Source of the DNA: a virus
Taxonomy: Duplodnaviria; Caudoviricetes
IMG/VR virus record: IMGVR_UViG_3300049792_000039
Location: 1 to 42,062 of that record
Direction: 5' to 3' (one strand)
Length of the DNA stretch: 42,062 nucleotides
Part shown: positions 1 through 42,062 of the stretch, piece after piece
Position numbering within the stretch: the first letter of the stretch is position 1
Layout: every line of letters starts with the position of its first letter
Translations under genes and position numbers: made by a program
Notes under the pieces: model-generated
The model's input: the letters and a program-made list of their open reading frames with translations, nothing else
What the model was told of the DNA's origin: nothing
Databases searched by the model: none

Positions 1-41
1 GGCGGCGGCCCCGGGGGGGGGGCCCCGCCCCCCCCCCCCCC

Positions 42-232
42 GGCCTCCCACCCTGCCATGGCGCACATGCCGGAGGAGTCACGTGCTGTTATACAGCCCA
101 AGATAGTTGTTGGGACAAAGATCCCCGGTCAGAGGCCATGTGAGGCATAGTCGTCCGTACAGTAGATAACAGGGAGTAACTGCCGCCAGTGCGCCGGGGG
201 TAGGGTGGGAGGCCACCAACCCTCCCACCCTG
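42..232. repeat. Repeated CCTCCCACCCT motif (direct and inverted copies)
   Basis: GGCCTCCCACCCT at 42-54, its reverse complement AGGGTGGGAGGCC at 202-214, CCTCCCACCCTG at 221-232; related AGGGTGGGCGG at 42048-42058. Confidence 0.8.
79..179. promoter_or_regulatory. Two BldD-box-like sites upstream of the rightward late operon
   Basis: gTCAC-GTGCT-GTTAt (79-91) and aTAAC-AGGGA-GTAAc (167-179) match the TNAC-N5-GTNA core. Confidence 0.4.
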
Positions 233-250
233 ATAACGAGGAGATAACGG

Positions 251-598
251 ATGCCAAAGAAATTTCGGCCGAGGCCAGTGTATTTCGAGACGACGGTACC
301 TGTGATAAGGCAATGCAGTGCCTGCGGTGTGTGGCTCGCTGCCGGAGTCGCCGAGGGCATCAAGGCCGAGATCGAACTCGCCGTCCAACTCGACACCGGC
401 CAGCGGCTGTGGTGCGTCATGAACAAGGTCGAGATGTACGCACTCCGGCGCACCGGCCTCATCCAGATGGATTCGATGCGGTTAACCGACCCGAGATGGG
501 AGGCGTTGTTCCCCCAGCACCACTGCCACATCAGATGGACGGTTCCCGACCTCGGGGCATTTCGCAGACCGCCTCGGGACTATTCCATACCGTTCTGA
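251..598 (+). CDS. Hypothetical protein, probable Zn-binding
   Basis: RBS GAGGAG upstream; CSAC and HHCH motifs. Confidence 0.7.
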   Translation: MPKKFRPRPVYFETTVPVIRQCSACGVWLAAGVAEGIKAEIELAVQLDTGQRLWCVMNKVEMYALRRTGLIQMDSMRLTDPRWEALFPQHHCHIRWTVPDLGAFRRPPRDYSIPF

Positions 599-610
599 TA
601 GGATGAGGGC

Positions 611-829
611 ATGTCGACAACCACTATCGAGTACCCGCAGGCGGGGACGAAGGCGCAGCGCGTCCTCCAATTCATTCGGGATAACCCGAAGACGTCCCGG
701 AACGCCATCATCAGCCAACTCGACCTCAATCCCAGCGTGGTGCGGAAGGCGGTGAGCGCTCTGATCGACCACGGGGTTATCGTGGACGAGCCGACCGAGG
801 CTGGGCACCACCAGTACAGCGCGAAATGA
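611..829 (+). CDS. Small winged helix-turn-helix DNA-binding protein
   Basis: RVLQFIRDNPKTSRNAIISQLDLNPSVVRKAVSALIDHGVI has a wHTH pattern. Confidence 0.75.
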   Translation: MSTTTIEYPQAGTKAQRVLQFIRDNPKTSRNAIISQLDLNPSVVRKAVSALIDHGVIVDEPTEAGHHQYSAK

Positions 830-981
830 GGGCCAAGGACTGGTGGGCGCTCGCCTTCGTTAGTCTGCTCTTGTTCGCCATCTGCGGACAGGCCATGAGG
901 GTTTCCGGAGACGACAACGCGTGCGCTACAGTCGGAGGCCATCTTGAAGGATTCTTCGGCGTGGAATGCGTGAAACCATGA
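826..981 (+). CDS. Small membrane/secreted protein (51 aa, not in ORF track)
   Basis: MRAKDWWALAFVSLLLFAICG...; ATGA overlaps with both neighbours. Confidence 0.6.
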   Translation: MRAKDWWALAFVSLLLFAICGQAMRVSGDDNACATVGGHLEGFFGVECVKP

Positions 982-1409
982 CGATAAAGTTGGCTTGCAC
1001 CGACTGCGGCAGCACCACCCGAAAACTCAATCAGACCTCGCCGAAAGTGTGGTTGTGCCTTGAGGATATCCGAAAGCGCAAGAAAGCCCGAAGCCTGGCT
1101 CGACGTGACCAGCGTCAGCGGGGCGTCTTCGGAATTACACTCGAAGAAAGTAATCTCCTGGTTGAATTCCAAGGGGGAGGATGCATTTGCGCACCTTGGA
1201 CGGGTTATAACGGAGCTACCCGAGCCCTTTCCACAGACCATGATCATCGAAGCGGTGTCGTCAGAGGGAAACTCTGTAAACATTGCAATGATCTACTCGG
1301 GCGAGTACGCGATGATCCAGAGTATTTTCGTCGAATGATCGCCTATCTGGAGAACCCGCCTGCGGTGAGACTACTGGGGGCGAGGGTGGTTCCCGGCCAT
1401 GGTGCGTAA
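978..1409 (+). CDS. Recombination endonuclease VII family protein
   Basis: QGGGCIC...DHDHRSGVVRGKLCKHCNDLLG...AYLENPP signature; start taken at the ATGA overlap at 978. Confidence 0.9.
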   Translation: MTIKLACTDCGSTTRKLNQTSPKVWLCLEDIRKRKKARSLARRDQRQRGVFGITLEESNLLVEFQGGGCICAPWTGYNGATRALSTDHDHRSGVVRGKLCKHCNDLLGRVRDDPEYFRRMIAYLENPPAVRLLGARVVPGHGA

Positions 1410-1482
1410 ATGGACGTTCTGGATGCTGATCATTGACGTGATCTGGCTGGCAACCCTGCTCGGTATGTGGCTCTGGGGGTAA
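1399..1482 (+). CDS. Tiny single-TM peptide (27 aa)
   Basis: MVRKWTFWMLIIDVIWLATLLGMWLWG fills the gap between EndoVII and HNH. Confidence 0.45.
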   Translation: MVRKWTFWMLIIDVIWLATLLGMWLWG

Positions 1483-1487
1483 ACATC

Positions 1488-2024
1488 ATGACAGACGATC
1501 TGGTACAATGGGCACAGGGTACTCCTATCGGGGTGGTAGGGAATGCCCCCGGCGTGGACCTGCTGGCCTCGGCTCAGGTCGCGTCGGGGGTACCCGATCC
1601 TAGGCTCAAGCCAAGTCGATCCCGCCCGAACCGTGGACGTAAGCGCCGGTTCATCGGACCCCTCCTCGAAACCCCCCCCTGGGATATTCTCCACGCGACC
1701 GGATACCCCATACCCTCCAACCTGAAATGTCTACCCTGGGTACCCCCCCAGTGGAGAAGGGGAAGCCGATACGTACAGTGGCGGGAAGAAGTGCTCGACA
1801 TGTGGGGGACCGTGTGCCACATCTGCGGTCACGAAGATGCACGTACACGAGACCACCTCGTCCCGCTATCGCTGTGGGGTAACCAGCCTTACGATGCGAG
1901 AATTAGTAGACCTGCACATGGTATCGAGGGTTGTCCTACTTGTCATGTAAAGTGCAACAGTAGTAGAGGCAACAAGCTGCTTGGCAATGCAATTCGTGAT
2001 TACAAGCCACCAACGCAGCTATGA
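1488..2024 (+). CDS. HNH endonuclease (terminase-associated type); start uncertain
   Basis: CHICG...TRDHLVPLS...PAH...CNSSRGNK; lies just upstream of the terminase genes. Confidence 0.85.
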   Translation: MTDDLVQWAQGTPIGVVGNAPGVDLLASAQVASGVPDPRLKPSRSRPNRGRKRRFIGPLLETPPWDILHATGYPIPSNLKCLPWVPPQWRRGSRYVQWREEVLDMWGTVCHICGHEDARTRDHLVPLSLWGNQPYDARISRPAHGIEGCPTCHVKCNSSRGNKLLGNAIRDYKPPTQL

Positions 2025-2100
2025 AAGGCAAGTTTTTTTAGGACGATTGATTTGTCGAGACCCCGCCAGTCGTTTGCTTATATATACACGGCCGAGCTGG
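2025..2100. other. Candidate cos/packaging region
   Basis: AT-rich non-coding segment (T7 run, GACCCCGCC, TATATATAC) between HNH and the small terminase, where cos lies in HK97-like phages. Confidence 0.4.
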
Positions 2101-2141
2101 GGTGGAGATACTAGTCACATGACAATTCTGAGGGGATCAAG

Positions 2142-2435
2142 ATGCGACGCACCGACCAACCCGCACCCATCGTTCGCGGTGAAGTGCCCGACGAGCCGTC
2201 GGGCGACATTTGGATGGAGTCGGCCCCCATTGGGGACGATGGGAGCATTCAGTGGCACCCCGACGGAGCCGACGTCCCCGACCGCGCAGTCGGCATGAGC
2301 ATCGCTCTCCTCGGGTTCGTTCTGCTGTTCGTGCTGGCCTTGATCTACGTGTTCGGCGGAATTGTCACAGCTGGCCCTCCGGTTCCACTTCACACCCCCA
2401 CGACGTACGGTCCTCCGCCGACGGTGGTACACTAA
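2142..2435 (+). CDS. Hypothetical membrane protein
   Basis: Hydrophobic segment MSIALLGFVLLFVLALIYVFGGIV. Confidence 0.6.
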   Translation: MRRTDQPAPIVRGEVPDEPSGDIWMESAPIGDDGSIQWHPDGADVPDRAVGMSIALLGFVLLFVLALIYVFGGIVTAGPPVPLHTPTTYGPPPTVVH

Positions 2436-2439
2436 TACC

Positions 2440-2823
2440 ATGCGTAGTGAACTGGGTGATTCGGGTCGTGCGATCTGGGACGCGTACGGGGCGGAGAAGC
2501 TCGACGCACCGGCACGAACCTTAGTTCTGTCCTACGCGCGTGCTGCGGATGTTGCCGATAGGCTCGACGGCCTGGCGATGGCGCGAACCGACTCGTGGGC
2601 GACCCTGGTGTTCGACGAGATGGGCGAGGTCCATCTGGCTGTCGACAAGATCCTGGACCAAACGCGCAACCAGCTGCTGGCGTTGAAGACGATTTACGCG
2701 GAGTTGAGGCAGGCCGGAATCCGTCCGGCGCAGACTAAATCGCAGACGGCTGACGAGGAGCCCGACGACATGCTGACCAAGCGGCGCAAGGAACGTGAAG
2801 AGCGTGAGCGTAAACTCGGGTGA
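2440..2823 (+). CDS. terS: Terminase small subunit
   Basis: MRSELGDSGRAIWDAY...ADRLD...QTRNQLLALKTIYAELR is typical of actinophage TerS; directly precedes TerL. Confidence 0.75.
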   Translation: MRSELGDSGRAIWDAYGAEKLDAPARTLVLSYARAADVADRLDGLAMARTDSWATLVFDEMGEVHLAVDKILDQTRNQLLALKTIYAELRQAGIRPAQTKSQTADEEPDDMLTKRRKEREERERKLG

Positions 2824-4324
2824 TTTGATCCTCCCCCGGGTCGCCAATTATCCCAAGTATCTGACCAGCGCGGGCGGAGAGGTCATCGACCTCATGTCCG
2901 ACCTCGGTCGACCGCTTGACGGCTGGCAGGCTTGGATCATCGAAAAGGGGCTGGGTCAGAAAAAGGATGAAGACGGCGAACTCGTCATGGCAGCCGACAC
3001 GTGCGGTTGCTGGGTCCCCCGCCAAAATGGCAAAGGGGATATCATCATGGCGCTGGAAATCGGTTGGCTGTTCTTGTTCGGAATTCCGCTGATTGGCCAT
3101 TCCGCTCACCTCTATTCCACTGCGCACGAGGGTTTCATCCGGATTAAGAGCCTGATCGAGGAGAACGATGCGATTCTCGGCTCTGCTGTCAACCGGGTGT
3201 GGAGCGGGGTGGGCAACCAGGGCATCGAGCTTACTCCCAAGTACAACCGGGCGCGCCTGCGGTTTGCTGCTCGGGAAGGCGGACAAGGCCTCGGTTTCTC
3301 GTTTCCCAAGCTAATCATGGATGAGGCGCAGGCACTGACGGCAGACTTGATGCAGACGCTGATGCCGACCCAGTCTGCAATGTTTGACCCGCAGGTGTGG
3401 TTTTTTGGCACTCCGCCTCGCAACGACAAAGCTTGGATTTACACGATTAAGGCAGCGGGCGAGGCTTGCGCCCCCAATACGGCTTGGTTTGACTACGGTA
3501 TCGACTACATCGACCCGATGCGCGACTCCGCAGAATTTCGCAAGGTGGTCGGGTCGGAGGAAACGAATCGCAAGACCAATCCGAGCATGGGTGTACGCCG
3601 ACCGAACAAAAGTGGAGTTCGGCAGAAAGCAGCGGACGGCGAGCTGTCCAAGCTCGGCGTGACGATGGCGTTCGCGATGGAGCGCAACGGGATGTGGCTC
3701 CCGCGCGCCAGACAAGACGGTGACAACGCAATCGACCCGGTGGTGTGGGGGCGGCTCGCTGCCATCAAGCCGGAGGTGCCGGGCGACATCGCCGTCGCAT
3801 TCCACATCAATGCCAAGAGGACTCACGGCACCATCATGTGGGCTGGCAAAATCGGTGGGGTCTGGCGAATCGGTATCGCTGATCACAAACCGGGGGTGGA
3901 TTGGATCATGCCTCGTCTGGTCGACCTGAAGACCAAGTACGGGCCGATTGCGTTTGCTGTGGACGCGCGGGGTGAGACGGCGATCAACGACCTGAAGGCG
4001 ATCGGAATCGAGCTGCCGAAGGACCCGGACCGCCCGAAGCGGGGGGACCTGATCATTCCGGGTATCGACGGAATGGCGCAGGCGTTTGCGATGTTGGTCG
4101 ATGCCGCTACGGCAGCGACCCCGATGATCTTGCACCACAACGAACCCCCGCTTAACTCGGCCGTTTCGGTTCCGGCTCGCCCCCTCGGTGGAGGGTCGAC
4201 GTTCGATCACAAGGTCGGGGTCGAGGTTGGTCCGTCCTGTGGGGGCGGCTTGGCGATGTGGGCATATCGGGAACGGGTCGACAAGGTCGTCAGCGAGTAC
4301 GATCCGCTTGACCACATCTTCTAG
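2795..4324 (+). CDS. terL: Terminase large subunit
   Basis: Walker A PRQNGKG, Walker B LIMDEAQ, GTPP coupling motif; start may be GTG 2804. Confidence 0.95.
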   Translation: MKSVSVNSGDLILPRVANYPKYLTSAGGEVIDLMSDLGRPLDGWQAWIIEKGLGQKKDEDGELVMAADTCGCWVPRQNGKGDIIMALEIGWLFLFGIPLIGHSAHLYSTAHEGFIRIKSLIEENDAILGSAVNRVWSGVGNQGIELTPKYNRARLRFAAREGGQGLGFSFPKLIMDEAQALTADLMQTLMPTQSAMFDPQVWFFGTPPRNDKAWIYTIKAAGEACAPNTAWFDYGIDYIDPMRDSAEFRKVVGSEETNRKTNPSMGVRRPNKSGVRQKAADGELSKLGVTMAFAMERNGMWLPRARQDGDNAIDPVVWGRLAAIKPEVPGDIAVAFHINAKRTHGTIMWAGKIGGVWRIGIADHKPGVDWIMPRLVDLKTKYGPIAFAVDARGETAINDLKAIGIELPKDPDRPKRGDLIIPGIDGMAQAFAMLVDAATAATPMILHHNEPPLNSAVSVPARPLGGGSTFDHKVGVEVGPSCGGGLAMWAYRERVDKVVSEYDPLDHIF

Positions 4325-4368
4325 GAGCGAGACGGCGGTAGTGATACGCTGTCCTGAGGGCGGGGAGG

Positions 4369-4590
4369 ATGAGCATGGAACAGGTGGTCGGTGGGGTTGC
4401 CGCAGCGACTGGCTATGTCCTGCGCGTCCTGGTCTTCCTGGTGTCGTGGCTCCCGGCCATCGCCGGGCCGTCCCTGGTGCTCTACGGGGCCTACCAGTAC
4501 TCGCCCCCGGCCTCGTATATCCTGGCGGGCCTGGTGGTTTCTCTCTTGACCTTCGTGCGGCCGAATCGGAAGGGGGCGCGGCGTAGGTGA
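4369..4590 (+). CDS. Small membrane protein
   Basis: Hydrophobic helices; RBS GGAGG; located between TerL and portal. Confidence 0.7.
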   Translation: MSMEQVVGGVAAATGYVLRVLVFLVSWLPAIAGPSLVLYGAYQYSPPASYILAGLVVSLLTFVRPNRKGARRR

Positions 4591-5801
4591 GGAACCCCCT
4601 TAGCCGGAAGAAAGCCGAAAAGCGGCAGGAGTATATCGGACAGTGGCCAGCGATGCCACTGTCTTCCCTTGCGCTCGGTCTCGGTCGGTCGTACCAGGAG
4701 GTCGACGCGGTCACGGGGGAGAACAGCCTCCAATCGATTGCCTTCCGTCAGGCCGTCGACCTGATGGCCTCCCTGGTCAGTGAGCTACATTTTGACGTCT
4801 ACTCTGGTGAGGGGCTGTCTCGCCGGAAGCGTCCGACCCCTGGTTACCTTGAAGACCCGTCCGGCGACGGTTACGGCGTCCAGGACTGGATCTACATGCT
4901 CTGCCAGTCCTGGTTCCTGCGAGGCAACGCCTACGGTAACATCCTCGACCAGGGGCCGACTGGGATGCTGCGGCAGGTTGATCTCTACCACCCCGATCGG
5001 GTGAACGTCCACCTCGAAGATGGTGTTCCGTCGTGGAATGTCAATGGGACGCAGATTCCGGCTAATCGCATGTTCCATCGCCGGGCCTTCCCCGTTGCGG
5101 GAACCTTGCTGGGTGCGTCGCCAGTCGCTTATCACGCCGATTCGCTCGGCCTTTCCATCGCGGCCACCCGATTCGGCAAGAGCTGGTTCCAGGACGGCGG
5201 GCACCCGGGCGGCATCCTGTCGAACTCCGAAGCGGACATGTCCGACTCTAACGTGGTCCAAACCGCCAAGGATCGGTTCATGGCTGCGTTGTTCGGCACG
5301 CGGGAGCCGGTCGTGCTCGGTCGCGGTTGGAAGTTCGATCAGATCCAGGTCGCTCCGGAGGAGTCGCAGTTTCTGGAAACCCAGCAGTACTCGGAGGGCC
5401 AGGCAGCTCGAATCATGGGAGCAGGGATCGCCGAGGTGCTCGGTTATTCTACCGGGTCCACCCTGACGTACGCGAACATCGTGGACCGTGACATCGAGCT
5501 GCTGAAGTACGCGGCTGACCGATGGTTTAAGCGGATGGAGCGGATCCTTTCCGCTTTCCTGCCCAGGCCGCAGTACGTCCAGTACGACCGCGATTCGTTC
5601 CTCGACACCAACATCATGCAGCGTTGGCAGGTCAACAAGGTCAAGCTGGAGACGGGCGCGTACGTCATCAACGAGGTCCGCGCCAAGAACAACGACCAGC
5701 CCGTCGACTGGGGCAACCAACCGATGGCGCTCACTCTCAAGCCCGAACCGGAGTCCGCCCCGGACCCCGAACCTGACCCCCCGACTGGAGGAGACGCATG
5801 A
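4587..5801 (+). CDS. Portal protein, HK97 family
   Basis: LRGNAY, PEESQFLETQ and INEVRA motifs; position. Confidence 0.95.
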   Translation: MRNPLSRKKAEKRQEYIGQWPAMPLSSLALGLGRSYQEVDAVTGENSLQSIAFRQAVDLMASLVSELHFDVYSGEGLSRRKRPTPGYLEDPSGDGYGVQDWIYMLCQSWFLRGNAYGNILDQGPTGMLRQVDLYHPDRVNVHLEDGVPSWNVNGTQIPANRMFHRRAFPVAGTLLGASPVAYHADSLGLSIAATRFGKSWFQDGGHPGGILSNSEADMSDSNVVQTAKDRFMAALFGTREPVVLGRGWKFDQIQVAPEESQFLETQQYSEGQAARIMGAGIAEVLGYSTGSTLTYANIVDRDIELLKYAADRWFKRMERILSAFLPRPQYVQYDRDSFLDTNIMQRWQVNKVKLETGAYVINEVRAKNNDQPVDWGNQPMALTLKPEPESAPDPEPDPPTGGDA

Positions 5802-6634
5802 GGATCAAGGGCCTCCCGATCGTTCGGTCGGGAACAGCGCTTCCGTTTCGTGCCGCTGAGGGCACCGACCCGGAGGCGACCGAATCGGCTGCCGCCGACG
5901 GCACCCTCGGTCGGCTGTGGGTCCGGTTTTCGCCTTTCGACACCCCGTATGAGATTAACTCGTACTGGGAGGGGCGCTTCATCGAGCGGACCCGCCCCGG
6001 TGCGTTCAAGAAGACGATCTCCGAGTCGAAGTCCGGCGATGGCAAGTTCAGCACGAAGGTGCTGTTCAACCACGGCTCGGATCTGAACATCGGCGACAAG
6101 CCGCTTGCTCGTGCCGATTCGCTGTCCGAGATCAACTCCGACGGGTATCACGGGCCGGAGCTGATCGGCGACCTGTATGACACGTCGTATAACCGGGACC
6201 TGTTGCCCGGCCTGCGCGACGGAGCGTTCGGTTCGAGCTTCATGTTCGAGGTCATCAACGAGACCTGGCGCAATGAACCGGAGCCGAGCGACATTAACCC
6301 GGAGGGGCTGCCGGAGCGCGACATCACTGAGGTGCGTCTGTTCGAGGCCGGGCCGGTTACGTGGCCTGCCTCACCGACCGCGTCAGCCGGTATGCGTTCT
6401 CGTTGCATGACCGATGGGTACATGGAGCAGCTTGCGGCCCGATCCAAGGACCGCTACGAGACCCTGGTACGATCGTATGAAGCGGCTCGGGCGTTGTATC
6501 ACCCAGCCGAATTCAAGCCCGGTACCCCGACACTCGGCGACCCCAGCCCGAGCCGTCAGGTCGATGAGGCAGTAACACTGGCCCGTGCTGCCAAGGCGCG
6601 CGCCTACCGACTCGAACTGATGAAGCGAGGGTAA
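5798..6634 (+). CDS. Prohead maturation protease, HK97 family
   Basis: PGAFKKTI, VLFNHG, GSSFMF, EVRLFEAGPVTWPA. Confidence 0.93.
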   Translation: MRIKGLPIVRSGTALPFRAAEGTDPEATESAAADGTLGRLWVRFSPFDTPYEINSYWEGRFIERTRPGAFKKTISESKSGDGKFSTKVLFNHGSDLNIGDKPLARADSLSEINSDGYHGPELIGDLYDTSYNRDLLPGLRDGAFGSSFMFEVINETWRNEPEPSDINPEGLPERDITEVRLFEAGPVTWPASPTASAGMRSRCMTDGYMEQLAARSKDRYETLVRSYEAARALYHPAEFKPGTPTLGDPSPSRQVDEAVTLARAAKARAYRLELMKRG

Positions 6635-6635
6635 C

Positions 6636-8252
6636 ATGCGAGGACATCTCGCCAAGGGTGGTGCGTTCCGCAAGGAGCACCTGCCCGTCCACCCGTACAC
6701 CGGCCTGCGCGCAATCGGCTTGCTGCCGAACGGCAAGCCGGTCTACCCGGCCATGGGCGGCTCGACCGACCTGGACCCGATCGAGACGCTGGAAATCCGC
6801 CAGCGTGAGCTGATCGACCTCATGGACGCTGCCGCCAAGGACGCTGCCAACGAGACGCGGTCGGCTGACCAGCGCAAGGACGACGGCGCGACGTTCGACC
6901 AGTACGAGGCCGAGTTCAAGAAGAACGAGGCCAAGATCGATGAGCAGCGCTCCATCATCAAGGTTCGTGAGGAGCGCGAGCAGCGCGTTGCTGCCGCCCG
7001 CAAGCAGTACGGCGACCTCAACGTCAAGCCGGGCGAGGACCGGGGCATGGACCGCTGGAATGTCGACTACCGGCAGATGGGCGACCCCGACACCCACGAG
7101 GCGTGGATCGGCCGGGCGTCCAAGATCCTCGACGACAAGCGGGTCCAGCGCCACCTGTCCGACTACCAGCGCGAGCGGATGGACAAGGTCCTCCGCACCC
7201 AGAACGGTGACACTGACGGCGAGCTGATCGCCGCGTTCCTGGTTGCCACGTCCAACCCGCACTACCGTTCGGCCTTCCAGAAGGCAGCGACCGGCCTCAG
7301 CCCGGCGTTCAGCCCGGAAGAGGCTCGCTCCGTCCGCGAGGTCAACCAGCTCAAGCGGGCGATGTCGATCGGTACTCCGGCCGCTGGCGGTTACGCCGTC
7401 CCGGTCATCATCGACCCGACGATTATCCTGACGGCGCAGGGCTCGGACAACCCGATCCTGCGGCGCGCCCGGGTCGAGACGATCACCGTCGACACCTGGA
7501 AGGGCCTGGCGTCGTCCGGCGTTTCCTGGAAGATGGGCGCTGAGGCGTCGGCTTCCACGGACAACAGCCCGTCGATCTCGCAGCCGGTTGTCGACACCTC
7601 GCGTGCCGACGGCTTCATCCCGTTCTCGATCGAGGTCGGCCAGGACTGGCCCGGTTTCGCCGAGCGCATGAGCGAAATGCTCGGTTCCGGTTACGACGAG
7701 CTGCAGGCCGACAAGCTCACTCAGGGTACCGGTGCGGACAACCCGATCGGCATCCTGTCTCGGCTCGCTGCCCAGACCGCTCCCGACGTCTCGTACGGTG
7801 TCGCGACGGCTGGCACGATCGTCCCGAACGACATCTACTCGATGTGGGCGCGACTCCCGCAGCGTCACCGCCGTCGGTCCGGCAAGCTGGCCTGGATGTC
7901 GTCCACGGTCACCCAGAACGCCATCCGTCAGCTCGGCACGCTCGACCCGAACTTCACGGTCAACATGACCGCCGAGGGCATCGGCGAGCTGTTCGGCGCG
8001 CCGTACGACATGAACGACTACTTCCAGGACTTCGCGTCCGGCACCGGCACCCAGAACTGGGCGGTCGTCGGCAACTGGGACGGCTTCCTGGTCGCCCAGC
8101 GCGCGGGCATGAACATCGAGTTCGTGCCGATGCTGTTCGATGTCACCAACAACCGGCCGACCGGTCAGCGTGGTTGGTTCGCCTGGGCGCGCTTCGGCTC
8201 GGACGTCGTGGACCCGACCGCGTTCCAGCTGCTGACGAACAAGTCCAGCTGA
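6636..8252 (+). CDS. Major capsid protein, HK97 fold, with N-terminal scaffold (delta) domain
   Basis: Coiled-coil N-terminus, AAGGYAVP, RPTGQRGWFAWARFGSDVVDPTAF; ends in NKSS. Confidence 0.95.
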   Translation: MRGHLAKGGAFRKEHLPVHPYTGLRAIGLLPNGKPVYPAMGGSTDLDPIETLEIRQRELIDLMDAAAKDAANETRSADQRKDDGATFDQYEAEFKKNEAKIDEQRSIIKVREEREQRVAAARKQYGDLNVKPGEDRGMDRWNVDYRQMGDPDTHEAWIGRASKILDDKRVQRHLSDYQRERMDKVLRTQNGDTDGELIAAFLVATSNPHYRSAFQKAATGLSPAFSPEEARSVREVNQLKRAMSIGTPAAGGYAVPVIIDPTIILTAQGSDNPILRRARVETITVDTWKGLASSGVSWKMGAEASASTDNSPSISQPVVDTSRADGFIPFSIEVGQDWPGFAERMSEMLGSGYDELQADKLTQGTGADNPIGILSRLAAQTAPDVSYGVATAGTIVPNDIYSMWARLPQRHRRRSGKLAWMSSTVTQNAIRQLGTLDPNFTVNMTAEGIGELFGAPYDMNDYFQDFASGTGTQNWAVVGNWDGFLVAQRAGMNIEFVPMLFDVTNNRPTGQRGWFAWARFGSDVVDPTAFQLLTNKSS

Positions 8253-8263
8253 TCTTCCGAACA

Positions 8264-8314
8264 CCCACCGCCCCCGGTTCCAGGCCTCGTCCCCTGGAGT
8301 CCGGGGGCGGTGGG
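8264..8314 (+). terminator. Stem-loop downstream of the capsid gene
   Basis: CCCACCGCCCCCGG ... CCGGGGGCGGTGGG 14-bp stem. Confidence 0.7.
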
Positions 8315-8403
8315 GTAGGATGGGTATTGCCCTCGGCGATACGCCCTACCAATTGACGGATCGCCGGGGGAGCCAAGGACGAGACGACCTGGGAGGGTCA
8401 ACA

Positions 8404-8637
8404 ATGAAGCTCAGTAATCTTACTGGGGTGATCGCCTATTCGGGTGGTCAGCTCACCCTGCGCGAGGGCCAGACGGTGGACGACAACCACCCGATCGTCG
8501 CCGAGCGCCCCGAGCTGTTCCGAGATATCGAGGACGGCGTCGGCCAGACAGCCCAAACCCCCAATCCTCGTGTGGTCGAGTCGACCATGCAGACCGGCCC
8601 CGGCGGCGGCCGAGTCCGACGGGTTTCGGGTCAGTGA
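8404..8637 (+). CDS. Small head-module protein
   Basis: RBS GGGAGG; LREGQTVDDNHPIVAERPELF...VESTMQTGPG resembles proteins that commonly follow actinophage capsid genes. Confidence 0.7.
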   Translation: MKLSNLTGVIAYSGGQLTLREGQTVDDNHPIVAERPELFRDIEDGVGQTAQTPNPRVVESTMQTGPGGGRVRRVSGQ

Positions 8638-9527
8638 CGGGAGTGGCTCCGGTGGACGAGACGGGTGCCACCCCCCACGCCGTACCGGGCGGCGGCTCCG
8701 AGGTCGCGGGAGGACCGGGGGAGGGCATCTCCGCGTCATCCGTGCAGATCGCGTACATGCACGGCGGGCAGGTGTCGCACTCCTGGCACCAGAGCTTGAT
8801 GAACATGATCGCCTACGACAAGTCTGTCGGCCTCAATGTCATCGAGAATGCGCCGTTCGCCGTGTTCTGCTCCGGCCCCAATTCGCTGGTTGAGGGCCGC
8901 AATCTGGCCGTTCAGCATTTCCTCGACCAGACCGACGCTGAGTGGTTGTTCTTCGTCGACACCGACATGGGTTTCTCGCCTGAGGCGATGGAGCGTCTTC
9001 TGCTCGCTGCCGACCCGGAGGAACGGCCGGTGGTCGGCGGACTCTGCTTCGCACTGAAGCACGTCGGTTCGGATGGCCGGGGGGGCATGCGGGTGATGCC
9101 GGTCCCCACCCTGTTCATGTGGGCTAAGAACCCGAAGCAGGGGATGGGGTTCGCCAACCGATTCCGCTACCCGCCGGATGCGATGGTTCCGGTTGCGGGC
9201 ACCGGTGCGGCGTTCATCTTGATGCACCGATCAGCGCTGGAAGCGGTCCGGGACAAGTTCGGTGACGCCTGGTACGATTTCGTTTCGTATGAGGACGGGG
9301 CGCAGGTGAGCGAGGACCTGTCGTTTTGCTACCGGCTCGGCATCGTGGGCAAGCCGATCTACGTTCACACCGGCGTCCAAGTCTCGCACCACAAGTCGTT
9401 CTGGCTTTCGGAGTCCGACTACACGATGCCGGACCACGAGCCGATGCAGAAGATGATGGACGGCGTGGACGGCCTGAACCACCCAGGCAGCGACCGCTGG
9501 ACGGGAGGCGACAAGAAAGATGCTTGA
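8634..9527 (+). CDS. Glycosyltransferase, GT-A/GT2-like
   Basis: GRNLAV, WLFFVDTDM (DxD), GTGAAFILMHRSALE, SEDLSFCYRL, HTGVQVSHHK. Confidence 0.85.
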   Translation: MTGVAPVDETGATPHAVPGGGSEVAGGPGEGISASSVQIAYMHGGQVSHSWHQSLMNMIAYDKSVGLNVIENAPFAVFCSGPNSLVEGRNLAVQHFLDQTDAEWLFFVDTDMGFSPEAMERLLLAADPEERPVVGGLCFALKHVGSDGRGGMRVMPVPTLFMWAKNPKQGMGFANRFRYPPDAMVPVAGTGAAFILMHRSALEAVRDKFGDAWYDFVSYEDGAQVSEDLSFCYRLGIVGKPIYVHTGVQVSHHKSFWLSESDYTMPDHEPMQKMMDGVDGLNHPGSDRWTGGDKKDA

Positions 9528-10194
9528 TCTTCACCCGCTTCCGTCCTGGGATAGCGCCAAAACCTGGGACACTTTTGTCAAGGGCACCTTCCACCAGGAC
9601 GTCCGCATGGTCGAGTGCCAGAAGTCGCAGGACGACCTCGACCGCTACAGCCAGCTGATCGAAGAGACTCAACCGGATCTGGTCATCGAAACCGGAACCA
9701 GGGAAGGCGGATCCGCTCTGTGGTTCGCCGATCAGGGCCTTCAGGTTGTCACTGTCGATCTGATCGGTGGGGCTGGTCAAGCCGCCCGGCGCAGGGCATC
9801 CGACGCCGACATCCACTACTTCGGTGGATACAGCTCGGTCAACGTGCCGCAGGCCGACCTCGTCAAGATCCACGAGCTTGCCAAGGGCAAGCGGGTGATG
9901 GTCTCGCTGGATTCGGATCACCACACGCCGCACGTCATCAACGAGATTTACTACTGGCTGTCGTTTGTGACCCCCGGCTGCTATTTGGTCATCGAGGACG
10001 CCTGCTTCGACATGTGGGCACCCGACAAGGCTCGAGTCGGTGGGGCGCGAATCCCGGAAATGGGCGGGCCGCTCGTCGCGATCCAGGAGACCGCCGAAGC
10101 ACTCATGTCGGTGGGCTTCTGGCGCGACGAGCTGCTGGAAGGCCTAACCCCGGTCTCACACTCGCCGGTTGGATGGTGGAGGAACAGTGACTAG
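9520..10194 (+). CDS. CmcI-family SAM-dependent (sugar) O-methyltransferase
   Basis: QKSQDDLDRY, PDLVIETGTREGGSALWFAD, VMVSLDSDH..PHV..E, VTPGCYLVIED. Confidence 0.88.
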   Translation: MLDLHPLPSWDSAKTWDTFVKGTFHQDVRMVECQKSQDDLDRYSQLIEETQPDLVIETGTREGGSALWFADQGLQVVTVDLIGGAGQAARRRASDADIHYFGGYSSVNVPQADLVKIHELAKGKRVMVSLDSDHHTPHVINEIYYWLSFVTPGCYLVIEDACFDMWAPDKARVGGARIPEMGGPLVAIQETAEALMSVGFWRDELLEGLTPVSHSPVGWWRNSD

Positions 10195-10888
10195 GCTTGC
10201 GGTTCTGGTGCCGACGCGGAGTCGCCCGCACAACATGCGACCGGTGATCGATGCTTGGTGGGCAACCGGAGCGTTCGGTGCGGCTGATTTGATTTTCGGT
10301 GTCGATGTCGATGACGCGCAATACCCGGCGTACGTCGAGATCGCGCGGTCCAACCCCCAGGTGAAGGTTGGGTTGCTCCCCGAGTGGCAACCGCTGGTCC
10401 CGAAGCTCAATTTCATGGCCCAGCTGGCAGCCAAGAACGAAGCTTACACGGCGATTGCCTTCATGGGCGATGATCACGTGCCGATCACGCCGATGTGGGC
10501 GCACATGTTGGTCCAGCACCACATGCGCAGGCCGAACTCGATCTGGTACGGGCCGGACGGTTTCCAGGACCAGAAGCTGCCGACGTGGTGGTCGATGGAT
10601 TCTCGGATCGTCCGGGCGCTCGGCGGGAGGATGGTTCCGGCTCCCGTCCAGCACATGTACTGCGATAACTCGGTCATGGAGCTTGGCAAGAAGACCGGCT
10701 CGCTCAACTACGATGAGCGAATTCTCATCGAGCATCGGCACCCGTTCGCCGGTAAAGGCAAGATGGATGCCCAGTACGAGCGGGTCAACCGGACTCAACA
10801 GTACGAGCGAGACGGCTTGGCGTTCCAGCGATGGATGGCTGACGGCCTAGAGGCAGATGCTAAGCTACTGTCGAGCGTAGGGGGGTGA
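10187..10888 (+). CDS. Glycosyltransferase, GT2-like
   Basis: LAVLVPTRSRP, FGVDVDD, FMGDDH (DD motif), HMYCDN, IEHRHP. Confidence 0.85.
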   Translation: MTRLAVLVPTRSRPHNMRPVIDAWWATGAFGAADLIFGVDVDDAQYPAYVEIARSNPQVKVGLLPEWQPLVPKLNFMAQLAAKNEAYTAIAFMGDDHVPITPMWAHMLVQHHMRRPNSIWYGPDGFQDQKLPTWWSMDSRIVRALGGRMVPAPVQHMYCDNSVMELGKKTGSLNYDERILIEHRHPFAGKGKMDAQYERVNRTQQYERDGLAFQRWMADGLEADAKLLSSVGG

Positions 10889-10892
10889 CAGC

Positions 10893-11489
10893 ATGGCGAT
10901 CGGGGACCCGTACAACTCCCTGGCCGAATTCAAGGGTGTCCTGGGCATCACGTCGAACGAGGAAGACGACTGGATCACCACGTGCCTTAACGGTGCGAGG
11001 CGAGCGATCGAGACTCGTTCGGGATGGCCGACCTTCTGGAATACCGTCACCCCCGTGACCCGGACAGTGGAGACTGTCGGCAAGGTGGTCCCCGTTCGCC
11101 GTGCTGGATACTCCTACTGCAAGCTCCTGCTTCGTGATGGTATTGCGTCGGCCACCGGGTTCTCCGTGGCAGGCTATGGGTCGGCCAGCCTGATCGACAT
11201 CGATCGGCTGGCGGAGGGCAAGCCGATCGATTCGATCAAAATCCCGGCCTACTATGCGCCCAACGCAGGTGGAACCTTAGATATTCAGGCCATCTGGGGA
11301 TGGCCGCTAGTCCAGCCTGACATCAAGTGGGCACATCAGATGCAATCGCACCGGTACTACCGGCGCAAGGGAAGCCCTGAGGGTATCGCCGGGTCGGCGG
11401 AGTGGGGCCTATCCCGCGTCCCCCGCCTTGACCCCGACGTGCTGGGCATCTTGAAAGACGGCGGATACATGAGGGCGGGAATCGGCTGA
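10893..11489 (+). CDS. Head-to-tail adaptor
   Basis: YNSLAEFKGVLGI...ARRAIE...WGWP..PDIK.A...RKGSPEGIAGSAEWG..LDPDV. Confidence 0.85.
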   Translation: MAIGDPYNSLAEFKGVLGITSNEEDDWITTCLNGARRAIETRSGWPTFWNTVTPVTRTVETVGKVVPVRRAGYSYCKLLLRDGIASATGFSVAGYGSASLIDIDRLAEGKPIDSIKIPAYYAPNAGGTLDIQAIWGWPLVQPDIKWAHQMQSHRYYRRKGSPEGIAGSAEWGLSRVPRLDPDVLGILKDGGYMRAGIG

Positions 11490-11923
11490 TGGACTGGAAT
11501 GTGGCAGCACTCAAGCTTGAGGCCATCGCCGAGGGCCTCGGGCTCAACGCGTTGGACTACGTCCCGGACGACCTGCCCAACAAGGCGATCTATGTTGGTG
11601 AGATCGACATTCAGCCCAACCAGGTGATGAACCGTCGTGGGTCGGACGGCTCCCGGATGGGGGTCGACTCGGCGACCGTTACGCTGCGTCTGCTGGTTGC
11701 TAGGTCGGACGACAAGCACGCCATCCGCAAGATGCGCGAGTACATGGCCGGTTCGGGCGAGGATTCACTGATCCAGGCGATCCAGGAGACCAACAACAGG
11801 CACACCGAGTTCCCCTGGTCCGGGATCAAGGTCGTGTCGGCCCGAGGCAACCGGGTGTTTAACGTGGGCGAGGCCAAGTTCTACGGGACCGAGATTGACG
11901 TCTGGATGACAGGAGCGGCATGA
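11489..11923 (+). CDS. Tail terminator / head-tail joining protein
   Basis: Position and size; GEDSLIQAIQ pattern seen in actinophage tail terminators. Confidence 0.65.
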   Translation: MDWNVAALKLEAIAEGLGLNALDYVPDDLPNKAIYVGEIDIQPNQVMNRRGSDGSRMGVDSATVTLRLLVARSDDKHAIRKMREYMAGSGEDSLIQAIQETNNRHTEFPWSGIKVVSARGNRVFNVGEAKFYGTEIDVWMTGAA

Positions 11924-12669
11924 GCAACAACCCGATTGTTTTGCTCGACGCGCGGATGTTTGTCGCGGGGGCCGACCTGTCCGGCGCTGGCAACAAGATC
12001 GACATCAAGGAAACGGCCGAGGTCAAGAAGGTCACGAACTGGCGGTCGGGCGGAGCTGAGGAGAACAAGGCTGGTCTGTTCGGCACCGAGTGGTCGGCTG
12101 AGGGTAACTACGAGGCTGGGGACCCGAGTAAGCCGGATGACCTGTTCTGGGCGACCCGCCGGACCCTCGACCCTTGGACCGCTGCCCCGTTCGGCGACTC
12201 CGACCTTGCGGCAGGCTCGTTGATGTACCTGAACAAGGTTCTGCGAGTCGATTCGTCGTTCGGTGGTGCGGTGGGCGACGTTGACTCCTGGTCGATGTCC
12301 GGTAAGTCCACCTGGGCGCTGGCTCGGGGTAAATGTGCACACCCGTCGGGGGTGCCCCGGACCGCGACCGGCACCGGGACCATCCTGCAGATCGGAGCGG
12401 TTCCGGTCAACAAGCGGATGTACGCAAACCTGCATGTCCTGTCGGCAACCGGTACCACCCCGAGCATCACGGTCAAGGTGCAGTCGGCTGCGGCGGTCGG
12501 TTTCGCTTCTCCCACTGACCGGCTCTCGTTCGCTGCCAAGACCACTGCCGGTGGCGAGGCGCTGAGAACGGACGGGACGGCCATCACTGACCAGTACTGG
12601 CGCGTCTCGTACACGATTTCCGGTACGACCCCGAGTTTTCTGTTCCTAGTAGCGCTCGGCATCGAGTAG
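11920..12669 (+). CDS. Tail-tube-like protein with extra C-terminal beta domain (paralog of the next gene)
   Basis: N-terminus MSNNPIVLLDA...KKVTNWRSGGAEENKAGL closely matches that of 12683..13102. Confidence 0.7.
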   Translation: MSNNPIVLLDARMFVAGADLSGAGNKIDIKETAEVKKVTNWRSGGAEENKAGLFGTEWSAEGNYEAGDPSKPDDLFWATRRTLDPWTAAPFGDSDLAAGSLMYLNKVLRVDSSFGGAVGDVDSWSMSGKSTWALARGKCAHPSGVPRTATGTGTILQIGAVPVNKRMYANLHVLSATGTTPSITVKVQSAAAVGFASPTDRLSFAAKTTAGGEALRTDGTAITDQYWRVSYTISGTTPSFLFLVALGIE

Positions 12670-12682
12670 AGGAAGGTACCGC

Positions 12683-13102
12683 ATGGCAAACAATCCGATT
12701 GTTCTGCTCGACGCCACGTTTAGTTGCGCGAACAACGACCTGTCCGAGTGGATCAAAAAGATCGAGTTCAAGGACACGTTCGAGACCAAGAAGACCACCA
12801 ACTTCCGGTCCGGTGGGGCGGAGGAGAACAAGGGCGGCCTGGAGTCGTTCGAGATCGGCATCACGTTCAACCAGGACTACGATGCGGGCAAGATCGACGA
12901 GATCATGTGGGCGCTCCGGCGTGGCGTTGTCACGTTCGCCGGTCGCGCCATGCAGTCCGCCGTAACCTCGTCCAACCCGCAGTACTCGGGTAAGTTCGTG
13001 ATGAACGGCTGGACTCCGATCTCCGGTGCCGTTGGTGACGTCGGTGAGGTCGACGTGTCGTTCCCGGGTTCGGGGCCGCTGGTCCGGGCGACCTCCACCT
13101 GA
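12683..13102 (+). CDS. Major tail tube protein
   Basis: Strong RBS, size, SNPQYSG...PISGAVGDV...SFPGSG motif, followed by a hairpin; ends in ATST. Confidence 0.8.
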   Translation: MANNPIVLLDATFSCANNDLSEWIKKIEFKDTFETKKTTNFRSGGAEENKGGLESFEIGITFNQDYDAGKIDEIMWALRRGVVTFAGRAMQSAVTSSNPQYSGKFVMNGWTPISGAVGDVGEVDVSFPGSGPLVRATST

Positions 13103-13112
13103 TTCACCGTCT

Positions 13113-13152
13113 CCGTGCCCCCGGGACTCCCCCCATGGTCCTGGGGGCACGG
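13113..13152 (+). terminator. Stem-loop after the tail tube gene
   Basis: CCGTGCCCCCGGGAC ... GTCCTGGGGGCACGG. Confidence 0.65.
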
Positions 13153-13195
13153 TCATACCAGCCGGGGCACACGAGTTCGCGGGAGGACACGGGAG

Positions 13196-13333
13196 ATGGG
13201 TCGTGTGGCGGTGCGGATCGTCCGACGAGGGGCAGTATGGCTGGTGATCGGCCGGAAGACCTCCGTTGAATGCCAAACGTTCGAGGAAGCCTGGGAGGCG
13301 AGCGTGCCATACTTCGCGGGGCGAGCATGGTGA
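13196..13333 (+). CDS. Small hypothetical protein (45 aa)
   Basis: RBS-like GGAGG/GGGAG upstream; MGRVAVRIVRRGAVWLVIG...FEEAWEA; overlaps the next start. Confidence 0.45.
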   Translation: MGRVAVRIVRRGAVWLVIGRKTSVECQTFEEAWEASVPYFAGRAW

Positions 13334-13821
13334 TCGGGGTTAACAACGACCTGGGCGACGTCATGCGCGAGATGCGCAAAGGCCTCGCCAAGGCATCGGA
13401 CGGGAAGCTGCTCAAGCGCAATGTCTCCAAGCGTCTCCGGGTGATCATGAACCCGCTGGTGCAGGACCAGCGGGCAAGGGTCCTGCGGCTGCCGTCCAAA
13501 GGGCACTCGGGGCAGTCGCTCCGGCAGGCGGTGGCGAGGCAGACCAGGGCAGCGACCCGCTGGTCCGGGAGAGATGCCGGAATCCAGATTATCCAGCGAA
13601 GCCGGGGGATGCCGCGCAACTTCCCCATGGCTGGTCGCATGCTGAACCGGGAAGAGGGTTGGTCGCCCCAGACTCTCGGCGGTGAGGTCGTCCACCAGCA
13701 GGTCAAGCCATCGGGCTGGTTCGATGAGCCGGTCAAGGGTAAGCGACGTGAGATCGGTCGCGAGGTGCGTGCGGCGTTGGAGGATACTGCTGATACGATC
13801 GCACGGTCAGCACACGGCTGA
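13327..13821 (+). CDS. Tail completion / HK97 gp10-like protein
   Basis: Basic protein before the tail chaperone; QQVKPSGWFDEP motif. Confidence 0.6.
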   Translation: MVIGVNNDLGDVMREMRKGLAKASDGKLLKRNVSKRLRVIMNPLVQDQRARVLRLPSKGHSGQSLRQAVARQTRAATRWSGRDAGIQIIQRSRGMPRNFPMAGRMLNREEGWSPQTLGGEVVHQQVKPSGWFDEPVKGKRREIGREVRAALEDTADTIARSAHG

Positions 13822-13842
13822 CCACACGCTTAAGGACGAGAC

Positions 13843-14301
13843 ATGCATGTGGAGTGGGACCCGGAATCGGGTGAGGACAAGCAGACCTGGCAGTTCGACT
13901 CGGGTGACGTCACGCGCAAGCAGGCGACCCTGATCGAGAAGCACTACGGCGGGTCGTATGACCAATGGCTCGCCGGGTTGATGGGCGGCCAGATCCAGGC
14001 TCGAACGGTGTTGCTGTGGTATATGCTGCTACAGGTCCACAGCAACATCAAGTTCGAGGACATCCCGGACTTCCGGGTTCGGCAGCTGACCGTACAGATG
14101 GGCGTGACCGAACTGCGCGACCTGTGGAAGAAGGTCCAGCGCATGCGGCTCTCCGCTGACGAACGGGAAGCGTTCGAGGCCCAGTTTGAAGAGGACATGC
14201 GGGACGCGATGGTTCGTGAGGGGCGCGACCCGTCTGGTGTCCGCATCGACGGCAAGAAGCTGGAGTTGGAGGGAGTCGAAGGGCTCCCAAAACCGCAATA
14301 A
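13843..14301 (+). CDS. Tail assembly chaperone (short form)
   Basis: Directly upstream of the tape measure gene; ends with a slippery sequence. Confidence 0.8.
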   Translation: MHVEWDPESGEDKQTWQFDSGDVTRKQATLIEKHYGGSYDQWLAGLMGGQIQARTVLLWYMLLQVHSNIKFEDIPDFRVRQLTVQMGVTELRDLWKKVQRMRLSADEREAFEAQFEEDMRDAMVREGRDPSGVRIDGKKLELEGVEGLPKPQ

Positions 14302-14441
14302 CCCGGGAAACCCGGGAGTACTGGTTGGATGTGGCGCACCACCTGCACATCTCGCCTCGCGATCAAGACGAGCTGACGATGGTGGAGTGGGCAGAGGCGG
14401 TAGCGGCAGTCGAGGCCATCAGGGCTGAGGCAGCGAAGTAG
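14286..14441 (+). CDS. -1 frameshift extension of the tail assembly chaperone
   Basis: C CCA AAA heptamer at 14286-14292; the -1 frame reads TAITRETREYWLDVAHHLHISPRDQDELTMVEWAEAVAAVEAIRAEAAK to TAG at 14441. Confidence 0.8.
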   Translation, partial: PKTAITRETREYWLDVAHHLHISPRDQDELTMVEWAEAVAAVEAIRAEAAK

Positions 14442-14456
14442 AACAGGCGGTTGGGG

Positions 14457-16292
14457 ATGGCAGATACTAGCTTGATCTGGAACATCATTGCCAGGGACAA
14501 GACCACTGCCGTCCTCAACAAGCTTGAGGCTCGAGCCTCGTCGGTCGGCAAGACGATGGGTGTTGCCCTCGGTCCGGCGTTGCTGCCCATGCTGGCCGTC
14601 GGCGCGTCGTCGGTCGTCAGCTTGGGCACCGTGTTGGCCAGTGCGGGGGTCGCTGCCGGGGTGTTCGGGGCTGTGGTCAAGAGCGCCATGACCGAGGTCG
14701 GTGAGCAGGCCACCAAGGTTACCGACCTGAACGATAAGATCCAGCTCTACGGCCGCGAAGCCAAGCTGGCGGCTGCCGCCGGTGAGGACAACTCGAAGTA
14801 TCTGAAAAAGCAAGCTGATGCGGCCATGGAACTTAAGGCCCGGCTCGCCAGCCTGCCGCCCGAGACCCGCAACGCCACCACGGCGTTCATCGGGATGAAG
14901 AATGACTGGCAGGATTTCGTCGATCACAACAAGCCCGCGACGTTTAATCTGATGGCCAGCGGGTACAAGCTGATCGGCCAGGTCATCGGCAAGCTCCAGC
15001 CGTTCTTCGACATGGCAGCCAGCGCAGCCAACCGGCTGTTCGGGCGGGTCCAGGGTCTGGTAGCTGGCGGGTTCATCGAGCGGCTATCGGCGCGGGCCGG
15101 TCCGGCGTTGCAGACCCTCACCTCGATCATCATCAACGTCAGCTCGGCCGTCGGCAAGATGGCTGGGAAGTTCGGTGCGGTTCAGGGTCAGGGCATCCTT
15201 GAGTGGATCGAGCGGGTCACCCGCCGGTGGTCGGAGTGGGCGTCGGCCACCGACCGGAATCAGGGTGTCAACAAGCTGATGTCGTACATCAGCACTAACG
15301 GCCCCAGGGTGTTCTCGACCCTGCAGAACATCGCGTCGGCAGCTATCCACATTGCCCAGGCGGTCAGCCCGCTTGCCCCGCTCTCGTTGGCCATCGCGTC
15401 TGGCCTGGCCAGTCTGGTCCAAGCGATCCCGCCGAATGTCCTTACCGCGCTGGTCGCCGGGTTCATCGCGTTCAACGCGGCGATGAGGATTTACGCTCTC
15501 GGGTCGGCAATCGCGACGGCAGCCCAGTGGGCGATGAACAGCTCCCTGCTTGCGTCGCCGATCACCTGGATCGTCCTGGCCATCGCCGCGCTGATCGCGA
15601 TCATCGTGTTGGTGGCCACTAAGACCAGGTTCTTCCAGACCATCTGGGAGCACGTCTGGGGGTTCATGAAGGGCGTAGGCGCGTGGTTTGCCGGACCGTT
15701 TGCTAATTTCTTCGTTGCGCTGTGGAACAAGATCGTGGCGGCGTTCAACGGAATCAAAAACCACATCTCGTCGGCCATCAACGACGTCAAGGCTAAGTTC
15801 CGCCTGTGGTCTGCGGCAGCGGGCATCGCCAAGGATTTGATCGTGGCCAAGTTTACGTCAGTGGTCAACTTTATTAAGGGCATCCCGGGCAAGATTCGGT
15901 CGCAGCTGTCCAACATGTTTGCCCCCCTGTGGAACGGCTTCCGAGGGTTCCTCAACCGGATCATTGGCGGGTGGAACAGCCTGCACTTCGGGATCCCCGG
16001 GTTCTCGTTCGCGGGCATCTCGGTGCCGGGTGTTAACGTCGGGGTGCCGCGCATCCCGTACCTTGCTCGGGGCGGCACGGTTACCGAGGAGGGCTTGGCA
16101 TACATCCACCGCCGGGAGACGGTCACCCCAGCCGCGAAGGTCACGCCATTCCGAGGTGGCGGTAACGACGGGGGTGCTACCCTCACCATCAAGGGCGACG
16201 GCAGCAGGACCTCGCGTTTCCTGGTTGAGCTGCTGCGGGAGGCCATCCGGGACCAGGGGGGCGACGTGGTGAAGGTGCTGACGCCAGCATGA
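14457..16292 (+). CDS. Tape measure protein
   Basis: Long Ala/Gly-rich helical protein; SPITWIVLAIAALIA, W/F periodicity, IPYLARGG. Confidence 0.93.
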   Translation: MADTSLIWNIIARDKTTAVLNKLEARASSVGKTMGVALGPALLPMLAVGASSVVSLGTVLASAGVAAGVFGAVVKSAMTEVGEQATKVTDLNDKIQLYGREAKLAAAAGEDNSKYLKKQADAAMELKARLASLPPETRNATTAFIGMKNDWQDFVDHNKPATFNLMASGYKLIGQVIGKLQPFFDMAASAANRLFGRVQGLVAGGFIERLSARAGPALQTLTSIIINVSSAVGKMAGKFGAVQGQGILEWIERVTRRWSEWASATDRNQGVNKLMSYISTNGPRVFSTLQNIASAAIHIAQAVSPLAPLSLAIASGLASLVQAIPPNVLTALVAGFIAFNAAMRIYALGSAIATAAQWAMNSSLLASPITWIVLAIAALIAIIVLVATKTRFFQTIWEHVWGFMKGVGAWFAGPFANFFVALWNKIVAAFNGIKNHISSAINDVKAKFRLWSAAAGIAKDLIVAKFTSVVNFIKGIPGKIRSQLSNMFAPLWNGFRGFLNRIIGGWNSLHFGIPGFSFAGISVPGVNVGVPRIPYLARGGTVTEEGLAYIHRRETVTPAAKVTPFRGGGNDGGATLTIKGDGSRTSRFLVELLREAIRDQGGDVVKVLTPA

Positions 16293-19200
16293 CGGGGATT
16301 ACGCCGGTAACGCCGGTTGTCGAGATGCTGATCGGCGGGGTGTGGACCGATATTACCGCCGACGTCCGGCTGAGCAGCGCTCACTCGGGTGGAGGGATCC
16401 GGATCACCCGAGGGGTACCGAACGAGGGCAGCATTGCCGACCCCACCGAGGTTTCGTTTGTCCTGGACAACACCGGTGGTAAGTATAGCCCGAAGAACGA
16501 GCTGTCGGTTAATTACGGTAAGCTTGGCCGGAACACCCCTGTTAGGTTTGCGCTGTCCCGGCGGCAGGACGACTTCATCCACACAGAAGTCGACAACTGG
16601 GGGCGTCTACCGAGTTGGACCGACTCCGAGAACAAAACCATCCTTGGCGAGAAGTGGCGGATTACGGGGGCTGGATCCCGGTTTGACATGTCCGGCGGCA
16701 CGGCCACGATTGCCGCTGGTGCCGGAATCTCAGCGGCCACGTTCGGCACATACGGAGATGTCGAGGTAATTACCAAGGTCAAGGTGAGCAACCTGACCTC
16801 GGAGTTCGGGATCATGCTCCGGCTTGATGACCCGGCGCTCGACGAGCAGGACTGGGAGTCCGGTCTCGGTTCCTGGACGGCAGGAGGTGGCACCATCGCC
16901 ATCTCGTCAGTCCAAGTCCACGCGGGTACCCAATCCGCTCTGCTCACCACCTCCGGGTCCCCAGCACAGACCACCACCCGAGGAGCCTCGGTCCTGGTCA
17001 CCCCCGGCAGGGCCTACCGGGGGGTGATGTGGGTCCGGTGCTCGGTCGCCCGCACCATCACTGGGGTGATCGACTGGTATGACCAGAACCTTAACCTCAT
17101 TTCGTCCGGCACCAGCGGAGTGGCCGTAGCAGCGAACACCTGGACACTGATCGAAGTGGACTCGACCGCTCCCGACACCGCCTACTATGCGCAGTACGGG
17201 CCGACCGTGGGAAGCAGCCCGGCCAACGGGACGCTCCTGTTCGTCGACGACCTGGCGCTGGTCGAGACCACCCTGTTCGATGCATACACCGCCTATATCA
17301 CGCCCGGGTCGCCCGACCTGCTCCGGCTGGGGACGTTGACCCACGACGGCGGGGCGCTTGCCTCTTCGGTCTCGCTGGGCACGAGCATCGTCGCCGGTGA
17401 TTACTGGTGGATGAAGGCGCAGATCAACGGCATCCGCCGACGGGTGAAGTGGTGGAAAGACGGGACGGCCGAGCCGTCAACGTGGGGAGTGCGGCAGGCG
17501 CGCACCAACCAGGACAGCGGGAAGGTCTTCCCGCCTAAGGTCGGCATGGTTGGTTTGTACGCGCAGGGCGGCAGCGCGGTGGTCACGTTCGACTCGATCC
17601 AGGTTAACGTCTGGCGTGCTCACGCCGAGATCACCCAGCTCCCACCCCGTTGGGATCTGAGCCGCCAAGATCAATGGGCACCGATCACCGCCAAGGGGAT
17701 CACTCGGCGGCTCGGGCAGGGACGCAAGGCGTTGGAGTCGTCGACCACTCTGTATCTCAAGGGCTACACGGCTTCCAAAACCTGGGCACCGTTGGAGGCG
17801 TTCGAGTCCGGAGCGATCTCGGTGCCGAATTTGGTGGCCGGTGCTCCGGTGCCGATCGCCCGCAATCTCACGTTGGCGGCCCCCGACACTACTGGCACGT
17901 TGGCGCTGCCCGGCATCGCAGGATACGCCGACTTTGACCAGGACACGTCGTTTTTGCAGGTCGGCGCGGCTCCCGGTGCCGCTGCCGGGGTGTGGAGCTA
18001 CCTGAACTTCATCAGGATACCGAACGCTCCGGCGTCTGACATTCTGATGTACAAGGTGGAGACGTCCGGCACGGCGGCGTATTTCCTGATCTACCACCAG
18101 CCGGACCGGGGTGTTCGGGTGGAGGCTCGCACCCGGACCGATGTGCTGCTGTCGTCCAGCGTCGCGGCAATGTACAACGGGACCGCCGACCTGCCGTACG
18201 GGTGTTGGCTCGCTGCCAACTTGTACGTCTACGACTCCGGCGGCACGGTCTCCTGGGCGTGGAACTACCATCGCCCTGGTAGCACGGTGTTTCTGACCTG
18301 TAACGGTACTTTCGCCGGGAGCGCGGGCATTTTCTCTCGGGCGACGTATCAGAGTAGCTCGGTGCACACCGCTGCGGGCAACATGCAGGTCACTCAGTCG
18401 TTCCACTACCCGGGCGACCTCCCGTTCGTGACGTCGGCTTTCGCGAGGGCGGCGTACGCCTACATCGGTGAAGAGGCGATTGTTCGGTGGGAGCGGATTG
18501 CCGACAGCCAGTTCATCCCGCACTCGACCATCGGCGTCACGACCGGCTCTAAGGAACTGGGCGCGCAGACGCCGTCCAAGGCCCTAGATTTGATGCAGGA
18601 AGCCGCGCAGCTCGACTACTCGGACATGTACGAGGAACGAGATGACTTTGCGATTAACCTGCACACTCGGGATGCGATGTGGAACCAGCGGCCGGTCGAA
18701 CTGGATATCGACCTCGGCCATCTGACCGAACCGCTGGAGCCGGTCGATGACGATCAGCTCACCCGCAACGACATCACCGTGTCTCGGCCGGAGGGCGGGT
18801 TTGCTAGGTCGGTCCAGCTTACCGGGCCGCTGAACGTCAACGAGCCGGAGGTGGATGCCAGTGGCGTCGGAGTTTACGACGAGGCGTCCTCGCTGAATTA
18901 TCGGTCGGATGACCTGCTCCAGGCTGTCGCTGACTGGAAACGATCTCGGGGCACGCTCGACGTGATCCGGTATCCGAACATGATGGCTAACCTCAACTCG
19001 GAATGCTACGATTCTGATCCCAAGCTGGCGATGGCTCTCCTGTCATGCGACATCGGCGATCTGCTGAAGGTCACCAATCGCGAGGTCAGCAGGGAGCCGA
19101 CTTACCAGTGGATCCGGTCGTATGAAGAAACGATCGACCAATACGACTACACGCTGTCGTTCGTCACTCAGCCGGGCGACATGCTGCGAGTCGGTGTGGT

Positions 19201-19975
19201 TGGTTACTCGACTCGAGCCCAGACCTACCGCCAGACCCTGCAGAGCAGCTTCATCGCCGGTACTGACACCAAGCTGCAGTCGATTACTGCCGCCGGAGGT
19301 GCCTTGTGGGTGACCGTCCAGGATAGCCCCGAGTCTTTCCCGTTCGACATCATGATCCAGGGTTGCCGTCTCCGGGTGGTAGCAACTGGCAACTTGATCA
19401 ACTCGAACCCGTTCCTAAAGACCGGGATCACCGGGTGGACCGCAACCGGCGGCACCCTAATCTGGGACAGGTCACTCAACACCGGTCGGTATGACGGGCA
19501 AGCTACCGGGCGGGTCGCCAATACCAGCGGCGGGTCGGCCACGCTGGTCGCTAAGAACCCGTCGGCTGTCGGCACCATCACCCCCGGCCAGGTGTATCAA
19601 GCCAGCACATGGTTGAGGGTCACCAACACCTCGGCCGACTGTGGTGTTAACTTGAACTGGTACAGCTCGACGGGCACGTTGCTCGGGTCTATCGGCGGGT
19701 CGACCGCCACCCAGACGGCAGCGAACGGCTGGGTGCACTACGCTAAAACCGGTACGGCCCCCGCTTCAGCATCCTACGCCGAGGTGGTGCCGTACGCTGT
19801 GCTAGCCTCGGGGGAGAAAGTCAACTTCGTGGATGCTCGGCTGATGCACCTCGGGTCAAGCGCAGCCAGCCCGCAGACGTTGACGGTGGAGCAGGCTCCG
19901 GTGTACGGCGTGACTAAGACCCTAACGGCGGGGGCCAGCATCACGGTAGCCGACCCGTGGCGAGTAGCACTTTAA
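16289..19975 (+). CDS. Large minor tail / baseplate protein with two CBM4_9-like inserts
   Basis: WTDITADVR...IRITRG...LDNTGGKYSP N-terminus; two repeats of the type TPGxxYxxxxWxR...WY...TAP. Confidence 0.8.
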   Translation: MTGITPVTPVVEMLIGGVWTDITADVRLSSAHSGGGIRITRGVPNEGSIADPTEVSFVLDNTGGKYSPKNELSVNYGKLGRNTPVRFALSRRQDDFIHTEVDNWGRLPSWTDSENKTILGEKWRITGAGSRFDMSGGTATIAAGAGISAATFGTYGDVEVITKVKVSNLTSEFGIMLRLDDPALDEQDWESGLGSWTAGGGTIAISSVQVHAGTQSALLTTSGSPAQTTTRGASVLVTPGRAYRGVMWVRCSVARTITGVIDWYDQNLNLISSGTSGVAVAANTWTLIEVDSTAPDTAYYAQYGPTVGSSPANGTLLFVDDLALVETTLFDAYTAYITPGSPDLLRLGTLTHDGGALASSVSLGTSIVAGDYWWMKAQINGIRRRVKWWKDGTAEPSTWGVRQARTNQDSGKVFPPKVGMVGLYAQGGSAVVTFDSIQVNVWRAHAEITQLPPRWDLSRQDQWAPITAKGITRRLGQGRKALESSTTLYLKGYTASKTWAPLEAFESGAISVPNLVAGAPVPIARNLTLAAPDTTGTLALPGIAGYADFDQDTSFLQVGAAPGAAAGVWSYLNFIRIPNAPASDILMYKVETSGTAAYFLIYHQPDRGVRVEARTRTDVLLSSSVAAMYNGTADLPYGCWLAANLYVYDSGGTVSWAWNYHRPGSTVFLTCNGTFAGSAGIFSRATYQSSSVHTAAGNMQVTQSFHYPGDLPFVTSAFARAAYAYIGEEAIVRWERIADSQFIPHSTIGVTTGSKELGAQTPSKALDLMQEAAQLDYSDMYEERDDFAINLHTRDAMWNQRPVELDIDLGHLTEPLEPVDDDQLTRNDITVSRPEGGFARSVQLTGPLNVNEPEVDASGVGVYDEASSLNYRSDDLLQAVADWKRSRGTLDVIRYPNMMANLNSECYDSDPKLAMALLSCDIGDLLKVTNREVSREPTYQWIRSYEETIDQYDYTLSFVTQPGDMLRVGVVGYSTRAQTYRQTLQSSFIAGTDTKLQSITAAGGALWVTVQDSPESFPFDIMIQGCRLRVVATGNLINSNPFLKTGITGWTATGGTLIWDRSLNTGRYDGQATGRVANTSGGSATLVAKNPSAVGTITPGQVYQASTWLRVTNTSADCGVNLNWYSSTGTLLGSIGGSTATQTAANGWVHYAKTGTAPASASYAEVVPYAVLASGEKVNFVDARLMHLGSSAASPQTLTVEQAPVYGVTKTLTAGASITVADPWRVAL

Positions 19976-19987
19976 GAGGGGGCGCAG

Positions 19988-20428
19988 GTGCCAACAGGTG
20001 CAGGGCAGATCGTCGACGAGGACGATCTTAACGGATTCGGTCGGATCGCGACCTACAACGCTACCTTCAACTCGGGGGCGATCAACACTGTCGAGACGGT
20101 GGTCGACACGGTGGTCTGGCCGTCCATCGCGGGGCGGACCTACCGGCTCGAAGCCTACATCCCCTGGTCGCTCTCGGTCGCCAACGACGAGTTCCTGATC
20201 AGAATGCGGGAGGGAAGCACCACCGCCGGTGGTCAGTACCAGTATTCCTCGGTGAGGCAGGCCAGCACGGGTGTTTTCTCGGTCTATCTCATGACGGAGT
20301 GGACCGAGGTAACCACCGGCAACCGGAGCTTCAGCATCACCGCTCAGCGACAGAGCGGCACCGGGAACATCGTGTTGCGGGGTGCGGTCTCGCAGCCCCG
20401 GATCATCACGGTGGACCGGGTAATCTAA
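19988..20428 (+). CDS. Minor tail protein
   Basis: Beta-rich protein following the large tail gene. Confidence 0.6.
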   Translation: MPTGAGQIVDEDDLNGFGRIATYNATFNSGAINTVETVVDTVVWPSIAGRTYRLEAYIPWSLSVANDEFLIRMREGSTTAGGQYQYSSVRQASTGVFSVYLMTEWTEVTTGNRSFSITAQRQSGTGNIVLRGAVSQPRIITVDRVI

Positions 20429-20440
20429 GGAGGACGAGGC

Positions 20441-21133
20441 ATGGCAAGTTGGGTGCTAATTCCAGCTCTCAAGTCCCTGTTCGCGGAGTTCGATCGGATC
20501 GCCCCGGGCCGAGACAAGGCGAGCGACGGCAGCATCGGCGACACCGCACACTCACAGGAAGTCTCTGACCACAACCCGGACGAGACTGGTAGTGTGCCGA
20601 TCCATGACGCGGACGGCGTCAACGAGGTCCACGCGATCGACGTGGACAACAACCTCAACGAGTCCGACTTGACGATGGAGAAGGTGGTCCAGTTCTTGTT
20701 GGGTCGCTGCCGCTCCGGTGCCGAGAAGCGTCTTCGCTACATCATTTACAACCGTCGCATCTGGTCGGCATCGTCCGACTGGGTGCAGAAGACCTACACC
20801 GGCACGTCGCCGCACACCGAGCACGCGCACTTCAGTGCGTCGTACACCACATCGTTGGAGGCTTCAACGGCCTCCTGGCATCTGGAGGATATTCTCGTGG
20901 CACTGACTCAAGCGGACAAAGACTACATCGCCAACACGACGACGGCGGCAGCGAACAAAGCCGTGCAGGATGCGGCTCGACAGCTGCGACAGTCGCAGGA
21001 TCCGGGTTGGTCGGATACGGCCGCGCACAATCTGGCCGCCGACGCCGCCAACGCCGCTGCGGGTAAGCACGTTCTCGACTACTGGGGGGACCGCCAGACT
21101 GAGAACCCGGCCCCCGCGACCGCCAAGAAGTAG
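20441..21133 (+). CDS. Endolysin, probable Zn peptidase (M15-like HxxxxD...H)
   Basis: RDKASDGSIGDTAH..SDHNPD..VHAIDVD..YIIYNRRIWS..YTGTSPHTEHAHFS; precedes membrane genes. Confidence 0.8.
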   Translation: MASWVLIPALKSLFAEFDRIAPGRDKASDGSIGDTAHSQEVSDHNPDETGSVPIHDADGVNEVHAIDVDNNLNESDLTMEKVVQFLLGRCRSGAEKRLRYIIYNRRIWSASSDWVQKTYTGTSPHTEHAHFSASYTTSLEASTASWHLEDILVALTQADKDYIANTTTAAANKAVQDAARQLRQSQDPGWSDTAAHNLAADAANAAAGKHVLDYWGDRQTENPAPATAKK

Positions 21134-21207
21134 GCTGGAACTGGGCAGGGTATACTGCGGAGTGCCCCCTGCCCCCGCTGGACGAGTTCCCCTTAGGACG
21201 GATATGA

Positions 21208-21498
21208 GTGAGCGACGAGCGAGTCACCGGCCGGTCACGGCTGCCGGGAGCATGGACTTTGATCCGGGACGTGCTGTCGTTCCTGGGCGGGTGGGCTCTC
21301 ATTTTCATGGAGGTCCAGCGTACCGAACTGCGGGAGTCGGTTCTCATCCTAGCAGCTGGAATCGTCGGAGTGCCTTCAGCAGCGGTGGGGGCGCAGGCGC
21401 TGGTCGACGCTCTGGCCGCTCGCCGCACTGGTACCGGCGAGTCGTCCTCCTCGCCTCAGGCGGGAGCAGCCTCGCCGTCGGCGGGTTCGTCGTCGTGA
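21208..21498 (+). CDS. Membrane protein (lysis cassette)
   Basis: Two hydrophobic segments. Confidence 0.6.
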   Translation: MSDERVTGRSRLPGAWTLIRDVLSFLGGWALIFMEVQRTELRESVLILAAGIVGVPSAAVGAQALVDALAARRTGTGESSSSPQAGAASPSAGSSS

Positions 21499-21514
21499 AG
21501 GCGTTGGTTGGTTG

Positions 21515-21826
21515 ATGCCGAAGCGGCCTGTACACCTCCCCCTGTATGCGGTGGTCATCTTGGTCCTTGGTTCCACCCTGGGGCCGGTCTTGTCGATCAC
21601 CGCATCTGTTAAGATCGCAGAACACAACACGGCAGTGGCTGTGGCTCGTCAGGAGCAAGCCAAGGCGGAGGCGCGCGAGCAGAGCCGTTTGCTCGTTTGC
21701 GCGTTCTTCTCAGCGCAGCTCGACGTGTGGGACGAAACACCCCCCATGTCGGCTGCTGGTAAGAATCTACGCAAGACCAACCTGGAGTTCTACACGGCCT
21801 CCGGGTGTCAACCACCACGAAAGTAG
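21515..21826 (+). CDS. Membrane-anchored protein (lysis cassette)
   Basis: N-terminal TM segment followed by a coiled region with two Cys. Confidence 0.6.
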   Translation: MPKRPVHLPLYAVVILVLGSTLGPVLSITASVKIAEHNTAVAVARQEQAKAEAREQSRLLVCAFFSAQLDVWDETPPMSAAGKNLRKTNLEFYTASGCQPPRK

Positions 21827-21833
21827 GGACGAG

Positions 21834-22019
21834 ATGGGTAAGTTCAGCAAGGCGTGGGCGGGTGGAGTTGCGGGTGCCGTGGTCGGTGCCTCGTCGTATG
21901 CCTGGGGCAAGGACGGTTCGATCTCAGGTGAGATCGCGGGCTTCGTCGGCTCGGTCGTGGTCGGCTTCGTCGGCGGTTTCATCGTGGTGTTCATGAGCCC
22001 GGCCAACAAGCCCTCCTGA
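21834..22019 (+). CDS. Holin-like small membrane protein
   Basis: MGKFSKAWAGGVAGAVVG...GFIVVFMSPANKPS, two TM segments; RBS GGGACGAG. Confidence 0.65.
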   Translation: MGKFSKAWAGGVAGAVVGASSYAWGKDGSISGEIAGFVGSVVVGFVGGFIVVFMSPANKPS

Positions 22020-22133
22020 TTCGCCGTCATGCTGGCCCGGGGCCGCGCCTGGGGGTGCCCCCGCCCTGACGCACCGGGCCAGCCACGCCGATTCGTCCTC
22101 TGACCCCACAGATAGGCGGACGAGTCGGCACGG

Positions 22134-22184
22134 AGCGCCCCCCGGGACCCGTCGCCACCGGGGGGCGCTACCGTATGGTACAAT
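22134..22184 (+). promoter_or_regulatory. G/C hairpin plus extended -10 promoter for the neprosin-like gene
   Basis: AGCGCCCCCCGG...CCGGGGGGCGCT followed by TGGTACAAT (22176-22184). Confidence 0.6.
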
Positions 22185-22218
22185 ACTCTCTCATGGTACA
22201 CCCCATCAGGAGGTTTTA

Positions 22219-23259
22219 GTGTTCAAGAAGATGCTGGCTGCGCTCGCCGCGACCATCGTCGGGCTGGGGCTGGTTTCGGCTCCCGCGTCCGCTTCCGTTC
22301 CGGACTGGGACAAGAAGCCCGCCGTGTCGCCTCACAGCACCCAGGTGGCCAAGGACTTCCCGTTCCTTGTTTCTCACCAGAGGAAGACCGCTCTCACGCC
22401 GCCTTCCTCCATGGTCGTCCGGGCGTACACCGGTGCTCGTCAGGGAATCGTCTCCACCGGCTTCACCGCTGGCATGAAGGTTCGCGACAACTACTGGGAC
22501 ACGTACGACTACCACAACCTCACCGAGATCTCGGTGCAGGACAACAGCGACAACATCGTCGAGCTGATCTGGGGTCACGGTTCGTGGTGCCCGTCGAGCG
22601 CGACCTGCCTCGCCTCGTTCTACTGGGTGAACGGCGTGGGTGCGTCGAACTACAACGTCGGGTTCGTGGACTACGCGGGCAGCAACCTGAACATGGGCGA
22701 CACGCTGACCGGCACCACCGAAACGACTGGCTGCACGCTCCCGGCCAGCAAGAACGAGCGATTCTCGATCGCGAAGAACACGACTACCGGCGCGTGGATG
22801 CTGTGGGCGGACTTGTGCTACGGTGACTCTACGGCGGGCCAGTGGCTGGGCGAATTCCCGGCGTCGCTGTGGACCTCCTCGGGCGCGTCGTTCACGCAGT
22901 CCGACTTCGTGCAGATTTTCAACGAGACGGCCACCCAGTACAACGCTGGCGGCTCGCCGAACAACGACGGTTACCCGTGCTCGGACCAGGGTGCGTCGCT
23001 GGCGACTTCGGTCTCCGGCACCGGCATGCGGTTCGCGGACATGACACTCACCGGTGTGGCCAACACCTCGGTGAACTTCGTGCCGTACGTGGATTCGACC
23101 GGCGGGTACATCAACTCGGAGATGACCACCCCGGCTCCGGGCAAGTATGGCGCGGCGATCCTGGCGGGACAGCCCGCTGGCAACGCACGCTACATCAACG
23201 CCGGTGGTCTGGCGTTCGGCCCGACCGGCAACACCGTCGGCGGGGCTAACTGCACCTGA
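22219..23259 (+). CDS. Secreted neprosin-family (DUF239) glutamic peptidase-like protein
   Basis: Signal peptide ending ASA; HNLTEISVQ..NIVELIW, FYWVNG..NVGFVDY, WLGEFPASLW, FTQSDFVQIFNETA and PCSDQG parallel actinobacterial neprosin domains, with both catalytic Glu positions kept. Confidence 0.75.
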   Translation: MFKKMLAALAATIVGLGLVSAPASASVPDWDKKPAVSPHSTQVAKDFPFLVSHQRKTALTPPSSMVVRAYTGARQGIVSTGFTAGMKVRDNYWDTYDYHNLTEISVQDNSDNIVELIWGHGSWCPSSATCLASFYWVNGVGASNYNVGFVDYAGSNLNMGDTLTGTTETTGCTLPASKNERFSIAKNTTTGAWMLWADLCYGDSTAGQWLGEFPASLWTSSGASFTQSDFVQIFNETATQYNAGGSPNNDGYPCSDQGASLATSVSGTGMRFADMTLTGVANTSVNFVPYVDSTGGYINSEMTTPAPGKYGAAILAGQPAGNARYINAGGLAFGPTGNTVGGANCT

Positions 23260-23273
23260 CCCTGAATAGCAAC

Positions 23274-23303
23274 CGGCCCCCGTTTCACGTGAAACGGGGG
23301 CCG
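23274..23303. promoter_or_regulatory. parS: parS site inside a 30-bp perfect palindrome (also a likely bidirectional terminator)
   Basis: CGGCCCCC-GTTTCACGTGAAAC-GGGGGCCG; core 23282-23295 equals the actinobacterial parS consensus; lies between convergent genes. Confidence 0.88.
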
Positions 23304-23311
23304 TCTTGTGT

Positions 23312-23503
23312 TTAGGAGTGGACGGTCTGGTGGTGGATCTCCAGGAAGTCCACCCCACGGAGCATGCGGGGTGCGCTGACCAGGACCGTCGGGGGCAGCC
23401 CCGGGACCGGGACCTTCAGCTGGATCTTGACGATGCCCCGCGCGTCGGCTCTCATTTGGGTCTCCCTCGTCCGTTGGGCAGCTTCCGCCCTGTCTAATTC
23501 CAT
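23312..23503 (-). CDS. Hypothetical protein
   Basis: MELDRAEAAQRTRE...; last gene of the leftward whiB operon. Confidence 0.5.
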   Translation of the reverse strand: MELDRAEAAQRTRETQMRADARGIVKIQLKVPVPGLPPTVLVSAPRMLRGVDFLEIHHQTVHS

Positions 23504-23507
23504 TCTA

Positions 23508-23720
23508 TCACCGCTCGGCTCGCGGAACAAGGACTTCGACGGATCGGTGGTTGGCGGCAACGATGGTGCCGCTGGGCAGGTTCACCCACACGCGCCGTCT
23601 GGCTTGATCGATCCGGACCACGGTGCCGGTCGACCCGTAGTAGGCGTGACGGGGGTGGGTGAGCCTGACGTGGGAGAACAACCTGATCCCCACCAGCCCC
23701 GTCCGGTCATGGAGTCCCAC
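23508..23720 (-). CDS. Small SH3/KOW-like beta protein
   Basis: VRLTHPRHAYYGSTGTVVRIDQARRRVWVNL. Confidence 0.55.
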   Translation of the reverse strand: MGLHDRTGLVGIRLFSHVRLTHPRHAYYGSTGTVVRIDQARRRVWVNLPSGTIVAANHRSVEVLVPRAER

Positions 23721-24054
23721 GGCTCTTCGACCTTAGCGTCATTTCGAGCGCGGTCACCGTGGCTGCCTGGGCGGCCATTTCCTCGCGCCACCACCGGACG
23801 TCACTGACGGCCTCCTTGAACGGCGGGTAGGACTCCGCCCAGAGCGAGCGTTTAGCAGCCTCTTCGCTGTGCCTGCGCATCTTAGCCCAGGCCTTACGGT
23901 GGCGGGCGATAGCGTGCATCAGCTCCACCCGAGCCCGAATCAGCTCCCGCTCGACCTCGTCTGCGCTGGGTTGACCGCCCAGGACCCCGTGAGGGTAGTC
24001 GGCAGCGAACAGAGGAGCACCCAGCTCCAACGGCTTAGTCCTAATCCCGCCCAC
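23707..24054 (-). CDS. Hypothetical helical protein
   Basis: Overlaps its neighbours in an operon-like arrangement. Confidence 0.6.
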   Translation of the reverse strand: MGGIRTKPLELGAPLFAADYPHGVLGGQPSADEVERELIRARVELMHAIARHRKAWAKMRRHSEEAAKRSLWAESYPPFKEAVSDVRWWREEMAAQAATVTALEMTLRSKSRGTP

Positions 24055-24232
24055 GGGGAAGCCCCTTAATGCTGTCGGTCTCGCCGGAGTCGATCACGGC
24101 CTTCAGCTCGTCTTCGTTGATGCGGTTGTCCCACGGGCTGGTGTGTGGGTCGCTGCCGTATCGCCACGGGTTGAACCGGCGGCGCGGGAGTAGCGACCTC
24201 AGGTTACGCCATAGCCAGCGCACGGCGAACAC
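24041..24232 (-). CDS. Hypothetical protein
   Basis: Overlaps the whiB end and the next gene. Confidence 0.5.
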   Translation of the reverse strand: MFAVRWLWRNLRSLLPRRRFNPWRYGSDPHTSPWDNRINEDELKAVIDSGETDSIKGLPRGRD

Positions 24233-24461
24233 CTCCGGCTTGGCGGACAGCCTTCCGGCGCTCGGCTTCGCTCATACCGCCCCACACCCCGGCGTCCTGG
24301 CCGGTGTCGAACGCCCAGGCCAGGCACTCGGTTCGGACGGGGCAGAAGCTGCACACCGCCTTGGCCTCCTCGGTTTGCAGTTCGGCAGGGCCGGTTGTTC
24401 CCACGGGGAAGAACAGCTCGGGGTCTTCGTCTTGACAGGCCGCCTCGTGTCGCCAGTCCAT
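24204..24461 (-). CDS. whiB: WhiB-family transcription factor (WhiB1/WblE-like)
   Basis: MDWRHEAACQDEDPELFFP...AKAVCSFCPVRTECL...GVWGGMSEAER with four Cys. Confidence 0.96.
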   Translation of the reverse strand: MDWRHEAACQDEDPELFFPVGTTGPAELQTEEAKAVCSFCPVRTECLAWAFDTGQDAGVWGGMSEAERRKAVRQAGGVRRALAMA

Positions 24462-24507
24462 GTCGGGTGTCTCCTCTCGTCCTGTCCGGTCGACCCGGAC
24501 AATAACC

Positions 24508-24537
24508 ATCCCATCATGCTGGTTACCCCGCCGTCAA
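24508..24537 (-). promoter_or_regulatory. Promoter for whiB
   Basis: TTGACG-N18-TGGGAT; closely similar to the site at 38405-38434. Confidence 0.55.
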
Positions 24538-24649
24538 TCCCCCGGACAGCCGACGTCTTGACCCGCGAATAGGGGTTACGGCGTCGGCGGGTCATGTGGT
24601 AGACTACTCTAGAACGCAGCGCACCACCCCGAGTCCAGGAGGACGAGAC

Positions 24650-25342
24650 ATGACCGACATCGCCACCGAGGCCCCCGCTGAGGCTTCCGCTCCCACCGAA
24701 ACCACCCCTGCTCCCAAGCCCCCGAAGCCGGTTGTCCAGCCCCACCCCTGCCTCTGCCAGACCTTCGAGCTGTTCGGCACCGAGACGGTCAACGGGGAGC
24801 CGGAAGAGGTGACCTACCAGTCCGAGTGCGGCCTCAACACCAAGGGCACGTTCGCCCAGGGCCACGACGCCCGGCTGGTCAGCTTCCTGGTCGACGGCCA
24901 CCGTGACGGCTACTCGATCCGGCAGACCGTCAACGGCAACGCCACCAAGTTCGACACCCCGGCGCAGGCCGTCGCTTCCATCAGCGAGGCGCTGCGGAAC
25001 AAGGCGGAGAAGGCCACCGCCAACATGAAGTCCAAGCAACAGGCCAAGCAGGACGCCGCCAAGGAGCGCGAGGCCAAGAAGGCCGCTCGACAGGCCGAGA
25101 AGGCCCAGGCTGCCGCCGCCAAGGAGACCAAGAAGGCCGAAGCGAAGAACACCGGCGAGGTGGTCGCCGGTTCTACCACGGGCGACGTCGCGCCGCTGGC
25201 CGAGGGCCAGGTTCGCATCAAGGCCGGTCGGTGGGAGTACGTCGCCACCAAGAACGCGGACGGCGGGGTGACCTTCGTCGACGGCAAGGGCGAGACCCAG
25301 GTTCGCGCCGAGGGTGACGGATACACCGTCCTGGAAGGCTGA
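24650..25342 (+). CDS. Hypothetical protein with CxC..C..FAQGHDA motif and Lys/Ala-rich linker
   Basis: RBS AGGAGGACGAG; upstream TGGTAGACT; paralog of 26386..26931. Confidence 0.8.
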   Translation: MTDIATEAPAEASAPTETTPAPKPPKPVVQPHPCLCQTFELFGTETVNGEPEEVTYQSECGLNTKGTFAQGHDARLVSFLVDGHRDGYSIRQTVNGNATKFDTPAQAVASISEALRNKAEKATANMKSKQQAKQDAAKEREAKKAARQAEKAQAAAAKETKKAEAKNTGEVVAGSTTGDVAPLAEGQVRIKAGRWEYVATKNADGGVTFVDGKGETQVRAEGDGYTVLEG

Positions 25343-25424
25343 TCGAGCCGACACCGCCATGCGGTTCGAACAGGCCGCCCCAGGGGAATCCCCCTGGGGC
25401 GGATCCATGTGGTAAAATGGACGC

Positions 25425-25649
25425 ATGACGAAGTTCCGGGTCCAGTACACGTCGGTCAAGCCGGGCGGGGCGCGCGAACGCGAAGACGACATAGTTTACG
25501 CAGGCGACCGGGGTGTCCTGGCGGTTGGTGACTACCTCGATCAGCACAACGTCTGGGCGGCCGACCCGATCGTCGTCACTGAGCACACCCAGTCGGACGG
25601 CATCGGCCGGATCGTCCCAGCGAGCGAATGGGACGTCTGCGAAGACTGA
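25425..25649 (+). CDS. Hypothetical protein (probably leaderless)
   Basis: ATG 6 nt after TAAAAT. Confidence 0.7.
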   Translation: MTKFRVQYTSVKPGGAREREDDIVYAGDRGVLAVGDYLDQHNVWAADPIVVTEHTQSDGIGRIVPASEWDVCED

Positions 25650-25657
25650 ACAGAAAA

Positions 25658-25687
25658 CGGCCCCCGTTTCACGTGAAACGGGGGCCG
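25658..25687. promoter_or_regulatory. parS: parS site inside the identical 30-bp palindrome
   Basis: Core GTTTCACGTGAAAC at 25666-25679; lies between convergent genes. Confidence 0.88.
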
Positions 25688-25714
25688 CTCTGTACCCGGT
25701 GACGTGGTCGTTTA

Positions 25715-26110
25715 CTACTGGACGCGTTTCGCCGGGTCGTTGATGCGCTCGCGACTGGTGCCCCAGTCGTTCGCCACGATGCGGTGCTTCTCGACCGGCG
25801 CGCGGTCCGGCTCGTCGACGAAGTGGCCGTCCTCGGTGATGGCGCGACCCGACACCGCGTCGTGGTAACCGGCCTGGTTGACCACACGGCGGGGGTCGTC
25901 GCCGAGGACGTGCTCCGCCCCTTCGATGACCTCAGGCGTGCCGACCGGGCCGGTGCTGTGGTTCGCTGCCCCGGTCGGGTTCGCGTCCGACTGCAGGGGG
26001 CCGGGGGTTCCCGGGGTCGTTTGCTCGACGGTCGCCGGGCTGTCTCCGCCGGTCGTGTTCGCCTTGCTGTCGTCGGTCGTGCTCGTTTTGTTGTCGCGTG
26101 CGGTGGGCAT
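25715..26110 (-). CDS. Hypothetical low-complexity protein
   Basis: RBS GGGAGG; MPTARDNKTSTTDDSK...; Thr/Pro/Gly-rich. Confidence 0.7.
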   Translation of the reverse strand: MPTARDNKTSTTDDSKANTTGGDSPATVEQTTPGTPGPLQSDANPTGAANHSTGPVGTPEVIEGAEHVLGDDPRRVVNQAGYHDAVSGRAITEDGHFVDEPDRAPVEKHRIVANDWGTSRERINDPAKRVQ

Positions 26111-26190
26111 GTCGCCTCCCGAGTAGGGGGTGTGGATCCGTCCGATTAGCATACCACCGGCAGCGACCCAGCGCACGCGGACGGGTAAAC

Positions 26191-26298
26191 TTCCTAGGAC
26201 ACTAGGAAATCGAAGCGCTTCGACGGGAAAGCGCTTGCCTAAATCGATCACGAGGAGTGATGCCGGCCGTCACCTCGAGTAATGTGGCGTACGTCACA
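26191..26298. promoter_or_regulatory. Cluster of operator-like palindromes (unassigned IR, 2 LacI-like, 2 BldD-like, 1 CRP-like)
   Basis: TTCCTAG-N4-CTAGGAA; TCGAAGCGCTTCGA; GGAAAGCGCTTGCC; TCAC-N5-GTGA; TCAC-N5-GTAA; TGTGG-N6-TCACA. Confidence 0.6.
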
Positions 26299-26385
26299 CG
26301 GAGATGGCTTGTGCCGGGGGGTTCAATACGGTAGAATTCTTCTTAGAGGGCGAGGGAAACGAGCCCCAGACGGAAGAAGGCCCAA

Positions 26386-26931
26386 ATGCAGATCACCACC
26401 AAGCAGCTCCCGTGCTACTGCCGCTCCTTCGAGTTCGGCGAGTTCGATGGCGAGAACGAGAACGCCGTCAGCTACGACACCGACTGCGACCAAGTCACCA
26501 CCCGGGTTTTTGCCCAGGGTCACGACGCCAAGCTGGCGGGGTTCCTGGTCCGGGCCGAGATGGCAGGCGAGGAGATCCGCGTGGTCGAGGGCGGCGTCGC
26601 GATCAGCGGAGACGCCCGGTCGATGGCGCGCCGGGTGAGTGAGCCCTTTGAGGCCAAGGTGGTCGCCCTGATCGACGCCGCCCGTCGTCGGGTCGCCAAG
26701 AAGGCCCTCGCGGACGCCACTAAGGCCGCCCGCAAGTCGGCTAAGACCGCCGAGCGCAAGCTCGCCGAGGACGCCGGGGTGGTCGTGAAGCTGGCACCGA
26801 TCGAGGCCCGGATCAAGGTTGGCCGGTGGGAGTACGACGCCCAGATCGACCGGGACACCCGCGAGGCGACTTACGCGGGCAAGCTGGGCGGGAGCAAGAC
26901 GGTGGCGGAGGGCAAGTACTCGGTCCTGTGA
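26386..26931 (+). CDS. Hypothetical protein, paralog of 24650..25342
   Basis: PCYC...DC...FAQGHDAKL..FLV and RIKVGRWEY. Confidence 0.8.
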   Translation: MQITTKQLPCYCRSFEFGEFDGENENAVSYDTDCDQVTTRVFAQGHDAKLAGFLVRAEMAGEEIRVVEGGVAISGDARSMARRVSEPFEAKVVALIDAARRRVAKKALADATKAARKSAKTAERKLAEDAGVVVKLAPIEARIKVGRWEYDAQIDRDTREATYAGKLGGSKTVAEGKYSVL

Positions 26932-27026
26932 CGGACTTCACACGCCGGGGGGATTCCCCCCGGCGTCTCCGTCTGGTAAAATTGAATTTAGAGGGCGGGG
27001 GGACCGCCCACAACGAGGAGGACGAG

Positions 27027-27203
27027 ATGGCGAACGAAATCGGGACCCAGGCCAAGGAGCAGAACGTCCGGGTCTACCAGATGAGCGGCGAGGAAGTCGA
27101 GATCACCGTCCAGTACCCAACCAGCGAAACCCCCCTCCTGTTCGCCCTCAGCAACGCCGAGGCCAAGGCTCTGATGATCGCCCTGGCGCGGGTGCTAGCC
27201 TGA
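27027..27203 (+). CDS. Small hypothetical protein (58 aa)
   Basis: Follows a repeat module and RBS; MANEIGTQAKEQ... Confidence 0.75.
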   Translation: MANEIGTQAKEQNVRVYQMSGEEVEITVQYPTSETPLLFALSNAEAKALMIALARVLA

Positions 27204-27293
27204 ATCGACCGCCCCGGGGGGATTCCCCCCGGGGCTCCGGTGTAGTAGAATTGTATTGTAGGGCGGGGGACCGCCCAGGACGAGGAGGACGAG

Positions 27294-27590
27294 ATGGACA
27301 TCAACCAGGCAGCGAACCGACTGGGGATCCCGGCTAAGACGGCGTCGCCCAGCGAGGTCCGGGACGCGCTGGCGGCGATGCTGAACCGGCTCAACCACGA
27401 CGTCGACGGCGACCAGGACATCCAGGACGGCCATGTCCGGTTCGGGGAGCACGTCGCGGTGATGGGGCTGGCGGGTGACCTCGACCCCGTGTTCGAAGCG
27501 GCGCTGGACACGATGTCCTGGGACGACCCGGCGGCAGCCAACGCTGTCGAGCGCATCGGGATCCAGGTGGTCCGGTCGCGTTTCCTGTGA
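27294..27590 (+). CDS. Hypothetical protein
   Basis: Follows a repeat module and RBS. Confidence 0.75.
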   Translation: MDINQAANRLGIPAKTASPSEVRDALAAMLNRLNHDVDGDQDIQDGHVRFGEHVAVMGLAGDLDPVFEAALDTMSWDDPAAANAVERIGIQVVRSRFL

Positions 27591-27679
27591 AGTGCCCGGG
27601 GGGTTGTGGCGGACCCTCCGGTCTGATAAAATTGAATTAACGGGGCGGGGGGTCCGCCCATCAACCGAGGAGGACAAAA

Positions 27680-27856
27680 ATGGCAAGGAAGCGCGACGCG
27701 GCCAGCCCGAAAACCGGCGACGGCCGGACCAAGGGAGCGCCGATCCAGGGCAAGAACGTGGTCTTCCGGACCAGCGGAGGCAAGGCGACCGGCTCGGGCG
27801 AGAGCGCCGTTGCCAAGCTCATTCGGCTGGCAGCCGAACGGCTCGCCGGGAAGTAA
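27680..27856 (+). CDS. Small basic protein (58 aa, not in ORF track)
   Basis: GAGGAGG RBS; MARKRDAASPKTGDGRTK...LAAERLAGK. Confidence 0.7.
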   Translation: MARKRDAASPKTGDGRTKGAPIQGKNVVFRTSGGKATGSGESAVAKLIRLAAERLAGK

Positions 27857-27950
27857 TTCAGGTCACACGGGCCGGGGGGGGTTGTGGCGAACCTCCCGGC
27901 CTGGTAAAATTGAATTTAGAGGGCGGGGGGACCGCCCGGGAGAGGACGAG

Positions 27951-28118
27951 ATGGAAACCACCCCGAAGGCGCTGGCGGAGATCCTGGTGGCGGCAATGAA
28001 GGCAGCCGGAGCGACGGTGACCTACGTTAACGCCAGCGACGTCGGACGGGACGGTTTCTTCTACGCGACAATGCCGGATGGGATGGTCACCACCATCCGC
28101 GTCGAGATCAACGACTGA
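27951..28118 (+). CDS. Small hypothetical protein
   Basis: METTPKALAEIL...; follows a repeat module. Confidence 0.75.
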   Translation: METTPKALAEILVAAMKAAGATVTYVNASDVGRDGFFYATMPDGMVTTIRVEIND

Positions 28119-28135
28119 AGAACGAGGAGGACGAG

Positions 28136-28342
28136 ATGGAACGCATCGCCGTGGTGGACTTTCCGGACGACCGGGAGTCGGTCGCCCTCTGGCACACCGG
28201 CCCTGACCCCGACACCATTTACGCGGACATCCAGAGTGCCTTCGAGGCTGAGGGCTTCGACACGATCACCCTCTTTGAGACCAGCGCCGCTGAGGTCGCC
28301 CACATCAACCTGGAGGGCCTGGCATTCCTGCCCCACCTGTGA
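28136..28342 (+). CDS. Small acidic hypothetical protein
   Basis: RBS ACGAGGAGGACGAG. Confidence 0.75.
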   Translation: MERIAVVDFPDDRESVALWHTGPDPDTIYADIQSAFEAEGFDTITLFETSAAEVAHINLEGLAFLPHL

Positions 28343-28402
28343 CCTAAACCACACCGCCCGGGGGGATTCCTCCCGGGCGGTTTCATATGGTAAAATTGTA
28401 TT

Positions 28403-28606
28403 ATGGAGATCGAGGCGGCAGTTCAGGAAATGGTCGAGCGGATGGACCGGTCGATGGTCGGCACGTCGATGGCGCGTTGGGTCATCGCCGAGGGAACCCG
28501 CCGGGTCGGTCTCCCTGCCAACGAGCCACTCAAACTGCGGATGGCCTGCCGGATCCTTGTCCGGGCCGGAATCACCCTCGACGACCTCGCACGTCGGCAG
28601 AGCTGA
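28403..28606 (+). CDS. Small hypothetical protein (probably leaderless)
   Basis: ATG 6 nt after TAAAAT. Confidence 0.7.
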   Translation: MEIEAAVQEMVERMDRSMVGTSMARWVIAEGTRRVGLPANEPLKLRMACRILVRAGITLDDLARRQS

Positions 28607-28615
28607 GGAGACGAC

Positions 28616-28789
28616 ATGAACCCGAACCGCGTGCAGCGCTGGACCGGCTGGTTCCTCCTGTGGACGTCGGCCATGCTGGCGATCCTGGCGACGGTGCCGG
28701 AGAACGGGCTGTCCGCTCTCGCGATACTGCTCTCCGTGGTCTTCGGGCTGGTGGCCGTCGCCCACCTGCGCGGCCCCTGGGAGCGCTGA
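28616..28789 (+). CDS. Small two-TM membrane protein (not in ORF track)
   Basis: RBS GAGGAG; MNPNRVQRWTGWFLLWTSAMLAILA... Confidence 0.65.
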   Translation: MNPNRVQRWTGWFLLWTSAMLAILATVPENGLSALAILLSVVFGLVAVAHLRGPWER

Positions 28790-28803
28790 CGCCGGACGCA
28801 CGA

Positions 28804-28844
28804 GAGCGGCCCCTGCCGTCATACCCGGCAGGGGCCGCTCGTTT
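28804..28844. terminator. Hairpin between convergent operons
   Basis: GAGCGGCCCCTGCCG...CGGCAGGGGCCGCTC then GTTT. Confidence 0.75.
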
Positions 28845-28870
28845 GTCCCTGGACACGCGGGACGGCGAAT

Positions 28871-29269
28871 CTACGGGGTCTCGGGGGGCTCCGGCGTCTC
28901 GATCAAGGCGTTCAGTGCCTCGATCTCGGCCACCCGGACCGGACGGTCGTCTTGACTGATCTGGTAAAGCCTTTCCTTTGCTATGCGGCGCAGGGCAGGC
29001 GACGGCGGGCCCGCGCTACCGTCAATCGGCCAGCCGTAAAGGGTGGGGACCGTCGTCGGTGCCTCCAGGCGAGCCCGTGGAACCGGCATCGGCTCCGGCA
29101 GCATCAGGAACTCGGCGAGCTTGACTACTGCGTCGGCGCGCTCCGGGCCGGTCATCGGGCGGTACCCGTCGACCTTGTACCCACGCCCGTTCACCTCGGT
29201 GCTGCCCATCTTCTCGACCAGCTCGAAAGCCGTCTTGAGAGCGCTCTCTCGGTTCATCGCTCCGCTCAT
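28871..29269 (-). CDS. Hypothetical protein
   Basis: Last gene of the leftward purZ operon. Confidence 0.65.
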   Translation of the reverse strand: MSGAMNRESALKTAFELVEKMGSTEVNGRGYKVDGYRPMTGPERADAVVKLAEFLMLPEPMPVPRARLEAPTTVPTLYGWPIDGSAGPPSPALRRIAKERLYQISQDDRPVRVAEIEALNALIETPEPPETP

Positions 29270-29339
29270 TTCGTGAGTACCGCCCAGATGAGGACGGTGT
29301 AGCCGACGGCAACGGCCAGGATCGCCGCTTCCAGGCCGA

Positions 29340-30248
29340 TCAGCGTCCCGAGCTGCCGTAGCCGTTCAGCCCACGCTCGTGCTCCGGCAGTTCGTCGACC
29401 GTCTCGATCCCGCCCCCGAAAACCGGCAGCAAAATAAGCTGCGCCAGCCGGGTCCCGGCCTGCCAATACTGCGTATTGCGGGATTCGTTCTTCAGCATGA
29501 TTATCAACTCCCCACGGTAGCCCGAGTCGATGACCCCCGGCTGGGTCCGGCACTGGTACTGTCGCCACGTCGACGACCGGCCCGTGATCAGACCGAAGTA
29601 TCCCTCCGGGATGGCGACGTGAACGCCGGTGGGCAGGGAACGGGACTCTCCGGCTGGGATGTGCTCCTCCCCCGAAATCGCCAGGTCGATTCCCGCATCC
29701 CCCCGGTACCGGCCTGTGGTTAGGTTCGCTGCCCCGTCCTTGAGTACCTGCAATACCGGCGGGGCGGCTACGGCGATGGGCAGGCAAGGCTTTTCCTCCT
29801 GGAAGTGGGCGGCGAGGCCGGGAGCCGATTCGATTAGGAACTGGAACGTCTCGGGTACAGGCCAAACGAACTCGGGGTCGGCCATGTTCATGATCATCGC
29901 CCCCCGGCGCGTCCAGGCAGCGACCTGGACCGAGTGGCCGATGTCGGTGAAGATCACGACCGGCTTCCGCATGGACAGGGCGAACTCGATCTCGACGGGT
30001 GTGCCCAAGGTCGGCACGTCCGACGGCAGGACCGCGATTAACGCGTCGGCCTGGTGGATGGCGATGTTGTTGAGGTCGTTGATGCGCTCGACGTGGTCCG
30101 AGGTGCTAGTGTTGGCGAGATACGCCATGCCGGGTCGGAACGCGCCGATCCCAGCCTGAACCAGCAGAGTGTTGAGGTCGCCGAGCATGGACCCGAGCCA
30201 GGAGCTGTGACCGGCCAGGTCAATCGGGTGGGCGAGGTAGACGAACAA
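29340..30248 (-). CDS. Fusion of a nucleoside 2-deoxyribosyltransferase/dNMP N-glycosidase-like domain and a trimeric dUTPase-like domain
   Basis: N-term VYLAHP...ADALIA...GTPVEIEFA...KPVVI; C-term AGIDL, GRSS, GVIDSGYRGE, RLAQLI, RGLNGYGSSG. Confidence 0.88.
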   Translation of the reverse strand: MFVYLAHPIDLAGHSSWLGSMLGDLNTLLVQAGIGAFRPGMAYLANTSTSDHVERINDLNNIAIHQADALIAVLPSDVPTLGTPVEIEFALSMRKPVVIFTDIGHSVQVAAWTRRGAMIMNMADPEFVWPVPETFQFLIESAPGLAAHFQEEKPCLPIAVAAPPVLQVLKDGAANLTTGRYRGDAGIDLAISGEEHIPAGESRSLPTGVHVAIPEGYFGLITGRSSTWRQYQCRTQPGVIDSGYRGELIIMLKNESRNTQYWQAGTRLAQLILLPVFGGGIETVDELPEHERGLNGYGSSGR

Positions 30249-30277
30249 GGGTAGACCTTCCTAGGTGGTGGCGCCCC

Positions 30278-30291
30278 GTTTCACGTGAAAC
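30278..30291. promoter_or_regulatory. parS: Third parS site
   Basis: Perfect GTTTCACGTGAAAC in a short intergenic gap within the purZ operon. Confidence 0.85.
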
Positions 30292-30307
30292 GGAGCGGCC
30301 GGAGTTG

Positions 30308-30724
30308 TCAGGCTTGCGGGTTGTCGCGGATCGGTCGCGGGCGCACCACGGTGGACGTGCGTTCGTCGCGGCTGGCAATCTCGGTGGGGCGTACCTTGGC
30401 CTGGAGGCGCTCCTCGCGGGTGCCGGTTGGCAGGTAGCCGAGGAACGAGTCGAGGTACTCGTAGACCTCACTGAGCCACCCGTCGCGGAGGCGGAAGTCG
30501 CGGCTGTCGACCCACTCGCGGTTGGTCAGGCCGCCGTGCTTGCGAATCCGCATCTCACCGCCGGAGAAGGCAAACGAGACGACGCATTTCGGCTCGGCGT
30601 TGGTCTCCAGCTCCTCGGGTCGACCGGGGATGGTGTGCATCCGGTAGCGGGCGATCAGCCGTGCTCGGGTGATCGAGATGAAGCGATCGGGTGCGCTGAC
30701 CTCAGCGAAATGAGCGGTGGTCAT
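30308..30724 (-). CDS. Hypothetical protein in the purZ operon
   Basis: ATGA overlap with the upstream gene; RBS AAGGAGG. Confidence 0.7.
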   Translation of the reverse strand: MTTAHFAEVSAPDRFISITRARLIARYRMHTIPGRPEELETNAEPKCVVSFAFSGGEMRIRKHGGLTNREWVDSRDFRLRDGWLSEVYEYLDSFLGYLPTGTREERLQAKVRPTEIASRDERTSTVVRPRPIRDNPQA

Positions 30725-31347
30725 TCGGTTTCCTCCTTGATGCCGGGCCAGCCGCCGGATTCCCGGACGCGCTGGGCCATGCGGACGTAGATTCCGATGT
30801 CGAGCATGGTGTCCTCCGACACCTGGCGACCTTCCATGATCGCAGACCGCCAGCGGGCCAGCTTGCCTTCGATGTAGAAGTAGATGCCCAGTTCGGCTGC
30901 CACCGCGTCGGTAGTCGGTTGCTGTCCCGTCAGCCGGAGGAGGTTGGTCCCGATATCGACCAGGTCCGTCGAGCCGTATTCAACGGCCTTGGCGACCGTC
31001 TGCTCGATCTCGCTCTCGGCTTTGGCACGCCACCAGTCGGCCAGCCGGTCGGCGGGGGTCGGAGGTAGGAACGGCGGAGTGGTGAACATCTGCCCCGCGT
31101 TGGTGATCAGGTCAGCCCAGGCGTGGGGCGGGAGCGGGTCGGAGGCGAGTCCGGCGATGGCAGGCAGCTCCTCCGCCCTACCATCGGTGTACCAGGCGAG
31201 TAGTTCGGTTCGATTGTAGTGGCGCTCGTCGCCGGTGTCGTTGTGCCGCTTGGGTCGCTCGCACTGGACACGAACGCTGAGATTGCGAGGGTTTTTGATG
31301 GTCTTGCGGCACCGGGTGGTGGTGCCGTCGGCCATGAACGGGTTCAC
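30721..31347 (-). CDS. DUF1599/Nmad1-like all-alpha (MazG-like) protein with an N-terminal Cys/His motif
   Basis: KAVEYGS...KLARW...EDTMLDIGIYVRMA pattern; translationally coupled to purZ. Confidence 0.6.
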   Translation of the reverse strand: MNPFMADGTTTRCRKTIKNPRNLSVRVQCERPKRHNDTGDERHYNRTELLAWYTDGRAEELPAIAGLASDPLPPHAWADLITNAGQMFTTPPFLPPTPADRLADWWRAKAESEIEQTVAKAVEYGSTDLVDIGTNLLRLTGQQPTTDAVAAELGIYFYIEGKLARWRSAIMEGRQVSEDTMLDIGIYVRMAQRVRESGGWPGIKEETE

Positions 31348-32378
31348 AGGTCCACCACCGTCTCCGGTCCGGTGCCGACGTAATCGATGTTGATTTCAAG
31401 GCGCTGCTCCAGGTCCTCGACGAACTCCATGGCGTGCGGGTCGTCGAGGGTGGTCCGGTCCTTTACCGTGGGGAACTTCTGATCCAGCATGGTCAGGGCC
31501 ATACCAACCCGGGGGTTGAAGTTGCCTCCGCCGTTGGCGGCAATGGCTTCGATCACGAGGTCCTGGTCCCACTCTCCGACCCGCCGGACCTTCTGGGTGA
31601 CCGTGGTCCGCTCGATCGGCAGGCCGAGGTCTTCCCAGGTCGTCTCGCCCTTGAGCGGGCCGGACGGTCCGGCGACCCGGATGGGGTAGATTCGTGCGAC
31701 CAGGATCACGTCCAACTCGCCGATCCACTCCGCCCAGGGGCTGATGCCGCACATTGCGAGGAAGTCCACTGCTCGGCAGTCGCTGCTGGTCACCGTCGGG
31801 TAGAACGGGGTGTGCAGCCCGAGGCCGTAACCCTGGGTGCCCTCGATCACGACCTTGTCGTACGTCCCGAAGTCCATGTCGTAACCGCAGTCGTCGAACA
31901 ACCACCGGGCCAGGGTCGGTGACGACATGGCGGTGTCGGCTTCGCGCATGATCCGGGCCGCACGGGCGGCACCGATGCCCTTGCCCGTCGAGCCGATTCG
32001 CCCGACCAGGCCCATCGACTGCTCGTCGCCGATGTACTTCGGGTGCAGGATGGTTGCTGCGGGGCTGATCGTCAGACGGCTGCTCACGTTGAAGCCCGCG
32101 TCGTCCAGGTCTTGGATCTCGCCGATCAGGACCTCGGTGTCGATCTCCGACCCGGACGCGATGTGCAACCGGCAGTTCGAGCTGGTCACGGCAGCGACCG
32201 GCACAGCACGGAGCTTCCACTCCCGGTGGTTGGCATCGTAAGCCGTGTGACCGGCGTTGGGGCCTGCAACCCGCACGGCGATGTCGTCGCCGAACATCTC
32301 CTTGCCCAGGTGACCGGCGATGGCCCCCTTGCCTTCGGAGCCGAACTGTGCTCCGACGACTACGGTAACGTGCGTCAT
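31344..32378 (-). CDS. purZ: PurZ0-type 2-amino-deoxyadenylosuccinate synthase (PurA paralog)
   Basis: GAQFGSEGKG (Ser in place of the PurA Asp), RVAGPNAGH, GSTGKGIG, IEGTQGYGLGLH, PIRVAG.SG, ERTTVT.K.RRVG, TMLD (GTP-type), GTGP. Confidence 0.9.
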   Translation of the reverse strand: MTHVTVVVGAQFGSEGKGAIAGHLGKEMFGDDIAVRVAGPNAGHTAYDANHREWKLRAVPVAAVTSSNCRLHIASGSEIDTEVLIGEIQDLDDAGFNVSSRLTISPAATILHPKYIGDEQSMGLVGRIGSTGKGIGAARAARIMREADTAMSSPTLARWLFDDCGYDMDFGTYDKVVIEGTQGYGLGLHTPFYPTVTSSDCRAVDFLAMCGISPWAEWIGELDVILVARIYPIRVAGPSGPLKGETTWEDLGLPIERTTVTQKVRRVGEWDQDLVIEAIAANGGGNFNPRVGMALTMLDQKFPTVKDRTTLDDPHAMEFVEDLEQRLEINIDYVGTGPETVVDL

Positions 32379-32429
32379 GCATCCTCCATGTGGGGTGAAC
32401 CGACCGCCCAGCGACGGCCGATGGGGACT

Positions 32430-32474
32430 ATCTTATACTGCCACTTGCCTGGCTGTCAAGTGGCATGCTAGACT
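32430..32474. promoter_or_regulatory. Overlapping divergent purZ/purB promoters with an operator-like inverted repeat
   Basis: Minus strand TTGACA-N18-TAAGAT (32459-32430); plus strand TTGCCT-N18-TAGACT (32445-32474); IR TGCCACTTG-N9-CAAGTGGCA (32439-32465). Confidence 0.65.
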
Positions 32475-32481
32475 CTGCGGC

Positions 32482-33696
32482 ATGATCCCACGATATTCCG
32501 ATTCCCTGGTCGACCGACTCTACTCAGACGAATGGACGTTCGACGCGTGGCTCGGCATCGAACGCGCCGCGCTGGCCGCGCAGATCCAGAACGGTGTGGT
32601 CCCCGAAGAGGCCAGGCTGCTCTGGCGCTGGCTGGAGAAATGCCACAGCGATGAGGAGACGGCGAGCTGGATCCGGGTCCTCGAACGAACCGAGACCCAC
32701 CATGACGTGGCGGCGTTCCTGAAACACTGGCGCATGGCGCGCGGCCAGGACGACGCGAAGTGGCTGCACTACGGCCTGACGTCGTCTGACCTTGTGGATA
32801 CCACCCAGGCGCTGCGGTTCCGGCGGTTGCACGTCGAGTACCGCGATCGTGCTCAGGAGCTGCTGTCCGCGATCCTGCGGTGGACCGAGGTGGACCAGCC
32901 GATGCTGGGTCTGACTCACGGTCAGCCGGGGGAGCCGACCTCCATCCGGGCGCGCGCGTTCGGATGGATCGCCGAGATCGAGCACGGTCTGCAGGCGGTC
33001 AGCCGACAGAACCGGGCGATGCAGGTGATGAAGCTGTCCGGCCCGATGGGCACGTTCGCCCACAACCCGCCCGAGGTGGAGGCCACGGTGGCGATCGAGC
33101 TGGGGTTGATTCCGATGGGGGCAGGTGCGACCCAGATCTTACCTCGGTCGGCTCTGTCACTGTGGGCCTCTTCTTGTGCCGCGCTGGTCGCTGCTTGCTC
33201 CAAAGTCGCCCACGATCTGCGGCTTCTCAATTCCAGCGACGAGCTGTTCTGGCCTCGGGCCGGTGAGCACGTCGGGTCATCGGCGATGCCGCACAAGAAC
33301 AACCCGATCGAGGCGGAGCAGGTTCGGGGGATGGCCCGGCTCGCCCGGGGCTACGCTGCCGCGCTGGAAGCCGACCCGCTGTGGCTGGAGCGTGACATCT
33401 CCAACTCCAGCGTGGAGCGGGTTGCCGTACCCGACCTGTGGCACACCGTCTTCCACGCCATGAAGCTGACCACCCGTGCGTTGACCGACATGGAACTGCG
33501 CCCCCTGGTCATCGAGGAGCGTCTGATGAACCGGGCAAACGAGGCTTGGTCGCACAAGACGACGTTGATGGCCATCGCTGACGGCGAGTCCTACGATGAG
33601 GCGCGGGAGTTCGGGCGCGAGGTTCAGATTGAGTCGTACGACATCCTGGAAGACGCGCGATGGTTCACGCGCCAGTATCCGAAGGCCAAGCAGTGA
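32482..33696 (+). CDS. purB: Adenylosuccinate lyase
   Basis: MIPRYS, THHDVAAF, HYGLTSSDLVDT, THGQ, KLSGPMGT, GSSAMPHKNNP, WLERDISNSSVER. Confidence 0.93.
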   Translation: MIPRYSDSLVDRLYSDEWTFDAWLGIERAALAAQIQNGVVPEEARLLWRWLEKCHSDEETASWIRVLERTETHHDVAAFLKHWRMARGQDDAKWLHYGLTSSDLVDTTQALRFRRLHVEYRDRAQELLSAILRWTEVDQPMLGLTHGQPGEPTSIRARAFGWIAEIEHGLQAVSRQNRAMQVMKLSGPMGTFAHNPPEVEATVAIELGLIPMGAGATQILPRSALSLWASSCAALVAACSKVAHDLRLLNSSDELFWPRAGEHVGSSAMPHKNNPIEAEQVRGMARLARGYAAALEADPLWLERDISNSSVERVAVPDLWHTVFHAMKLTTRALTDMELRPLVIEERLMNRANEAWSHKTTLMAIADGESYDEAREFGREVQIESYDILEDARWFTRQYPKAKQ

Positions 33697-33941
33697 ATCA
33701 GCCTGAGACAGCCGAGGCGTTGGGGTGTTCGCTCGCCATGGTGAGCCGGATCTGCTCTGGCGACCGGACGCCGGGCCTCAGCTTGATGTACGAGATTCGC
33801 CGGGTTTTTTCCTGGTCGATCGAGTCGCAGGCCGATGCGATCCGGTGCGAGACCTACGCGCAGGACTTCAAGGATCGGATGGAGCGCCGCCGGATGAGGC
33901 AGCGCATGAGACGACCGAGGGGGCGCGTTGTTGATGCATAG
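33693..33941 (+). CDS. XRE/Cro-like HTH protein
   Basis: QPETAEALGCSLAMVSRICSGDRTPGL; GTGA overlap with purB. Confidence 0.8.
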   Translation: MNQPETAEALGCSLAMVSRICSGDRTPGLSLMYEIRRVFSWSIESQADAIRCETYAQDFKDRMERRRMRQRMRRPRGRVVDA

Positions 33942-34098
33942 GCCGTGCGGGGCGTGCCGGGAGTTGGTTCCATCCGACACGGGGTGCAAGCACTGGAAGG
34001 GTACCAATAACAAGGTTGGTAAGCCTGGACGAGTGAGAGTGGTGGTCGGCGATGGCGCAGCCCAAGCCGCAACGATGGGCACCGATCAAGCCGTTTAA
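33934..34098 (+). CDS. Small Cys-rich protein (54 aa)
   Basis: MHRPCGACRELVPSDTGCKHW... Confidence 0.5.
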   Translation: MHRPCGACRELVPSDTGCKHWKGTNNKVGKPGRVRVVVGDGAAQAATMGTDQAV

Positions 34099-34219
34099 CA
34101 AGAAGATCCGGCTGTGCCCAGTGTGTGGAGCTAAGACGGGGCCGTGTCAGAAATGGCTCAAGGGGCAGGGATACTACGTAGACATGAAGAGTGAGCATGA
34201 GGGGAGGCCGCCCAAATGA
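34052..34219 (+). CDS. Small zinc-finger-like protein (55 aa)
   Basis: LCPVCGAKTGPC...HEGR; ATGA overlap with the next ORF. Confidence 0.55.
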   Translation: MAQPKPQRWAPIKPFNKKIRLCPVCGAKTGPCQKWLKGQGYYVDMKSEHEGRPPK

Positions 34220-34395
34220 GCAATTCGCAGCGTCGGTTGTCAGCGCTGAGGCGCGATCTGTGGCAGCTCAAGGACAAGTTAAGGCTTGATTCGGTGGACT
34301 GCCAGCCGGAGTTGCACGTCGACCTCGATCGGGCGATTGCCATGGTGCAACAGGTGTTGGATGACGACCAACGACGCATCGGCACCTGGTGTTGA
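34216..34395 (+). CDS. Small helical protein (59 aa)
   Basis: MSNSQRRLSALRRDLWQLKDKL...; RBS GGAGG. Confidence 0.55.
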   Translation: MSNSQRRLSALRRDLWQLKDKLRLDSVDCQPELHVDLDRAIAMVQQVLDDDQRRIGTWC

Positions 34396-34421
34396 CAAGG
34401 AGGCAAGCCATAGTATAGAAT
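34392..34421 (+). promoter_or_regulatory. SigA/HrdB-like promoter for the helicase
   Basis: TTGACA-N18-TAGAAT; spacer and flank resemble the purZ promoter. Confidence 0.7.
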
Positions 34422-34457
34422 AGTCCGGTACCCGCACCCCACCCCGAGGAGGCCGAA

Positions 34458-35951
34458 ATGCCGTTGAGCGACCCAGGTGCCGTTGTCCTGAAGAACCGGC
34501 TGACCGACCAGCAACAGGCCATCGTTGACGCGGTCCGCGACGGGAGCAGCAAGGTCGTCGCTGAGGCGCTGGCCGGAACAGGCAAGACGTCCACCCTGGT
34601 GGCGCTCGCTGCCATGCAGACCCGACGCCCCGGAATCTATCTCGCGTTCAACAAGAGCGTGCAGATCGAGGCGCAGTCCCGGTTCCCCGACTGGATCCAC
34701 TCGACCACTGCCCACGGTTACGCCTACCAGGCCGTCGGCAAGCAGTACGGTCACCGTCTTCCGGGCAACCAGGCAGCGAGCCGCATGGGAGCCAACGCGA
34801 TGGCCCGGATGATGAAGGTGAAGCCCGCGCTGCTGGACACCGGGACCATCAACCCGGTGCACCTGGTTCGGATGGCACAGGCAACTGTCAACAACTTCCT
34901 GAAATCGGCTAGTGCGGAGATCTGGGGGCAGCACATTCCTGCCCGTTGCTACGCCGACCACAACCCGACTGCCATCGCGGATGCGGTGCTGCCCGTGGCT
35001 AACCGGATCTGGGCTGACCTGCAGTCCAAGGACGGCAAGTTCCGCTTCACCCACGATGCATATTTGAAGATGTGGCAGCTGACCAACCCCCGCCTCCCAT
35101 ACGACTACATCATGTTCGACGAGGCACAGGACGCCGACCCGGTAATCGCCTCGGTGGTGAACGCCCAGGCCAACACCCAGCGGATCTGGGTTGGCGACCG
35201 GCACCAGGCGATCTACGGTTGGCGTGGGGCGGTCGACGCGATGAGCCCTGCGGCGATTCCGGATGCGGTCCGGCTGCCCCTCACCCAATCGTGGCGGTTC
35301 GGTGAGGCGATCGCAGACGAGGCCAACAAATGGCTCCATATGCTCGGCGCGCAGCACATGGTCGAGGGCAACCCCGGTATCAGTTCGACGATCGGCGATG
35401 TGGAGGTCCCGTCGGCCATCTTGTGCCGGGGCAACGGGACCGCACTCGGCTGGGTGTTGAAGTTCCACCAGATCGGGCTTCCGGTTTGTCTGGCCCCCGG
35501 AGACAAGAGCGCAGGCAAGGACATCGAGAAGTTCGCCTGGGCAGCCAAGTCGCTGATGAACGGTGAGGGCACCGACCACCCCGACCTGATCGGCTTCCAG
35601 ACCTGGGACCAGCTGGTCAAGTACGTGGCGGAGGAAGAGGACACCGACGACCTGAAGCGCATGGTCGGGATCATCAACCAGGTCGGCATCAGCGCGGTGA
35701 TCGACGCGGTCCGGGGTTGCACCACCAAGGACAAGGCAGTGGTTTCGGTCGGGACCGCCCACAAGGCTAAGGGGATGGAGTGGTCGACGGTCCGGGTGGC
35801 TGACGACTTCGTCCCGCCGGAGCCGCCCGAGGACGGCAGCCCGGCCGCCCCCGACTACGAGGGCATGATGTTGAACTACGTGACGGTGACTCGTGCGATC
35901 GACCGGATCCAGCTCGGCGCGTTGGCGGAGCCGGGGTTGTGGGACTGCTAG
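34458..35951 (+). CDS. UvrD/Rep-like SF1 helicase
   Basis: ALAGTGKT, YLAFNK, FDEAQD, VGDRHQAIYGWRGA, LTQSWRFG, TAHKAKGMEW, YVTVTRA. Confidence 0.93.
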   Translation: MPLSDPGAVVLKNRLTDQQQAIVDAVRDGSSKVVAEALAGTGKTSTLVALAAMQTRRPGIYLAFNKSVQIEAQSRFPDWIHSTTAHGYAYQAVGKQYGHRLPGNQAASRMGANAMARMMKVKPALLDTGTINPVHLVRMAQATVNNFLKSASAEIWGQHIPARCYADHNPTAIADAVLPVANRIWADLQSKDGKFRFTHDAYLKMWQLTNPRLPYDYIMFDEAQDADPVIASVVNAQANTQRIWVGDRHQAIYGWRGAVDAMSPAAIPDAVRLPLTQSWRFGEAIADEANKWLHMLGAQHMVEGNPGISSTIGDVEVPSAILCRGNGTALGWVLKFHQIGLPVCLAPGDKSAGKDIEKFAWAAKSLMNGEGTDHPDLIGFQTWDQLVKYVAEEEDTDDLKRMVGIINQVGISAVIDAVRGCTTKDKAVVSVGTAHKAKGMEWSTVRVADDFVPPEPPEDGSPAAPDYEGMMLNYVTVTRAIDRIQLGALAEPGLWDC

Positions 35952-36121
35952 AATTAATTCCGCTCGCCTGCGGTCTCGTTGGGGCCGCAGGCATCGGGTG
36001 GTTGGAATGGGACCTCTACCGAGCACGACTGCTGGTAGATTCGGAGATGGGCGGGACACACGATGAGGTCGAGGAGTACCCGCCCAAGCTTTTTGGCGAT
36101 GGGGGTGATGGAGGTGAGTAG
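35939..36121 (+). CDS. Small membrane protein
   Basis: N-terminal hydrophobic helix and acidic tail. Confidence 0.45.
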   Translation: MGLLELIPLACGLVGAAGIGWLEWDLYRARLLVDSEMGGTHDEVEEYPPKLFGDGGDGGE

Positions 36122-36123
36122 TT

Positions 36124-36216
36124 ATGGAGTGGTTGGCGGACAAGGCCATCCTGATCGGTTCGGTGGGTATCAGCCTGCTAGCGGTCGTGTTCAGTTTGAC
36201 GCCCGTGTTCGTCTAA
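36124..36216 (+). CDS. Tiny TM peptide (30 aa)
   Basis: RBS GGAGG; MEWLADKAILIGSVGISLLAVVFSLTPVFV. Confidence 0.5.
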   Translation: MEWLADKAILIGSVGISLLAVVFSLTPVFV

Positions 36217-36309
36217 GCGAGCGCAGGCCAGTCGTCCCGGTCGGTCCGCCGGTCGACCCGTGGGGGGAACACCCGCTGTTCACACGGGAATTCGAGAGGA
36301 GAAGGGACA

Positions 36310-36660
36310 TTGCTGAGGGATCCCGAGGAGGTTGGGGTCGACGGGATGGTGTTCCTCTACCCGCAGACCAAAACGGCCAGCCGGAACGTCCACCGACAGC
36401 TCGCCGTTCGCGTGCTGAAGGACCCCCGGGCGCACTGGCCGATGGTCGTGGTCGGGTGGAAAGAGGAGGGCAAGGACCATTGGGAGCTGGTCCACAAGGA
36501 CAATATCCGCAAACGGAGCACGGCGGCGGCTACGACGAAGGCCGACAAGACAGAGGGCGACACCGTCGGGGCCGGATCCCAGCTGGGTACCAAACGACTC
36601 CGGGTCATGCCCAGCGCCAAGAAGTACGAACCCAGTGAGGAGCAGTTGCCGCTATGGTAG
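36310..36660 (+). CDS. Hypothetical protein
   Basis: RBS GAGGAG; globular-looking N-terminal half. Confidence 0.65.
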   Translation: MLRDPEEVGVDGMVFLYPQTKTASRNVHRQLAVRVLKDPRAHWPMVVVGWKEEGKDHWELVHKDNIRKRSTAAATTKADKTEGDTVGAGSQLGTKRLRVMPSAKKYEPSEEQLPLW

Positions 36661-36824
36661 ACGACGAACCCACCACAGATCCGACCGAGCCACCGCCGGT
36701 TGTGGTGATCAAGGTGGTGTGCAAGGCGTGCGGCCAGGAGCTGCGCAACCTCGGAGCGAAGTACGTCCACACCAAACCGCTGTCAGAGGACGACGAGCAC
36801 GCGCCGGAGCCGGTGCAAGGGTAA
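36654..36824 (+). CDS. Small CxxC...H...H protein (56 aa)
   Basis: MVDDEPTT...VVCKACGQEL..YVH...EHAPEP; RBS GAGGAG. Confidence 0.55.
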   Translation: MVDDEPTTDPTEPPPVVVIKVVCKACGQELRNLGAKYVHTKPLSEDDEHAPEPVQG

Positions 36825-36915
36825 ACGCCAGCTGGTGGGAGTATCCAGCTTCAGTGCTCCCACCAGCCTTGATGGTCGCGTTCATCTTGTACACCGCGTG
36901 GATGGAGGGTTGGAT

Positions 36916-37050
36916 ATGAAGGAGGCCCTGACGCGCTATTTCGCGTGGAGATGCAAGCGGGGGAGCCACGGGCCAAGCCGGGTCCGGTGGGGACTCCGGC
37001 GGAACTGCCAGGAATGCAACCGACTAGCATGGAAGTGGGGATGGTTCTGA
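36916..37050 (+). CDS. Small Cys/His basic peptide
   Basis: MKEALTRYFAWRCKRGSH...CQECNR; RBS GGAGG. Confidence 0.5.
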   Translation: MKEALTRYFAWRCKRGSHGPSRVRWGLRRNCQECNRLAWKWGWF

Positions 37051-37277
37051 TGGGTACACGACCAAGTGGTGGTCGCCCTCCGGGGCGCAGCGGTGGCGCG
37101 GGCACCGGACCGCGTGGACCTGCCAGCGTCGGCGGAACCGGGCGCGGCAGTTCGCACCGAGGAGGCGGGGGCGGCAACTCCGGCTCGGGTTGCGGCAAGA
37201 AGTCCATCGTCGCAATTCCGATGGTGTTGTTCTACGCACTGCCTCGGATGTTCATCGATTTCCTGCGCTCTCGGTGA
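37050..37277 (+). CDS. Gly-rich peptide with a C-terminal hydrophobic helix
   Basis: TGATG overlap; MGTRPSGGRPPG...GCGKKSIVAIPMVLFYALP. Confidence 0.55.
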   Translation: MGTRPSGGRPPGRSGGAGTGPRGPASVGGTGRGSSHRGGGGGNSGSGCGKKSIVAIPMVLFYALPRMFIDFLRSR

Positions 37278-37429
37278 GGGTGATCGCTTGTGTTGGTTGG
37301 TCGGCGCGCGCCCCGTGTCGGGTTCCGTCGTGCGTCGCTTGGTGGTGGCTCGCTGCCCCCACACGGCCACGGAACCGGGACCAGCGGCGCTGGACGTAGG
37401 CTGTCATACCCTCGTGGTAGGCTAGGCTC

Positions 37430-38203
37430 ATGCCGCTAAGCGCTCCAGAGGGGCCGCACCCGTTCAGCCGAGAAATCCTGACGATGGTGCGGGAGTACGA
37501 CGCGAGCCGACCTCGCTCGATGCAGAAACACCTTGGTCCGTCTGAGATTGGGACACCGTGTGACCGGCAGCTCGCCATGAAACTGGCGGGTCTGCCAGAG
37601 GTGAATCAGGTCGCGGATCCTTGGTTCCCGATCGTCGGGTCGGCGGTCCACGTGTTCATGGCCGACATGATCACGTGGTACAACGACGTGTATCTTGGTC
37701 GAGCCCACAACCCTCGCTTCATTGCGGAGAACCGGGTCACGGTCAAGGCCGAGAACGGCGGGTACGACACCGCTGGATCAACTGACGTGTACGATGTGGA
37801 CGAGGAACGGGTGGTCGACTGGAAGATCGTCGGCAACACCACGATGCGGAAAGTCAAAACGGGGACTACACCGTTGGAACGAGTCGGACCGCAATACTAC
37901 GTACAAACCATGACTTACGGCAAGGGGTGGGTGCAGGCCGGATACCGAGTTAAGTCGACCCTCATTGCATTCCTGCCCCGGTCGAACTTCCTGAAGAATA
38001 TGCAGCTGGTCGAGATGCCGTTCGACCCGGCGGCAGCCGATAAGGCGCAAGCGAGGGTGGCAGCGATCGACCAGCTGCGGCAGGTGATCAAGCCGCACGA
38101 CTTCCCCGCTGGGGGCTGCACCGTGTGGTGTCCATTCTACCGGCCAAGTGTGCCGTTGGGTGCGACTTCGTGCCCCGGGCATGGCGATGTTAAGGACGAG
38201 TGA
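37430..38203 (+). CDS. Cas4/RecB-like PD-(D/E)xK exonuclease
   Basis: LGPSEIGTPC, GSAVH, GSTDVYD, VVDWK, Q...YG, CTVWCPFY...C. Confidence 0.88.
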   Translation: MPLSAPEGPHPFSREILTMVREYDASRPRSMQKHLGPSEIGTPCDRQLAMKLAGLPEVNQVADPWFPIVGSAVHVFMADMITWYNDVYLGRAHNPRFIAENRVTVKAENGGYDTAGSTDVYDVDEERVVDWKIVGNTTMRKVKTGTTPLERVGPQYYVQTMTYGKGWVQAGYRVKSTLIAFLPRSNFLKNMQLVEMPFDPAAADKAQARVAAIDQLRQVIKPHDFPAGGCTVWCPFYRPSVPLGATSCPGHGDVKDE

Positions 38204-38204
38204 C

Positions 38205-38408
38205 ATGAAGTTGATGTTGGTAGAGGAGGATGTCGCGCCCGAGATGGCCGAGTCCGAGCCGATGCTTTCGATCTACGACCACAAGGCACGTCAGGCGTTG
38301 ACTAGCATGTTTGCCCCCGGTTTCACCATCGGCCAGCGGCACGTCGTCAACGATGAAGGCAAAGTGTCGGTCGTCTGGGACGTGATCGACGTTCGATCCC
38401 TGGCTTGA
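38205..38408 (+). CDS. Hypothetical protein
   Basis: RBS AAGGACGAG; MKLMLVEED... Confidence 0.6.
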   Translation: MKLMLVEEDVAPEMAESEPMLSIYDHKARQALTSMFAPGFTIGQRHVVNDEGKVSVVWDVIDVRSLA

Positions 38409-38434
38409 CAGCGGGGCAAGTCCCATGATGGGAT
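38405..38434 (+). promoter_or_regulatory. Promoter for the replication genes
   Basis: TTGACA-N18-TGGGAT, similar to the whiB promoter. Confidence 0.55.
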
Positions 38435-38491
38435 AGCAATACCCACCCTCCCGGCCACCCGCCGGGGTTCGCAGGACGAGTAGGAGTAGCA

Positions 38492-39193
38492 ATGCCGTTG
38501 GAAGCCCCACAAACCCAGGGTGACATGCTCTCGCAGGGCGACGTCCTCAACCACATCTTCATCGTGGTGCCGACCGAGTTCATCGAGCACATCCCCACCA
38601 AGAACACCAAGCCGGGGGAGAAGTCACCTGCTATCCGGTTCCACCTGGCGGACTTCACCAGCGACCCGCACAATCCGACGATCTACCGGGACGCGCTGTG
38701 GTTCGGCGTCATCACCAACTCGCTCCGTCGGCAGATCGGCAAGTTCCTCGCGTCGATGATGACGCAGGGTGTCGCCACCAACGGCAACAACCCGCCGTGG
38801 CAGCTGAAGTCCATGCTCGATGACGAGGGCTGGGCGAACTACATGTCGAATTGGCTCGACAACACCCCGGAGGGCCAGGCGTTCCAGCAGGAATGCGCGG
38901 CAGCGGTGGCGATGGCGCAGGCCAACCCCACCACCACCGAGGCGACCCCGGCTCCGGCGGCACCCGCTGCGGCTCCCGCTGCCCCGGCGGCCCCGCCCGC
39001 ACCTCCGACGGTGAGCGCTCCGCCCCCCGCCCCGGTGGCTGCCCCTCCGGCCGCGCCAGCCGCTCCCGCTGCCCCTCCGGCGGCAACCCCGGCTCCGGCC
39101 GGTGACATCCAGGCCATCCTCGCGGCGATGCCGCCCGAACAGCGCGCGGCCGCGATGGCTGTGCTCGGCAACCAGGGACAGGCCGCCCACTAA
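38492..39193 (+). CDS. Probable ssDNA-binding/recombination protein with a Pro/Ala-rich tail
   Basis: Located between the exonuclease and primase; beta-rich N-terminus ending GNNPPWQL; function inferred from context. Confidence 0.5.
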   Translation: MPLEAPQTQGDMLSQGDVLNHIFIVVPTEFIEHIPTKNTKPGEKSPAIRFHLADFTSDPHNPTIYRDALWFGVITNSLRRQIGKFLASMMTQGVATNGNNPPWQLKSMLDDEGWANYMSNWLDNTPEGQAFQQECAAAVAMAQANPTTTEATPAPAAPAAAPAAPAAPPAPPTVSAPPPAPVAAPPAAPAAPAAPPAATPAPAGDIQAILAAMPPEQRAAAMAVLGNQGQAAH

Positions 39194-39304
39194 CTCGATC
39201 CTCCTCGGGGCAACCCGGCCTCCGTCACCAAACCCGGAAAGGGCAGGGACGGAGGCCGCGTTGTCTCCTAAGCACAGCAGCAACACCTGGAGGGCGAGGC
39301 TTGC

Positions 39305-41779
39305 ATGACAATCGAACTGGCCTTGGAATGGGCGGCCTTGGGCTGTCGCGTTCTCCCAGTCAACGGCACCAATAAAAGGCCCCTGGTTAAGGCATGGCAG
39401 GAGGTCTGCACCACCGATGTTGATCAGATCAGACTGTGGTGGACCCAATACCCGCAAGCTCGGGTCGGCATCGCAACCGGCCAGCCGGGGTACGACGTCC
39501 TCGACTTCGACGTGGCAGATGGGAAGCCCGGTCTTGCACAACTTGAGAAGCTCATCGACCTCGGGATCATCGAGCCTGGGACGTTTTGGGTCGCTGCTAC
39601 CCCGTCCGGCGGTCGACACCTGTGGTTTCGTGGCACAGCACAGCGCAATAAACAAAATGACAAGTCCGTACCTGGCGTTGACTTTCGAGGCGTCGGTGGG
39701 ATGGTTTTGGTTCCGGGTAACCCCGGTTATCGCTGGGTCTCGGGACGCAGTACGCTTCCCGATGGCCTTAAGGCTGTCGAATGGGATTCCGTGGTACGAG
39801 CGCTCGTGGAGCCTGTACCAGCGCCGGAGCCCAGTCGAGTTCTGGTTAGTGCCCCAAGGCCAGCAACTCCGGTAGCGTCGTTCGGTAAGCTCTCGGCACC
39901 GTTGCAGTATGGCAACGATCCGGGTGAAGAGTCGCCACTCGACTGGTACGTCCGCAACAACGACCTAAACGACCTGCTCCGGCGGGACGGCTGGACATGG
40001 ATGTACGAACACGGCGGCAGGCAATACTGGTGCCGACCAGGTAAAGAGCCACGCGACGGGGCGTCGGCTAACGTCATGATCAACCCCAACGACGGCCGCC
40101 AGACGCTGATGAACTTCAGCACCAGTGTGGACCTGCCAACGGACCAGGGATTGAGCGCCGCCCAATACTACGCCTACCGGGAACACGGCGGAGACGTCCG
40201 GCAGGCGGCACGAGAGATTCGCCGCACGATGATGCCCCAGCGTCAGCCCGCGAATCGGCAGACGGCAGGGGGCACGACGGCACCGGCGGTATCGTCCGGT
40301 ACTCCCGCAGCCACACGGAGCGCCGAACTGGTCCCAGCGGGGGCGCATACACCCGACCACATCCGGAACTTCTGGGAGGCGCGTCCGGAGCTGCGGGAAG
40401 TGTGGTGGCAGTCCCAGGTCAGCGACACGTCGCCCTGGGCGGTACTGGGGACGATTTTGGCTTGCGTCGCGGGCAGGGTGGGGCCGCATGTGCGGATCCC
40501 ACCGAAAGGTGGAGTCGGAGCGGCAGCGAGCCTGAACATTCTGGTAGCCATCAGTGGCGACTCTGGTGAAGGCAAAGGTGTTTCGGGTCAGGTGGCGAGG
40601 CAGTTCATGGGCGCACCCTACCCGCCCTGGAGGAAACCCGGCACCGGGCAGGGCATCGCTGCGATCTACACCGAACAGACCAAGGAAGGGCCGGTCCAGT
40701 CGAATGATACAGCAATACTCAACGTCACCGAGATCACTCAGCTCGGTGCCCACATGGATCAACGGGGGGCCACGATCACATCGACCCTCCTGGAAGTCTA
40801 CATGGGAGAAGAACTCGGGGAGCATTACGCGAACAAGGAGCTACGCCGTCCGGTGCGAGAAGGCCAGTACCGCCTTGCGCTCGTTGCAGGCGTTCAGCCG
40901 GACAATGCTGGGATCATTTTTGACCATGCAGCAAGCGGCCTTCCTCAGAGGTTTGTATGGATGCCCGCTTATTGGCGGGACGCAGTTTTGCCAGAAGGCC
41001 TACTTGAGCCACCTGCACCGGGGTCCGCTCTCCGCAAGTGGCACGGCTGGTCGCAGATCCATCCGGGGACGCTCGACGAGACGCTCCAGGTCGCGGACGA
41101 CTGGACACCCACCTCTGGACTCGCCTCGCCTGAGAAGGGCAAGAAGAAAGCCGAGCCCGAGGCGGTTCCTGCTCCAAGTAAGGACGAACTCCTGGTTACG
41201 TATTCGCCTCGGGTTGCTCGGGAGATCGGGCTCGACCAGCGGCGGCGGCGCAACGAGATCAAGAGGAAAAAAGACGCTGGGGAGGTCACAGCCGACCCCG
41301 ACTCTCACATCCTGCTCACAAAAATCAAGGTAGCGACGCTGCTGGCGATCTGGCTCAACGGCACCACCCACATCGACGATGGGATGTGGAACCTGGCGGG
41401 GGTGCCCATCTGGATCAGCAACCAGACCCGGATCGAGGCTCACAACCGGATCCTCAGGAAGGGGGCCGATAAGAACGCAGCTCGGGCGCAGGCCATGGTC
41501 GCCCAAAAGGAGATTGTCAACGAAGCGGAGGAACGCAAGCACAAGGCTGTTTACATCAGAGCACTGGATCGGGCGTTGCATTTGCTGGTGACGGCGGGGG
41601 ACTGGCAATCGATCAGTCAGATTCGCAAGCGCATGTCCGGTGACGAGAAAAAAGCCATGAAGATGGCGGAGGTCGACCTGGCTGACGTGCTGGGTGACCT
41701 GGAGATAGCCCACAAAGTCGAGAGCAGAGAACCCGAAGGGACCGAGCAGGGTGGCAGATTCAGAGCAGTGGCCGTTTAG
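39305..41779 (+). CDS. Bifunctional DNA primase/polymerase (Prim-Pol) fused to a helicase-like domain
   Basis: VLPV..KRPLVKAWQ, ARVGIATG, VLDFD, TPSGGRHLWF, GVDFRGVGGMV; C-terminal Walker A GDSGEGKG, SGLPQRF. Confidence 0.9.
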   Translation: MTIELALEWAALGCRVLPVNGTNKRPLVKAWQEVCTTDVDQIRLWWTQYPQARVGIATGQPGYDVLDFDVADGKPGLAQLEKLIDLGIIEPGTFWVAATPSGGRHLWFRGTAQRNKQNDKSVPGVDFRGVGGMVLVPGNPGYRWVSGRSTLPDGLKAVEWDSVVRALVEPVPAPEPSRVLVSAPRPATPVASFGKLSAPLQYGNDPGEESPLDWYVRNNDLNDLLRRDGWTWMYEHGGRQYWCRPGKEPRDGASANVMINPNDGRQTLMNFSTSVDLPTDQGLSAAQYYAYREHGGDVRQAAREIRRTMMPQRQPANRQTAGGTTAPAVSSGTPAATRSAELVPAGAHTPDHIRNFWEARPELREVWWQSQVSDTSPWAVLGTILACVAGRVGPHVRIPPKGGVGAAASLNILVAISGDSGEGKGVSGQVARQFMGAPYPPWRKPGTGQGIAAIYTEQTKEGPVQSNDTAILNVTEITQLGAHMDQRGATITSTLLEVYMGEELGEHYANKELRRPVREGQYRLALVAGVQPDNAGIIFDHAASGLPQRFVWMPAYWRDAVLPEGLLEPPAPGSALRKWHGWSQIHPGTLDETLQVADDWTPTSGLASPEKGKKKAEPEAVPAPSKDELLVTYSPRVAREIGLDQRRRRNEIKRKKDAGEVTADPDSHILLTKIKVATLLAIWLNGTTHIDDGMWNLAGVPIWISNQTRIEAHNRILRKGADKNAARAQAMVAQKEIVNEAEERKHKAVYIRALDRALHLLVTAGDWQSISQIRKRMSGDEKKAMKMAEVDLADVLGDLEIAHKVESREPEGTEQGGRFRAVAV

Positions 41780-42038
41780 CCTAGACAATGAGAATGACCT
41801 GATCATGGTTCGCACGATCAGCGGACGGGTCGTGAAAGCTGGGGACTTGGCAGATGGGTACCGTCGCCTCGACCAGGTTCTACATGTAGTCCCCGCCGAC
41901 CAGCCTGGCGCTGTCGGCCATGCCGTCGAAGTCGCCCGCTGGAGAGACGATGACGACAACCGGGAGCTAGAAATCGAGGTTATCCGCTGGGAGGCTGTGG
42001 AGAGCATCGTGTGGAGAGATCCGAAACGCAAACGGTAG
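41751..42038 (+). CDS. Hypothetical protein
   Basis: Overlaps the end of the primase gene; start uncertain. Confidence 0.55.
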   Translation: MADSEQWPFSLDNENDLIMVRTISGRVVKAGDLADGYRRLDQVLHVVPADQPGAVGHAVEVARWRDDDDNRELEIEVIRWEAVESIVWRDPKRKR

Positions 42039-42044
42039 TAGTGT

Positions 42045-42059
42045 GGGAGGGTGGGCGGG
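42045..42059 (+). other. Canonical G-quadruplex motif
   Basis: GGG-A-GGG-T-GGG-C-GGG at the contig end. Confidence 0.7.
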
Positions 42060-42062
42060 CTC

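Follow-up and report, generated by a model that had tools for sequence, protein, structure and literature searches.

Host-type parS sites in an integrase-less actinophage lineage and the likely recruitment of host ParB

INTRODUCTION

Phage-plasmids of the P1 type encode ParA and ParB together with a cognate site. Host chromosomes carry comparable systems: in Streptomyces, ParB is described as binding every oriC, and ParA as targeting chromosomes to new hyphal tips (PMC5157956), while the parS consensus TGTTNCACGTGAAACA is listed for both B. subtilis and C. glutamicum (PMC7022226, Table 1). The segregation of phi29 DNA is reported to depend on the host protein Spo0J (PMC2731898). In the literature that we searched, phage use of host parS was documented for the phi29 family only, where it was explained by endospore trapping. 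Lacachita, considered as a further precedent, was set aside, since the paper on it deals with a phage-encoded ParB-like gene and not with host parS. Here, we describe perfect host-type parS sites in a 42,062-nucleotide stretch of phage DNA, referred to in its full length as the window, and follow them through related genomes.

RESULTS

The window is the near-complete genome of an uncultured soil siphovirus (CheckV completeness, 92%). Both ends of the record fall in the interval between the PrimPol gene and the next gene, which relatives span with ~250 to 300 nt and no large gene. A DNA search of positions 20000 to 27000 against cultured phages returned no close relative. Homologs of the putative endolysin (20441..21133, plus strand), whose residues 1 to 175 are up to 89% identical to Actinoplanes/Paractinoplanes genes, point to Actinoplanes as the likely host, a genus described as forming sporangia and zoospores.

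An earlier note on this DNA had claimed three perfect intergenic parS sites, two of them inside an identical 30-bp palindrome between convergent genes, and the window scan bore out both statements. The 14-mer GTTTCACGTGAAAC occurs exactly at 23282, 25666, and 30278, always between genes, against a chance mean of 0.08 copies and with 0 of 100 shuffles of the window reaching three. No other match was present in the window at up to 2 mismatches, and all three copies (to which no strand is assigned) extend to a 16-mer through C and G flanks. Site A (23282..23295) sits in a palindrome (23274..23303) that is terminator-like on both strands and marks the point where the late operon and the leftward whiB operon converge, between the open reading frames 22219-23259 (plus) and 23312-23455 (minus). 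The former is the last rightward late gene; it ends 14 nt before the hairpin and encodes a secreted-looking protein of 346 amino acids, whose homolog in a relative has a weak Neprosin match. Site B (25666..25679), the slot most often filled among relatives, occupies the second copy of the palindrome (25658..25687), between the convergent frames 25425-25649 (plus) and 25715-26110 (minus). The latter is a small gene with homologs in relatives, and a scan for U-tract terminators did not flag this palindrome. Site C (30278..30291) lies between two codirectional minus-strand genes, ~30 nt upstream of a dmtZ-dutZ-like gene, in an RNA hairpin (30272..30297, minus strand) that is shorter than the A/B palindrome and has a G-U closing pair on the sense strand.

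The same note had called the 14-mer an actinobacterial parS. That it is a host-type parS stands: exact copies number 8 to 9 per chromosome in 4/4 complete Actinoplanes genomes, and 34 of the 35 copies belong to a single cluster spanning no more than ~9 kb, close to the end of the record. In G017, the genome in which parAB adjacency was checked, the cluster flanks parB and parA, and the ParB carries R173/T179/N184/G201 and so falls in the parS-specific RXXG class, by a residue numbering counted by hand from PMC7383237 for this one host genome. The sequence is not specifically actinobacterial, however, because its consensus is common to B. subtilis and C. glutamicum.

Relatives in IMG/VR were recovered through alignments after locus searches with single proteins (the 24650 protein and PurZ) had given none that could be confirmed. 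In the scan of relatives that had been proposed, all nine long genomes of the clade carry one to three parS sites. Among 16 capsid-related records, 7 have parS, among them each of the 7 that exceed 27 kb (reversed-pattern control, 0); the nine site-less records measure 6 to 23.5 kb, and the longest of them ends at the holin, before the parS region. Two further sites come from G021. Metagenome loci L346 to L377 have parS in 15 of 32 cases, most misses being pieces of 1 to 3 kb, and two longer loci (L356, 12.6 kb; L360, 6.3 kb) have none in the slots that they cover. One relative (G008) is classed as a provirus, but its record ends just before purZ and holds no integrase, so we read that label as reflecting the trimming of host-looking genes.

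These copy numbers bear on the idea of titration, in which phage genomes draw ParB off oriC as they replicate and stall segregation or septation, leaving a compartment that stays large or fails to sporulate. With only 8 to 9 exact sites per host origin, tens of phage genomes with one to three sites each would outnumber them, and extra parS is reported to be able to lower fitness in Caulobacter (PMC5815017). A decoy would nevertheless be expected to favor many copies, and the clade genomes keep only one to three; we consider titration improbable.

At up to 2 mismatches, the clade holds 35 distinct sites, which are not independent events. Between them they show 24 substitutions, 22 of which fall at position 4/11, the N of TGTTNCACGTGAAACA; five phi29 sites recovered by the identical search vary at this position too. 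Hairpins with arms of at least 6 bp enclose 17 of the 35 sites, and in several relatives slots B and C have kept a hairpin but no parS, as might be expected if the palindrome merely capped a terminator hairpin and matched parS as a by-product. We regard this as highly improbable, given that at 15 of the 35 sites any hairpin arm measures 2 bp or less and that two sites lie in coding sequence: one within the dUTPase gene of G007, spelled by rare codons (GTT CCA CGT GGA, each at 4 to 10% usage), and one within purB of G011, with the rare codon TTT (6%). Moreover, the arms covary and the core does not, since among six sequences of slot C compensatory change affects six of the seven outer pairs and none of the five core pairs. 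The loss of the core from retained hairpins had been put forward as a finding that would refute the proposal; it is seen at slots B and C taken singly but not for whole genomes, each long one keeping at least one parS. Because substitutions gather at the free consensus position and so many sites lack a hairpin, ParB loading is very likely, and we expect with considerable confidence that ParB would bind the phage sites.

The absence of parAB and integrase genes, also claimed earlier, held up in six-frame searches, in which ParB_N, ParA (AAA_31), tyrosine integrase, and serine recombinase domains were each found in 0 of 9 clade records; Pfam and PHROG scans of the 67 open reading frames in the window likewise returned no ParA, ParB, or integrase. 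Several small clade-wide proteins belong to no assigned family, among them two paralogs, one (24650..25342, plus strand) with a Cys motif, a long helix, and a beta C-terminal domain and the other (26386..26931, plus strand) with a confident structure model (pLDDT, 92). Such proteins leave a very slim chance that a phage-encoded reader, not host ParB, recognizes the site. Against it are the zero ParB_N count, the presence of the identical site in unrelated phages, and the lack of any significant match between the 26386-26931 model and ParB or any solved fold. Considered as a possible hidden ParB, that protein gave no Foldseek match at an E value of ≤0.001, a best Z score of 5.8 on a plain helix, and no usable Atlas match.

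We also looked for the lineage among 401 Micromonosporaceae genomes. A purZ search, run without a positive control, scored 0/401; paralog matches turned up in 4/401, and three of these, judged by 20 kb of surrounding sequence, are not the window phage. As no carrier or prophage copy was found, a persistent extrachromosomal state is without direct support.

Site C adjoins genes of a 2-aminoadenine (Z) pathway. The window encodes a PurZ0-like 2-aminoadenylosuccinate synthetase (31344..32378, minus strand) in which the Ser of a GSEGKG motif replaces the catalytic Asp, a PurB-like adenylosuccinate lyase (32482..33696, plus strand), and an NDT-dUTPase fusion (29340..30248, minus strand) that is 31% identical over its length to gp53 (DmtZ-DutZ) of Arthrobacter phage Wayne; none of the 67 open reading frames matched the PolA family. 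The phage likely makes 2-aminoadenine DNA.

The proximity of parS to Z genes recurs in separate lineages, with slot C lying ~30 nt upstream of dmtZ-dutZ in six clade genomes and with sites inside purB (G011), at the purB end (L277), 18 nt upstream of purB in Galactica, and ~20 nt upstream of purZ in Wayne (a perfect site, at 36450). ParB might regulate transcription locally, as a roadblock or silencer placed where operons end and next to Z genes, and tie expression to the ParB level or the A/Z state; repression adjoining parS is reported in P. aeruginosa (PMC7022226). We judge this rather unlikely, although less so than titration. Z-gene adjacency is missing in G001, G009, L354, G043, and L309 and in the phages Hiyaa, Keanu, and Spocter; parS is absent from the PurZ phages Ghobes, Zanella, and Cicada; and parS moves between slots, which is unusual for a gene-specific operator. 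PurZ and parS do not strictly go together, as the same three phages show along with Archimedes, Theresita, and Parvaparticeps, whose only matches have a change at a nontolerated position. Outside the clade, 9 of 41 IMG/VR records found via PurZ or a paralog have parS (a count that left out 8 of 50 loci), 6 of the 9 being similar records of 43 to 44 kb.

The C/G-flanked 16-mer occurs in an estimated ~240 IMG/VR stretches, versus 2 for a reversed control. In BLAST tallies of cultured phages, which are flank-limited and redundant, parS-like matches came from Arthrobacter phages (97, 70, and 59 records in three queries), Microbacterium phages (64 records), and Gordonia phages (25 records), as well as from phages of Lactobacillus and Enterococcus; Streptomyces phages accounted for 5, ≤11, and ≤9 records. 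Arthrobacter, Microbacterium, Gordonia, Lactobacillus, and Enterococcus make no spores. Perfect sites are present in 4/4 Streptomyces PurZ phages checked (Hiyaa, Galactica, Keanu, and Spocter). phiC31 has no parS site, and the sole match in Jay2Jay has 2 mismatches, at nontolerated positions. phiAsp2, the only cultured Actinoplanes phage that we checked, likewise lacks parS, which is therefore not needed to infect Actinoplanes.

Developmental sensing had been attributed to BldD-like boxes and to the phage WhiB, and neither attribution survived. Boxes matching the pattern that we take to be that of BldD are at chance level in the window (5 seen versus 5.44 expected) and number 0 in G001, G008, and G011. 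The WhiB-family protein (24204..24461, minus strand) is WhiB1-like, matching WhiB1 at an E value of 5e-34 and a sporulation WhiB at only 6e-15, and its identity as a sporulation-type WhiB was rejected on this difference.

The early promoters of the phage carry phased CRP-type boxes (no strand assigned). Their centers lie at about -53.5 (26283..26298, 1 mismatch), -54.5 (26927..26942, perfect), and -57.5 (28338..28353, 1 mismatch) relative to the inferred early promoter starts. If the host state is sensed at all, host Crp at these promoters would be a likelier input than BldD.

The evidence above allows spore entrapment of the phi29 type to be weighed as the main benefit of the sites. The lytic cycle would be halted in sporulating hyphae, ParAB would carry the phage DNA into sporangiospores, and germination, possibly through Crp, would restart it. 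The sporangia and zoospores of the likely host, the phi29 precedent (PMC2731898), the perfect sites of the four Streptomyces PurZ phages, and the CRP-type boxes ahead of early promoters all fit, Crp being described as critical for S. coelicolor spore germination (PMC3520106). We nonetheless find it doubtful. BldD boxes are not enriched, WhiB is WhiB1-like, phiC31 and phiAsp2 have no sites and Jay2Jay only its 2-mismatch match, and parS-like matches abound in phages of nonsporulating hosts and are few in Streptomyces records. The spore-specific purpose proposed in the earlier note is weakened because the identical site is common in cultured phages of nonsporulating hosts, Wayne included.

DISCUSSION

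The parS sites in the window are host-type parS, kept by selection on the DNA sequence, and the recruitment of host ParB that the earlier note proposed is their likely function. Supporting this are the identity to the host cluster, the lineage-wide retention, the turnover of slots, the 22 of 24 substitutions at the free position, and the lack of par and int genes. As to what recruitment achieves, we lean somewhat toward a general borrowing of host partitioning by nonintegrated phage DNA, with spores as one possible destination. Host ParB clamps would load onto this DNA at parS, and host ParA, possibly with SMC, would then place and segregate it in the manner of oriC, so that phage genomes could travel along hyphae, enter new branches and daughter cells, and, in a sporulating host, reach sporangiospores. 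Terminator-type hairpins are a feature of their own, more constant than the parS sites placed in them, and gaps at gene ends are probably cheap locations for parS, where transcription would disturb ParB least. From sequence alone, partition cannot be told apart from regulation or titration.

A whole actinophage lineage keeps parS under ParB-type sequence constraint. Cultured phages also carry parS, both where the host sporulates (Streptomyces phages Hiyaa, Keanu, Spocter, and Galactica) and where it does not (Arthrobacter phage Wayne and ~90 related records), which makes two questions directly testable with laboratory strains: what benefit the host partition machinery brings to an integrase-less phage and whether ParB binds a 2-aminoadenine centromere. 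A bolder possibility, which we hold to be unlikely as a whole, is that centromere borrowing is widespread and largely undescribed among integrase-less phages, well past phi29, and that here Crp-phased promoters and ParB form a two-part host-reading system, in which ParB would take a Z genome along hyphae and into sporangiospores and Crp would fire the early genes at germination. If true, this would give actinophages their first spore-carriage system and show ParB reading Z-DNA.

The 14-mer of the phage is that of the chromosomal ParABS of Actinobacteria, with the same position left free. In the host, the copies lie on both sides of parAB close to the origin, whereas the phage sites stand alone, in one to three copies over ~7 kb, and any ParA and ParB would have to come in trans. 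Phage-plasmids that encode a parABS, such as P1 and the extrachromosomal mycobacterial prophages described in PMC7157519, resemble the window phage in combining partition sites with the lack of an integrase; the window lineage differs in encoding neither ParA nor ParB, and no resident copy of it turned up in 401 host-family genomes. Wayne and other PurZ0 Z-genome actinophages, as described in PMC12884076, come closest in nucleotide metabolism (for Wayne, PurZ, 46.7%, and DmtZ-DutZ fusion, 31% identical to the window phage), and the Wayne parS is perfect, but the window phage has PrimPol only and no DNA polymerase I (DpoZ), its own PurB, and a different virion module. Next to phi29 and Nf, which are terminal-protein podoviruses with parS sites bound by host Spo0J (PMC2731898), the window phage is a 42-kb siphovirus of a filamentous actinomycete, with CRP-type boxes, no enriched equivalent of Spo0A boxes (BldD), sites that often lie within terminator-type hairpins, and a 2-aminoadenine pathway, and it is only a candidate for spore entrapment. 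The five phi29 sites recovered by our search show the tolerated variant seen in the clade. What the window phage has in common with these phages is several host-type parS sites and the lack of par genes and integrase.

parS Sites and Their Genomic Setting

The three exact copies of the parS 14-mer described in the earlier note are present at 23282, 25666, and 30278 (sites A, B, and C), with nothing more in the window at up to two mismatches and a shuffled mean of 0.08. As claimed, two copies lie within a shared 30-bp palindrome flanked by convergent ORFs; the third, at 30278, has co-directional genes on either side. Local regulation by ParB at these sites would seem improbable.

The window is one virus record (CheckV completeness, 92%) with a siphovirus head-tail module, a PrimPol, a UvrD-like helicase, and an exonuclease. 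The reported absence of parAB and integrase also held: in six-frame searches whose controls worked, ParB_N, AAA_31, tyrosine integrase, and serine recombinase were each found in 0 of 9 clade records (the window and its IMG/VR relatives), and it is hardly credible that a phage-encoded protein reads parS. The record break falls between PrimPol and the next gene, and it is unlikely that an integrase is missing from the record there, because relatives have ~250 to 300 nt in this interval.

Several other features were seen. The break itself lies in a repeat-rich interval after PrimPol (41990 to 42062 with 1 to 250), a possible origin. Contigs of several relatives begin or end near window position ~2060, at probable genome ends; the window continues through. 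Between the capsid and connector genes (8634 to 10888) lie two genes resembling glycosyltransferases and one for a CmcI-type methyltransferase; they are kept in most relatives and possibly serve virion glycosylation. A 346-residue secreted-looking protein (22219 to 23259) closes the late operon, and its homologue in the clade record G006 has a weak Neprosin match (E = 9e-5). The ORFs at 24650 to 25342 and 26386 to 26931 are clade-wide paralogues, each combining a Cys/FAQGHDA motif with a long helix and an SH3/Tudor-like end; small islands in 4 of 401 host-family genomes carry homologues as well.

Conservation of the DNA Word

All nine long clade genomes, window included, carry parS (1 to 3 sites each); they are syntenic, with protein identities of ~30 to 80%. 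A capsid-protein search of IMG/VR returned 16 records, of which 7 had parS at up to one mismatch, including 7 of 7 above 27 kb (reversed control, 0). The parS-free records are fragments, the longest stopping before the parS region. The clade record G021 has two further sites. Among 32 metagenome loci (L346 to L377), 15 had parS and most misses were 1 to 3 kb long, although L356 (12.6 kb) and L360 span two slots, the intergenic positions equivalent to A, B, or C, with parS in neither.

Pooling nine genomes with 16 metagenome loci picked after the site results were seen (14 with sites and two long misses) yielded 35 distinct sites, of which 14 match perfectly, 18 differ at one position, and 3 differ at two. 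Position 4/11 takes 22 of the 24 substitutions, these sites sharing descent and the counts not being independent events. It is the N of the consensus in Table 1 of PMC7022226, and the five sites of phi29 vary there too. Hairpin arms at the 35 sites measure at least 6 bp in 17, 4 bp in 3, and at most 2 bp in 15. At slot C in six genomes, a 12-bp stem is kept, with changes on both sides in 6 of 7 outer pairs and in 0 of 5 core pairs. In other relatives, the slot B or C hairpin has an unrelated top, or parS is placed just beyond it, and two clade sites lie inside coding sequence, on rare codons. Because of these substitution, pairing, slot, and codon patterns, we infer that parS is a mobile DNA word under its own selection, shifting between slots, and that the hairpin is the slot's constant part. 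That the elements act only as terminators, parS identity aside, is extremely unlikely.

Host ParB and the Likely Benefit of parS

Over residues 1 to 175, the putative lysin reaches 89% identity to genes of Actinoplanes and Paractinoplanes, and each of the 55 confirmed lysin loci bears the name Actinoplanes, Paractinoplanes, or an allied genus in its title. This one gene points to Actinoplanes or an ally as the likely host. Four complete Actinoplanes chromosomes have 9, 9, 8, and 9 exact parS copies, and 34 of these 35 are clustered together close to the end of the record. In the Actinoplanes genome G017, this cluster encloses parB and parA, and its ParB has the Arg173 and Gly201 of the parS-specific class (positions counted by hand, in the numbering of PMC7383237).

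Host ParB would very probably load at the phage sites, and host ParA or SMC would then position the unintegrated phage DNA in the manner of an origin. In Streptomyces, the partition machinery is described as directing chromosomes not only to spores but also to new hyphal tips (PMC5157956). General partition is, by a modest degree, our favored benefit of phage parS; that the sites instead titrate ParB appears quite improbable.

The 2-Aminoadenine Pathway

Between 29340 and 33696, the window has PurZ0-like and PurB-like genes and a DmtZ-DutZ-like fusion gene, a predicted 2-aminoadenine (Z) pathway (PMC12884076). DpoZ, the DNA polymerase I of such phages, was not found among the window genes, and replication seems to be left to PrimPol or to a polymerase of the host. 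An ORF of no family (30721 to 31347) follows purZ, as in many PurZ loci. If the phage DNA contains Z, ParB would need to read a modified parS. The extra amino group of Z sits in the minor groove. Because the ParB recognition helix inserts into the major groove (PMC7383237), ParB binding to Z-containing parS is plausible. Arthrobacter phage Wayne, a Z phage in the treatment of PMC12884076, keeps a perfect parS. Lineages differ in whether parS adjoins Z genes: it does in several, and in others it does not.

Possible Sensing of Host State

Neither developmental sensor proposed earlier was borne out. The BldD pattern occurs 5 times against 5.44 expected and is absent in several relatives, and the phage WhiB matches WhiB1 far better than the sporulation WhiB.

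Of 18 clade records, 17 have the CRP-type palindrome TGTGA-N6-TCACA (PMC10187061), with 44 copies in all where a Markov background (six replicates) predicts ~10; G009 lacks it, and the window's three boxes against 0.94 expected are not significant alone. Relative to the inferred start, 24 of the 44 centres lie at -53.5 to -59.5, 9 at -65.5 to -67.5, and 2 at -49.5, with 9 unplaced. At window positions 26283 to 28353 and in clade early cassettes, the boxes are helically phased and precede a recurring early promoter, a GC palindrome followed by a TAAAAT/TAGAAT -10. The likely host has a Crp of its own, whose recognition helix reads RETVNK, and Crp is reported to be critical for germination in Streptomyces coelicolor (PMC3520106). 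NADAR-domain genes lie within the early cassette of two relatives (L225:5102-5542 and L238:15884-16321).

parS in Other Phages

The C/G-flanked 16-mer occurs in an estimated 240 IMG/VR stretches, some possibly host DNA, against 2 for its reverse. Three 30-nt parS-centred queries matched 107, 472, and 375 cultured-phage records (control hairpin, 46), in overlapping, redundant sets in which some unannotated records may be host contigs. Phages of Arthrobacter, Listeria, Clostridium, Microbacterium, Bacillus, and Gordonia head the matches; Streptomyces phages account for 5, at most 11, and at most 9 records in the three queries. Spore formation is not known in Arthrobacter, Microbacterium, Gordonia, Listeria, Lactobacillus, and Enterococcus. 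Because matches are common in phages of nonsporulating hosts, a spore-only purpose cannot account for this spread. It may apply in the window's own phage lineage, yet spore entrapment is unlikely to be the main benefit.

Among 15 cultured phages checked as whole records, Wayne, Hiyaa, Galactica, Keanu, and Spocter have perfect parS and phi29 has five sites; Jay2Jay, Archimedes, Theresita, and Parvaparticeps have poor matches only, and phiAsp2, phiC31, Ghobes, Zanella, and Cicada have none. The Wayne site (KU160672.2, 36450; L408) lies ~20 nt upstream of purZ, and ~90 Arthrobacter phage records match one of the parS queries. IMG/VR records similar to these phages (G053, G056, G057, G059, G060, and G062) have 1 to 4 sites each. 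The Streptomyces PurZ phages Hiyaa (MK279841.1, 71612), Keanu (MT723933.1, 70523), Spocter (PQ114745.1, 71132), and Galactica (MT316461.1, 54303) have one perfect site each, that of Hiyaa within gene 103, directly after an FtsK gene, and that of Galactica directly upstream of purB. Small single-stranded DNA Microviridae and 18-kb Enterococcus and Clostridium phages have parS-like matches, often several per genome, and four parS 16-mers lie in ~2 kb of one 21.9-kb IMG/VR contig (L006/L007).

Relation to Known Systems

Full-text searches, with subscription journals mostly outside their reach, listed no description of an actinophage with host-type parS, though phage annotation supplements could hold one. 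Host parS on phage DNA is already described for phi29 and Nf (PMC2731898). The finding in the window is real, and it adds to the kind known from these two phages, which the window phage resembles in carrying host-type parS on its own DNA.

Follow-up and report, generated by a model that had tools for sequence, protein, structure and literature searches.

Two described systems are closest to the locus analysed here. Arthrobacter phage Wayne and the Gordonia phages Ghobes and Archimedes carry a PurZ0-DutZ-DmtZ(-DUF5664-1)-DpoZ-1 system for 2-aminoadenine (Z) DNA (excerpts of PMC12884076). According to the same excerpts, DutZ is a dATP/dGTP/dUTP diphosphatase and DmtZ a dAMP hydrolase, both characterised in Wayne and Ghobes, and together they take dATP through to adenine in vitro. 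The survey excerpted there (PMC12884076, 2026) found dutZ in 98 of 98 PurZ0 genomes and the fusion in 77. Cyanophage S-2L encodes PurZ, MazZ, DatZ and PrimPol (PMC8065100, PMC8342488), and its DNA is fully Z-substituted with a PrimPol that is non-selective (PMC8065100). Enzymes of E. coli also incorporate Z (PMC8342488).

We analysed a viral record of 42,062 nucleotides (IMGVR_UViG_3300049792_000039, hereafter the window). The record, from a soil phage, is linear and near-complete (CheckV completeness 92%). Reads of one soil run, which may be its source, neither joined nor extended its ends. We found no integrase gene in the window, and the host is likely Actinoplanes-like. A direct search for PurZ0-bearing relatives in viral contigs returned none, and an alignment of the helical domain described below recovered eight syntenic relatives, seven with PurZ0 and one (G007) circularly complete. 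The whole module keeps a single gene order across the seven at PurZ0 and PurB identities of 43–74%, which argues for function.

The purZ0 gene cluster

We identified a 344-aa 2-amino-adenylosuccinate synthetase of the PurZ0 branch (purZ0, 31344..32378, minus strand). It scores 327 bits against the NCBIfam PurZ model (NF038379, cut-off 300) and 60–208 bits against the PurA models, every one under its cut-off. Its best PDB match is the Archimedes enzyme (7VF6, E 5e-71), and it is 43–49% identical to five cultured PurZ0 proteins versus 28–36% to PurZ. In a FastTree phylogeny of 73 sequences rooted on four PurZ, it groups with the PurZ0 proteins of Archimedes, Ghobes and Wayne, apart from phiVC8-type PurZ.

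The original prediction of a PurA paralog with GSEGKG and TMLD motifs at the head of an operon holds. Ser14 replaces the catalytic Asp of PurA, a substitution used as a PurZ criterion (excerpts of PMC12884076), and TMLD lies at residues 296–299. S14 is present in 68/69 and D299 in 69/69 PurZ0-like sequences, and all four PurZ have N at the D299 position. A role at the NTP base has been described for N297 and Q308, and Asn/Gln occur in ATP-using PurZ (PMC8342488). The TMLD motif is common to archaeal PurA, and Asp299 occupies the NTP-base position. Tong et al. 2023 are said to have found that PurZ0 uses GTP. A sentence on PurZ0 nucleotide use in the excerpts of PMC12884076 states the opposite. 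Judging from S14 and D299, the window enzyme probably joins aspartate to dGMP with GTP as cofactor. Upstream of purZ0 is a sigma70-type promoter match (TTGACA-18-TAAGAT, 32430..32459, minus strand) that agrees with the consensus at 10/12 positions and is a consensus match only; the search found three sites against 0.6 expected.

Divergent from purZ0, as had been predicted, is a 404-aa adenylosuccinate lyase gene (purB, 32482..33696, plus strand; PF00206, E 7e-24), whose best model, TIGR00928, falls under its cut-off. Its lyase motifs are intact and common to the Hiyaa and Ghobes proteins. The start at 32320 was rejected because this longer reading frame would overlap purZ0 and because the purZ0 and purB starts are about 100–135 bp apart in the seven relatives; the start is thus most likely the ATG at 32482.

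The minus-strand run continues, with coordinates that agree with the predicted operon, through a gene called DUF1599-like, a gene of no predicted function and a fusion of NDT and dUTPase domains. The fusion (302 aa, 29340..30248, minus strand) is borne out by Pfam matches to PF05014 (E 1e-6) and PF00692 (E 2e-23) and by its residues. We refer to it as dmtZ-dutZ, with an N-terminal NDT-family dAMP hydrolase/transferase domain and a C-terminal dUTPase-fold diphosphatase domain. Residues Y4, D10, P39, N60 and E86 align with Y6, D12, P57, N77 and E103 of Ghobes DmtZ in the window and in 8/8 relatives; five of the six Ghobes residues named in the excerpts of PMC12884076 are thus kept. The column of the Ghobes lid residue W124 holds Val in the window and Trp in Ghobes, Wayne, Archimedes and Hiyaa. 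This tryptophan was modelled as a lid and is not among the residues mutated in those excerpts; its absence weakens a one-to-one transfer of DmtZ specificity. The fusion is 31–34% identical to those of Wayne and Hiyaa, and a dut gene is present in 83/85 PurZ0-type loci. From the Wayne and Ghobes homologues, we infer that the dUTPase-fold domain is DutZ, a dATP/dGTP diphosphatase. No motif diagnostic of DutZ was found: letters like those of its motifs II and III also turn up in an ordinary dUTPase.

Two further small genes accompany the module. The first (138 aa, 30308..30724, minus strand), which is the predicted gene of no assigned function, is restricted to the window's phage lineage (7/8 syntenic relatives, 0/72 other loci) and has no family or usable match in Pfam, PHROG, NCBIfam or the ESM Atlas. 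The second (132 aa, 28871..29269, minus strand) is probably the last gene of the operon; it is found at the same position in 4/7 relatives that cover the region and has no family match in Pfam, PHROG or NCBIfam. Between the 138-aa gene and dmtZ-dutZ is a parS-like palindrome (30278..30291) identical in sequence to the M. smegmatis parS of PMC7022226 and found at the same position in relative G002.

No HD-domain protein was detected with PF13023 or PF01966, which matched a DatZ-bearing control, or by tblastn with two DatZ-type proteins, in line with the original prediction. A tblastn search of the window and its relatives with three MazZ/DUF550 proteins gave nothing at E 0.05. The missing DatZ is normal for PurZ0 phages, since all 98 surveyed carry dutZ (excerpts of PMC12884076). 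The proposal that adenine is excluded by different enzymes thus stands insofar as these are not DatZ, and is not new, as DutZ and DmtZ were already described there. The window's gene set is the published PurZ0-DutZ-DmtZ set, and the novelty first claimed for it was partly overstated.

A helical-domain family linked to purZ0

Directly behind purZ0, we identified a 208-aa protein (30721..31347, minus strand) with a C-terminal four-helix domain of about 105 residues (approximately 30745–31050). It represents an unnamed PurZ0-linked family. The label 'DUF1599-like' survives as a distant resemblance (ESM Atlas, TM 0.71 over 95 residues to a DUF1599 cluster), below the bar for naming a family; the DUF1599 profile itself (PF07659) has no match at E 0.1 to the full protein or the domain alone. 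Foldseek gave weak rows to DUF1599/DUF6378 proteins (TM ~0.5, E 0.2), and neither Foldseek nor sequence search found the domain in the PDB. The VIA fold matches, to 2P06 (Z 6.0, rmsd 3.3, 84 aligned) and MazG 1VMG (Z 5.3, rmsd 3.2, 70 aligned), are within noise.

The family comprises 948 clusters and is sharply bounded (917/948 matches at E 1e-10 or better). Its domain lies directly behind purZ0 in 77/80 loci, including Ghobes (gp51), Archimedes (gp51), Hiyaa (gp68) and Microbacterium phages, and is also present in the cultured phage Goodman. Residues K120, E123, Y124, K162, R165 and D183 are invariant in 213/213 homologues; conserved acidic residues are E113, E123, D128, E152, D179 and D183. 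The domain is predicted to form a homodimer, with a score of 0.74 versus 0.01 for the best control, a contact agreement between runs of at least 96% and pLDDT of at least 86. The mark for this score was reached by 20/30 solved pairs and 1/23 single chains.

In its four helices and predicted antiparallel dimer, the domain may resemble DUF1599 (Nmad1)/DUF6378 and MazG-like all-alpha NTP pyrophosphatases. Its K-x-x-[ED]-Y-G and D-T-x-x-D-x-x-x-Y-type motifs presumably correspond to those of DUF1599/MazG-like proteins. Unlike these families, it has no Pfam match, forms a bounded family of its own and has PDB fold matches within noise. A literature search on DUF1599/Nmad1 with Z-DNA found nothing relevant. 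DUF5664, which Wayne carries, is encoded in 0/33 records with the helical domain, and none of the 31 cultured records that have it comes from an Arthrobacter phage. The leading candidate role for the helical dimer, at slightly less than even odds, is that of a further dATP/dGTP pyrophosphohydrolase taking the place held by DUF5664 in Wayne.

Replication genes and DNA polymerase

Profile searches for family A, B and C polymerases found none in the genome or its syntenic relatives, which upholds the prediction for families A and B. Pfam detected no PolA in the window or its relatives, and a DpoZ-1 profile run over 4724 six-frame segments gave a best E of 3.3, against 1e-13 for a control fragment. 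PolA-type DpoZ-1 is present in 5/5 cultured PurZ0 phages tested. The entire lineage lacks it (the window and seven PurZ0 relatives, one circularly complete), and such a polymerase is missing from 10/19 near-complete uncultured PurZ0 records, which fall into two or more well-supported clades. The absence of a Z-selective polymerase in the window and its syntenic relatives is one of two new points of this analysis, the other being the helical-domain family. A literature search for PurZ0 phages without DpoZ returned nothing relevant; the presence/absence map in Fig. 5 of PMC12884076 may show such genomes.

The sole polymerase-type domain found in the genome is a Prim-Pol domain fused to a DUF3987/P-loop region (39305..41779, plus strand; PF09250, E 3e-27; PF13148, weak; PHROG primase/polymerase), a gene that the original prediction did not mention. 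Residues DFD 67–69, H106 and D126, which we take to be the Prim-Pol motif residues, look intact. The Prim-Pol (PF09250) has no sequence match in the PDB, including the solved S-2L PrimPol. Its C-terminal part is 38% identical to the primase/polymerase of the PurZ-less Gordonia phage Santhid. In G007 the N-terminal primase domain is of another kind, so the module is independent of one particular Prim-Pol; a Prim-Pol likewise occurs in the second clade without PolA (G039). The replication module includes a UvrD-like helicase (34458..35951, plus strand; Pfam, PHROG) and a Cas4-like exonuclease (37430..38203, plus strand; PHROG), the latter 31% identical to Santhid gp38.

Directly behind the Prim-Pol gene, where the contig breaks, is the left arm of an inverted-repeat region (42033..42062, continuing at 1–238) that is a candidate replication origin. 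Its motif occurs at 44 and 221 and in reverse at 205 and 42043, and relatives have phage-specific converging repeats at the same place. The break is bridged in G001, G004, G005 and G006, in which 604–667 bp separate the Prim-Pol stop from an HTH gene, and window positions 86–699 align to G005 from 71 bp behind the Prim-Pol stop.

Proposed nucleotide-pool control and its alternatives

We favour, with a probability of roughly 0.6, the explanation that the PurZ0-type module supplies dZTP and clears dATP. Most or all of the adenine in the phage DNA would then likely be replaced by Z through nucleotide-pool control, without a Z-selective polymerase. In this scheme, dGTP and dATP would be hydrolysed to their monophosphates by DutZ, after which DmtZ would release adenine from dAMP and so bar its re-phosphorylation; the homologues from Wayne and Ghobes have been shown to carry out both steps, and conserved residues suggest the same for the window. 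The dGMP would be coupled to aspartate by PurZ0, probably using GTP, and converted to dZMP by the phage-encoded PurB. Final phosphorylation to dZTP may fall to host kinases; no kinase gene was found in the genome. The helical dimer may supply extra dATP/dGTP pyrophosphohydrolase activity. The Prim-Pol/helicase may open and prime the origin adjoining its gene, and replication from this changed nucleotide supply would be left to a polymerase blind to A versus Z. The host replicase is the most likely candidate, from the absence of a phage polymerase. S-2L is the sole published polymerase-less precedent found. Several points run counter to this explanation: S-2L relies on DatZ, which is absent here; the dATP specificity of DutZ cannot be read from its motifs; the Ghobes W124 is not kept; the MazG-like fold matches of the helical domain are within noise; and the low Z yields of clusters without DpoZ and the restriction-site comparison, both given below, also count against it.

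The strongest competitor, to which we give clearly less weight, is that the same enzymes, without DpoZ or DatZ, yield mixed A/Z DNA. Heterologous Z-clusters without DpoZ reach 9–28% Z in E. coli plasmids versus about 40% with DpoZ (PMC12944874), the S-2L triad reaches 12–23% (PMC8342488), and no HD dATPase was found in the window. However, DNA made before induction is counted in the E. coli values, which also reflect no phage takeover, S-2L achieves complete substitution without DpoZ, DutZ and DmtZ drive dATP to adenine in vitro, and complete substitution is the only form of dZ-DNA yet reported from nature (excerpts of PMC13128860). As a gauge of Z content, and using the dZ-blocked sites of PMC12944874 (Table S1), we compared the window and seven relatives with 14 PurZ-less phages sharing a lysin-like gene, a comparison in which clade members are non-independent and lifestyle is uncontrolled. 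GC-only 6-mers are avoided more in the window and its relatives (fraction with O/E <0.3, 0.44 versus 0.14, p 7e-4), and dZ-blocked sites are not less avoided (fraction 0.07 versus 0.06; O/E 0.74 versus 0.84). Some A-containing sites, such as GAGCTC and CTCGAG, are strongly avoided by the lineage, which fits partial substitution; confirmed-type PurZ0 phages with DpoZ avoid them too. A post hoc difference at CTGCAG (0/8 versus 7/14 under 0.3) was rejected because it is contradicted by Hiyaa and Parvaparticeps.

It is improbable that the Prim-Pol is itself a replicase with an evolved dZTP preference, which would be a third independent kind of Z-selective polymerase. Its status as the only polymerase-type domain, its intact-looking motif residues and the Prim-Pol of the second PolA-less clade would fit. 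Against this, the S-2L PrimPol has no A/Z selectivity (PMC8065100), PurZ-less phages such as Santhid use a protein of this kind, G007 of the same clade has another N-terminal domain, and Wayne, Ghobes and Archimedes carry primase/polymerases beside DpoZ.

Still less probable is a module that alters the purine pool of the host, or yields a different modified purine, rather than placing Z in DNA. The operon does hold the conserved but unnamed helical domain as well as a gene specific to the lineage, and family searches place glycosyltransferase and methyltransferase genes at 8634–10888. These transferase genes, however, lie among head genes and also occur in PurZ-less phages, the unnamed domain likewise follows purZ0 in Ghobes, Archimedes, Hiyaa and the Microbacterium phages, and all diagnostic PurZ residues are standard. 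A polymerase gene lost from the assembly or too divergent to detect is very unlikely and the missing-contig form of this explanation was rejected: the record is linear, 92% complete and unjoined by one read run, but the break is bridged in relatives and aligns to G005, G007 is closed, the DpoZ profile finds nothing and the longest gene-like reading frame without a family label has 346 aa and starts with a signal-peptide-like stretch.

Nucleotide-pool control, our preferred explanation, makes a question testable: whether DpoZ is needed for a Z genome or pool control is enough. If pool control is enough, Actinobacteria would offer a different solution from that of S-2L, built on enzymes other than DatZ and probably using the host replicase. 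Efforts to make Z-DNA in cells would also gain from a five-gene cassette that gives high Z with cellular polymerases, given the low yields without DpoZ. A broader claim is that about half of sampled uncultured PurZ0 phages (10/19) make Z-DNA without a Z-selective polymerase, with the host replicase copying a fully Z genome and the helical family acting as a new dATP-destroying core PurZ0 enzyme that helps this; taken as a whole, we consider it doubtful. The presence of the unnamed domain in cultured Ghobes, Archimedes, Hiyaa and Goodman opens it to direct assay.

Among known phages, Santhid resembles the window in its Cas4-like exonuclease, primase/polymerase and HNH genes and its lack of an annotated DNA polymerase, and differs in being PurZ-less and temperate. 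The Wayne/Ghobes/Archimedes system (excerpts of PMC12884076) shares PurZ0 with S14 and D299 and the lack of DatZ. The fused DmtZ-DutZ is as in Wayne and Hiyaa, and the order purZ0, accessory gene, dmtZ-dutZ is shared. Phage-borne purB is not new, as it occurs in Ghobes, Archimedes and Hiyaa. In contrast to the Wayne/Ghobes/Archimedes system, the window lacks DpoZ-1 and DUF5664, has the extra 138-aa gene, places purB head-to-head with purZ0 and likely belongs to a phage of an Actinoplanes-like host; its virion genes also differ, with closest cultured capsid proteins at 30–38%. Compared with S-2L, the window has PurZ0 rather than PurZ, DutZ/DmtZ rather than DatZ/MazZ, and its own PurB. Both combine a Z pathway with a primase-polymerase that carries a fused helicase-like region, neither has a family A polymerase, and in both selectivity would come from the nucleotide pool.

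A conserved PurZ0 module

We found every gene that the original prediction had named in the cluster at 29340-33696. The PurA paralog that heads it is a PurZ/PurZ0-type enzyme, as had been proposed: it scored 327 bits against the curated PurZ model (cut-off 300) and fell under the cut-off for all PurA models. Its closest solved structure is the Archimedes enzyme (7VF6), and it sits among PurZ0 in a tree of 73 sequences, from which truncated and duplicate purZ loci were left out and which was rooted on four phiVC8-type PurZ. PurZ0-like sequences carry Ser14 (68 of 69) and Asp299 (69 of 69), the latter position being Asn in all four PurZ. Because a TMLD motif is common to the window PurZ0 and archaeal PurA, we infer that the enzyme uses GTP, as is reported for PurZ0. 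The divergent purB most likely starts at 32482, given a purB-purZ0 start-to-start spacing of about 100-135 bp in seven relatives and a promoter match on the purZ0 strand at 32459-32430. Phage purB genes are annotated in Ghobes, Archimedes, Sapo, Frizzle, Hiyaa, Keanu, Galactica and Spocter.

The contig (G000) is a linear phage of 42,062 bp with about 64% GC and a CheckV completeness of 92%. Its plus strand encodes terminase, portal, protease, capsid and tail genes (Pfam, PHROGs); a block of small genes, the minus-strand PurZ0 cluster and a replication module complete it, and no integrase was detected among 91 ORFs (Pfam) or 75 ORFs (PHROGs). The product of 20441-21133 is putatively lysin-like, judging from its position and the peptidoglycan-binding domain of its counterpart in the relative G007. 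Across about three quarters of this protein, identity to several products of Actinoplanes/Paractinoplanes genomes is 82-89%, which suggests this host group. At 2061-2069, upstream of terS, contigs of one soil run break and relatives' contigs end; the cos end of the genome likely lies here.

Between capsid and head-tail adaptor (8634-10888) lie a glycosyltransferase, a CmcI-like methyltransferase and a second glycosyltransferase-like gene, a set reminiscent of virion glycosylation cassettes. The clade retains this set, and PurZ-less phages have part of it. Two neighboring major-tail-like paralogs at 11920-13102 share an 88-nt repeat. A 346-aa protein with a signal-peptide-like start (22219-23259) occurs in only some relatives, at differing positions; it has no family match, and by eye it may be neprosin-like. 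A 44-nt repeat with a TAAAAT/TAGAAT-like motif at its end occurs six times ahead of small genes (25381-28402); the copies are probably phage early promoters. The actinobacterial parS palindrome occurs in three perfect copies (23282, 25666 and 30278), two of them inside longer GC hairpins, and the window has no ParA/ParB match. The palindrome is also present in four of seven relatives, in none of 14 PurZ-less controls and once in the examined half of Wayne. The window copies are identical to an M. smegmatis site listed in PMC7022226.

Probable adenine exclusion and the helical gene behind purZ0

The original prediction held that either adenine is excluded by enzymes other than DatZ or substitution is only partial. 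The first alternative stands insofar as the cluster encodes homologues of DutZ and DmtZ, which remove dATP and dAMP, but these enzymes were already published. Poubanne et al., 2026 (PMC12884076) report that the Wayne NDT-dUTPase fusion and two separate Ghobes proteins turn dATP into adenine by way of dAMP, and dGTP into dGMP; DmtZ is also able to pass deoxyribose phosphate to free Z. Their survey of 98 PurZ0 genomes lists dutZ in 98 and dmtZ in 85, with fusion in 77, and a 2025 preprint agrees that DatZ and MazZ are absent from Wayne-like genomes. Sequence identity between the window fusion and its Wayne and Hiyaa counterparts is 31-34%. Ghobes residues Y6, D12, P57, N77 and E103 are all kept in it and in eight of eight relatives, and the modelled lid residue W124 is not retained in the window fusion; the motifs of its dUTPase part give no reading of dATP specificity.

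The 208-aa protein encoded behind purZ0 had been called DUF1599-like. A distant likeness to DUF1599/DUF6378 proteins is present, but there is no Pfam match. Its C-terminal 105 residues match Ghobes gp51, Archimedes gp51, Hiyaa gp68 and a Parvaparticeps gene, all of which lie directly behind purZ0. Using the helical-domain alignment as query, we identified 80 IMG/VR loci; purZ0 ends at most 900 bp upstream in 77, and the remaining three are cut by contig ends. In L075 and L076, purB directly follows the helical gene, and in L082 purZ0 is inverted and downstream of dut. Of the 948 clusters (50% identity) that the profile recovered, 917 score E 1e-10 or lower. L128 and L129, the only genome_contigs matches, each have PurZ0 close by; their contigs belong to Verrucomicrobia and Gemmatimonadales MAGs and are possibly phage contigs binned there.

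The domain occurs in 31 cultured-phage records, none from Arthrobacter phages; 105 Arthrobacter records carry a PurZ match. In Wayne its slot is occupied by DUF5664, reported in PMC12884076 as a dATP/dGTP/dUTP diphosphatase; PF18909 is matched in Wayne, yet in 0 of 33 records bearing the helical domain. The domain is modelled as four helices (pLDDT 90), and a dimer is predicted with a score of 0.74, where the best control reached 0.01; the mark applied to this score is attained by 20 of 30 pairs with solved structures and by 1 of 23 single chains. Residues K120, E123, Y124, K162, R165, D183, Y187 and R193 are invariant in all 213 homologues. PDB matches to MazG (1VMG) and AF_0060 (2P06, which we take to be MazG-like) are at noise level. 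A pyrophosphohydrolase is our best guess, at slightly under even odds (about 0.45); alternatively, the protein may be a partner or regulator of PurZ0.

Absence of a DpoZ-1 polymerase across lineages

No family A/B polymerase had been seen in this genome, and our searches bear this out. PF00476, PF00136 and PF07733 have no match anywhere in the window. A five-protein DpoZ-1 profile gave a best E of 3.3 over 4724 six-frame segments from the window and seven relatives; a partial polymerase used as control scored 1e-13. Eight of the 80 loci are syntenic with the window, and the seven that extend to purZ0 form one clade with it (support 0.975). PolA is found in none of these seven and in all five cultured PurZ0 phages tested.

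The window break lies inside a short inverted-repeat region behind Prim-Pol. A polymerase hidden there is ruled out by relatives that bridge it: the Prim-Pol stop lies 604-667 bp from the HTH gene (window 611) in G001, G004, G005 and G006, and window 86-699 matches G005 starting 71 bp behind that stop. Since the window also covers the HNH-terS junction, where relatives' contigs end, there is no space for a polymerase gene. The relative G007 has direct terminal repeats.

PolA is absent from 22 of 42 IMG/VR records searched, including 10 of the 19 that are at least 90% complete; families B and C were found in none of 23 records, window included. A second large clade without PolA (support 0.999) contains the closed G039 (32 kb), which encodes Prim-Pol and an AAA_25 protein as well as purB, PurZ0, the helical gene, DmtZ and DutZ. 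This clade (the L040-L084 group, G035, G036 and G039; 52-60% GC, 32-35 kb) lacks PolA/B/C. PurZ0 phages of 73-81 kb (G010, G013 and G031) also lack families A, B and C; none of 99 ORFs in the closed 81-kb G010 (L015) matched a polymerase, and several glycosyltransferases and an epimerase are encoded there. PMC8342488 names S-2L as the sole Z phage without PolA. Across the literature listings and article text that our search covered, no published PurZ0 case without PolA came up.

Proposed route to Z-DNA and relation to known systems

By analogy with the chemistry of homologues, DutZ would supply dGMP and remove dATP, DmtZ would remove dAMP, and PurZ0 and PurB would form dZMP, which host kinases may raise to dZTP. 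Prim-Pol/helicase would then load at the neighboring repeat region, and a non-selective polymerase would copy DNA from the altered nucleotide pool. For this copying we favor the host replicase over Prim-Pol, because the same protein type serves Santhid, a PurZ-less and polymerase-less phage, and because the G007 primase-helicase has a different N-terminal domain. That protein (L101:13771-16758) shares its C-terminal region with the clade, but its N-terminal domain is unrelated and lacks a Pfam match. The S-2L PrimPol is described in PMC8065100 as showing no selection for Z. Converging direct and inverted short repeats lie right behind the window primase-helicase gene (42033-42062 and 1-238); G001, G004, G005, G006 and G007 have such repeats there, with a phage-specific unit, and the region is a candidate replication origin.

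Reported Z levels in E. coli of 9-28% for clusters without DpoZ (PMC12944874) and 12-23% for S-2L genes (PMC8342488) count against full substitution. In an indirect restriction-site comparison with 14 PurZ-less phages that also carry the lysin-like gene, GC-only palindromes are avoided more strongly in the window clade, and dZ-blocked sites no less.

The PurZ0 module is real and conserved, and almost certainly functional. Most of the cluster belongs to a known system, given the published DutZ/DmtZ enzymes and the purB annotated in other phages, and the whole is a variant of the published PurZ0 system. What is new is the attention drawn to a core helical gene of putative function behind purZ0, and the lack of DpoZ-1 in several uncultured lineages.
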